From Rhodobacter capsulatus SB 1003 (GTDB lineage: Bacteria; Pseudomonadota; Alphaproteobacteria; Rhodobacterales; Rhodobacteraceae), in assembly GCF_000021865.1 (NCBI RefSeq), contig NC_014035.1:60001-92000 (forward strand): a stretch of DNA of 32,000 nt. Reading direction: 5' to 3'. The number at the start of each line of letters is the position of its first letter. Position 1 is the stretch's first letter. The notes beneath the pieces were generated by a model, which was not told the origin of the DNA, searched no databases, and saw only the letters and a list, made by a program, of their open reading frames with translations. A program made the position numbers and the translations under genes. Shown here piece by piece: positions 1-32,000 of the stretch.

Positions 1-1300
1 TGGCCCGGCTGATATTGCACGTCGCATTTGTCGAGGATCGGATCGACCTTTTCGCCCGCGTAAAGCCGCTTGGCCAGATCGATGTTCCATTTCACCACCT
101 GGCTGTCGAGGAAGAGCGAGGTATAGACATTGCCCTTGCCGTCAAAGGCGTTGTGCAGCGGGCCCAGCCCCAGTTCCGGTTCCGCCACCACGACCGAACG
201 CGGATCGACATCCGAGGCAAACAGCGTGTCCAGCTTCGTGACGTCGATCACCGTGACGGTGGGCGAGAGCTTGCCGCCGATGCACAGGTGCACCTTGTCG
301 GGGGCCATGTTGCAGCCATGCGGGTTGTTCGCGACGGGGATGTAGCGGGTGTAGTTCTTGTTCGAGCCCTTGCGGCCGTCGATCACCTTGACGCCGTTGA
401 GCGTTTGATAGTCGCCCGCTTTGATGCCCTTTTCGATCTCGGCGATGTTGAAGACGACGACATGGTCCATGTCCGAGGCGGTCATCTGGGCGGTGTTCAT
501 GCCCATTTCGCTGTTGTAGCTGGTCGAGAACGCCCATTTGCCTTCGTAATCGGCGTCGCAATTGTCGAGGTTGCCGGACACGATCACCTGCCACGCCACA
601 TCCCACTTGTCGGCATCGACCGCGGTGAAGATGTTCACGTAAGTGCCCACGTCGTCCATCGTCGCGCCGTCATTGGCCAGCGGCGTTTCATCCTCGCCGT
701 TGCAGAAGACGTAATTCGAGCGCGGCCATTTCTGCGGCCGCAGCCCGTGGATGGCGTGCGCATTCGGGATTTCGAGGATCGCATCGCATTTCATCACGTC
801 GCAGCGCACCCGGGCGACGCGGGTATTCGACTTGTCATTCATGAACAGGAAGCGGCCGTCATACTTGCCCTCGGTGAAGGACATGTGGACGTGGTGCAGA
901 TCGCCCTGATCGTGGATCTTCTTGCCGTTGGCCGCGAGGAATTTCTTCGTGTGTTCGGTCATCGCGCGCTGATGCACGCGCAGCGACTCATTCGTCTGCC
1001 CCCAGCCGGTGGCCGAGCAGCGGTTGAACACCGGAACCCGCATCAGCTCGCGCATCGAGGGCACGCCGAGAATGCGCATCTCGCCCGACTGGCCCGAGGA
1101 CCAGAAGCCGTAATATTCGTCCAGCTGGCCCGGGGCGACCTCGAAGCCGCCCGTGGCGCCTTCGGCCTGCGCCGCGGTGGCCAGCGTCGCCGCGCCGATC
1201 CCGGTGCCAAGCGCCAGACGGCCGGCAAGCCCGCCCGCCAGCGCCGCGCCGCCCGCGGTGGCGCCCAGAAGCATCCTGCGGCTGATGCCGGATCTGGTTT
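1..1300 (-). CDS. nosZ: Nitrous-oxide reductase NosZ, N-terminal ~433 codons (3' end runs off the left edge)
   Basis: Absent from the ORF track because it is open at the window edge. Reverse complement from the ATG at 1300-1298 reads [17 protein letters not shown] (twin-arginine SRRxLLG signal). The last in-window codons read [19 protein letters not shown], typical of Tat-type NosZ. It lies 28 nt downstream of nosR on the same strand. Confidence 0.9.
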
Positions 1301-1328
1301 CCTCGGTCATGGTCGAACTCCTTTTCGT

Positions 1329-3497
1329 TCAGTGAGGGGTATGGGGATGGTTGCGCAGATCGCGCGGCACCGACGCCGATGTCGGCGCCACGGCGGCGCG
1401 GCGTTTGTCCTGCCGGATCACCACCGGGCAGCGCGCGTGGCTTTGGTAAAGCACCTGGCAATGCAGGCAGGTGACGCATTCGTTCGGGTTGATCTCGCCC
1501 GTGGGGTGGATCGCCTGCACCGGGCAGTCATGCGCGCAGACCTGACAGGGGTTGCCGCAATCGTGGTAGCGCTTGAGCCAGTCGAACATCCGCAGCCGCG
1601 CCGGAATGGCGAGTGCCGCGCCCAGCGGGCAGAGATAGCGGCAATAGAACCGCTCGACAAAAAGCCCGGCCAGCAGCAGCGCGGCGGCATAGGCGACAAA
1701 GGGCCAGGCGCGCACGAATTTCAGGATGATCGCGGTCTTGAAGGGCTCGATTTCCGCCAGATGTTCGGCCTGTTCGATCGAGCCCAGCGAGACCCCGAAC
1801 AGCCCAAGGAAGATCATGTATTTGATCGGCCAAAGCCGTTCATTGAGGCCCCAGGGCAGGGTCCATTGCGGAATGTGCAGGGCGCGGGCGATGCGGTTGG
1901 TGATTTCCTGCAAGGCGCCAAAGGGGCAAAGCCAGCCGCAATAGGCGCCGCGGCCCCAGAACAGCAGCGCGGCGGCGACGGCAAACCACAGGATGAAGGT
2001 CAAGGGATCAAGCAGGAAGGCCTGCCAGCTGAAGGAGGTGGTCAGCGCGCCGAAAAGCGCCATCAGATTGACCACCGAAAGCTGCGCATTGGCGTAAAAG
2101 CCCAGGAACACCAGCGTCACCGTCAGGAAGCTCATGCGGAACCAGAAGAAGGCCCGGGCATTGCGCGTCATCGCGTTCTGGAAAAAGAAGACCAGCGTCA
2201 GAACGGTCAGCATCGCCCCGGTGACGGCGATCTCAAGGCGCTTGCCCGCCCAGATCGACCGCCACAGATCGGCCTGCGCCGCGGTTTCCTCGACCGGGGC
2301 GGGCGCCGCCACGGCCACGGGTTTCAGATAGCCCGCAGGCAGCTGATAGCCCAGATCGAAGGTGGTGAAGACCTTATCCGTCGCCGCCACCGGGCGTTGC
2401 ACCAGAAGCTGCAGCCGGAACGGTTTCGCAGGGTCAAAGCCCAGATCGGCCGGGATCCGGAACAGGTCGGTTTCGGTGAAGCCGGGGGCGCCCTTGGCCT
2501 CAAGCGAGACCAGACGGCGGTGATCGCGGTCATGGAACCGCACCGTCACGTCATCTTGCACCAGCACGATGCGGTCAAAGATGCCGCCGCGGACATAGCC
2601 CGAGCCCTTGAAGGAATAAAGCCCGTTCGCCGCCACGGCCACGGCGGCTTCGCCGGGCTTGAGCCAGGCCTGCAGGTTTGCCGCCTCGGCCGGGCCCAGA
2701 ACCGCCTTGCCGATGCCGGGCACCGAGACCAGCGCCAGATTCAGGTCGATGAAGCTTGTCTGCGGCGGCTCGCGCAGCGCCCGGGCGGCGGCGCGCGGAT
2801 CGGGCAGGGCCGCGAAAGCCTCGTTCACCTGACCGACATCGAGCGACAGCCGCCGCACCGTGCCGTCGCCCAGCATCGACAGCCAGCCTTCGGGGGCAGG
2901 GGCCTCCGGGTTGATCTCGGCCTTCGGGCCACTCGCCACCTCGGCGCTCATGCCACCCAGGCCAAGCGCCCGGGCGACCTTGATCCCCGATCGCAGCATC
3001 GAATCGTCGATCACCATCACCGTGACCGTGGCGCCCGAAATGATCTGCAGATCATGCGCCGTGGCCTTGTCGGCGGCGGCTTTCGGCAGATCGACGCCGA
3101 TATAGGAGCCGACCAGCGCCTTGACCTTGGCCTCGGGGATGCCGACCAGAACGATCGGCTCGGAATGCTTGACCAACTGCGCGCCGATCACCTTGCCCGC
3201 GGGGTCCAGCGCCATCATCACATGGATGGGCTTGCCCGAATAGCCGGTGGTGCCGACGAAATCGGAGGTCACATAGACCCAGCCGAGTTGGGTCTGCCCC
3301 TGCAGCACCGGGGCAACCGCCAGATCCTCGCGCAGGGGGCCGAAACCGTCGGCGCCCGGGACAAGATCTGCGGCCGCGATCTGCGGCAGGTATTTTTCCA
3401 GCACGGTTTCCGCGGCCCGCGCGGGCCCCGACAGCACCGCCAAAAGCCCGAACACCAGCCCGCAGCAAAGGGAAAGGAAAAAGGTCGGTCTGCGCAT
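1329..3497 (-). CDS. nosR: NosR, membrane FMN/Fe-S protein required for N2O reductase expression and activity
   Basis: Track ORF is 1329..3692. I prefer the internal ATG at 3497 (MRRPTFFLSLCCGLVFGLLAV, signal/TM), because the upstream 65 codons are an Arg/Pro-rich shadow. The C-terminal half has TM segments with CPFGALQE and CRYLCPLG motifs. It also has two ferredoxin-type clusters (CGNPCQVCAHDCP, CVTCLHCQ). Confidence 0.9.
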   Translation of the reverse strand: MRRPTFFLSLCCGLVFGLLAVLSGPARAAETVLEKYLPQIAAADLVPGADGFGPLREDLAVAPVLQGQTQLGWVYVTSDFVGTTGYSGKPIHVMMALDPAGKVIGAQLVKHSEPIVLVGIPEAKVKALVGSYIGVDLPKAAADKATAHDLQIISGATVTVMVIDDSMLRSGIKVARALGLGGMSAEVASGPKAEINPEAPAPEGWLSMLGDGTVRRLSLDVGQVNEAFAALPDPRAAARALREPPQTSFIDLNLALVSVPGIGKAVLGPAEAANLQAWLKPGEAAVAVAANGLYSFKGSGYVRGGIFDRIVLVQDDVTVRFHDRDHRRLVSLEAKGAPGFTETDLFRIPADLGFDPAKPFRLQLLVQRPVAATDKVFTTFDLGYQLPAGYLKPVAVAAPAPVEETAAQADLWRSIWAGKRLEIAVTGAMLTVLTLVFFFQNAMTRNARAFFWFRMSFLTVTLVFLGFYANAQLSVVNLMALFGALTTSFSWQAFLLDPLTFILWFAVAAALLFWGRGAYCGWLCPFGALQEITNRIARALHIPQWTLPWGLNERLWPIKYMIFLGLFGVSLGSIEQAEHLAEIEPFKTAIILKFVRAWPFVAYAAALLLAGLFVERFYCRYLCPLGAALAIPARLRMFDWLKRYHDCGNPCQVCAHDCPVQAIHPTGEINPNECVTCLHCQVLYQSHARCPVVIRQDKRRAAVAPTSASVPRDLRNHPHTPH

Positions 3498-3916
3498 CAG
3501 GAAATCATCCGGACAGGGGCCGCGCACGGGGGGCCGCGGGCAGCGGGAACAGGATCGGGCCGCGCGGGCATCTCGGCGCGGGCGGTCATCCAGAGGGGGT
3601 CGAAACGGGTGTCGGCGACCTTTGTCAGCCGGGCCGGAGGCGGCACCAGCGCCCCGGCGGCGGCGGCAAGACAATCGGGGCAGGCGGCGCAATCGGCGGC
3701 GCCGGGCGCCGGGGCGGCATGGCCCTCGGCATCAAGCCAGATCACGTCGCGCGCGCCCGCATCCGAGCAGATTTCCATCGGTTGCAGCCCCGCCTGCGCC
3801 GCGCAGGCCGCCGCCCCCCAGGCGCCCGCCAGCACCAGAGCCAGACAGAGGCTCAGGCGAAGGGCCAGGGCGGCCAGCGGCGTCAGACGCCGCGCAAGGG
3901 GCGCGGTGAAGGTCAT
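3497..3916 (-). CDS. Small secreted Cys-rich protein, DUF2946-like, in the nosC position upstream of nosR
   Basis: 139 aa with a signal-like N-terminus (LAALALRLSLCLALVLAGAWGAAA). It then has EICSDAG, DCAACPDC and a PPP tract, the layout I associate with DUF2946. Its TGA overlaps the nosR ATG (TGATG, 1-nt overlap), suggesting translational coupling. Confidence 0.6.
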   Translation of the reverse strand: MTFTAPLARRLTPLAALALRLSLCLALVLAGAWGAAACAAQAGLQPMEICSDAGARDVIWLDAEGHAAPAPGAADCAACPDCLAAAAGALVPPPARLTKVADTRFDPLWMTARAEMPARPDPVPAARGPPCAAPVRMIS

Positions 3917-3950
3917 GATCTCTCCCTAAGGAGGGATCCTGCCATCGGCC

Positions 3951-3964
3951 TTGATTTAAGTCAT
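3951..3964. promoter_or_regulatory. Candidate FNR/NNR-type box TTGAT-TTAA-GTCAT in the divergent nosC-like/nsrR intergenic region
   Basis: TTGA-N6-TCA core read directly. The centre (3957.5) is 41.5 bp from the ATG at 3916 and about 85 bp from the nsrR start. The TSS is unknown, so the target promoter is unresolved. Confidence 0.3.
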
Positions 3965-4042
3965 GTGGAATATCCTTTTTATCGGATCTCGACCCGGCCG
4001 CGATTTCGCGTCAAGATATGTGCATCCGTTCAGAGGTGGCCC

Positions 4043-4543
4043 TTGCGCCTGACGACCTTCACCGATTACGCCCTGCGCCTGCTGATCTATACCGCCGGCA
4101 AGCCCGAGAGCCGGGTGACCATCGACGAGGTGGCGGAGTGGTTCGCAATCTCGCGGGCGCATGTGAAGAAGGTGGTTCTGACCCTGTCGCGCGGCGGATT
4201 TCTGCTGTCGAGCAAGGGGCGGAACGGCGGTTTCACCCTGGCGCGGCCGCCCGGAGAGATCAATCTGTCAGAGGTGATTCTGGCGACCGAGCCGGATTTC
4301 GGCCTGTTCGAATGCTATCTGACCGGCAATGAATGCCGGATCTCCCGTCCCTGTCGGTTGCCCAATGTCGCCAACGAGGCGCTAGCGGCCTTTCTGGCAG
4401 TGCTGGGCAAATACACCCTGGCCGATGCGATGCTGCGGCCTGCCTATTTCCTGCTGCCCGCCGCGGGCCCGCAACCGCTGCGCGGCCCGAAAAGACCCGC
4501 AACACAGGACGGGCCCGGCTTGAGCCCGGGCAAAGTGTCATAA
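4043..4543 (+). CDS. nsrR: Rrf2-family Fe-S transcriptional repressor, NsrR-like (NO-responsive)
   Basis: In frame with track ORF 3719..4543. I place the start at TTG 4043 (GAGG at 4033-4036), giving (M)RLTTFTDYALRLLIYTAGKPE. This matches the NsrR-type N-terminus FTDYxLRxLIY. The three-Cys cluster is CYLTGNECRISRPC. Divergent from the nos genes. Confidence 0.75.
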   Translation: MRLTTFTDYALRLLIYTAGKPESRVTIDEVAEWFAISRAHVKKVVLTLSRGGFLLSSKGRNGGFTLARPPGEINLSEVILATEPDFGLFECYLTGNECRISRPCRLPNVANEALAAFLAVLGKYTLADAMLRPAYFLLPAAGPQPLRGPKRPATQDGPGLSPGKVS

Positions 4544-4729
4544 GCAATGTTATGTAAAGCTTCGAACGTCCTCCGCGCCGGAACCTTGATCCCGGCCTGA
4601 CCGCCGCGGCGCTGCCGCGGGATCGGCGTCTTCGGTGCAGCATTCTCGCGGCCGCCAGACCACCGAAACGCGGGTTTCGCAAACAGCGTCCAGCCGCCTG
4701 CCTCTTGCGGCGCACTCTTTCATCGCCTA

Positions 4730-4743
4730 TCGTCGATTGACGA
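4730..4743. promoter_or_regulatory. Inverted repeat TCGTC-GATT-GACGA, candidate ArsR operator
   Basis: 5-bp perfect arms. It ends 15 bp upstream of the arsR ATG (4758). Confidence 0.25.
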
Positions 4744-4757
4744 AAAAGGGGCTATAG

Positions 4758-5078
4758 ATGGTTACCGACGACACACTTGCGGAACTGGCGAAATCGCTGG
4801 CGCATCCGGCCCGGCTGCGCATCCTGCGGGTGCTGCTTGCCACGCCGGGCTGCATCGGCGGCGAGATCGTGGAGGCGGTCGGGCTGGCGCAATCTACGGT
4901 GTCGGAACATCTGCGCATCCTGAAGGCGGCCGGGATCATAACCGGCGAAATCGACGGGCCGCGCATCTGCTACGCACTCAGCCCCCCCGCCCTTGCACCT
5001 CTGGGCGCGTTCATTGCCAGCCTGACGCCCCCGCCCGAGGGGGCGTGCTGCCTGCCCGCCGGAAAGGACATTCCATGA
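4758..5078 (+). CDS. arsR: ArsR/SmtB-family metalloregulator with C-terminal vicinal cysteines
   Basis: LAHPARLRILRVLL...STVSEHLRILKAAGII winged-HTH signature. It lacks the CVC motif but has a C-terminal GACCLPAG, reminiscent of the C-terminal As(III) site type. Its stop overlaps the acr3 start (ATGA). Confidence 0.85.
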   Translation: MVTDDTLAELAKSLAHPARLRILRVLLATPGCIGGEIVEAVGLAQSTVSEHLRILKAAGIITGEIDGPRICYALSPPALAPLGAFIASLTPPPEGACCLPAGKDIP

Positions 5079-6121
5079 GCCTCTTTGAACGCTATCTGAC
5101 GCTTTGGGTTGCATTGTGCATCGGTGCGGGGATCGCGCTGGGGCAGATGTTCCCCGCCATCTTTCGCGTGATCGGCGCGACGGAGATCGCCCGCGTCAAC
5201 CTGCCCGTCGCGGTGCTGATCTGGCTGATGATCATTCCGATGCTGCTCAAGATCGACTTCGCCGCGCTGGGTCAGGTGACCCGCCACTGGCGCGGCGTCG
5301 GGGTGACGCTGTTCATCAACTGGGCGGTGAAGCCGTTTTCCATGGCGGCGCTGGGGTGGCTGTTCCTGTCGGTCCTGTTCCGCCCCTTCCTGCCTGCGGA
5401 TCAGATCGAAAGCTACATCGCGGGGCTGATCCTGCTCGCCGCCGCCCCCTGCACGGCGATGGTCTTCGTCTGGTCGAACCTCTCGAACGGCGAGCCGCAT
5501 TTCACGCTGAGCCAGGTGGCGCTGAACGATGCGATCATGGTCGTGGCTTTCGCGCCGATCGTGGCGTTTCTGCTGGGTCTTTCGGCGATCACCGTGCCCT
5601 GGGCGACGCTGGTGCTGTCGGTGGTGCTTTACATCCTTGTGCCGGTGGCGGTGGCGCAATGGATCCGCCGCCGCAAGCTGGCCGAAGGCGGCGAAGCGCT
5701 GCCACGGCTGCTCTCGCGCCTTGGTCCGGTGTCGATCCTTGCGCTGCTCACCACGCTGGTCTTGCTCTTCGGCTTTCAGGGCGAACAGATTCTGGCCCAG
5801 CCCCTGGTGATCGCGCTTCTCGCGGTGCCGATCCTCATTCAGGTCTATTTCAACGCGGCGCTTGCCTATTGGCTCAACCGCGTGACCGGCGAGGCGCATT
5901 GCGTTGCCGCCCCCTCGGCGCTGATCGGGGCGTCGAATTTCTTCGAACTCGCGGTGGCGGCGGCAATCAGCCTGTTCGGCTTCACCTCGGGGGCCGCTTT
6001 GGCCACGGTGGTCGGCGTGCTGATCGAGGTGCCGGTGATGCTCTCGGTGGTGCGGATCGTGGCCCGCACCAAGCCCTGGTATGAAAGCGGCCCCGCCGTG
6101 CGGGCGCGGGCCGGGCATTGA
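5075..6121 (+). CDS. acr3: ACR3-family arsenite efflux permease
   Basis: MSLFERYLTLWVALCIGAGIALG...LLAAAPCTAMVFVWS...IGASNFFELAVAAAISLFG are hallmark ACR3 segments. Start chosen at the ATG at 5075 inside track ORF 5045..6121. Confidence 0.9.
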   Translation: MSLFERYLTLWVALCIGAGIALGQMFPAIFRVIGATEIARVNLPVAVLIWLMIIPMLLKIDFAALGQVTRHWRGVGVTLFINWAVKPFSMAALGWLFLSVLFRPFLPADQIESYIAGLILLAAAPCTAMVFVWSNLSNGEPHFTLSQVALNDAIMVVAFAPIVAFLLGLSAITVPWATLVLSVVLYILVPVAVAQWIRRRKLAEGGEALPRLLSRLGPVSILALLTTLVLLFGFQGEQILAQPLVIALLAVPILIQVYFNAALAYWLNRVTGEAHCVAAPSALIGASNFFELAVAAAISLFGFTSGAALATVVGVLIEVPVMLSVVRIVARTKPWYESGPAVRARAGH

Positions 6122-6123
6122 TC

Positions 6124-6513
6124 TCAGCAGCACGTCCCGGAGCCGCAGCCGCAACCACCCGCGCTGACGGCTGTGGCGCTGCCGGTGACGGGAAAGCCCC
6201 GGGCGACCCAGCGGGCCAGCCCGTGCTTCATGTTCGTCACCTTCGCATAGCCCTGATACATCAGGAAATAGGTGGCCTTGAGGCTGCGATCACCAGTGGC
6301 ACAGGCGAGGATCACCTCGCGGTCGCGCGGGATTTCGGCAAAGCGGGCCTCGAACTGGCTCAGCGGAATCGTCATCACCGCGCAGCCCGCAAAGCCGCAG
6401 GCGGCAACCTCGTCCGCCTCGCGCACATCGACGAGCAGCGCCCCCTCGGCCAGCCGCTTTTGCGCCGTGGTCGGGCAGGCGTCGCGCGCCTCGGGCAGAT
6501 CGACCTGGGTCAT
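6124..6513 (-). CDS. Single-domain rhodanese sulfurtransferase with Cys-rich C-terminal tail
   Basis: Active-site loop ILACATGDRS (C-X4-R, rhodanese type). The last 11 residues are GGCGCGSGTCC. The start is 1 nt after the stop of the upstream thioredoxin-like gene. Confidence 0.8.
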   Translation of the reverse strand: MTQVDLPEARDACPTTAQKRLAEGALLVDVREADEVAACGFAGCAVMTIPLSQFEARFAEIPRDREVILACATGDRSLKATYFLMYQGYAKVTNMKHGLARWVARGFPVTGSATAVSAGGCGCGSGTCC

Positions 6514-6514
6514 C

Positions 6515-6754
6515 TCACGCCTCCTCTTGCAGCCAGACCAGCACCTGATCGCGGCTCGGCACCGCGCCCTTGTGAACGACCTTTTCCCCCACCACCACGG
6601 CAGGCGTCGTCATCACGCCATAGCCGACGATCTGGCGCATCTCCTCGATCTTGACGATCTCGACCGGCTTGCCCGCCTCGGCCGCCACCTGCGCGATCAG
6701 ATCGGCGGTGGCCTTGCACTTGGCGCAGCCCGTGCCCAGCACCTTGATTTCCAT
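6515..6754 (-). CDS. Thioredoxin-fold redox-active disulfide protein (small CxxC protein usually paired with ArsP/DUF318 permeases)
   Basis: 79 aa: MEIKVLGTGCAKCK...VMTTPAVVV. CxxC sits at residues 10-13. Size and motif fit the 'redox-active disulfide protein 2' family. Confidence 0.8.
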   Translation of the reverse strand: MEIKVLGTGCAKCKATADLIAQVAAEAGKPVEIVKIEEMRQIVGYGVMTTPAVVVGEKVVHKGAVPSRDQVLVWLQEEA

Positions 6755-6765
6755 GATTTACCCTT

Positions 6766-7821
6766 TCAGAACAGAAAGTTGAACAGATAGCCCACGGCCA
6801 GGATGCCGCTGCCCACCACCCCCACGAAGACGCCGATCAACCGCAGGCTGAGGACCTGTTTCAGGATGATCATCTCGGGCAGCGAAAGCGCGATCACCGA
6901 CATCATGAAGGCGAGAGCGGTGCCCAAGGCCGCGCCCTTGCCCAAAAGCGCCTCGATGATCGGGATCACGCCGGCGGCATTGGTATACATCGGAATGCCG
7001 ATTGCCACGGCGGCGGGCACCGACCACCAGGCCTCCGCCCCCATGATCCGCGCCATCAGATCCTCGGGCACATAGCCGTGGATCAGCGCCCCCATGCCGA
7101 TCCCGGCAAGGATCCAGATCCAGACCCGACCGACGATCTCGCGCAGCGCCGCAAGGCCCAGGCGGTAGCGGTCCACCATGGTCAGCCGGTCGCCCTCGAA
7201 GGCCGCGGGGGCGCTGGCGCCGGAATGAATGTCGCGCACCCAATCCTGCAACCAGCTCTCCAGATGCAGCCGCCCGATCACCCAGCCCGAGACGATGGCG
7301 ACGGCGAGCCCGAAGAAGAAATAGACCGCCGCCACCTGCCAGCCGACGAGACCGAAGAGCAGCACCAGCGCCACCTCATTCACCATCGGCGCCGAGATCA
7401 GGAAGGAAAAAGTGACCCCCAAAGGCACCCCCGCCGAGACAAGCCCGATGAAGAGCGGCACCGCCGAGCAGGAGCAAAACGGTGTCACCACGCCCAGGGC
7501 CGCGGCCATGACATTGCCCACCCCCTCGCGCCGCCCGGCCAGCAGGGCGCGGGTGCGCTCGGGCGAGAACCAGCTGCGCAGCAAGCCCATCAAGAACACG
7601 ATGAGCGAAAGCAGCATCAGCACCTTGGGCAGATCGTAAAGGAAAAACGCGATGGCCTCGCCGGTGCGGCTGTGACGATCAATGGGCAAGAGCGCGGTCA
7701 GCGCCTCGGCGGCGGGGGAGAGTTGGCGGTAGACCAGCGCCCAGAAGATCAACGCCAGCGCAAGGCCAAGGTGCCAGGCCCAGGCAGGGGCGGGGCGTGT
7801 CGAAAGCGTTTGATCGCTCAT
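6766..7821 (-). CDS. ArsP-like / DUF318 family permease
   Basis: Polytopic membrane protein with the VVTPFCSCSAVPLF motif characteristic of this permease family. Start set at the ATG at 7821 (MSDQTLSTRPAPAWAW), which overlaps the stop of the upstream arsR (ATGA). Confidence 0.8.
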   Translation of the reverse strand: MSDQTLSTRPAPAWAWHLGLALALIFWALVYRQLSPAAEALTALLPIDRHSRTGEAIAFFLYDLPKVLMLLSLIVFLMGLLRSWFSPERTRALLAGRREGVGNVMAAALGVVTPFCSCSAVPLFIGLVSAGVPLGVTFSFLISAPMVNEVALVLLFGLVGWQVAAVYFFFGLAVAIVSGWVIGRLHLESWLQDWVRDIHSGASAPAAFEGDRLTMVDRYRLGLAALREIVGRVWIWILAGIGMGALIHGYVPEDLMARIMGAEAWWSVPAAVAIGIPMYTNAAGVIPIIEALLGKGAALGTALAFMMSVIALSLPEMIILKQVLSLRLIGVFVGVVGSGILAVGYLFNFLF

Positions 7822-8108
7822 GCGGCGCTCCTTTCCGCGGTGGCGGCGGCGGCGAGAACGGCGGTCAGCACGGCGCGGATCTCGGGCGGCATCTCCGGGT
7901 TCAGCCGATAGCGCACCCATTGCGCGTCGCGCCGGTCCACCACCAGCCCCGCCTGTTTCAGCGCCTGCATGTGCCGTGACATCCGGCTTTGCGTGGCATC
8001 AAGCGCCGCCATCAACTCGCAGACGCAATGCTCGCGCCCGTCCGCAAGACGGATCATCGCCGCCAACCGGGTCGGCTCGGCCAAGGCCGTCAGAACGGAA
8101 AGAATCAT
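7818..8108 (-). CDS. arsR: ArsR-family As(III)-responsive repressor (canonical CVC type)
   Basis: MILSVLTALAEPTRLAAMIRLADGREHCVCELMAALDATQSRMSRHMQALKQAGLV contains the (E)xCVC(E/D)L As(III)-binding motif. Start at the ATG at 8108, preceded by a GAGGTG Shine-Dalgarno. Confidence 0.85.
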   Translation of the reverse strand: MILSVLTALAEPTRLAAMIRLADGREHCVCELMAALDATQSRMSRHMQALKQAGLVVDRRDAQWVRYRLNPEMPPEIRAVLTAVLAAAATAERSAA

Positions 8109-8145
8109 CGGACACCTCTTGCGCTTTCGCGCATATTCGCCCTGG

Positions 8146-8180
8146 CGCATGCCATGCGTCAAGGCGCATATGGATGCGCC
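8146..8180. promoter_or_regulatory. Two palindromes with a GCGCAT core in the arsJ-arsR intergenic region (terminator and/or operator candidates)
   Basis: CGCATG-C-CATGCG lies at 8146-8158. GGCGCAT-ATGG-ATGCGCC lies at 8163-8180, abutting the arsJ stop. A third, TGCGC-TTTC-GCGCA, lies at 8120-8133. Confidence 0.3.
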
Positions 8181-9425
8181 TCAGTCCTGCGCCAGCCTGC
8201 GGGCGGCCCACCAGCTGGTTGCGGCCATGGCGCCTGCGGTGGCAAGGCACAGCGCCAGCCCGCCGAACTGGCAGCTGAGCCCCGACAAAAGCGTGCCGAT
8301 CAGCCGCCCGGCCGCATTGGCCATGTAGTAAAAACCGACATCGCGGGTGATCCGCCGCGCATCGCCAAAGGCGAGGATCAGATAGGAATGGACCGAGGAA
8401 TTGACCGCGAAGACGAAGCCGAAGGCGAGCAGTCCGATGAGCAGCGTTGCGGTCAGCCAGGGCGCGGGGGCGGGGGCGATCAGCACCGCGGCTGCCAGCC
8501 CGAAGGGGATCGGCACCAGATAGCCCGCCCAGGTGATCGCCTTCGTCACGATCGCGGCCTCGGGCTGGGATTTCGCGCCCAAGATGCGGGGGGCAAAGGC
8601 CTGCACCGCGCCGTAGGCGATGATCCAGAGCGCCATGAAACCGCCGGTCAGAAAGAACGCCTCGCGGCGGCCCTCGGCCGTGCCGTCGGAGAGAACCGCC
8701 TGGAAATAGACCGGAAGCCCGACGACGAACCAGACATCGCGGGCGCCAAAAAGGAACATCCGCGCCAGCGAAAGCCGGTTCACCTGCGGGTCCTGCGACC
8801 GCCAGCCGCCCCAGGCCTCGTCGGATTTCATCTTCCCGGGCAGGCCCTTGGGCAGGAAGGCCACGACCGCGATCAGGATCGCCGCCAGAAGCCCCGCCAT
8901 GCCCCAGATCGCCGGCTTGAAGCCGACAAGCGCCAGAAGCGCCGCGCCAAGGAAGAAGCCGAGCCCCTTCACCGCGTTCTTTGACCCGGTCAGCGCCGCC
9001 ACCCAGCGAAACAGCCCGCCCTCGCCGCTGGGGGCGAGCAGTTTCACCGCCGATTTCGACGACATCTTGGCCAGATCCTTGGCAACGCCCGAGACACCCT
9101 GCACCGCCATCACGAAAGCGACCGAGGCGGGGATCGACCAGCCCGGGTCCAGCTGCGTCAGCGCGACCAGCGCCGCGACCTGCAGGCCAAGCCCGCCGTA
9201 AAGCGTGGCGGCCAGGCCGAACCGCGCCGCCAGCCAGCCCGCGCCAAGATTGGTGGCAATGCCCGCGACTTCGTAAAGCAGAAACAGCCAGGCCAGCGCG
9301 ACCGGGCTGAAGCCCAGCCCGTTGAACTGCAACAGCACCAGCATCCGCAGCGCGCCATCGGTGAGCATGAAGGCCCAATAGGCGGCGGTGACGGCAGCGT
9401 AGGCGCGGATCGGATTGGCGCTCAC
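8181..9425 (-). CDS. arsJ: ArsJ, MFS exporter of 1-arseno-3-phosphoglycerate
   Basis: The segments [51 protein letters not shown] and [14 protein letters not shown] match my recollection of ArsJ. It is directly downstream of a GAPDH gene. I propose the GTG start at 9425, overlapping the GAPDH TGA (GTGA). The track ORF extends to 9479. Confidence 0.85.
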
Positions 9426-10429
9426 AACGACCCCGCCACCATTCGGGCGATATCGGCCATCCGGCAGACATAGCCCCATTCGTTGTCATACCAGGCGTAA
9501 AGCTTGAGCTGCGTGCCATTGACCACCATCGTCGAGGGGCCGTCGATCACCGCCGAGCGCGGGTCGTTGGTGAAATCCGACGACACCAGCGGCCGCGTCT
9601 CGAAACCGAGGATGCCGTTCAGCCCTCCCTCGGCGGCGGTCTGCAGAAGGCTGTTCACCTCTGCGACCGTGGTCGGGCGGTCAAGTTCGAAGACGCAATC
9701 GGTCAGCGAGGCATTCAAAAGCGGCACCCGGACGGCATGGCCATTGAGCCGCCCTTTCAGCTCGGGATAGATCAGCGTGATCGCCGTGGCCGAGCCGGTG
9801 GTGGTGGGAATGAGGTTCATCAGCGCCGACCGCGCCCGGCGCAGGTCTTTCGCGGGGCGGTCGACGATCGTTTGCGTGTTCGTCACGTCATGCAGTGTGG
9901 TGATGGATCCGTGTTTGATTCCAAGCGCTTCGTGGATCACCTTCACGATGGGGGCCAGGCAGTTGGTGGTGCAGGACGCCGCCGTGATCAGCCGCTGGCT
10001 GCCATCGTAAAGCACGTGGTTCACGCCATAGACGAGGTTCAGCGCGCCCGTATCCTTGACCGGGGCCGAAACGACGACCTTGCGCACGCCTGCATCGAAA
10101 TAGGGCTGGACCTTGGCCGCGGTCTTGAACTGCCCGGTGCAATCGAGCACCAGATCGACCCCGATCTCGGCCAGGGGCAGGGCTTCAAGGGTCTTTTCCC
10201 GCGTCAGCCGGATGCGCTGCCCCGCGATCTGAAGCCCGGTTTCGGTGGCGGCAACCGGGGTCGGCCAGCGGCCATGCACCGTGTCGAACTCGAGCAGCAG
10301 CGCATGGGTTTCGGCGTCGCCCATGGCGTCGTTCAAAAGCACGATCTCGGGCCCGCGCCCCAGATCGATGAGCCGCCGCAAGAGCAGTTTTCCCATCCGG
10401 CCCAAGCCGTTGATCGCAAGTCTCGCCAT
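9422..10429 (-). CDS. gap: Glyceraldehyde-3-phosphate dehydrogenase, ArsJ-associated paralogue
   Basis: [12 protein letters not shown]-binding N-terminus, catalytic [10 protein letters not shown]-terminal WYDNEWGY. Embedded between arsR::arsC and arsJ. Confidence 0.9.
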
Positions 10430-10432
10430 GGC

Positions 10433-11278
10433 TCAGGCCTTTTCGGGCAGGGCGCCGATCGCATCGACGCGGGTTTGCAGCGCCAGCCGGTCGAGCGTGG
10501 CAAAGGGCAGGTCGACAAAGGCGGCAATGCGGCGGCGCAGCGCCCCGTAGGTCTGGGCGAAAACCAGCGCGCGTTCGGCCTCGGTGCCGGTGGCCTTGAC
10601 CGGATCGGGCAGGCCCCAATGGCCGGTGATCGGCTGACCGGGCCAGGGCGGGCAGTCCTCGGCCGCCGCCGTATCGCAGACGGTGAAGACGAACTCCATC
10701 TGCGGCGCGGCGGGGCCCTGGAACTCCGACAGATGCTTGGCGCGCAGGCCCCCGGTGTCATGGCCGTTGCGGCTCAGCACCTCGAGCGCGAAAGGGTTGA
10801 TCGCGGTCCCGGGCCGCGTTCCGGCGGAATGGGCGGTGAACTTGCCCGCGCCCAGATCGCGCAGGAGCGCCTCGGCAAAGATCGAGCGGGCGGAATTGCC
10901 CGAGCAGATGAAAAGCACGTTGAAGGGCGTGTCGGGCATGGGATTTGCCTTTTCATGAAGAGCTTTGGGCATCAGGTCGGGCCGGGCCCGGCCCAGATCG
11001 AGGGCGAGATAGCCGATCAGGGATTCGGTTTTGTGAAGATCGACGGCGTAGAAAAGCGACCGCCCCTGCCGGGTGACTGTGACCAGCCCGCAAGCAGTCA
11101 GATCCGCCAGATGATGCGAGAGGGTGTTTGGCTTCAGCCCCAGCGCCGCGGCGATTTCGGTGGGCCGCACGCCCTGCGGCGCAAAGCGCATGAGCATCCG
11201 GAACACCGACAGGCGACCGGGATGGCCAAGACAGGCAAAGGCCGCGGCGGCCTCGGGGGTGGGGCAAGTGTTTTCCAT
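10433..11278 (-). CDS. arsC: Fusion protein: ArsR-type winged HTH + LMW-PTP-type (thioredoxin-coupled) arsenate reductase ArsC
   Basis: The N-terminal ~110 aa contain LGHPGRLSVFRMLM...NTLSHHLADLTACGLV (ArsR HTH). The C-terminal part has FNVLFICSGNSARS (P-loop Cys) and TVCDTAAAEDCP (the second and third redox Cys). Confidence 0.85.
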   Translation of the reverse strand: MENTCPTPEAAAAFACLGHPGRLSVFRMLMRFAPQGVRPTEIAAALGLKPNTLSHHLADLTACGLVTVTRQGRSLFYAVDLHKTESLIGYLALDLGRARPDLMPKALHEKANPMPDTPFNVLFICSGNSARSIFAEALLRDLGAGKFTAHSAGTRPGTAINPFALEVLSRNGHDTGGLRAKHLSEFQGPAAPQMEFVFTVCDTAAAEDCPPWPGQPITGHWGLPDPVKATGTEAERALVFAQTYGALRRRIAAFVDLPFATLDRLALQTRVDAIGALPEKA

Positions 11279-11280
11279 GC

Positions 11281-11296
11281 TTCCTGAATACAGGAA
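11281..11296. promoter_or_regulatory. Perfect palindrome TTCCTG-AATA-CAGGAA overlapping the RBS of arsR::arsC
   Basis: 6-bp arms starting 3 nt upstream of the ATG at 11278. One arm contains the AGGAA Shine-Dalgarno-like sequence. Confidence 0.3.
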
Positions 11297-11344
11297 GCAA
11301 TCCCCCCGTCCAGTGAAGCTTTCATGACAATCCGGCGACAGGCG

Positions 11345-12307
11345 TCACGTCTCGCAGATGACGCGGCCGATGTCGCGCAGATCGTACCCCCCGATGGCGC
11401 CGAATTCGGCCTTGAAGGCCTGCGAGCGCAGCACCGACAGGAGCGCCTGCACCTCGGGGCGGGGCAGATGTTCGGTCTTCACCACAAGGTCGTAGCGTTC
11501 GCGCTGCATCGGCAGAAAGGCGACCCCATCCACCTGCCGCGCGATCTTTTCCGTGCCCACCGCGATATCGGCCTCGCCCCGTCCCACGGCGCTTGCCAGC
11601 GCCAGATGCGAGGCGCTTTCCTGCCCGTAGCCGGCAATCCGGCTACCGGAAATCCCGAGCCGTCGCAGGTGTTCATCCAGCAGCACCCGCGACCCCGCCC
11701 CCTTTTCGCGGTTGATCATGCGGATGTCGTCGCGGCCGAAATCCGCCCAGCCGGTGATCCGCTTCGGGTTCCCTTCGGCCACATAAAGCCCCTGCATCCG
11801 CCAGGTGACATTGACGATCGTGCAGGCAATGCCCGGCAGCAGCGCCCGCACATGCGCAATGTTGTAGCTGTCGCTGGCGCCGTCCCACAGATGCGCCGTC
11901 GCGACGCCGACCCGGTCATGATACAGCGACACAAGGCTGTCGTAGCTGCCGATATAGGCCCGAAGCGCCATCACCCCGCGCTGCCGCAGCAGGTTCGAAA
12001 GCACGTCAAGGATCAGATCCTGCCCGCAGATCACGAAGCCCGCACTGCCCGGCCGCTGCGCGCCAAGGTCGAAATGACGGCCCTCCTACAGCACCACCGG
12101 CCCGGGGCGGGCGGCGGGGCAAGCCGTTCCCTCGACATAGGCGCGCAGCTGCGCCGCGCTGAAGCGGATCTTGCGGCCGACCTTGTAATGGCCGATCGCC
12201 CCCGCCTTGATCAGCGCATAGACCCCGCTTTTCGAGATCTTGAGCCGCAGCGCGACCTCTTCGGCGGTCATGGCATCTGTCGGGGCATCGCTTGCAGCAT
12301 CGGACAT
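11345..12307 (-). pseudogene. HTH_17 (excisionase/MerR-like) + PBP_like oxyanion-binding-domain regulator (TunR/ModE-like class), interrupted by an in-frame TAG
   Basis: Track ORFs 12086..12307 (MTAEEVALRLKISKSGVYALIKAGAIGHYKVGRKIRF) and 11345..12034 (ICGQDLILDVLSNLL...HLALASAVGRGEADIAVG) are in the same frame (12307-12034=273). They are separated only by a TAG at 12086-12088 and 17 sense codons. Confidence 0.65.
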
Positions 12308-12503
12308 GGCACGGGCCTTTCTGCGATTTCGTGATGGTTCGCCCTATTCCGCGCATTCACGATCTTCCATCGGCCCGAGTCAATTCGTTTTCGCTTTACT
12401 TCGCGCCGATATCTGGCTTGATCCGGCGAGCAGACAGCAAAACGGGTGCAAAAGCTGCATTTTCGCCCCGTTTCGCCTCGGTTCACGCATCGAAAGGTCC
12501 GCC

Positions 12504-13166
12504 ATGCCGCAGCCCTTCGCACCCCTGCCGCCTTTCTCTCGGGCGGGGTCATTGGCACCCTGGGCGGGTTGATCGGCCTTGGCGGTGCCGATGGCCGATC
12601 TGGCGGCGCAATGGCCGGTGATCGTGAATCTGCTGGCGGGCAGTCTGGCCGGGGCGTGGTTTGGCGCAGGCTGGGCGACGCGTTTGCGCTCTGACATCCT
12701 GTTCAAGGTGATCGCGGCGCTGATGGCGGGAATTGCCGTGGTGCTTCTGACCGGCCACGGCGTGGCGTCGGGCGCGGCCCTCGTCACCGGCGGCGCGCAG
12801 ATCGGTCTGGGCGTGGTCGCGGGCTTTGCGATCGGCATCGTCGCGGCGCTGATGGGGGTGGCGGGGGGCGAATTGCTGATCCCGACGCTGGTGATCCTGT
12901 TCGGGGCCGACATCAAGCTGGCGGGGTCGCTCTCGCTTGCGGTCAGCCTGCCGACGATGCTGGTGGGTTTTGCCCGCTACAGCCGCGATCAGGCCTTTGC
13001 CACGCTGGGCCGCAACCGGATTTTCGTCGCGGTGATGGCGGCAGGCTCGATCGCAGGCAGCTTTCTGGGCGGGCATCTGCTGGGCCTTGTGCCCGAGGCG
13101 GTCCTGCTGCCCGGCCTCGCGCTCATTCTGGTGATTTCCGCCTTCAAGGTCTGGCGGCACAAGTAG
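12504..13166 (+). pseudogene. TSUP (TauE/SafE, DUF81) family anion exporter, apparently disrupted near the 5' end
   Basis: The 195-aa ORF 12579..13166 has the second-repeat motif MGVAGGELLIPTL. The expected first-repeat motif FLSGGVIGTLGGLIGLGGA is encoded at 12533-12589 in a different frame. It is followed directly by ADLAAQWPVIVNLL in the main frame. This implies a non-multiple-of-3 internal deletion. Confidence 0.5.
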
Positions 13167-13331
13167 GCGGGTGGTGACTTTTGCCGCAATGACCTGACCC
13201 GCCCGCCTTCGCGATTTCCTGAGGATCGATCACGTGGCGGCGTCGACGGGGAGCGGCCCTTCGTGTCGCGACCTGGCGTCACGCTGCGGCCCGCTCGGGC
13301 GACCGCTTCGGAGGTTGCGGCCGGGCGGATC

Positions 13332-13392
13332 GACCGACGGCAAAGGGCCGGGTCCGTCGATCAACTCGTCGCCTTCGCAACGGGCGGGAAGC
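13332..13392 (+). repeat. Left copy of a 61-bp imperfect direct repeat flanking the OLD/UvrD islet
   Basis: Manual alignment with 17293-17353 gives 54/61 identical, including an 18-nt identical run cgtcgatcaactcgtcgc. Confidence 0.7.
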
Positions 13393-13603
13393 TGTCCGAT
13401 GCAAGTGCGGCATTCCAGTTGCGTCAAGTCGGCAAGACGGACGCTCACAAAACCGCAGCTAGCTTTCTTAGTAAATGATGAGCATATACTCAGGGGTGAA
13501 TAGCGCAAAAGAAAGCGCATTGAAGTTGTTTGTGCAGACCAAGAGATTTAAACGTAAGTGGTGAGCATTTTCTCGGCGCCCATATCGTGAGGAATTCGTA
13601 CAA

Positions 13604-15388
13604 ATGCGGATTTCGCGAGTAAGAATAGCCAACTTTGCAAATTTCTCCGATCTCGACGTCGAGACGGGCGAGAGCATCGTCATCGTCGGTGAAAACAAGG
13701 TCGGCAAGAGCAACTTCATCCGCGCCCTGCAACTGATCCTCGACCCCGGGCTCTCGGAACGAGACCGCCAACTCGGACTCGAACATTTCTGGGATGGCTT
13801 AGGAGAGGACAAGCTTGGCGAGGCGATCGAAATCTCAATCGATCTGACGGATTTCACCAACGATCCGCGTCTGATGGCGCATCTCAACGACTGCGTGGTG
13901 GACCCGGGCCCGCCAATGGTCGCGCGCCTTACGTACCGCTTCCAGCCAAAGGCAAATCTCGGCCGTGATCCCGAAAGTCTGGCTGACTACGAGTACGTCA
14001 TTTTCGGCGGCGACGATCCCGATATGGCGATCGGGTCATCATTGCGCCGGATGCTCCCGCTCGACGTTCAGGTGGCGCTACGTGACGCAGAGAAAGACCT
14101 GTCGATCTGGCGAAATTCGCCGCTAAGGCCGTTGATCGAACAGTTGGCAACTTCGCTGGACGAAGACGCTCGCGACGAAATCCAGGAACAAGTAAACGAG
14201 GCTCAAGCCGAGCTTGCCGGTCATGCCGAGGTGGTTGCTACCGCGCAGCGGATCAGCGACCGCCTGATCGCTATTGCGGGTGAGCAGCATGCCGTTCCGC
14301 TCACGCTAGGCCTAGCTCCGACGCGGGTCGATGCGCTACTGCGTAGCCTGCGCCTGCTGATCGACAATGGTGCGCGCAGTATTGGCGATGCCAGCCTCGG
14401 CACCGCCAACCTGATCTTTCTGGCGTTGAAGAGCCTCGAGTTGGATCGTTTGGTGACTGACGGCGAGCGTGACCACACCTTCTTCGTGGTCGAAGAGCCC
14501 GAGGCGCATCTTCATCCGCATGTCCAGCGGCTGGTCTATCGGTATTTCCTCGGCGGCGCTGCAGATGACCAAGAAGATGCTCCGCCTCTTACGACCATCC
14601 TCACGACGCACTCGCCGCATATCGCCAGCGTCACACCGATCCGCTCGATCGTCCTGCTCCGCTACGACGCCGGCGAGGATGCGACGACCGCCGTCTCGAC
14701 AGCGACGGCTCCGCTGACGGAGCGCGATGAGGCCGACCTCCAGCGTTACATCGATGTCAGCCGCGGCGAGATCTTCTTTGCGCGAGGCGTCATCCTCGTT
14801 GAGGGCGATGCCGAGCGGTTTCTCATTCCCGCATTCGCTGAGGCGCTGGACATCCCGCTCGACATGCTGGGCATCACGGTCTGCTCGGTGAGCGGCACCA
14901 ATTTCACGCCCTATGTGAAGCTGCTGGGTCCGCAGGGCCTGAACATTCCGCACGTCATCCTGACAGATCGCGATCCGAACGGCACGAGGCCGCCGCTGGT
15001 ACGCCGCCGCCTCATCGAGGTGCTGAATCTGGTCGAGAACGGGGTGGACTACACGCCGCTCGACGCCGATGCCGTGATCGCCCGCGCGGAGCCACTCGGC
15101 TATTTCGTGAATGGCAACACACTAGAGCCGGAACTGTTCTGTGGCGGCCTCGCGGACGCGATGCAGGAGATCATAGAAGAGGAACTGCCAATCAATCAGG
15201 CGACCCGCGACCTGCTGCAAGGCTGGGTCGACGACACCGACACGCTCGATGAGGAGAGGCTGATCAAACTCATCGAACGGATCGGCAAGGGACGCTTCGC
15301 GCAGGCGCTGGCGCCGTACGTCGAGGAGGATACGTGCCCGGACTATATCCGCAAGGCGCTGGAGTACATTCGCGATGCCCTTGCGTAG
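13604..15388 (+). CDS. OLD-family ATP-dependent endonuclease (ABC-type ATPase + TOPRIM), GajA-like / class 2 OLD
   Basis: Walker A is VGENKVGKSN, Walker B is FFVVEEPEAHLHP, followed by TTHSPHI. The TOPRIM glutamate is in ILVEGDAERFLIP and the acidic cluster in HVILTDRDPNG. 594 aa. Confidence 0.85.
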   Translation: MRISRVRIANFANFSDLDVETGESIVIVGENKVGKSNFIRALQLILDPGLSERDRQLGLEHFWDGLGEDKLGEAIEISIDLTDFTNDPRLMAHLNDCVVDPGPPMVARLTYRFQPKANLGRDPESLADYEYVIFGGDDPDMAIGSSLRRMLPLDVQVALRDAEKDLSIWRNSPLRPLIEQLATSLDEDARDEIQEQVNEAQAELAGHAEVVATAQRISDRLIAIAGEQHAVPLTLGLAPTRVDALLRSLRLLIDNGARSIGDASLGTANLIFLALKSLELDRLVTDGERDHTFFVVEEPEAHLHPHVQRLVYRYFLGGAADDQEDAPPLTTILTTHSPHIASVTPIRSIVLLRYDAGEDATTAVSTATAPLTERDEADLQRYIDVSRGEIFFARGVILVEGDAERFLIPAFAEALDIPLDMLGITVCSVSGTNFTPYVKLLGPQGLNIPHVILTDRDPNGTRPPLVRRRLIEVLNLVENGVDYTPLDADAVIARAEPLGYFVNGNTLEPELFCGGLADAMQEIIEEELPINQATRDLLQGWVDDTDTLDEERLIKLIERIGKGRFAQALAPYVEEDTCPDYIRKALEYIRDALA

Positions 15389-17192
15389 TGTCAGCGCCGC
15401 CTATCTCGCGCAAGCAGCGGACTTGGCCAGTAACCCGGGCCAGCAAGCCGCCTATGACTCGACCGGCCATTGTGTCGTGCTCGCCGGCCCCGGCAGCGGC
15501 AAGACCAAGACGCTGGTGCTCAAGCTTGCCCGGATCATGGCTGAAGACGTACGCGCGCCACGCGGCGCGGCATGCATCACCTACAGCCAGGAGTGCGCGC
15601 GCGAGCTGACGCGCCGACTGGAGCGGCTGGGCCTGAGAGAGGCGCCGAACCTCTTCATCGGCACGGTCCATGGTTTTTGTCTGAGGCATCTGTTGATGCC
15701 CTATGGCCGTCTTGCCAATCTGCCGGTGCCGTTCCCGCTTGCGGTCGCCACGCAACGACAGAGCGACCAGGCGATGAATCGGGTCGGGGACAGGCTCTTC
15801 GGCGTAGGTCATCCGAACAAGCCGATGGATCTGGGGCGTCATCGGCGATCGATATTGGACAGGACGTCGGAAGCCTGGACAGATGAGGAGGAGCTTGCGG
15901 CATGGGCCGAGGGCTACGAAGCCGAGCTGCGGCGAACAGGTCTCGTCGATTTCGATGACCTCGTGATTTTCGGCCAGCGTCTGGTGTCGGAACACGACTG
16001 GGTGCTTCCGCTGCTCCAAGCGAAATTCCCAGTCCTAGCGGTCGATGAATATCAGGATCTCGGCGTTGCGCTGCACCGCATAGTCAAGCGCGTCGCCTTC
16101 GACGGGGGTGTCCGCCTCTTTGCGGTCGGAGATCCGGATCAGTCGATCTACGGCTTCACGGGTGCGGACGGAGCTTTGCTGGAGGAGCTAGCGGAGCGCG
16201 ACGATGTCGAGCGCGTTCAGCTTCAACTCAATTATCGCTCGGCCACGCGGATTGTCAGTGCCTCCGAAATGGCGCTCGGCGAGGATCGCGGCTACCGATC
16301 GAACGACCCGGATCGCCAGGCGGTGATCGCCTTCCTTGAATGCGACGATGGCCTGGTAGGCCAGGCCGCGCACGCGGTCGCCGAGATCATCCCAGCGGCG
16401 CTTGCCGCCAAACCGGGACGTGCGCTCGGCGACATCGCCATCCTCTACCGGGACTATCGTGCCGGCGACGTGGTGGCGGAAGCGGTCGCGTCCGCCGGTC
16501 TCGACTTTGTGCGGGTCGACACGGCCGCGCCTTATCGCAAGGTCGCACTCACGAGCTGGATCGAGGACTGCGCCGCCTGGTGCTCGGGGGGCTGGCGCAA
16601 AGCACAGCCGCAATTGCGTGGCTTGTTGGACCGCTGGATCGGTTTCCATCGCGCACGGATCTCGGACGCGCAAGCCAGCGCGGAATTGCAAAGCCTCACC
16701 CGGCTTCTCTGGTCGCTCCGGGTTGAAGAGGGGCTGGCCCGAAACTTCGTAGCGGCGCTGCGAGCAGGAATGCTCGACGCGCTGATGGTGGACGAGCCGA
16801 GCCTTGCCGATCAGCGCGAACAGGTCGAGCGGATGTCAGCGGCAGTGGCCGTGGGTGGGCCGCTTGCGGACCTTGACCTCGCAAGTCTTGCTGGGCGTGA
16901 TGGCTCACCACTTCACCTCAATTTGTTGACGCTGCACTCTGCAAAGGGGTGCGAGTACGATGTGGTCATCATGGTGGGGCTCGATCTTGGCAGCCTGCCA
17001 TGGCGTAACGAAGCACCTGCGGCCCAGCGTGAGAGTCGACGTCTGTTCTATGTGGGGCTAACGCGGGCCCGCGATGAAATCCACATGCTATATTCTGGTT
17101 TCGTCGATACCCGCTTCGGGAGGAAGTATTGGGGACGCTCTCCGTTCCTGAACGAGCTTGAGGCGCGAATGCGGGAAGCCGAAGGCGACTAG
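15375..17192 (+). CDS. UvrD/PcrA/Rep-like SF1 helicase, GajB-like partner of the OLD nuclease
   Basis: Helicase motifs: LAGPGSGKTKTLV (motif I), VDEYQDL (motif II), LNYRS, TLHSAKGCEYDVVIM, FYVGLTRARDE (motif VI). The ATG at 15375 lies 14 nt inside the upstream ORF. Confidence 0.85.
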   Translation: MPLRSVSAAYLAQAADLASNPGQQAAYDSTGHCVVLAGPGSGKTKTLVLKLARIMAEDVRAPRGAACITYSQECARELTRRLERLGLREAPNLFIGTVHGFCLRHLLMPYGRLANLPVPFPLAVATQRQSDQAMNRVGDRLFGVGHPNKPMDLGRHRRSILDRTSEAWTDEEELAAWAEGYEAELRRTGLVDFDDLVIFGQRLVSEHDWVLPLLQAKFPVLAVDEYQDLGVALHRIVKRVAFDGGVRLFAVGDPDQSIYGFTGADGALLEELAERDDVERVQLQLNYRSATRIVSASEMALGEDRGYRSNDPDRQAVIAFLECDDGLVGQAAHAVAEIIPAALAAKPGRALGDIAILYRDYRAGDVVAEAVASAGLDFVRVDTAAPYRKVALTSWIEDCAAWCSGGWRKAQPQLRGLLDRWIGFHRARISDAQASAELQSLTRLLWSLRVEEGLARNFVAALRAGMLDALMVDEPSLADQREQVERMSAAVAVGGPLADLDLASLAGRDGSPLHLNLLTLHSAKGCEYDVVIMVGLDLGSLPWRNEAPAAQRESRRLFYVGLTRARDEIHMLYSGFVDTRFGRKYWGRSPFLNELEARMREAEGD

Positions 17193-17289
17193 GTGAAAAG
17201 TGGCGCAATTCGCAACAATGGCGCATAATCGGCCGGTGAAAGCAACGAGCGACTGCTTCGGGAAAGCCGCGCTGCGGCGTGGACACGCT

Positions 17290-17517
17290 TTAGACCGTCG
17301 GCTTTGGGCCGGGTACGTCGATCAACTCGTCGCTTTCGCAACGGGCGGGGAGCGGCCTGTGAGTTTGCGGCATCGCACCCGCGGCAATTCGTGATAGCTG
17401 CCGGTCGCCGAGAGCTTCGGGAATATTGCATGCAACGCGCAGGTTGCTGACGCGGAACTCAATCGGTCGCCCATTGGGCGACCGCTTCATCTCGCTCATC
17501 AGCGGACAGTCGTTCAA
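17290..17517 (-). CDS. Hypothetical small ORF whose last 20 codons are the right repeat copy
   Basis: 75 codons with GC3 about 72% by my count. No family recognised. The stop codon (17290-17292) abuts the repeat edge. A perfect 8-bp hairpin GGTCGCCC-ATT-GGGCGACC lies inside it (17465-17483). Confidence 0.3.
   Translation of the reverse strand: MNDCPLMSEMKRSPNGRPIEFRVSNLRVACNIPEALGDRQLSRIAAGAMPQTHRPLPARCESDELIDVPGPKPTV
17293..17353 (+). repeat. Right copy of the 61-bp imperfect direct repeat
   Basis: See the left copy. On the minus strand both copies encode LPARCE(G/S)DELID(G/V)PGP. Confidence 0.7.
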
Positions 17518-17674
17518 GTTTTATGGGGGCAACAGAATCCGTAACTCATGTCAGTTGAACGCGATGAGGTGACGGGCTGCAGCGATGGGTTGCCCGGAAT
17601 AATTTCCGCGAAGCCCTCTGGCTTGCCTCTCTGCTGCCAACCGTTCTTGCGGGACCCTCTGCGCTGCTGAGCTC

Positions 17675-18499
17675 TCACGCAAGGCTCGCCGTTTGCGGCC
17701 CATGGAAGAAGTTCGCGGTCGCCCCTCCGTCGATCAGGAAATCGCTGCCGGTGATGAAGCCCCCCTCCGGCCCCATGATATGCGCGGCAAGGGATGCCAC
17801 CTCGTCGGGGGTGCCCGCGCGACCGGCGGGCATCTGTTTCAGCATCGCCTGATAAAACTCTGCGCGCTCACCGTGCAACTCATCTTGCGCAAGCGGAGTG
17901 ACGATGATGCCGGGGCTGATCGCGTTGATCCGTGCGTCGCGCTTCGCCCAGTTGACGGCCTCGCCGCGCACTCGAAGCGAGTTGCACCGCTTCGACATCT
18001 GATAGGCGTGCAGCGTGTCCGTCACGCCCTTCACGAAGTCCAGCGCCAGCAGGTCATCGGCCGGGGCCGTGGCCAGAAGCGCATCCTGCTCCGCCGACAG
18101 GGCTGGCATGCGATACCCGGACTGCGACGAGATCACCAAGCCCGAACCGCCCGGCGCGATCACGCGGCCGAATTCTTCAAGCACGACGGCTGTGCCGTAA
18201 AGATCAACCTTCAGGATCGCCGCGATGGGCGCTTGCGACGGGGAAACGCCCGCCGCCTGCACCACGGCCTTGATCGCCCCGAGCGTCCCGGCCCGAGCGG
18301 CAACAGCCTGAACCGCCGCGCGGTCAGAGATATCGGCCTGCATGGCTGTCACCTCGAACCCGGCGCGTGCAAGCCCCTCGGCCGCCGCATCGGCCGAGGC
18401 CTGGGTCCGATTGGCCACCACGATCAGGCGGCCAATGCTGATCCGACGGGCGATGGCCTGGCCAATCCCCCCGGCGCCGAAGACGACGGTTACCTCCAT
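17675..18499 (-). CDS. Short-chain dehydrogenase/reductase (SDR) family oxidoreductase
   Basis: MEVTVVFGAGGIGQAIA Rossmann motif and the catalytic YxxxK in HAYQMSKRC. Start at the ATG at 18499 with a GGAGGA Shine-Dalgarno. It lies 1 nt downstream of the ADH stop. Confidence 0.85.
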   Translation of the reverse strand: MEVTVVFGAGGIGQAIARRISIGRLIVVANRTQASADAAAEGLARAGFEVTAMQADISDRAAVQAVAARAGTLGAIKAVVQAAGVSPSQAPIAAILKVDLYGTAVVLEEFGRVIAPGGSGLVISSQSGYRMPALSAEQDALLATAPADDLLALDFVKGVTDTLHAYQMSKRCNSLRVRGEAVNWAKRDARINAISPGIIVTPLAQDELHGERAEFYQAMLKQMPAGRAGTPDEVASLAAHIMGPEGGFITGSDFLIDGGATANFFHGPQTASLA

Positions 18500-18500
18500 G

Positions 18501-19523
18501 TCAATCCTCCACCTGCAGCATGGTCTTGATGGCGCGGCGTTCGTCCATGGCCTTGTAGCCCTCGGCCACCTGCGCAATCGGCAGCACCAGATCGAAGACC
18601 TTTCCGGGCTGGATCCTGCCTTGCAGGACGCGCTCCATCAGATCGGGCAGGAAGCGGCGGACGGGCGCGGGACCACCCAGCATCCGCTGCTGCTTGAAGA
18701 ACATCTGTTGCCCGTCGAAACTGACCCCATGCGGCACGCCGACATAGCCGATCGACCCGCCGGGGCGGCACACGCCCGTGGCCTGCGCCATCGAGCCGAC
18801 GGTGCCCACCGCCTCGATCACCGAGGCGGCGCCGATGCCCTTGGTCAACTCCATCACCCGGGCAATCCCCTCGGCCCCGCGTTCGGACACGATGTCGGTG
18901 GCGCCAAATTCCCGCGCCAGCGCCGAGCGGCTTTCATGTCCGCTCATCGCGATGATCCGCTCGGCCCCCATCTGATGCGCCGCCATCACACCCATCAGCC
19001 CGACCGCGCCGTCACCCACCACAACGACTGTGCCGCCCTCGCGCACATCGGCCGCCCATGCCCCATACCAGCCGGTTCCCAGCACATCCGACACCGCCAG
19101 AAGATGCGGGATCATCGCCGCATCGGGCATTTCCTTGGTGGCAACCAGCGTGCCATCGGCCAAGGGCACCCGCGCATAGGGGGCCTGCGCCCCTGACATG
19201 AATTCGCGTTGCGCGCACGACGATTGAAAGCCGAACTGGCAATGCGGGCAGGTGTTGTCCGACAGACAAAAGCTGCCCACGACGAACTGACCGGGTTTCA
19301 CGGTGCGGACCTCGGCGCCCACCTCGACCACGACGCCGCAGTATTCGTGGCCCATGTGCATCGGCGCGGTGATCGGGTTTGCGCCGCGATAGGGCCAAAG
19401 GTCCGAGCCGCAGATGCAGGTGGCCGACAGCTTGATGATCGCATCGGTGGGTTTGAGGATTTTCGGATCCTCGACGCGCTCATAGCGAACGTCGCCGGGG
19501 CCGTGCAGAACAGTTGCATACAT
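18501..19523 (-). CDS. Zinc-dependent medium-chain alcohol dehydrogenase family protein
   Basis: CICGSDLWPY, MGHEYCGVV and the structural Zn Cys cluster CPHCQFGFQSSC. The GDGAVGL NAD-binding motif is present. Confidence 0.9.
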   Translation of the reverse strand: MYATVLHGPGDVRYERVEDPKILKPTDAIIKLSATCICGSDLWPYRGANPITAPMHMGHEYCGVVVEVGAEVRTVKPGQFVVGSFCLSDNTCPHCQFGFQSSCAQREFMSGAQAPYARVPLADGTLVATKEMPDAAMIPHLLAVSDVLGTGWYGAWAADVREGGTVVVVGDGAVGLMGVMAAHQMGAERIIAMSGHESRSALAREFGATDIVSERGAEGIARVMELTKGIGAASVIEAVGTVGSMAQATGVCRPGGSIGYVGVPHGVSFDGQQMFFKQQRMLGGPAPVRRFLPDLMERVLQGRIQPGKVFDLVLPIAQVAEGYKAMDERRAIKTMLQVED

Positions 19524-19535
19524 GATCGTGCCTCC

Positions 19536-19931
19536 TTACGCGCCGTAGTCGGCGTCGGTAACGTGCTCCATCCAGGTGACGACCTGGCCGTCTTTCACCT
19601 CCTGAAGCGCGATATGGCTCATTGCGGTGTCGGGGGCGGCGCCGTGCCAATGCCGTTCCTCGGGGGCGAAGCAGACGACATCGCCGGGATGGATTTCCTC
19701 GATCGGTCCGCCTTCGCGCTGCACCCTTCCGCGCCCGAAGGTGACGATCAGCGTTTGCCCCAGCGGATGGGTATGCCATGCCGTGCGGGCACCGGGTTCA
19801 AAGGTGACATGCGCGCCCTGCACCCGTTCGGGCGCGGCGGGGTTGAAGAGCGGATCGACCCGGACGGTTCCGGTGAACCATGCCGAGGGACCGACAAACG
19901 AGGCACGCGAACCCGCGCGATGAATTTCCAT
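19536..19931 (-). CDS. Cupin-domain protein
   Basis: Cupin motifs [13 protein letters not shown] and [16 protein letters not shown]. Start chosen at the ATG at 19931 (MEIHRAG). Confidence 0.8.
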
Positions 19932-20011
19932 GACATGTCCTTTCGGGGCGGGCCGTTCTTGGCCGCGGCATCGCCGCAAGCTACGGGTTTTGCGTTTCGG
20001 CGATAATGCGC

Positions 20012-20030
20012 TAGACCGGTATTGGGTCTA
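20012..20030. promoter_or_regulatory. Candidate LysR-type binding site TAGACC-N7-GGTCTA in the divergent cupin/lysR intergenic region
   Basis: Perfect 6-bp inverted repeat that includes a T-N11-A core. It ends 17 bp upstream of the lysR ATG. Confidence 0.4.
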
Positions 20031-20046
20031 TCATCTGGGGATATGA

Positions 20047-20940
20047 ATGCGGCGCGATGAAATGGGCGATCTGATCGCCTTTCTGGCGGTGGCAGAGGAG
20101 CGCAGCTTTACCCGGGCGGCGGCGCGGCTGGGCACGTCGCAAAGCGCGGTCAGCGCGGTGGTGCGCCGACTTGAGGAGCGGCTCGACGTGCGGTTGTTGA
20201 CCCGTACCACCCGGTCGGTTTCGGTGACCGAGGCGGGGCAGCGGCTGGTGGATGCGCTGCGCCCGGCCTTTGACGGGATCGAGGCGGAGCTGGCGGCGCT
20301 TGATGATATCCGCGCCCGGCCGCAAGGCATGATCCGGCTGACGGCAAGCCGCCATGCCGCCGAGCGGATCGTGATGCCGGTGGCGAACCGGCTGATGGCG
20401 GATTACCCCGAGGTGCGGGTGGAAATCCTGCTGGATCAACGCTTTGTCGATATCGCGAAAGAGGGCTTCGACGCCGGCATCAGGCTTGGCGAAAGCGTTG
20501 ATCGCGACATGATCGGGGTGCGCATCTCGGGGGATCTGCAGATGGTCGTGGCTGGATCGCCCGCCTATTTCGCCCGCCATCCTGCGCCGCAAACCCCGCA
20601 AGACCTGACGGCGCACAACTGCATCAACCTGCGCCTGCCGACCTTGGGCGGGCTTTACGCCTGGGAATTCGAAAAGGACGGCCGCCCGCTGACAGTCCGG
20701 GTCGAGGGGCAGTTCACCACCAACGACCCCGAGCTTGCGGTGGCTGCGGCGCTCGAGGACCGGGGGCTGGTTTGCCTGATGACCGATTACCTTGCCCCGC
20801 ATCTCGCCTCGGGGCGGCTCGTTCGGGTGCTGGCCGACTGGTGCCCGCCGTTTTCGGGCTATCACCTTTACTACCCCAGCCGCCGCCAGATCACCCCGGC
20901 GTTCCGGCTTTTGATCGACGCTTTGCGCTGGCGGGGGTAG
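20047..20940 (+). CDS. LysR-family transcriptional regulator
   Basis: LIAFLAVAEERSFTRAAARLGTSQSAVSAVVRRLEERLDVRLLTRTTR HTH followed by a typical substrate-binding domain. Divergent from the cupin-ADH-SDR operon. An alternative start is the ATG at 20062. Confidence 0.9.
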   Translation: MRRDEMGDLIAFLAVAEERSFTRAAARLGTSQSAVSAVVRRLEERLDVRLLTRTTRSVSVTEAGQRLVDALRPAFDGIEAELAALDDIRARPQGMIRLTASRHAAERIVMPVANRLMADYPEVRVEILLDQRFVDIAKEGFDAGIRLGESVDRDMIGVRISGDLQMVVAGSPAYFARHPAPQTPQDLTAHNCINLRLPTLGGLYAWEFEKDGRPLTVRVEGQFTTNDPELAVAAALEDRGLVCLMTDYLAPHLASGRLVRVLADWCPPFSGYHLYYPSRRQITPAFRLLIDALRWRG

Positions 20941-21007
20941 CCCCTCCGCCACGGGCCCGGGCGTCAGCGGTAGGACAGGGCAAGGATCGCCTCGGGCAAC
21001 CTTGCGC

Positions 21008-21451
21008 CTTGCCCGCGGCGATCAGATCGCGCACCGCGCCCGCGACATCCTCCATCGGCACATCGGGATCGACCCGGTGCTGATAGAAAAGATCGATCAC
21101 CTCGACGCCCAACCGCTTCAGACTGGCCTCGGCCACCTGACGGATGCGCTCGGGGCGGCTGTTCAGCCCCCAGTCGCGCGCCCCGGTGACCTGATCGATG
21201 TTCCAGCCGAATTTCGTGGCAATCGTCACCTTGTCGCGGATCGGGGCCAGGGCCTTGCCCAGCAAGACCTCGTTCGTCCAGGGCCCATAGACTTCGGCGG
21301 TGTCGAAATGCGTCACCCCCAGATCGTAAGCGCCGCGAATGACCGAAATCGCCTCGGCCTCGCCGGGCGCCGCGCCATAGGTGGCGGCGAAACTCATCGT
21401 GCCAAAGCCGATTTCCGAGACCTCAAGCGGGCCAAGTTTGCGGGTTTTCAT
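21008..21451 (-). pseudogene. Aldo/keto reductase, N-terminal fragment (~148 codons)
   Basis: MKTRKLGPLEVSEIGFGTMSF...THFDTAEVYGPWTNEVLLGKAL...IDLFYQHRVDPDVPMEDVAGAVRDLIAAGK. AKR similarity then stops, and the ORF runs on as AQGCPRRSLPCP, antisense to the lysR 3' end. Confidence 0.7.
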
Positions 21452-21475
21452 GGGTTTATCCTTTCAGATGAGGGT

Positions 21476-22059
21476 TCAGGCCTTGTGAACGCCAAGGCTG
21501 ACATTCCCGAGGGCGGGTTGACCTGCGAGGGTCACGATCAGATCGGCGACGCTCTTGCGCGAGACAGCGGCACCGGAATTGCGGAAAGTTTCGCCCTTGA
21601 GCGTGGTGCCATAGGCGATCTCGTCGCGATCGTTCAGCCAGGCGGGGCGAATGACGGCATAGTCTAGACCCGAGGTTTCGATGACGCGCGCCGAGGCACG
21701 ATAGGGATCGAGGATCGCGCCGGGCGCTCTCCGGGCACCTCGTCGTAGATCCCCATCGAGGAGATGAAGATGACGCGGCCGACACCCGCCGCCTGCATCG
21801 CCGCGACGATGGCTTTGGCCTGCGCCTCCATCGCGCCCCAGAGGTTGGCATAGACGAGATCCTGACCTGTCATCGCGCTGGCCAGCGTCGCCGTGTCCAG
21901 AACGTCGCCCGTGAGGATGCGGGTGCGATCGGTCTCGGGGCCAAGCCTTCGGGCGGCATTGCGCGCGTAAAGGGTAAGTGTCGCATCGGTTCGGGCGAGC
22001 AGTTCCTGCGTCGCAACCCGCGCAATCTGTCCCGCCGCGCCAAGGATAAGGATCTTCAT
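21476..22059 (-). pseudogene. NAD(P)H-binding NmrA-like/atypical SDR protein with a frameshift
   Basis: The N-terminal part MKILILGAAGQIARV...FISSMGIYDEVPGE is in one frame (ORF 21664..22059). The C-terminal part ILDPYRASARVIETSGLDYAVIRPAWLNDRDE...SLGVHKA is in another (ORF 21476..22138). The switch maps to the C/G run around 21716-21730 and is consistent with loss of 1 nt. Confidence 0.7.
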
Positions 22060-22071
22060 TGCGGTCCCCCG

Positions 22072-22470
22072 TCAGGCCGCGATGAAAGGATGGACGTCGC
22101 GCCAGATGAAGCGCGCGACGCGTTTGGCAATCAGCCATTCTCCGTTCACCCGCAAATAGCTGTCACTGTAGATGACGCCGTTCGAGTTTCGGGTCTTGGC
22201 CCCCTCGGGCTCGCCGATCAGCTCGACGGTGCAGTCATGCGTGGCGGTGGCAGTATCGCCGTCGATCTCGGCGGTGAACTGGCCATTCACATGATAGACG
22301 GTGTCGAAGGTCGCGAGGAACGGCGTCCAGCTGTCCTCGATCGCCTTGCGGCCGCGCAGAGGGGGCAGCGCCGTCTCGCCAAACCAGGTTTCGACGACCC
22401 CGTCTTCGGTGAAGAGGAAGGTTTGTTCCTGCACCTGTCTGGCGTCAGCAAGGTTGGAGAAAGTGTCCAC
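22072..22470 (-). CDS. SnoaL-like/NTF2-fold protein, possibly 5'-truncated
   Basis: FLFTEDGVVETWFGE...GRKAIEDSW...YLRVNGEWLIAKR pattern. The only plausible start is the GTG at 22470. It leaves an unusually short first helix and abuts the AKR C-terminal fragment. Confidence 0.55.
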   Translation of the reverse strand: MDTFSNLADARQVQEQTFLFTEDGVVETWFGETALPPLRGRKAIEDSWTPFLATFDTVYHVNGQFTAEIDGDTATATHDCTVELIGEPEGAKTRNSNGVIYSDSYLRVNGEWLIAKRVARFIWRDVHPFIAA

Positions 22471-22926
22471 AAGGGCTTCCTGACCGGGGCGATGACCAAG
22501 GATACCGCGCTGGCCGAGTCCGACTTCCGCAAGACCCTGCCGCGTTTCACGCCTGAGGCGATGGAGAAGAACCAGGCGCTGGTCGACCTGCTCAGGCAAA
22601 TTGCGGCAGAGAAGGAAGCGACACCGGCGCAGATCGCGCTGGCCTGGCTCTTGGCGCAAGCGCCCCGGATCGTGCCCATCCCCGGAACCAGCAAGGCCTA
22701 TCGGCTCGAAGAGAACCTGGGTGCCGCCGAGATTGTCCTTGCGTCGGAGGATCTCGCGCGGATCAAGGCCGCAACAGCGAATATTCATATCGAGGGCGAG
22801 CGGCACACCGAGGCTGGCCTGAAGACCGTTGGTCTCTCATATGGCGACCTGAAAATGAGCGTCCACGTTGATCCTCGCTGCGCCCGAACTTTTCGGTTTC
22901 GGGCGCGCTGGCGTCATTCTTCGTAG
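22471..22926 (+). pseudogene. Aldo/keto reductase, C-terminal fragment, opposite strand to the N-terminal fragment
   Basis: KGFLTGAMTKDT...DFRKTLPRFTPEAMEKNQALVDLLRQIAAEKEATPAQIALAWLLAQAPRIVPIPGTSKAYRLEENLGA. No start codon context. About 65 central AKR codons are absent from the window. The reading frame appears extended past the usual C-terminus. Confidence 0.7.
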
Positions 22927-23847
22927 ACGTCATCGATTGACCCGCTTGGGCGTCGCGTCGTCATTCGTCAGCTTGCGACCCGATCATGGGGTCTAAGCCC
23001 CTCCCCCGCCTTCAGCGTGTTGATAGGGGCCGCGATATCCTCGCGCTCGTCCATGAACTTGGCGTCGGACTGGATCAGGCCCATGATGTCGTCGCAATCG
23101 ATCAGGCGATGCAGGCGACACTCGCCAAGATCGTGACCGGGACAAAACGGTTGGCGCCGCCAAGCCGGGTTTCGGGGGCCGATGTAACGTGCAAGGATTG
23201 GCTTGACGTGCGGAACGCAAGACAGGAAGCAAGCGCGGAGAACGCCGCCGGGATCAATCGAGAGAGCGACAACGACGAACACTTCGGGGCTGAAGAAGAT
23301 CGCAGCACTCCTGGCTTCCCCTGAAACGCCCAACAGCCATAAGAGGATAGCGCGTCCGGCGTCATTGATGCACCCGGCCCGGAACCGCCGGGCGCCGTCG
23401 CGGCTTGGCGCGCCAAAGCTGACTGTCGATCGCGCCGCAGCGAGAATTTCGGCAGGCCCCGGGCAATGATGCTTTCATCCGAGCTTTGGCAAGTCGCACA
23501 TGGACGATCCTGCAGGCCCCCTTCCGCCCGGCTCGAGACACAATGCGTGGCCCGTACAAGCCGTGCCGAAAGGGCACTTCAAGCAGGGGTTGCGCGAAAA
23601 CGCCTCGCGAGCCAGGGAAATACCCGCACAAAGGTTGCAATGTCGCAATCAGTCGTTTACGACATGCGCGTCGGTTTCGGCCGTCTTTGTGCCTTGCGCA
23701 CTGTCCATCGACCGCCCTTGCGGTTGGCATGACCTGGCCCTGTGTCTCCGTGACGCTTTCGATTTGGGCCTTCGCAATCAAACGGGTTTCCGGTTGCTGC
23801 GGCGCGCCGGTCATCGTCACGAACGCGCCGCACACAGGAGGACGCCG

Positions 23848-24849
23848 ATGAAGAAGCCGTTTGCTTCTGTCTGGCTCACCGCATCTTTTGCCGCTTTGGC
23901 CGCCCCGGTCATGGCCGCAGAGGACTGCGGAAGGGTCAGCATTGCGGAAATGAACTGGGCCTCGGCCGGTGTGGCCGCCCATGTCGACAAGATCATTCTG
24001 GAAAGCGGCTATGGCTGCGAGGTCGAACTGGTCACCGGCGACACGATGCCCAGCTTCACCTCGATGAACGAAAAGGGCGAACCCGACATGGCGCCCGAAT
24101 TGTGGGTGAATGCGGTGAAGGTCGCGCTGGATACCGCCGTGGCCGAGGGCCGCCTGATCCTGGCGGCGCCGCTGCTGGCCGAGGGCGGGGAGGAGGGCTG
24201 GTGGGTGCCCAAATACATCGTCGACGCCCATCCGGAGATCACCACCGTTTCGGCAGCCCTTGCCCGACCCGATCTGTTCCCCGCGCCCGAAGATCCCGGC
24301 CGCGGTGCGGTGCACAACTGCCCCTCGGGGTGGAATTGCCAGATCACCACCGAAAACCTTTACCGGGCGCTGGAGGCCGAGACCAAGGGCTTCGATCTGG
24401 TCGATACCGGGTCTGCGGCGGGGCTCGACGGTTCGATCGCCAATGCCCATGAACGCAAGCTGGGATGGCTGGGCTATTATTGGGCACCGACCGCAATCCT
24501 TGGCAAATACGAGATGGTCAAGCTCGATTTCGGCGTGCCGCTGGACAAGGCGCATTTCGACGCCTGCACCTCGCAGCCCGATTGCCCCGACCCGAAGGTG
24601 ACCGCCTATCCGGTTTCGGAGGTGGTCACCGTGGTCACCAGGGCCTTTGCCGAAAAGGCCGGCGTGGCGATGGATTATGTGCAGACCCGCAAATGGTCGA
24701 ATGCCACCGTCAATCAGGTTCTGGCCTGGATGGAGGCGAACCAGGGCACCAACGAGGACGGGGCCCGGCATTTCCTTGAAACCTGTCCCGAGCTTTGGCG
24801 GGACTGGGTTCCGGCCGATGTGGCGCAAAAGGTGAAAGCCGCGCTTTGA
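23848..24849 (+). CDS. proX: Glycine betaine/proline betaine-type ABC transporter substrate-binding protein
   Basis: MKKPFASVWLTASFAALAAPVMA signal peptide, then IAEMNWASAGVAAHV...GWWVP...GYYWAP (ProX/OpuAC-like). AGGAGGA Shine-Dalgarno at 23836-23842. Confidence 0.85.
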   Translation: MKKPFASVWLTASFAALAAPVMAAEDCGRVSIAEMNWASAGVAAHVDKIILESGYGCEVELVTGDTMPSFTSMNEKGEPDMAPELWVNAVKVALDTAVAEGRLILAAPLLAEGGEEGWWVPKYIVDAHPEITTVSAALARPDLFPAPEDPGRGAVHNCPSGWNCQITTENLYRALEAETKGFDLVDTGSAAGLDGSIANAHERKLGWLGYYWAPTAILGKYEMVKLDFGVPLDKAHFDACTSQPDCPDPKVTAYPVSEVVTVVTRAFAEKAGVAMDYVQTRKWSNATVNQVLAWMEANQGTNEDGARHFLETCPELWRDWVPADVAQKVKAAL

Positions 24850-24919
24850 GCCCGGCCTGCCCTCTGGCGTGCGGCGGCCTGCCGCGCGTCCCCCGTTATC
24901 ACAACCGTCAGGACCTTGC

Positions 24920-25831
24920 ATGGCATCCGACTGCTGGAGCTTGCCCGAAACCCTGTGCCGCTTTCCCGCGATGGAGGCAAAAACCCTGCGCCTGATGCGC
25001 AAAAGCATCGACGACGGCTTTCGCGACATCGTGCGAAGCTGGGCGGACACGATCGACGCGGCCACGGTTCCGCTTCAGATGTTTCTCAACACGCTCGAAC
25101 ACGCCTTCACCGACACCCCCTGGGTTCTGGTGCTGGTGGTGTTGCTCGCCGCGGTCTGGGGCACCGCACGCAATTGGAAAATCGTTCTGGGCACGGCGGT
25201 TGCGCTATGTCTGATCGGCTGGGTCGGGCTGTGGCAGGATACGATGGTGACCTTGGCGATGGTGTCGTTTTGCACCCTTGTGGCGGTCGTCATCGGCCTG
25301 CCCATCGGCATTGCCGCCGCCCGCTCCGACAGGCTGCAACGCCTTGTCAGCCCGGTTCTGGACGTGATGCAGACGCTGCCCAGTTTCGTCTATCTGATCC
25401 CGGTGGTGGTGATCTTCGGCATCGGCAAGGTTCCGGGCATGATTGCCGTGGTGATCTATGCCGTGCCGCCGATGATCCGGCTGACCACCCTTGGCATCCG
25501 GCTGGTGGACCGCGAAGTGACCGAGGCCGCCGAGGCCTTCGGATCCTCGGCGCGACAAAAGCTGTGGAACGTGCAATTGCCCCTGGCGCTGCCCACGATC
25601 ATGACGGGGGTGAACCAGACCATCATGATGTCGCTGTCGATGGTGGTCGTGGCCTCGATGGTGGGGGTCGGGGGCCTGGGCAAGAACGTGCTGCAGGCGA
25701 TCAACAACCAGTTCTTCACCGTGGGCTTCCTGAACGGGTTTGCGCTGGTGGCCATTGCCATCGTCTTTGACCGCAGCAGTCAGGCTTTCGGCCTGCGGCT
25801 GCAAAAACACCGCGAGGCAGGCCATGACTGA
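24920..25831 (+). CDS. proW: Betaine ABC transporter permease
   Basis: TLPSFVYLIPVVVIFGIGKVPGMIAVVIYAVPPMIRLT and the EAA-loop EAAEAFGSSARQKLWNVQLPLALP. Start chosen at the ATG at 24920. Confidence 0.85.
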   Translation: MASDCWSLPETLCRFPAMEAKTLRLMRKSIDDGFRDIVRSWADTIDAATVPLQMFLNTLEHAFTDTPWVLVLVVLLAAVWGTARNWKIVLGTAVALCLIGWVGLWQDTMVTLAMVSFCTLVAVVIGLPIGIAAARSDRLQRLVSPVLDVMQTLPSFVYLIPVVVIFGIGKVPGMIAVVIYAVPPMIRLTTLGIRLVDREVTEAAEAFGSSARQKLWNVQLPLALPTIMTGVNQTIMMSLSMVVVASMVGVGGLGKNVLQAINNQFFTVGFLNGFALVAIAIVFDRSSQAFGLRLQKHREAGHD

Positions 25832-26933
25832 GGCACCTCCCATCTTGCCCGGCGATGACGACGAAGACCCCGTCACCGGCCGCAGCGGCATCGAGATTCG
25901 CAATCTTTACAAGATTTTCGGCCCGGAACCCGAACGCCACATTGCCGCCGTGAAAGCCGGGCTGAGCAAGGCCGAGCTGAACCGCAAGCACGGCCATGTG
26001 TTGGGCCTGACCGACATTTCCCTGTCGATCCCGCCCGGCAAGATCACGGTCATCATGGGGCTGTCGGGGTCGGGCAAGTCGACGCTGATCCGGCATATCA
26101 ACGGCCTGATCGCGCCCACCACGGGCGAGGTGATCCATGACGGCGCCGATGTCTGCCGGATGAGCCCGAAAGATCTGCGCGCGTTCCGCCGCCACAAGAC
26201 GGCGATGGTGTTTCAGAAATTCGCCCTGCTGCCGCATCGCACCGTTTTGGGCAATACCTGCTACGGGCTGGATATTCAGGGCGTGCCCCGATCCGAAAGC
26301 GAGCCCGTGGCCCGGCGCTGGATCGCGCGCGTCGGGCTGAAGGGCTACGAGGGGGCCTACCCCGCGCAGCTTTCGGGCGGCATGCAGCAGCGCGTCGGCC
26401 TTGCGCGGGCGCTGAGCACCGATGCCGACATCCTTTTGATGGACGAGGCCTTCTCGGCGCTGGATCCGCTGATCCGCCTCGACATGCAGGCGATCTTGCT
26501 GGAATTGCAAAGCGAACTGCGCAAGACCATCGTCTTCATCACCCACGACCTCGACGAGGCCCTGCGGCTGGGCGAGCGCATCGCCATTTTGCGCGACGGG
26601 CGGCTGGAACAGGTCGGCACCGGACAGGACATCGTGCTGCGCCCGGCCAACGACTACATTGCCGCCTTCGTGCGCGAGGTGAACCGGGCCCGGGTGATCC
26701 GCGCGGCAACCGTGGCCCGCCCGGTGGTTGCGGGGGCAAAGCTGCCCGAATTTGCCGTTCCGGGCCCGGAGGTTCTGGAAACCGTTGCCCGGCAGATGAC
26801 GGCGGCGGGCGTCAGCCACGCCCGCGTTCTGGGGCGGCGGGGACAGGTGCGGGGCACCATCGCCATCTCCGACGTTCTGACCGCAATGGTGACCCCCGCT
26901 GCCGCGCCGGAACACGACCTTACGAAAGGATAG
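25824..26933 (+). CDS. proV: Betaine ABC transporter ATP-binding protein
   Basis: GLSGSGKST Walker A, LSGGMQQRVGLARAL signature, ILLMDEAFSALD Walker B, and a C-terminal CBS-like region. The start overlaps the proW end by 8 nt. Confidence 0.9.
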   Translation: MTEAPPILPGDDDEDPVTGRSGIEIRNLYKIFGPEPERHIAAVKAGLSKAELNRKHGHVLGLTDISLSIPPGKITVIMGLSGSGKSTLIRHINGLIAPTTGEVIHDGADVCRMSPKDLRAFRRHKTAMVFQKFALLPHRTVLGNTCYGLDIQGVPRSESEPVARRWIARVGLKGYEGAYPAQLSGGMQQRVGLARALSTDADILLMDEAFSALDPLIRLDMQAILLELQSELRKTIVFITHDLDEALRLGERIAILRDGRLEQVGTGQDIVLRPANDYIAAFVREVNRARVIRAATVARPVVAGAKLPEFAVPGPEVLETVARQMTAAGVSHARVLGRRGQVRGTIAISDVLTAMVTPAAAPEHDLTKG

Positions 26934-26936
26934 ATC

Positions 26937-27338
26937 ATGGATGCGGAAAATCCCGAAAACTGGTTCAGCGAGGCCGTCGCCACATTGGGGGATCGGCTGA
27001 CGGCCGCGCGTGAAAATGCCGGGCTCTCCTGCGCCGAAGCCGCAAGCTGCCTCGGCATTTCTGTCGAGACATATACCAGCTGGGAACAGGACTCCGCTTT
27101 CCCAAGGGCAAGTCTTTGTCACATGATCGCGGGGCTCTTCGGCGTCTCTCTGGCGTGGTTGCTGACCGGCGAAAGTCTTGGCGTCGAGCCACCGCAAAAC
27201 GACCTGCCCGCGCAGGGTCCCTGCCTGCCGTCCACCGATGCCGATCTGCGCTGCATGCGCGAAGACATGGCCGAAACCCGTCTTCGGGTGCAGCAGATTG
27301 ACGAACGGCTCCAAAGGATTCTGCTGCACCTGGAATGA
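26937..27338 (+). CDS. XRE-family (Cro/C1-type HTH) transcriptional regulator with a predicted helical C-terminus
   Basis: LGDRLTAARENAGLSCAEAASCLGISVETYTSWEQDSAFPRASLCHMIAGLFGVSLAWLLTGE. It starts 3 nt after the proV stop. Confidence 0.75.
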   Translation: MDAENPENWFSEAVATLGDRLTAARENAGLSCAEAASCLGISVETYTSWEQDSAFPRASLCHMIAGLFGVSLAWLLTGESLGVEPPQNDLPAQGPCLPSTDADLRCMREDMAETRLRVQQIDERLQRILLHLE

Positions 27339-27371
27339 TCGCGCGACAGGCCGCCGTTCTGCCTCCCGTAG

Positions 27372-27554
27372 GCATTGTTGCAGACCTCTGACCGTGGAGG
27401 ATTCACAGTGCGAATCCATGCGCTGGAATTCACGCCAGGCAGCGACAGTGACAGCCCCGTGCTGCCAGATGTGCTCGGCCGGAGCGTCGCGATCCTGCTT
27501 GATGTCGCGCGCTCGACCGAAAGCGCGGTTTCGGGCCGGGCGGTTTCGCGGTGA
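27372..27554 (+). mobile_element. Short relic resembling the central part of an IS5-family DDE transposase
   Basis: An unlisted frame reads GGFTVRIHALEFTPGSDSDSPVLPDVLG. This matches the pattern (E)I(R)A(V)E(F)T...GD(S)PxLPxLL that I recall from IS5-group transposases. There are no flanking inverted repeats and no remainder of the gene. Confidence 0.35.
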
Positions 27555-27615
27555 TCCCCCATGCAGGCCATCTGACCGCCGCCCTGCCCGAGATCTGGCG
27601 CCATCTGGGGGGCGC

Positions 27616-28314
27616 CTAACGCGCCCAGGACTGGCCCGGATCTTCCTCGACATAGTCGCGCAGCAGCGCCACATCCTCGATTTCCGCCACCGACTGGCGC
27701 ACCTGCACGCCCTTTTCGCGCAGCCGGGCAAAGGCGCGGCTCAGGCTTTCGGGCTTCATCCCCAGACGCCCGGCGATCAGCACCTTGTCATAGGGCAGCA
27801 CGACCGCACAGGGGCCGCGCTCCTCGCTCACATGTTCAAGCAGGAATTCCGCCACGCGCTGCGCCCCCGACCGCGCCTTCAGCTGCTCGATCTGCCCGAC
27901 CAGCCGGTGCAGATGCGCGAAGGTCGCCGCCAGCAGCGACACCGCCAGCCCGGGCTGGCGTTCGATCAGCCGCAGGATTTCCGCCGTCTCGATCCGCACC
28001 AGCACGACATCGGTCGCCGCCTCGGCCGAGACCGGATAGACGCCGCCGGTAAAGGCCACCGCCTCGCCGAAACTGTCGCCGCGGGTAAAGACGCTGACCA
28101 CCGCCTCCGAGCCGTTCGGCGCGACGCGGTAAAGCTTCACCCAGCCGTCGATCACCATATAGACCGCCGTGGCGGGATCGCCCTGCAGGAAGATCGTCGC
28201 GCCGCGATCAAGGCTGCGTTCATGCGCGCCGGTCAGGATCAGATCCTGCGCCGGTTTCGGCACGGCCCGCAGCAGCAGGGATTTCCGGGCAATCCGGTCG
28301 GCATCGGGTTTCAT
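27616..28314 (-). CDS. Crp/Fnr-family transcriptional regulator, NnrR/Dnr-like (no N-terminal Cys cluster)
   Basis: cNMP-like barrel (FLQGDPATAVYMVIDGWVKLYR). The C-terminal HTH is LPYDKVLIAGRLGMKPESLSRAFARLREKGV. Confidence 0.85.
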   Translation of the reverse strand: MKPDADRIARKSLLLRAVPKPAQDLILTGAHERSLDRGATIFLQGDPATAVYMVIDGWVKLYRVAPNGSEAVVSVFTRGDSFGEAVAFTGGVYPVSAEAATDVVLVRIETAEILRLIERQPGLAVSLLAATFAHLHRLVGQIEQLKARSGAQRVAEFLLEHVSEERGPCAVVLPYDKVLIAGRLGMKPESLSRAFARLREKGVQVRQSVAEIEDVALLRDYVEEDPGQSWAR

Positions 28315-28397
28315 CGGCGGCGGTCTCCTTCACCGGGTTATCGCATGACCGCAGCGCCGGCGAAAGCCGCCGCGACAGGTCCGCGGGGCGTTCTGCG

Positions 28398-30098
28398 TCA
28401 CCCCGCCAGCCGCGCATAAAGCCCGCCCCGCGCCAGCAGCGCCGCATGCGATCCGATCTCCTGCACGCGGCCGTCTTCCATCACCACGATGCGATCCGCC
28501 GCCCGGATCGTGCCCAGCCGATGCGCGATCACCAGCGTCGTGCGGCCCCGCGACAGCGCCTCGAGCGCGGCCTGAATCTCGCGTTCGGTCTCGCTGTCAA
28601 GCGCCGAGGTCGCCTCGTCCAGGATCAGGATCGGCGGATTCCGCAGGAAGGCCCGGGCGATGGCGACGCGCTGTTTCTGCCCGCCCGAGAGCATCACGCC
28701 GCGTTCGCCCACCAGCGTCTCCAGCCCCTCGGGCAGCGCCGCGATCAGCGCGGAAAGCTGCGCCTTTTCGGCGGCGGCCCGAATCTCGGCCTCGGTGGCG
28801 TCCAGCCGCCCATAGGCGATGTTTTCGCGCAAGCTGGTGCCGAACAGGAACACGTCCTGACTGACGATGCCGATCTGGTTGCGCAAGCTTTCAAGCGTCA
28901 TCGCATGAAGCGGCAGGCCGTCGATGCGGATGGTGCCGCTGTCGGGGTCGTAAAACCGCGGCAGCAGCGCCAGAAGCGTGGTTTTTCCCGCGCCCGAGGG
29001 GCCGACAAAGGCCACCGTCTCGCCCGCGGCGATGCTCAGCGACACGTCTTGCAGCACCGGGCGGGCAGCGTCATAGCCGAAGCGCACGCGGTCGAAGGTG
29101 ATGGCCCCGCGCAGGGCTGTCACCGGGCGGGCATCGGGGGCGTCGGCGATCTCTGTTTCGGTTTCCAGAAGTTCCAGATAGCGGCGAAACCCCGCGATGC
29201 CCTTCGGATAGGTCTCGATCACCGCGGCGATCTTTTCCAGCGGGCGGAAGAACACCCCCACCAGCAAAAGAAATCCGACGAAGCCGCCGGTGCTCAGGCT
29301 GCCCGCCAGCACGAAGCCCGCGCCCGCCACCATCACCACCACCTGCACGAAGCGCAGCCCCATGTAATGGATCGCGCTCGAGACCGCCATCAGCCGGTAG
29401 GCCTGCAGTTTCGTGGCGCGATAGGCGCGGTTGTCGCGGTCGAACAGCCGTTCCTCGTGGCGCTCGTTGGCAAAGGCCTGCACCAGACGGATGCCGCCCA
29501 CGGCTTCCTCCAGCCGGACGTTGAACTGCCCGACGCGGCCATAGATCTCTTGCCAGGTCCGGGTCATCCGCCCGCCATAGACCGCGACCAGCCAGACCGT
29601 CAGCGGCACGATCGCGGCGGTGATCAGCGCCAGCACGGGATGCAGCGCCGCCATCAGCGCAAAGGCGCCGACAAAGGTCATGATCGCGATGAACAGATCC
29701 TCGGGGCCGTGATGGGCCAGCTCGCCGATATCCTCCAGATCGCGGGTGACGCGGGCGACCAGCTTGCCGGTGCGGGCGCGGTCATACCAGCGCCACGACA
29801 GCCGCGTCAGATGCGCAAAGGCCTGGCGGCGCATCTCGGTCTCGATCTCGATGCCCAGCATGTGGCCCCAGTAGATCACGATCCCCATCAGCACGGTGTT
29901 GAGCGCATAGACCGCCAGCAGCGCAGCGGCGGCGGCGATCGTCAGCGACCAGTCCCCCAGCGGCAAAAGCCGGTCGATGAAAAAGGTGATCGCCAGCGGA
30001 AAGGCCAGTTCCAGCAGCCCCGAGGCGACGGCAGAGCCGAAATCGAGCCAGAACAGGCGCCGGTGCGGGCGGTAATGGGCGATGAACTTGCGCAGCAT
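28398..30098 (-). CDS. ABC exporter, fused transmembrane + ATPase (MsbA/ABCB-like)
   Basis: Six-TM N-terminal domain, GPSGAGKTT Walker A, LSGGQKQRVAIARA signature, ILILDEATSALD Walker B. Start at the ATG at 30098 (MLRKFIAHYRPH). Confidence 0.85.
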   Translation of the reverse strand: MLRKFIAHYRPHRRLFWLDFGSAVASGLLELAFPLAITFFIDRLLPLGDWSLTIAAAAALLAVYALNTVLMGIVIYWGHMLGIEIETEMRRQAFAHLTRLSWRWYDRARTGKLVARVTRDLEDIGELAHHGPEDLFIAIMTFVGAFALMAALHPVLALITAAIVPLTVWLVAVYGGRMTRTWQEIYGRVGQFNVRLEEAVGGIRLVQAFANERHEERLFDRDNRAYRATKLQAYRLMAVSSAIHYMGLRFVQVVVMVAGAGFVLAGSLSTGGFVGFLLLVGVFFRPLEKIAAVIETYPKGIAGFRRYLELLETETEIADAPDARPVTALRGAITFDRVRFGYDAARPVLQDVSLSIAAGETVAFVGPSGAGKTTLLALLPRFYDPDSGTIRIDGLPLHAMTLESLRNQIGIVSQDVFLFGTSLRENIAYGRLDATEAEIRAAAEKAQLSALIAALPEGLETLVGERGVMLSGGQKQRVAIARAFLRNPPILILDEATSALDSETEREIQAALEALSRGRTTLVIAHRLGTIRAADRIVVMEDGRVQEIGSHAALLARGGLYARLAG

Positions 30099-30112
30099 CT
30101 TTTGTCTTTCGC

Positions 30113-30880
30113 TCAGGCAGGCAGGGCGACGGGATGGCCGCCCAGCGTCGTCACGGTCATCGGCAGGCCATAGACCCGGGCCAGCGCCTCGGGGGTCAGC
30201 AGATCGCCGAGGGGGCCGTTCAGCACCAGCCGCCCGCCCTCCAGCGCCACCACCCGGTCGCAAAACCGCGCCGCCATGTTCACGTCATGCAGCACGATCA
30301 CCGCCGAAAGCCCGCTGTCGCGGCACATCGCCTGCACAAGGCCCAGCACCTCGACCTGATGCGCCACATCCAAGGCCGAAATCGGCTCGTCCAGCAGCAG
30401 CGTCCGCGCGCCCTGCGCCAGCATCATCGCGATCCAGCCGCGCTGCCGCTCGCCCCCGGAAAGCGTGTCGACCAGCCGCTCTTCCAGCCCGGTCAGGCCG
30501 CAGCGGCGGATCGCCCCGGCGACGGCGGCGTGATCCTCGGGGCGAAAGCGGCCAAGCGCGCCGCGCCAGGGATACCGCCCCAGCGCCACCAGCTCGGCCA
30601 GCCGCATCCCCTCGGCCGGGGGGGTGACCTGCGGCAGACAGGCCAGCGCCCGGGCCAGATCGCGGCGCGGCCATTGCGAAAGCGGCCGCCCCAGATGCGT
30701 GATCTGCCCCGCCGTGGGCCGGACCTGCCCCGAGATCAGCTTCAGCAGCGTCGATTTCCCCGATCCGTTGCGCCCGATCAGCGCGGTGACGCAGCCCGGG
30801 TGCAGCGTCAGATCAAGCCCGTCGATCAGCCGCCGCCCGGGCACGTCGAAGCACAGGTCCCGCAGGGTGAAAAGCGTCAT
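30113..30880 (-). CDS. Iron-siderophore-type ABC importer ATPase (FhuC/FecE-like)
   Basis: GRNGSGKSTLLK, LSGGERQRGWIAMMLAQ, LLLDEPISALD, VIVLHDVNMAARF. The start at 30880 overlaps the upstream permease stop (ATGA). Confidence 0.9.
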   Translation of the reverse strand: MTLFTLRDLCFDVPGRRLIDGLDLTLHPGCVTALIGRNGSGKSTLLKLISGQVRPTAGQITHLGRPLSQWPRRDLARALACLPQVTPPAEGMRLAELVALGRYPWRGALGRFRPEDHAAVAGAIRRCGLTGLEERLVDTLSGGERQRGWIAMMLAQGARTLLLDEPISALDVAHQVEVLGLVQAMCRDSGLSAVIVLHDVNMAARFCDRVVALEGGRLVLNGPLGDLLTPEALARVYGLPMTVTTLGGHPVALPA

Positions 30881-32000
30881 GCGCGCCCCTTTCGCAGCAG
30901 AAGGACGAAAAGCCAGGGCCCGCCGATCAGCGTTGCGCAAAGGCCCAGCGGCAGGTCATAGGGGCTGGCCAGGGTGCGGGCGGCAAAGGCGGCAAGCAGC
31001 ATCAGAAGCGCGCCGATCAGCCAGCTTGCGGTGACAAAGGGCACCGGCCGCACCAGGCCAAGGCTGCGCGCCAGATGCGGCGCCATCAGGCCCACGAAGC
31101 TGACCGGCCCGACAAGGATCGTCGCCGCGCCGGTGGCCAGCCCCGCCAGCAGGATCAGCCCCGGCCGCAGCGGCGTCAGGGGCAGGCCAAGCGCGCGGCA
31201 GAGGGCCGGGCCAAGCGGCAGGATCTCGAGCCAGCGGGCGGCCAGCAGCAGCGCCGCCAGCAGCGCCGCGGCCGCCGCGGCCAGGGCCAGCGCCGCCGCG
31301 GGCGTCACCGCCGCGGCACTGCCCGCCAGCCAGCCCAGGATCGCCCAGGCGCGCGGATCGCCGGTGGCGATGATCGCCGCCAGCACGGCCGAGGCAAAGG
31401 CGCCGATCGCGAGGCCCGCCAGCAAAAGCCGGGCCGGGGCGATGTCGCGGCCAAAGGCGAGGGCAGAGAGGCCCGCCAGCGTGACGGCACCGCCAAGCCC
31501 GGCGCCAAGGGCGAGCGCCCCCGGACCCGGCGCGGTCTGCAGGAACAGCGTCGCCGCATAGCCAAGCGCGGCGCCGCCGGTGACGCCCAGCACCTCGGGC
31601 GCGGCCATCGGATTGGCGGTCAACCGCTGCAGGATCGCCCCCGCCCCGGCCAGAAGCGCGCCCGCCGAAGCCGCCGCCAGAAGCGCCGTTGCCCGCAGCG
31701 GCAGGAAGCTGGCGCAAAGCCCGGGCGCGATCACGCCCCAGCCCGCCGGGCCGCGGCCGAGGACCAGCGTCAGCGCCGCCGCCGCCAGCAGCAGCCCGGC
31801 GAGCAGCGCCAGCCCCCGCGCGGGATGGCGGGCACGACGGGGCGGAGCCGCCCCGGTCTCGAGGGGGGGCGGCACATGGGTCGGCATCCGCGGCAGAAGC
31901 CACAGCAGAAGCGGCCCGCCGATCAGGCCGGTCAGCGCGCCGGTGGGCAGGTCGGGACCGCCAAGCGCCGCGACGGCCAGCAGCAGGCTGTCGGCCAGCG
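30877..32000 (-). CDS. FecCD-family permease, C-terminal half of a fused double-domain FhuB-type protein (5' end beyond the window)
   Basis: The frame stays open upstream of the listed ATG. Residues LTGLIGGPLLLWLLPR (end of a first FecCD domain) run in frame into a linker. A second FecCD domain follows (RLTANPMAAPEVLGVTGGAALG...TLIGGPWLFVLLLRKGRA). Confidence 0.8.
   Translation of the reverse strand, partial: LADSLLLAVAALGGPDLPTGALTGLIGGPLLLWLLPRMPTHVPPPLETGAAPPRRARHPARGLALLAGLLLAAAALTLVLGRGPAGWGVIAPGLCASFLPLRATALLAAASAGALLAGAGAILQRLTANPMAAPEVLGVTGGAALGYAATLFLQTAPGPGALALGAGLGGAVTLAGLSALAFGRDIAPARLLLAGLAIGAFASAVLAAIIATGDPRAWAILGWLAGSAAAVTPAAALALAAAAAALLAALLLAARWLEILPLGPALCRALGLPLTPLRPGLILLAGLATGAATILVGPVSFVGLMAPHLARSLGLVRPVPFVTASWLIGALLMLLAAFAARTLASPYDLPLGLCATLIGGPWLFVLLLRKGRA

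Follow-up and report, generated by a model that had tools for sequence, protein, structure and literature searches.

Few detoxification systems are as widespread as arsenic resistance operons, and the list of defined ars genes is still growing. The combination of an ArsP_1 permease with a small thioredoxin-like protein, ArsE, is already known in annotation. The ArsP of C. jejuni is a methylarsenite efflux permease that transports MAs(III) and Rox(III). Inorganic arsenite is reportedly not exported by the C. jejuni protein, and arsP falls into two distinct clusters that probably differ in function (PMC6205960). In Pseudodesulfovibrio mercurii ND132, arsenic reportedly up-regulates the ArsR5 operon, which consists of ArsR, ArsP, and ArsE (bioRxiv 10.1101/2022.10.17.512643). 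Here, we describe an operon with these three components and an additional rhodanese gene, found in a 32,000-nucleotide stretch of Rhodobacter capsulatus SB 1003 DNA (the window). As the rhodanese occurs together with an ArsE-like protein and an arsenic-type pump in nearly all loci, it probably has an as yet undescribed auxiliary role in arsenic detoxification. In agreement with a preliminary description of this DNA, which had regarded the gene combination as not biochemically characterized, our literature search found no paper on the rhodanese family or on its combination with ArsR, ArsP, and ArsE.

The cassette is an ArsR-headed operon of the arsenic type, with the order arsR, ArsP_1/DUF318 permease, ArsE-type protein, and rhodanese, and with spacings of -4, 11, and 1 nt, the permease ATG overlapping the arsR stop codon (Table 1). 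The preliminary description had proposed exactly this single four-gene operon, and its layout as well as the listed motifs (HCVCEL, TPFCSCS, GCAKC, CATGDRS, and CGCGSGTCC) were all found as described. These motifs are evidently not due to chance, judging from the CVC, CSC, and CAKC pairs, each invariant in 11/11 orthologous cassettes, and from the Cys-rich tail present in nearly every rhodanese homologue. In R. capsulatus SB 1003, the cassette is flanked by arsJ, a GAPDH gene, arsC, and acr3. The ArsJ/GAPDH block upstream scored 531.7 bits (NF033735) and 507.2 bits (NF033734), and on the other side the stop codons of acr3 and the rhodanese gene are only 2 nt apart.

Table 1. Features of the cassette and its surroundings, with positions counted within the window.
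Feature	Position	Strand	Basis
arsR-acr3 pair, convergent to the cassette	4758..6121	+	TIGR00832 acr3, 374.5 bits, cut-off 282.8
Rhodanese, 129 aa	6124..6513	-	PF00581
Low-complexity Cys tail of the rhodanese, SATAVSAGGCGCGSGTCC	6127..6180	-	model disorder, homologue tails
Active-site loop C71-A-T-G-D-R-S77 (CX4R-S)	6283..6303	-	conservation
Cys13 codon, family motif E-[VIA]-C-P-T-[TS]	6475..6477	-	conservation
ArsE-type thioredoxin-like protein, 79 aa, GCAKC	6515..6754	-	TIGR00412
ArsP_1/DUF318 permease, 351 aa, TPFCSCS	6766..7821	-	PF03773
arsR, 96 aa, EHCVCEL	7818..8108	-	HTH_5, CVC site
Candidate promoter/operator	8120..8172	-	conservation across 11 orthologous upstream regions
ArsJ	9479..8181	-	NCBIfam
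ArsJ-associated GAPDH	10429..9422	-	NCBIfam
ArsR-LMWP ArsC fusion	11278..10433	-	HTH_5 plus LMWPc

The regulator belongs to the ArsR/SmtB family (PF01022, HTH_5, E 5e-12; NF033788, 85.1 bits, cut-off 55). The corresponding motif of R773 ArsR is ELCVCDLC, and its third cysteine is missing from the cassette protein. The HCVCEL motif of the preliminary description, which places a two-Cys site of the alpha-3 As(III) type in the DNA-binding helix region, is borne out: the CVC pair is kept in all 11 orthologues, and no further cysteine is conserved. A persulfide-sensor operon of the BigR/SqrR type was considered and rejected, as NF040642 scored 39.8 bits (cut-off 155) and the sole conserved cysteines are those of the adjacent C-V-C. 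The 96-aa start is favored by the equal length of the orthologues and by an AGAGG 7 nt upstream, and the alternative TTG start at 8162 was discarded, as it belongs to the TTGAC of a conserved -35-like element. This element (TTGACG, 8162..8157) lies in the 72-nt gap downstream of the arsJ stop codon, together with a weak -10-like GAATAT (8138..8133) and a candidate operator composed of ATATGCGC repeats with the inverted repeat TGCGC-N4-GCGCA (8133..8120). In the 11 aligned orthologous upstream regions, the TTG and GC..AT..CG columns are invariant, and the consensus reads TTGACGCATG-N13-TATnTGCG-N-GCGCATATGCGC. A strict sigma-70 scan returned no site, and the promoter/operator candidate is therefore defined purely by conservation.

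The permease is a clear member of its family (PF03773, E 4.1e-69, 233 bits, cut-off 32.3), and all 11 orthologues have its CSC pair. It stayed below the NCBIfam equivalog cut-offs, with SaoE (128.7 vs. 325 bits) and SO_0444 (98.6 vs. 300 bits), a model for a Cu/Zn exporter, as best matches. These sub-cut-off matches, as well as the fact that CVC sites are also known in Cd/Pb sensors of the ArsR family, would suit a cassette that serves not arsenic but other thiophilic species (Cd, Zn, Hg, Cu, or Pb) or reactive sulfur, its placement in ars islands then being due to co-selection on mobile DNA. The regulator itself speaks against this rather improbable reading, as it lacks the N-terminal cysteines of CadC-type sensors and scored far below the cut-offs of the NCBIfam BigR and CmtR models. 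In our preferred reading, the substrate would most likely be As(III) or trivalent organoarsenicals, against which speaks the report that C. jejuni ArsP does not export inorganic arsenite.

The rhodanese matched PF00581 (E 5e-11, 43.3 bits, cut-off 22.2) and remained below every NCBIfam equivalog cut-off (GlpE, 28.5 vs. 102 bits; PspE, 17.2 vs. 102 bits), and in Pfam and NCBIfam its family has no name of its own beyond 'rhodanese-like domain-containing protein'. The AlphaFold2 model has a rhodanese fold with a mean pLDDT of 75.9. By sequence and fold, the nearest solved structures are 3tp9, 5ve3, 1gmx, and 2moi, all of the persulfide type, and the closest solved relatives are the rhodanese domains of persulfide dioxygenase fusions, CoA-persulfide reductases, YgaP, and GlpE. 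The six-residue active-site loop and these structures support the preliminary assignment of a C-X4-R loop of the sulfurtransferase type. An arsenate reductase of the Acr2/Cdc25 type was rejected as a candidate, as the loop is C-X4-R and not the seven-residue H-C-X5-R, and no Cdc25 or Acr2 structure was among the matches by sequence or by fold.

Three sets of cysteines characterize the family. All 121 close homologues and all 43 sequences compared across phyla have Cys13 near the N-terminus, and the C-P-T cysteine is present in 76 of 77 homologues from five phyla. The active-site cysteine is found in 120/121 close homologues, and the CX4R[ST] loop in 74 of the 77. The third set is the C-terminal tail, which is disordered in the AlphaFold2 model (pLDDT about 35), has four cysteines in its last nine residues (6127..6153, CGCGSGTCC), and is 19-63 residues long in homologues. 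At least one Cys-Cys pair occurs in the tails of 76/77 homologues from the five phyla, at least two occur in 62/77, and 64/77 of these proteins end in CC. The preliminary description had named a lack of tail conservation among orthologues as an argument against its proposal; the tail is conserved, and this objection therefore does not apply. A further cysteine, Cys44, is conserved in Alphaproteobacteria only. Four lineages (L020, L066, L094, and P0065) have lost the catalytic cysteine, whereas the terminal CC is retained along with Cys13 and the operon is intact, which points to thiol binding or hand-off as the most constrained role of the protein.

The six-residue loop and the structural kinship described above would also fit sulfur transfer, in which, in line with the thiolation step suggested by the preliminary description, a rhodanese persulfide would thiolate As(III) or MAs(III) prior to export, or in which, conversely, the sulfane sulfur of thioarsenates would be taken up like that of thiosulfate and arsenite freed, with ArsE reducing the persulfide. 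GlpE is classically paired with thioredoxin, and the rhodanese with its thioredoxin-like neighbor repeats this arrangement. Furthermore, a SoxH-related metallohydrolase of the metallo-beta-lactamase fold, with best matches below cut-off, is added in betaproteobacterial operons, and several source records come, to judge by their titles, from salt flats rich in arsenic or from a sulfidic cave, which is an anecdotal point without a denominator. However, sulfur-metabolism genes are not consistently linked, the catalytic cysteine is gone in the four lineages mentioned, the betaproteobacterial protein has no persulfide dioxygenase match in NCBIfam and was rejected as such an enzyme in view of its nearest relatives, the SoxH-related hydrolases, and our literature search found no paper on a rhodanese acting on thioarsenates. 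We thus regard sulfur transfer as doubtful. In a specific form, which we consider very unlikely, the rhodanese would be a thioarsenate desulfurase: the sulfane sulfur of monothioarsenate, a structural analogue of thiosulfate, would pass to the CX4R cysteine, the arsenite released would be trapped by the tail and passed to ArsE and ArsP for export, and ArsE would reduce the persulfide. If true, this would be the first dedicated detoxification enzyme system for thioarsenic species, which abound in sulfidic, arsenic-rich waters.

The rhodanese family is large and comprises hundreds of protein clusters from at least five phyla, also on conjugative plasmids. The search yielded 520 homologues at E<=1e-3, and a pattern scan of genome contigs gave at least 484 loci in a one-genome-per-species collection. 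The gene is sporadic in its occurrence, with 0 of 400 genomes from the class of the window (E<=1e-20) and 7 of 400 in a sample from its family. A co-occurrence survey, as suggested in the preliminary description, covered 79 loci of Alpha-, Beta-, and Gammaproteobacteria, Bacteroidota, Chlorobiota, and Deinococcota. In almost all of them, an ArsE-type gene is directly adjacent, about 250 nt upstream of the rhodanese gene, and an ArsP_1 permease shares the operon despite a differing gene order (ArsP-ArsE-Rhd in Proteobacteria and ArsE-Rhd-ArsP in Bacteroidota). An unbiased Pfam neighbor census was usable for the Bacteroidota loci, the ORF calls in high-GC proteobacterial DNA being poor.

The ArsE-type protein (PF13192/TIGR00412, 'MTH895/ArsE family', 91.6 bits, cut-off 62) has an N-terminal GC-x-x-C that is invariant across 43 sequences, and its subtype follows the presence or absence of the rhodanese. 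Only 5 of about 30 close permease orthologues in the sampled family carry the rhodanese together with its own ArsE subtype; the rhodanese is thus an optional add-on of the cassette. Cassettes of the same family without the rhodanese retain ArsR at 60-83% and ArsP at 63-76% identity, whereas their ArsE has CKRC and 28-41% identity, compared to CAKC and 73-82% in rhodanese-linked ArsE. In the tree, ArsE from rhodanese-less cassettes forms a single clade (support 100/100) separate from all rhodanese-linked ArsE. A predicted rhodanese-ArsE complex scored 0.36 (best of 3 controls, 0.00), on a scale whose mark was met by 58/80 solved complexes and 2/110 mismatched pairs, and on which scores of at most 0.60 among those that passed came from just 7/80 solved complexes but from both passing mismatches. 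With at least 86% of the contacts agreeing between runs and a partner pLDDT of at least 74, the predicted complex weakly favors a partnership.

In our preferred reading, to which we assign a probability of roughly 0.45, the cassette would be a self-contained efflux system for a thiophilic trivalent metalloid under repression by ArsR, with the rhodanese as a dedicated cytosolic partner of ArsE that hands the metalloid over to the permease via thiols. Binding of the metalloid to the two-Cys ArsR would release the conserved operator. The rhodanese thiols, namely the invariant N-terminal cysteine, usually the active-site cysteine, and the Cys-Cys pairs of the tail, would then capture the metalloid, with the disordered C-terminus acting as a 'fishing line'. 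ArsE, which may occupy the place held in other genomes by the thioredoxin-fold chaperone ArsD, would be either the reductant of the rhodanese thiols or the recipient of the metalloid, and the ArsP_1 permease would finally accept the metalloid at its C-S-C site and export it. About 96% of the members retain the CX4R loop; this suggests catalysis and is not explained by a pure chaperone model.

Catalysis is central to a further reading, in which the rhodanese would reduce arsenate or pentavalent organoarsenicals: the CX4R cysteine would attack As(V), electrons would come from ArsE via a Cys relay of either Cys13 or the tail, and As(III) would be passed on to ArsP or ArsD. Thioredoxin-coupled ArsC works by a disulfide cascade, which the extra conserved cysteines of the rhodanese resemble, and the thioredoxin-fold partner adjacent in almost all loci appears dedicated. 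In plants, the arsenate reductase HAC1 is likewise a rhodanese-like protein that has a CX4R site (PMC9454679). Stand-alone cassettes have no ArsC. On the other hand, an LMWP ArsC and the rhodanese often occur in the same operons (this window, L135, L039, L042, L065, and L069), four lineages do without the catalytic cysteine, the nearest solved structures are persulfide-type rhodaneses, and the reduction of pentavalent organoarsenicals would increase toxicity unless it were tightly coupled to efflux. We therefore consider a reductase unlikely; if it were one, plant HAC1 would have a bacterial counterpart in the rhodanese, and a minimal operon of regulator, pump, and reductase would be complete.

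Gene fusions and gene neighborhoods bear on the nature of the substrate. ArsE-Rhd fusions were found in two protein clusters (P0166 and P0230), and Rhd-ArsD and ArsD-Rhd fusions in about ten 90%-identity clusters (P0122-P0130 and P0143); these fused forms were detected with the fusion L086 as the query, as the window protein gave none due to a word-index limit. The fusion genes L086, L134, and L135 lie just upstream of ArsA, either directly or with one small gene in between, and the L135 locus also contains ArsM, ArsC, and Acr3. That ArsD and ArsE are each found fused before the rhodanese suggests that ArsE handles the metalloid and is not a general reductant. The cassette adjoins ars islands in Rhodobacter viridis, R. 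capsulatus SP36, and on the NT-26 plasmid, its placement beside arsJ, acr3, and arsC recurs in three phyla, and Bacteroidota cassettes lie inside ArsE-ArsF-ArsG clusters (NF040494 and NF040495). The recurrent ArsD fusions beside ArsA, the repeated arsJ, acr3, and arsC neighbors, and the NCBIfam assignments of ArsE, ArsF, and ArsG all argue against a cassette unrelated to arsenic. However, Acr3 or ArsC is found within 10 kb in only about 12/79 loci, and in other genomes, including many Proteobacteria, the cassette usually lies apart from canonical ars genes. An OsmC gene and a cation-diffusion transporter gene follow the rhodanese in roughly 25/79 loci, and in NT-26 a P-type ATPase gene is downstream of the cassette. 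As the cassette often lies away from ars genes and near these genes, other thiophilic metals are possible substrates.

The rhodanese family is large yet unnamed, and it is linked genetically to ArsE and ArsP_1 with unusual strictness. This makes it a concrete candidate for an accessory step that is still missing from the ArsP/ArsE pathway. As Rhodobacter is genetically amenable, the cassette offers a tractable case for separating hand-off, reduction, and sulfur transfer.

Compared to the described ArsR-ArsP-ArsE modules, the cassette shares the ArsR-family repressor, an ArsP_1 permease with C-x-C, and a TIGR00412 protein, but the rhodanese is absent from their descriptions, and the ArsE of the window is a separate subtype that is found only alongside the rhodanese. 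The ArsEFG system of Shewanella putrefaciens 200 is likewise described without a rhodanese. In Bacteroidota, relatives of the rhodanese are flanked by ArsE and ArsP, and ArsF and ArsG follow downstream; neither ArsF (NF040494) nor ArsG (NF040495) was found in the window cassette by ORF, Pfam, and NCBIfam scans.

ArsD, the As(III) metallochaperone of ArsA (PF06953), is also a small cytosolic accessory that is optional for its pump, has vicinal Cys pairs including C-terminal ones, and uses a Cys12-Cys13-Cys18 site. Fusions of ArsD with relatives of the rhodanese exist in either order and are encoded just upstream of ArsA. The window protein differs from ArsD by its rhodanese fold, without any relation in sequence or fold and without a PF06953 match, by its partner pump, which is a secondary permease and not ArsA, and by its enzyme-like CX4R loop. 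With GlpE, PspE, the rhodanese domain of YgaP, and the persulfide dioxygenase fusions, it shares the fold, the six-residue Cys loop, and a thioredoxin-type acceptor. In contrast to sulfurtransferases of the GlpE/PspE type, it has an extra invariant N-terminal cysteine and a Cys-Cys tail, is encoded in a fixed operon of the arsenic type, and can dispense with the catalytic cysteine in some lineages. Finally, the plant arsenate reductases HAC1/ATQ1, which act on arsenic, resemble the window protein in their rhodanese-like domain and its CX4R site (PMC9454679). They are eukaryotic and have neither a Cys-Cys tail nor an ArsE partner nor an operon, and the likeness to the window rhodanese is one of fold and loop.

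ORF calls placed the four genes in the tightly packed layout that the preliminary description had given, with agreeing coordinates and spacings, and the translated ORFs carried all of the motifs it had named (HCVCEL, TPFCSCS, GCAKC, CATGDRS, and CGCGSGTCC). Family profile scans bore out its assignments to ArsR, ArsP/DUF318, thioredoxin-fold, and rhodanese proteins: the regulator matched HTH_5 and NF033788, the permease PF03773 (ArsP_1, E 4e-69), the 79-aa protein PF13192 and TIGR00412 ("MTH895/ArsE family", 91.6 bits versus a cut-off of 62), and the 129-aa protein PF00581. ArsP_1 and ArsE already have family names, and there are earlier descriptions of ArsR-ArsP-ArsE operons, with the P. mercurii ND132 operon reported to be arsenic-induced (bioRxiv 10.1101/2022.10.17.512643). 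For the rhodanese family, Pfam, NCBIfam, and the Atlas clusters held no name beyond "rhodanese-like domain-containing protein", and our literature search found no published description of a Cys-tailed rhodanese family.

Features of the window and of homologous loci from the survey (L handles)
Feature	Sequence	Position	Strand	Details
arsR	window	8108..7818	-	96 aa; EHCVCEL
ArsP_1 permease	window	7821..6766	-	351 aa; TPFCSCS; ATG overlaps arsR stop
ArsE-type thioredoxin-fold gene	window	6754..6515	-	79 aa; GCAKC; 11-nt gap after permease
Rhodanese	window	6513..6124	-	129 aa; loop CATGDRS; last nine residues CGCGSGTCC; 1-nt gap after thioredoxin-fold gene
Rrf2-family regulator	window	4061-4543	+	just upstream of the arsR-acr3 pair; longer ORF called from 3719
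336-aa ORF	window	11324-12334	+	no Pfam match
TauE/SafE-type anion exporter ORF	window	12579-13166	+	covers only profile positions 60-236
AAA_15/OLD-like TOPRIM ATPase and UvrD-type helicase	window	13604-17192	+	594 aa and 605 aa; 14-nt overlap
Rhodanese-ArsD fusion	L086	9983-11029		349 aa
Permease-thioredoxin-rhodanese trio	L132	8379-10618		P. banfieldiae NT-26
Truncated rhodanese gene	L133	4895-5212		C. sphaeroides 2.4.1
Cys/His-tailed rhodanese	L021 (G728:C18)	about 7946-8380	-	52% identical

The strongest evidence that the rhodanese family would handle arsenic comes from gene fusions to ArsD and ArsE. In L086, where the gene order is ArsR, fusion, ArsA, the fusion protein combines the rhodanese and its Cys tail with a full ArsD domain (PF06953, E 5.6e-34). 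A search with this protein found the Rhd-ArsD order in the protein clusters P0122-P0126 and the reverse order in P0127-P0130 and P0143, so that ArsD-rhodanese fusions in both orders, drawn from four sources, make up about ten clusters at 90% identity. Fusions of ArsE to the rhodanese (PF13192 and PF00581) occur in P0166 and P0230. The fusion genes whose context was read lie just upstream of ArsA, and a stromatolite contig has the order ArsD-Rhd, small ORF, ArsA, ArsR, methyltransferase, LMWP ArsC, Acr3. The fusions thus place ArsD and ArsE, both of the thioredoxin fold, in the same position before the rhodanese, and these sequences hint at a role of ArsE in metalloid handling. Also from this search, ArsD emerged as a common fusion partner of AhpD-like (PF02627) domains and ArsM-type methyltransferases.

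The family is large: the protein collection yielded 520 homologues (E<=1e-3), and the one-genome-per-species collection at least 484 loci. The complete ArsR-ArsP_1-Trx-Rhd cassette was found in 10 of the 12 loci first examined. In nearly all of a set of 79 loci, the rhodanese is preceded at a distance of about 250 nt by an ArsE-type gene, and an ArsP_1 permease belongs to the operon despite differing gene order, which is ArsP-ArsE-Rhd in Proteobacteria versus ArsE-Rhd-ArsP in Bacteroidota and Chlorobiota. The Bacteroidota operon reads ArsR, ArsE, Rhd, ArsP, DinB-type protein, ArsF (NF040494), ArsG (NF040495), and its ArsR, aligned about 630 nt upstream of the rhodanese (alignment A2, loci L048-L100), has a vicinal Cys-Cys (..CCYHGD..) and a third conserved Cys in place of C-V-C. 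About 12 of the 79 loci have an Acr3 or ArsC gene no more than 10 kb away. OsmC and a heavy-metal P-type ATPase come after the L132 trio, which is carried on the conjugative plasmid NT26_p1 of the arsenite oxidiser Pseudorhizobium banfieldiae NT-26 and adjoins phoB/pstS and a large ars island (arsR, two arsC, acr3, arsO, arsK, arsH). In Betaproteobacteria, a SoxH-related metallohydrolase sits between ArsP and ArsE, and the operon continues with a thioredoxin, a DsbD-like protein, OsmC, and a cation-diffusion transporter; many alphaproteobacterial cassettes also precede the latter two, and DUF2798 is sometimes inserted before the rhodanese there. As OsmC, cation-diffusion, and P-type ATPase genes are such frequent neighbours, a substrate other than arsenic is possible.

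The rhodanese is an optional component of the cassette that arrives with its own ArsE. Of 400 sampled genera in the window's family, 51 have orthologous permeases; about 30 of these 51 were at least 62% identical, and only five of those have an adjacent rhodanese. In rhodanese-less cassettes, ArsR (60-83%) and ArsP (63-76%) resemble those of the window, whereas ArsE is of a CKRC subtype with 28-41% identity, as opposed to the CAKC subtype with 73-82% identity in rhodanese-linked cassettes. Maximum-likelihood analysis placed the 24 rhodanese-less ArsE in one clade (100/100 support) and grouped the rhodanese-linked ArsE of the window's family with rhodanese-linked ArsE of other classes, which shows ArsE and rhodanese to move as a pair. 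As the rhodanese-less set was drawn from a single family, the subtype switch may reflect a single replacement event. Complex prediction lends weak support to a rhodanese-ArsE contact, with a score of 0.36 (best of three controls 0.00), runs that share at least 86% of their contacts, and a partner pLDDT of at least 74; the mark used was reached by 58/80 solved complexes and 2/110 mismatches, and at scores of 0.60 or less by only 7 of the 80 solved complexes plus both passing mismatches.

Non-conservation of the tail, which the preliminary description had proposed as an argument against its reading, is not what we found. We compared the tails of 77 complete genes (Alpha-, Beta-, and Gammaproteobacteria, Bacteroidota, Chlorobiota, and Deinococcota). 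Beyond the last helix, they run for 19-63 residues rich in Ala, Ser, Gly, Pro, and Thr, with at least one Cys-Cys pair in 76, at least two in 62, and a -CC terminus in 64. The window tail is of the shortest kind, as are those of R. capsulatus and R. viridis. AlphaFold2 modelled a rhodanese fold (mean pLDDT 75.9) with a disordered tail (pLDDT about 35). Together with the N-terminal motif E-[VI]-C-P-T-[TS], whose Cys (Cys13) was present in 121/121 and 43/43 sequences, and the CX4R[ST] loop (74/77), the tail defines the family. The L021 rhodanese, outside any ArsP/ArsE cassette, has a Cys/His-rich tail (GCGCGGHDHAGGGCCGGHGHGHEHGGGCGCH), which suggests a different metal preference.

That the CX4R loop is so highly conserved suggests an additional chemical step in most members. 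This step may be sulfur transfer to or from arsenicals, in line with the six-residue sulfurtransferase kind of loop and with the nearest solved structures, which are persulfide dioxygenase-fusion rhodanese domains (3tp9, 5ve3), CoA-persulfide reductases, YgaP, and GlpE. It may also be As(V) reduction, with which the loop length is compatible, as the plant HAC1 arsenate reductases have the same CX4R form (PMC9454679); however, these nearest structures included no Cdc25 or Acr2 type. Evidence against any strictly catalytic role comes from four separate lineages in which the catalytic Cys is gone and Cys13, the terminal CC, and the intact operon are all retained: L020 (the window's own genus), L066 (Rubrivivax), L094 (Schleiferiaceae), and cluster P0065 (Maritimibacter). 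The loop Arg is also missing in a few members. On Cereibacter sphaeroides 2.4.1 plasmids, the rhodanese gene breaks off immediately ahead of the catalytic Cys; at L133 its annotation is that of a hypothetical protein of 105 aa, and the rest of the ArsR-permease-thioredoxin cassette is intact.

In the window, the cassette forms part of an arsenic island, with an ArsR-LMWP ArsC fusion, ArsJ-associated GAPDH, and ArsJ, the latter two each over its NCBIfam cut-off, upstream on the same strand; the cassette's nearest named relatives are those of Rhodobacter capsulatus SP36 and R. viridis. The 72-nt gap from the arsJ stop to the arsR start contains TTGACG, a weak -10-like hexamer, ATATGCGC repeats, and the inverted repeat TGCGC-N4-GCGCA, and a strict sigma-70 scan of this gap found no site. 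Ten further cassettes, among them those of Pannonibacter, Albidovulum, Rhodospirillum, and Neoroseomonas, keep this layout upstream of arsR (consensus TTGACGCATG-N13-TATnTGCG...GCGCATATGCGC). From this conservation we infer a candidate promoter/operator of the cassette's own, which indicates an autonomous, ArsR-controlled unit and not simply the end of the arsJ operon. An arsR-acr3 pair converges on the rhodanese with stops 2 nt apart, and a scan of window 6121-6124 found no terminator-like hairpin between them; transcription of each operon must therefore either run on into the other or stop within the opposing gene. The longer call of the Rrf2 regulator gene near this pair probably starts too far upstream. 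The ATPase-helicase pair adjoining the arsenic island is of the kind that typifies Gabija-like anti-phage defence systems, and the TauE/SafE-type ORF, neighbour of the 336-aa ORF, looks N-terminally short.

Every cassette component has a two-thiol site (CVC, CSC, CxxC, and CC), and we read the cassette as a putative module, under ArsR control, for the efflux of a trivalent arsenical. The rhodanese would act as an accessory thiol relay that is partnered with ArsE and feeds the permease. The model for this proposal is ArsD with ArsA: as ArsD serves ArsA, the rhodanese and ArsE would likewise serve the ArsP_1 permease.

What the first reader, a model, noticed from the sequence alone, without database searches (positions are those of the whole stretch)
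13604..17192. Overlapping OLD-family nuclease + UvrD-like helicase pair: a Gabija-like / class 2 OLD candidate anti-phage module in a foreign-looking islet
**Nuclease.** The 594-aa ORF combines an ABC-type ATPase (GENKVGKS, FFVVEEPEAHLHP, TTHSPHI) with a C-terminal TOPRIM nuclease (ILVEGDAERFLIP, VILTDRDPNG).

**Helicase.** The 605-aa ORF has the full SF1 motif set (GPGSGKTKT, VDEYQDL, LNYRS, TLHSAKGCEYDVVIM, YVGLTRAR).

**Coupling.** The helicase ATG (15375) lies 14 nt inside the nuclease ORF, so the two are probably translationally coupled.

**Context.** The pair is preceded by the most AT-rich stretch of the window (about 13440-13610). It is functionally unrelated to both neighbours: a decayed TSUP gene and a redox operon.

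**Interpretation.** An OLD ATPase-nuclease with a UvrD-like helicase is the architecture of Gabija (GajA/GajB) and of class 2 OLD nucleases. The sequence alone cannot say which clade this belongs to. It also cannot say whether it behaves like canonical Gabija. From memory the helicase is longer than the Bacillus GajB type, and the region between its core helicase motifs has no motif I can name.
Basis: partly seen in the sequence, partly recalled or inferred. Interest (0 to 1): 0.8.

Follow-up and report, generated by a model that had tools for sequence, protein, structure and literature searches.

The report
Gabija defence pair on Rhodobacter plasmid
This is an ordinary, intact two-gene Gabija anti-phage system (class 2 OLD nuclease plus UvrD-like helicase) that standard defence-system profiles recognise at full length, sitting as a horizontally acquired cassette on a Rhodobacter capsulatus plasmid.

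Summary
Two overlapping ORFs (13604-15388 and 15375-17192) encode an ABC-ATPase/TOPRIM OLD nuclease and an SF1 UvrD-like helicase, preceded by the window's GC minimum.

- PADLOC GajA and GajB models match both proteins end to end (784 and 781 bits).
- The nuclease's C-terminal region is about 85% identical to the crystallised Xanthomonas campestris class 2 OLD nuclease (PDB 6NJV).
- It keeps all seven catalytic residues of B. pseudomallei OLD at the same residue numbers.

The window is Rhodobacter capsulatus B10-lineage DNA, matching a 133-kb complete record the size of plasmid pRCB133.

The pair is foreign to this site.
- The same cassette (about 13375-17311) occurs at 93% DNA identity in unrelated contexts.
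- Relatives at 85-95% amino-acid identity ride conjugative elements in many genera.
- GC3 is lower than in the neighbours.
- A sister R. capsulatus replicon lacks the pair and diverges from the window exactly at the cassette's right end.

Both genes are under strong purifying selection (dN/dS 0.04-0.15).

The remaining points of interest are modest. This clade may not behave like Bacillus Gabija, the helicase is more UvrD-like than BcGajB, and a roughly 50-nt flanking repeat marks an unexplained recombination breakpoint.

The parts
13375..13603 (+). Cassette 5' non-coding region. It is AT-rich (43-45% GC) and presumably carries the pair's own promoter or regulatory region, with a Shine-Dalgarno GAGGA at 13589-13593.
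   Evidence: This stretch travels with the genes. It is 81-86% identical in L001 and L002, whose surrounding DNA is unrelated. It is the GC minimum of the window. No sigma-70 consensus match was found and no Rfam family matched. By analogy only: the native 250-bp upstream region of PA14 Gabija is repressive (PMC12407980).
13604..15388 (+). gajA: class 2 OLD-family ATPase-nuclease, 594 aa. Walker A Lys is K35, the Walker B region is residues 293-305, and the TOPRIM plus helical catalytic region is residues 374-594.
   Evidence: - PADLOC GajA PDLC00070: 784 bits, residues 1-592 against profile positions 1-594 of 596.
- Pfam AAA_15 and OLD-like_TOPRIM.
- PDB 6NJV (Xcc OLD CTR) E 1e-103 and 6NK8 (Bp OLD CTR) E 1e-89.
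- E400, E404, D455, D457, T506, E508 and K562 are all present (compared with PMC6755086).
- dN/dS is 0.06-0.12 against relatives.
14723..15385 (+). Catalytic C-terminal region of GajA: the TOPRIM domain plus the class 2-specific helical domain, which together form the two-metal active site.
   Evidence: It aligns with a single one-residue gap to the crystallised Xcc OLD CTR, and without gaps to the Bp OLD CTR. All residues coordinating metal A and metal B are conserved, as is the catalytic Lys.
15375..17192 (+). gajB: SF1A UvrD/PcrA/Rep-like helicase, 605 aa. Walker A Lys is K43 and motif II is D224-E225-Y226-Q227.
   Evidence: - PADLOC GajB PDLC00117: 781 bits, residues 5-602 against profile positions 2-603 of 604.
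- Pfam UvrD-helicase and UvrD_C.
- It stays below every NCBIfam housekeeping equivalog cut-off: PcrA 178 bits against 911, UvrD 153 against 1144.
- PDB by sequence: PcrA 1e-40, BcGajB 1e-14.
- AF2 model (pLDDT 68): TM 0.59-0.65 to UvrD, PcrA and Rep, against 0.36-0.42 to BcGajB.
- dN/dS is 0.04-0.15.
15375..15388 (+). 14-nt overlap between gajA and gajB, which suggests translational coupling.
   Evidence: The overlap is shown. GGAG lies about 11 nt upstream of the gajB ATG (sequence). Class 2 OLD genes are described as 'often' overlapping their helicase gene (PMC6755086).
17193..17311 (+). Cassette 3' non-coding tail.
   Evidence: It is shared with L001 and L002 at over 90% identity up to about 17311, after which the three sequences diverge. 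No terminator-like site was found.
13332..13392 (+). Left copy of the flanking direct repeat. The core is GGGCCGGGTCCGTCGATCAACTCGTCGCCTTCGCAACGGGCGGG, and weaker similarity extends over about 13297-13430.
   Evidence: The 61-nt repeat is 89% identical to 17293-17353. The 44-nt core occurs exactly twice in the window, and no shuffle gave any match.
17293..17353 (+). Right copy of the flanking direct repeat. It contains the point where the sister R. capsulatus replicon (L110) stops matching the window.
   Evidence: L110, which lacks the pair, is 99.5% identical to window 22472-17305 and has one copy of the repeat core, followed by unrelated DNA.

Best explanation
**What it is.** Window 13604-17192 is an intact two-gene Gabija system. 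gajA encodes a class 2 OLD ABC-ATPase/TOPRIM nuclease. gajB, which overlaps it and is probably translationally coupled, encodes a UvrD-like SF1A helicase/NTPase.

**Where it sits.** The pair travels as a roughly 3.9-kb cassette (about 13375-17311) with its own AT-rich upstream region. It was acquired horizontally, and the window is Rhodobacter capsulatus B10-lineage DNA matching a 133-kb record the size of plasmid pRCB133.

**Most likely mechanism (inferred from characterised homologues, not shown here).**
- GajA forms a tetramer that binds GajB.
- The complex acts on invading linear or nicked DNA from phages, and possibly from plasmids.
- GajA cuts by two-metal TOPRIM catalysis using E400, D455 and D457 (metal A), E404, T506 and E508 (metal B), and K562.
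- The GajA ATPase domain and the GajB motor gate or drive the activity.

**How this clade may differ.** The nuclease belongs to the Xcc/Bp OLD clade. I therefore expect a non-sequence-specific nicking and 5'-3' exonuclease that hydrolyses ATP, rather than the ATP-inhibited, site-specific nicking reported for B. cereus GajA. I also expect a helicase with a fuller UvrD-like architecture than BcGajB.
For: **Shown here.**
- Both proteins match PADLOC GajA and GajB models at full length, 784 and 781 bits, with the expected Pfam domains.
- Residues 374-594 of the nuclease are about 85% identical to the Xcc class 2 OLD crystal construct.
- All seven catalytic residues defined for Bp OLD are present at identical numbering.
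- The genes are co-oriented with a 14-nt overlap.
- Both genes are under purifying selection, dN/dS 0.04-0.15.
- The helicase fails all housekeeping PcrA, UvrD and Rep equivalog cut-offs.

**Evidence for horizontal mobility.**
- GajA relatives at 85-95% amino-acid identity occur across Alpha-, Beta- and Gammaproteobacteria and in other phyla.
- DNA homology to them is confined to the two ORFs, or to 13375-17311 in L001 and L002.
- The relatives sit in conjugative elements or in an integrase-bounded island next to other helicase and methylase genes.
- GC3 is 0.72-0.74 against 0.75-0.87 in the neighbours.
- A sister R. capsulatus replicon lacks the pair.
- R. capsulatus strains R121 and DE442 lack pRCB133 genes altogether (PMC3924369).

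**From the literature.**
- Class 2 OLD is treated as synonymous with GajA.
- Xcc OLD is tetrameric.
- Bp and Xcc OLD are non-specific, ATP-insensitive nucleases.
- BcGajAB forms a 4:4 complex.
- A Gram-negative Gabija, from P. aeruginosa PA14 on the PAPI-1 ICE, protects against diverse phages and needs the GajA ATPase and TOPRIM sites and the GajB ATPase and DExx sites.
Against: - No functional data exist for this locus, and I found none for any member of this close clade. The 2023 review lists the target phages of Bp OLD as 'unknown'.
- Sequence similarity to the only mechanistically dissected GajA and GajB (B. cereus) is low, about E 1e-11 to 1e-14 over partial regions. Complex stoichiometry and gating are therefore extrapolated.
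- The two published in vivo models conflict: nucleotide-depletion abortive infection against non-abortive targeting of RecBCD-free DNA ends. Nothing here decides between them.
- No promoter or terminator consensus was detected, so expression is not shown.
Confidence: 0.88

Rival explanations
1. The system is the same, but it works exactly like B. cereus Gabija. GajA would be a sequence-specific nickase held off by cellular NTPs. GajB would sense DNA 3' ends and burn (d)ATP and (d)GTP. Nucleotide depletion would then unleash GajA and the infected cell would die (abortive infection).
For: The domain architecture and gene order are the same, and the PADLOC family assignment is the same. This is the model described in the review.
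Against: - The closest characterised nucleases (Xcc and Bp OLD, about 85% and 74% identical in the catalytic region) are reported as non-specific, insensitive to ATP, and able to hydrolyse ATP.
- Similarity to BcGajA and BcGajB is low.
- The one Gram-negative system studied in vivo was found to be non-abortive.
Confidence: 0.2
2. The pair's main role is competition between mobile elements, or plasmid and ICE maintenance, rather than phage defence. It would destroy incoming rival plasmids or conjugative DNA, or act in an addiction-like way.
For: - It is carried on a plasmid here. In relatives it sits inside conjugative elements between the ParA/RepA and ParB modules.
- PA14 Gabija is reported to act on plasmid DNA and on transduced DNA as well as on phages.
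Against: - Mobile elements commonly carry genuine anti-phage systems (established knowledge).
- The cassette also occurs in a chromosomal, integrase-bounded island next to other putative defence genes.
- Nothing in the sequence indicates a toxin-antitoxin-like arrangement.
Confidence: 0.12
3. The pair is a housekeeping or repair module: a UvrD paralogue with an accessory nuclease, not an immunity system.
For: The helicase's best solved-structure matches are PcrA, UvrD and Rep.
Against: - Scores are far below every NCBIfam equivalog cut-off for PcrA, UvrD and Rep.
- The pair is not core. It is absent from a sister replicon, and whole strains lack the plasmid.
- Its distribution across taxa is patchy at very high identity.
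- It sits on mobile elements.
Confidence: 0.03
4. The pair is a decaying, non-functional relic, like its frameshifted neighbours.
For: The neighbouring TauE gene is frameshifted. Several nearby genes are called only as fragments, such as the Aldo_ket_red pieces.
Against: - Both ORFs are full length relative to the family profiles.
- All catalytic and motor motifs are intact.
- dN/dS is well below 1.
- The sequence is identical in many independent assemblies.
Confidence: 0.03

Closest known systems
Class 2 OLD nucleases of Xanthomonas campestris pv. campestris and Burkholderia pseudomallei (PDB 6NJV and 6NK8; Schiltz et al. 2019, PMC6755086)
   Same: - ABC-ATPase plus TOPRIM plus helical-domain architecture.
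- About 85% (Xcc) and about 74% (Bp) identity over residues 374-594, aligned with at most one one-residue gap.
- Identical catalytic residues at identical numbering.
- A downstream overlapping UvrD-like helicase gene.
   Different: - The host and replicon differ: here it is an alphaproteobacterial plasmid.
- Only the C-terminal regions of the reference proteins are in the PDB, so the N-terminal ATPase half could not be compared directly.
- Neither reference protein has a demonstrated phage target.
Bacillus cereus VD045 Gabija (GajA/GajB; PDB 8SM3, 8J4T, 8JQB)
   Same: The two-gene architecture, gene order, domain content and PADLOC family are the same. The review treats GajA and class 2 OLD as synonyms.
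   Different: - Sequence similarity is weak: GajA E about 1e-11 over residues 292-460 only, and GajB E about 1e-14 over residues 216-319 only.
- This helicase is 605 aa against 494 aa. It is about 62 residues longer before motif II and about 50 residues longer after it, judging from the alignment offsets.
- Its model superposes poorly on BcGajB, TM 0.36-0.42.
- The biochemistry reported for the nearer homologues differs: non-specific and ATP-insensitive, against site-specific and ATP-inhibited.
Pseudomonas aeruginosa PA14 Gabija on the PAPI-1 conjugative island (Hong et al. 2025 preprint, PMC12407980)
   Same: - It is a Gram-negative Gabija carried on a mobile element.
- Both genes and their catalytic motifs are required.
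- It has a native upstream region of about 250 bp with regulatory effect. The cassette here carries a conserved 230-nt upstream region.
   Different: - PA14 GajB has a DESQ motif II, whereas this clade has an invariant DEYQ, so the two belong to different subclades.
- I could not obtain the PA14 sequences, so identity was not measured.
- RecBCD gating has not been tested in an alphaproteobacterium.
UvrD/PcrA/Rep SF1A helicases (PDB 1PJR, 2IS6, 4C2T, 1UAA)
   Same: - All SF1 motifs are present.
- The sequence matches PcrA over residues 22-379 and 497-601.
- The predicted fold gives TM 0.59-0.65.
   Different: - Identity is only 22-26%.
- It stays below all equivalog thresholds.
- The segment occupying the 2B position is shorter: residues 380-496, against about 380-543 in PcrA by the alignment offsets.
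- It is genetically coupled to a nuclease and carried on mobile DNA.

Membership tests
Class 2 OLD nuclease (Schiltz et al. 2019) | N-terminal ABC-type ATPase plus C-terminal TOPRIM domain in one polypeptide | tested here: met
   Pfam AAA_15 and AAA_21 cover residues 1-341, and OLD-like_TOPRIM covers 391-457. The Walker A, Walker B and H-loop motifs were located.
Class 2 OLD nuclease (Schiltz et al. 2019) | [quoted passage not shown] | tested here: met
   A 14-nt overlap on the same strand. The definition is quoted.
Class 2 OLD nuclease (Schiltz et al. 2019) | Helical domain after the TOPRIM domain contributing to a two-metal site (E400, E404, D455, D457, T506, E508, K562 in Bp OLD) | tested here: met
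   Residues 374-594 align with at most one one-residue gap to the 6NJV and 6NK8 constructs. All seven residues are present at the same positions.
Class 2 OLD nuclease (Schiltz et al. 2019) | Metal-dependent DNA nicking and exonuclease activity | not testable with these tools
   This needs purified protein.
Gabija (GajA/GajB; Doron et al. 2018; PADLOC) | GajA profile match | tested here: met
   PDLC00070, E 2e-236, 784 bits, full length.
Gabija (GajA/GajB; Doron et al. 2018; PADLOC) | GajB profile match in the adjacent gene | tested here: met
   PDLC00117, E 2e-235, 781 bits, full length.
Gabija (GajA/GajB; Doron et al. 2018; PADLOC) | Protection against phage that requires both genes | not testable with these tools
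   No paper links R. capsulatus with Gabija. Plaque assays are needed.
Gabija (GajA/GajB; Doron et al. 2018; PADLOC) | GajA4:GajB4 supramolecular complex | not tested
   The structure tool predicts single chains only. Xcc OLD is reported to be tetrameric in solution.
B. cereus-type Gabija mechanism | NTP-inhibited, sequence-specific nicking by GajA, with GajB acting as a DNA-stimulated (d)ATP/(d)GTPase without helicase activity | not testable with these tools
   The literature on the nearest homologues points the other way for GajA. The helicase here looks more like a complete UvrD.
Class 1 OLD (stand-alone, P2 Old / Ts OLD) | Single isolated gene without a helicase partner, and about 50 aa shorter | tested here: not met
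   A helicase partner is present. The match to Ts OLD (6P74) is only E 8.5e-16.
Class 3 OLD (retron Eco8-type effector) | Adjacent reverse transcriptase and retron ncRNA, and an equivalog-level profile match | tested here: not met
   NF038234 scores 49.5 bits against a cut-off of 250. No RT ORF is adjacent. No Rfam family matched anywhere in the window.
Housekeeping UvrD / PcrA / Rep | Equivalog-level match to the NCBIfam models | tested here: not met
   PcrA scores 178 bits against a cut-off of 911. UvrD scores 153-165 against 965-1144. Rep scores 158 against 951.
Integron gene cassette | attC-type imperfect hairpin at the 3' end with a GTTRRRY core, and an IntI integrase nearby | tested here: not met
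   The repeat regions do not fold clearly better than shuffled sequence: z from -0.03 to -1.96, with only the minus strand of the left copy borderline. No GTTRRRY is present at the junctions. No integrase was found among the window ORFs scanned.

The most novel reading that the evidence does not exclude
This reading has two parts.

**1. A cassette-exchange site.** The roughly 50-nt sequence that brackets the cassette (GGGCCGGGTMCGTCGATCAACTCGTCGCYTTCGCAACGGGCGGGRAGC) may be a dedicated recombination site at which R. capsulatus plasmids swap cargo cassettes without a recombinase encoded nearby.
- It is joined to three different sequences: the TauE side, the cassette, and the unrelated DNA in the sister replicon L110.
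- The DNA on either side of it in the window resembles the cassette's own 3' and 5' ends in permuted order, as a circular or tandem cassette junction would.

**2. A different mode of action.** This Xcc/Bp-type clade, with a complete UvrD-like helicase, may act by a mechanism genuinely different from Bacillus Gabija: a processive helicase-nuclease on unprotected DNA ends. In R. capsulatus this could affect the fate of linear DNA delivered by the gene transfer agent.
Probability: 0.1. Interest if true: 0.5.

Novelty: already known. Interest (0 to 1): 0.2.

Why it matters
Scientifically it matters little. Gabija is among the most prevalent known defence systems, and this copy is a close relative of the proteins used to define class 2 OLD nucleases.

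Its practical value is local.
- It gives a defence-system annotation for a plasmid of the R. capsulatus B10/SB1003 lineage, the model organism for gene transfer agents. No paper I could find mentions it.
- Natural controls may exist. R121 and DE442 are reported to lack pRCB133 genes, and a sister replicon lacks the pair at this site.
- That makes it a convenient system for two questions. Does the proteobacterial Xcc/Bp OLD clade, whose phage targets are listed as unknown, defend against phages? Does it behave like the Bacillus model or the Pseudomonas model?

Tried and rejected
**1. Integron-like cassette.** Rejected. There is no convincing attC-like hairpin, no GTTRRRY core at the junctions, and no integrase among the window ORFs scanned.

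**2. Target-site duplication or att sites common to all copies.** Rejected. L001 and L002 carry the same cassette without flanking direct repeats.

**3. Genome-wide repeat family.**
- The repeat core occurs only twice in the window.
- It was not found in the metagenome or viral collections.

**4. Clean empty site.** Not obtained.
- All contigs carrying the exact neighbouring ADH also carry the pair.
- A scan with the 3' end of the TauE gene found nothing.
- The best substitute is L110. It shares only the right-hand flank and one repeat copy. This proves absence of the pair at that site, but not a simple insertion.

**5. PLSDB lookup.**
- The plasmid collection held no close match to the region.
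- It does not contain NC_014035.1.
- The identification as pRCB133 therefore rests on contig sizes of 132,949 and 132,962 bp and on the Y262 draft.

**6. Third gene.** The 480-nt gap after gajB holds only short ORFs and has no homology in relatives. The extra ORFs that follow gajB in ICE-borne relatives are absent here.

**7. Phage origin.** No close relative exists in the phage collection. The best hit is 24-29% identical.

**8. Structure of the helicase.** Confidence was only moderate (pLDDT 68), because the alignment I could hand in was shallow, at 79-95% identity. The fold comparison is indicative only.

Full report
**Observation**

Both are on the + strand and overlap by 14 nt. Every quoted motif is present at a sensible position. 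Pfam finds AAA_15, AAA_21 and OLD-like_TOPRIM in the first protein, and UvrD-helicase, AAA_19 and UvrD_C in the second.

The AT-rich stretch upstream is the compositional minimum of the whole window. The eight lowest-GC 150-nt windows all start at 13441-13511, at 43-45% GC against about 65% overall. A GAGGA at 13589-13593 precedes the first ATG. A GGAG lies about 11 nt before the second ATG, inside the first gene, which fits translational coupling.

- **Left:** a TauE/TSUP gene whose N-terminal motif lies in a different reading frame, so it is frameshifted.
- **Right:** an SDR, a zinc alcohol dehydrogenase, a cupin and a LysR regulator.

**What it is**

PADLOC models of Gabija match both proteins from end to end:
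- GajA model PDLC00070 scores 784 bits over residues 1-592.
- GajB model PDLC00117 scores 781 bits over residues 5-602.

Against solved structures, residues 374-594 of the nuclease match two class 2 OLD catalytic regions:
- the Xanthomonas campestris construct 6NJV, at E 1e-103 and about 85% identity, aligned with one single-residue gap;
- the Burkholderia pseudomallei construct 6NK8, at E 1e-89, aligned without gaps.

The paper that defined class 2 OLD nucleases names the two-metal active-site residues of Bp OLD as E400, D455 and D457 (metal A), E404, T506 and E508 (metal B), plus K562 (PMC6755086). All seven are present here at the same residue numbers. [quoted passage not shown] That is the arrangement seen here.

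A later review from that field states that class 2 OLD proteins and GajA are the same thing (PMC10568477).

Other OLD classes and housekeeping helicases are excluded:
- The retron Eco8 effector model scores 49.5 bits against a cut-off of 250.
- The PcrA, UvrD and Rep equivalog models score 153-178 bits against cut-offs of 911-1144.
- No Rfam family matches anywhere in the window.

**Where it is**

The window matches these records:
- R. capsulatus Y262 contig AYQB01000051.1, at 100% identity over 18.3 kb. Y262 is a B10 derivative.
- The complete 132,949-bp record CP198943.1, at 99.99% identity.

The neighbouring SDR protein is also recorded on a 132,962-bp R. capsulatus contig. The 2014 Genome Announcement names plasmid pRCB133 (NC_014035.1) as part of the SB1003 reference. 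From memory, 132,962 bp is the size of pRCB133.

I therefore infer that the window lies on pRCB133 or an equivalent replicon. I could not open that record, because it is not in the plasmid collection.

**Is it foreign?**

Five lines of evidence say yes.

1. **Spread across taxa.** GajA relatives at 85-95% amino-acid identity occur in many bacteria:
   - Alphaproteobacteria: Oceanicella, Roseomonas, Xanthobacter, Sphingomonas, Bradyrhizobium, Mesorhizobium, Agrobacterium and several Acetobacteraceae;
   - Gammaproteobacteria: Lysobacteraceae;
   - MAGs labelled Gemmatimonadetes, Acidobacteria and Lentisphaeria.

   No R. capsulatus record appears among the 80 best loci from species-representative genomes.

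2. **Homology confined to the pair.** DNA homology between the window and nearly all of these loci starts at the first gene's start codon and stops at the second gene's stop codon. Only L001 (an alphaproteobacterial MAG) and L002 (Oceanicella sp.) extend further. They share 13375/13383-17311 at 93% identity, with unrelated DNA beyond. The mobile unit is therefore the two genes plus 230 nt upstream and 120 nt downstream.

3. **Mobile contexts elsewhere.**
   - In many relatives the pair is cargo on an integrative conjugative element. Relaxase, SLT, a TraF-like peptidase, DUF2840, ParA and RepA lie on one side, and ParB and Toprim_3 on the other.
   - In L001 it sits next to large helicase and methyltransferase genes, with an HTH regulator and a phage-type integrase downstream.

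4. **Composition.** GC3 is 0.74 and 0.72 for the two genes, against 0.75-0.87 for fourteen... twelve neighbouring genes measured.

5. **Absence from a sister replicon.** Record CP198950.1 (163.8 kb, locus L110) carries the same LysR-cupin-SDR block at 99.5% identity but no nuclease/helicase pair.

Both genes are under strong purifying selection, with dN/dS 0.04-0.15 against nine relatives. They are maintained, not decaying.

**The flanking repeat**

A 61-nt direct repeat of 89% identity brackets the cassette at 13332-13392 and 17293-17353. Weaker similarity extends over about 130 nt. Reading the alignments gives three points:
- The cassette shared with L001 and L002 begins inside the left copy and ends inside the right copy.
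- The window-specific DNA just left of the left copy resembles the cassette's 3' end.
- The window-specific DNA just right of the right copy resembles the cassette's 5' end.

L110 has a single copy of the repeat core, identical to the window's right-hand copy. Its homology with the window stops at 17305, which is the cassette's right boundary. Beyond that point L110 has unrelated genes, including cold-shock proteins and DUF982.

The core sequence is therefore joined to three different partners. That marks it as a recombination breakpoint. I could not establish the mechanism:
- The region does not fold convincingly like an attC site. Only one of the four strands tested was borderline, at z -1.96.
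- L001 and L002 have no flanking repeats.
- No recombinase gene was found among the window ORFs scanned.
- The core is absent from the metagenome and viral collections.

This remains unexplained, and it is the only unusual feature I found.

**How it probably works**

Nothing here is experimental, so the mechanism is inferred from homologues. The shared core of the published models is a GajA tetramer decorated with GajB. The complex cuts foreign DNA at the TOPRIM site, and the two nucleotide-binding modules control that activity.

Two in vivo models exist and they conflict:
- **Bacillus cereus.** GajA is a site-specific nickase inhibited by NTPs. GajB is a DNA-stimulated (d)ATP/(d)GTPase without helicase activity. 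The outcome is abortive infection.
- **P. aeruginosa PA14.** Gabija is carried on the PAPI-1 conjugative island and is non-abortive. It blocks circularisation of linear DNA that RecBCD has not loaded onto, and it also acts on plasmid and transduced DNA. Its native 250-bp upstream region is repressive (PMC12407980).

The proteins nearest to this one, Xcc and Bp OLD, are reported to be non-specific nicking and 5'-3' exonucleases. ATP does not affect their cutting, and they do hydrolyse ATP.

The helicase here also differs from BcGajB:
- By sequence it is closer to PcrA and UvrD (E 1e-40) than to BcGajB (E 1e-14).
- It is about 110 residues longer than BcGajB.
- A moderate-confidence model (pLDDT 68) superposes on UvrD, PcrA and Rep with TM 0.59-0.65, against 0.36-0.42 for BcGajB.

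My best guess is that this clade behaves more like a nuclease coupled to a working helicase or translocase that acts on unprotected DNA ends, and less like the nucleotide-gated Bacillus model. I hold that at roughly 55:20, with the remainder undecided.

**Comparison and novelty**

Every defining feature of class 2 OLD/Gabija that can be tested in silico is met. The untestable ones are phage protection, complex formation and enzymology.

The subfamily is already represented in PADLOC by full-length models, and in the PDB by two crystal structures of close relatives. I therefore rate the finding as already known.

It differs from the Bacillus prototype in real ways, but those differences are shared by a very large, already recognised proteobacterial clade. 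No paper in the library connects R. capsulatus with Gabija, so the annotation may be useful to people working on R. capsulatus phages and gene transfer agents.

**Verdict**

- The system is ordinary.
- Interest is 0.2. The residual value lies in the unexplained repeat and breakpoint, and in a convenient natural test bed for the Xcc/Bp-type clade.

Noticed in passing
L101:11821-12726 (also about 26-29 of loci L001-L080, directly after the helicase gene): In the ICE-borne relatives, a 210-aa ORF starts 3 nt after the helicase stop. It is followed, in the same frame after a stop and a 21-nt gap, by an 84-aa ORF. Together they carry a PD-(D/E)xK-like 'IDGSF...YLVEAKW' motif. They have no Pfam, PADLOC or NCBIfam match and are 83-95% conserved across genera. 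The window, L001 and L002 lack them. They could be a third component of that variant, or separate cargo. The conserved in-frame stop is odd.
   Followed up: partly
window 13297-13430 and 17250-17390; L110:11147-11197: The repeat core that brackets the cassette is present once in a sister R. capsulatus replicon, exactly where the two replicons stop matching. The flanks of the repeat in the window resemble the cassette's own ends in permuted order. The recombination mechanism is unexplained.
   Followed up: partly
window 12446-13166: The TauE/TSUP gene is frameshifted. Its N-terminal motif FLSGGVIGTLGGLIGLGGA is in one frame (about 12500-12570), and the rest is in ORF 12579-13166. Pfam covers only profile positions 60-236 of 237.
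   Followed up: yes
window 5045-11278: An arsenic-resistance-like cluster lies to the left of the pair:
- an ACR3/SBF permease (5045-6121, +);
- an ArsP permease (6766-7920, -);
- a GAPDH (9422-10429, -), next to an MFS gene (7999-9519, -) that is called as MFS_1 in identical contigs, resembling an ArsJ/GAPDH pair;
- an ArsR-HTH fused to a low-molecular-weight phosphatase/ArsC-like domain (10433-11278, -).
   Followed up: no
window 11345-12307 (- strand): An HTH_17 (excisionase-type helix-turn-helix) ORF of 61-73 aa and a PBP_like ORF of 229 aa are called as separate adjacent genes in all identical contigs. These two domains may elsewhere occur fused in one regulator, so this may be a split gene.
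   Followed up: no
window 20891-22926; L082, L083, L110: - Several short Aldo_ket_red fragments (144-186 aa) and truncated SnoaL and NmrA-like ORFs suggest gene decay in the block to the right of the pair.
- L110 carries an extra 2.2 kb with an MFS_1 gene, inserted at the point corresponding to window 22471/22472.
   Followed up: no
P0056: A protein 92% identical to this bacterial helicase is listed in a eukaryotic protein set (EukProt, Tetraselmis striata 'Tetstr1'). This is most likely bacterial contamination of that assembly.
   Followed up: no
window 31001-32000: GC content rises to 77-79% at the right end of the window, over a FecCD-family permease gene (30877-31887, -). This is well above the window mean.
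   Followed up: no
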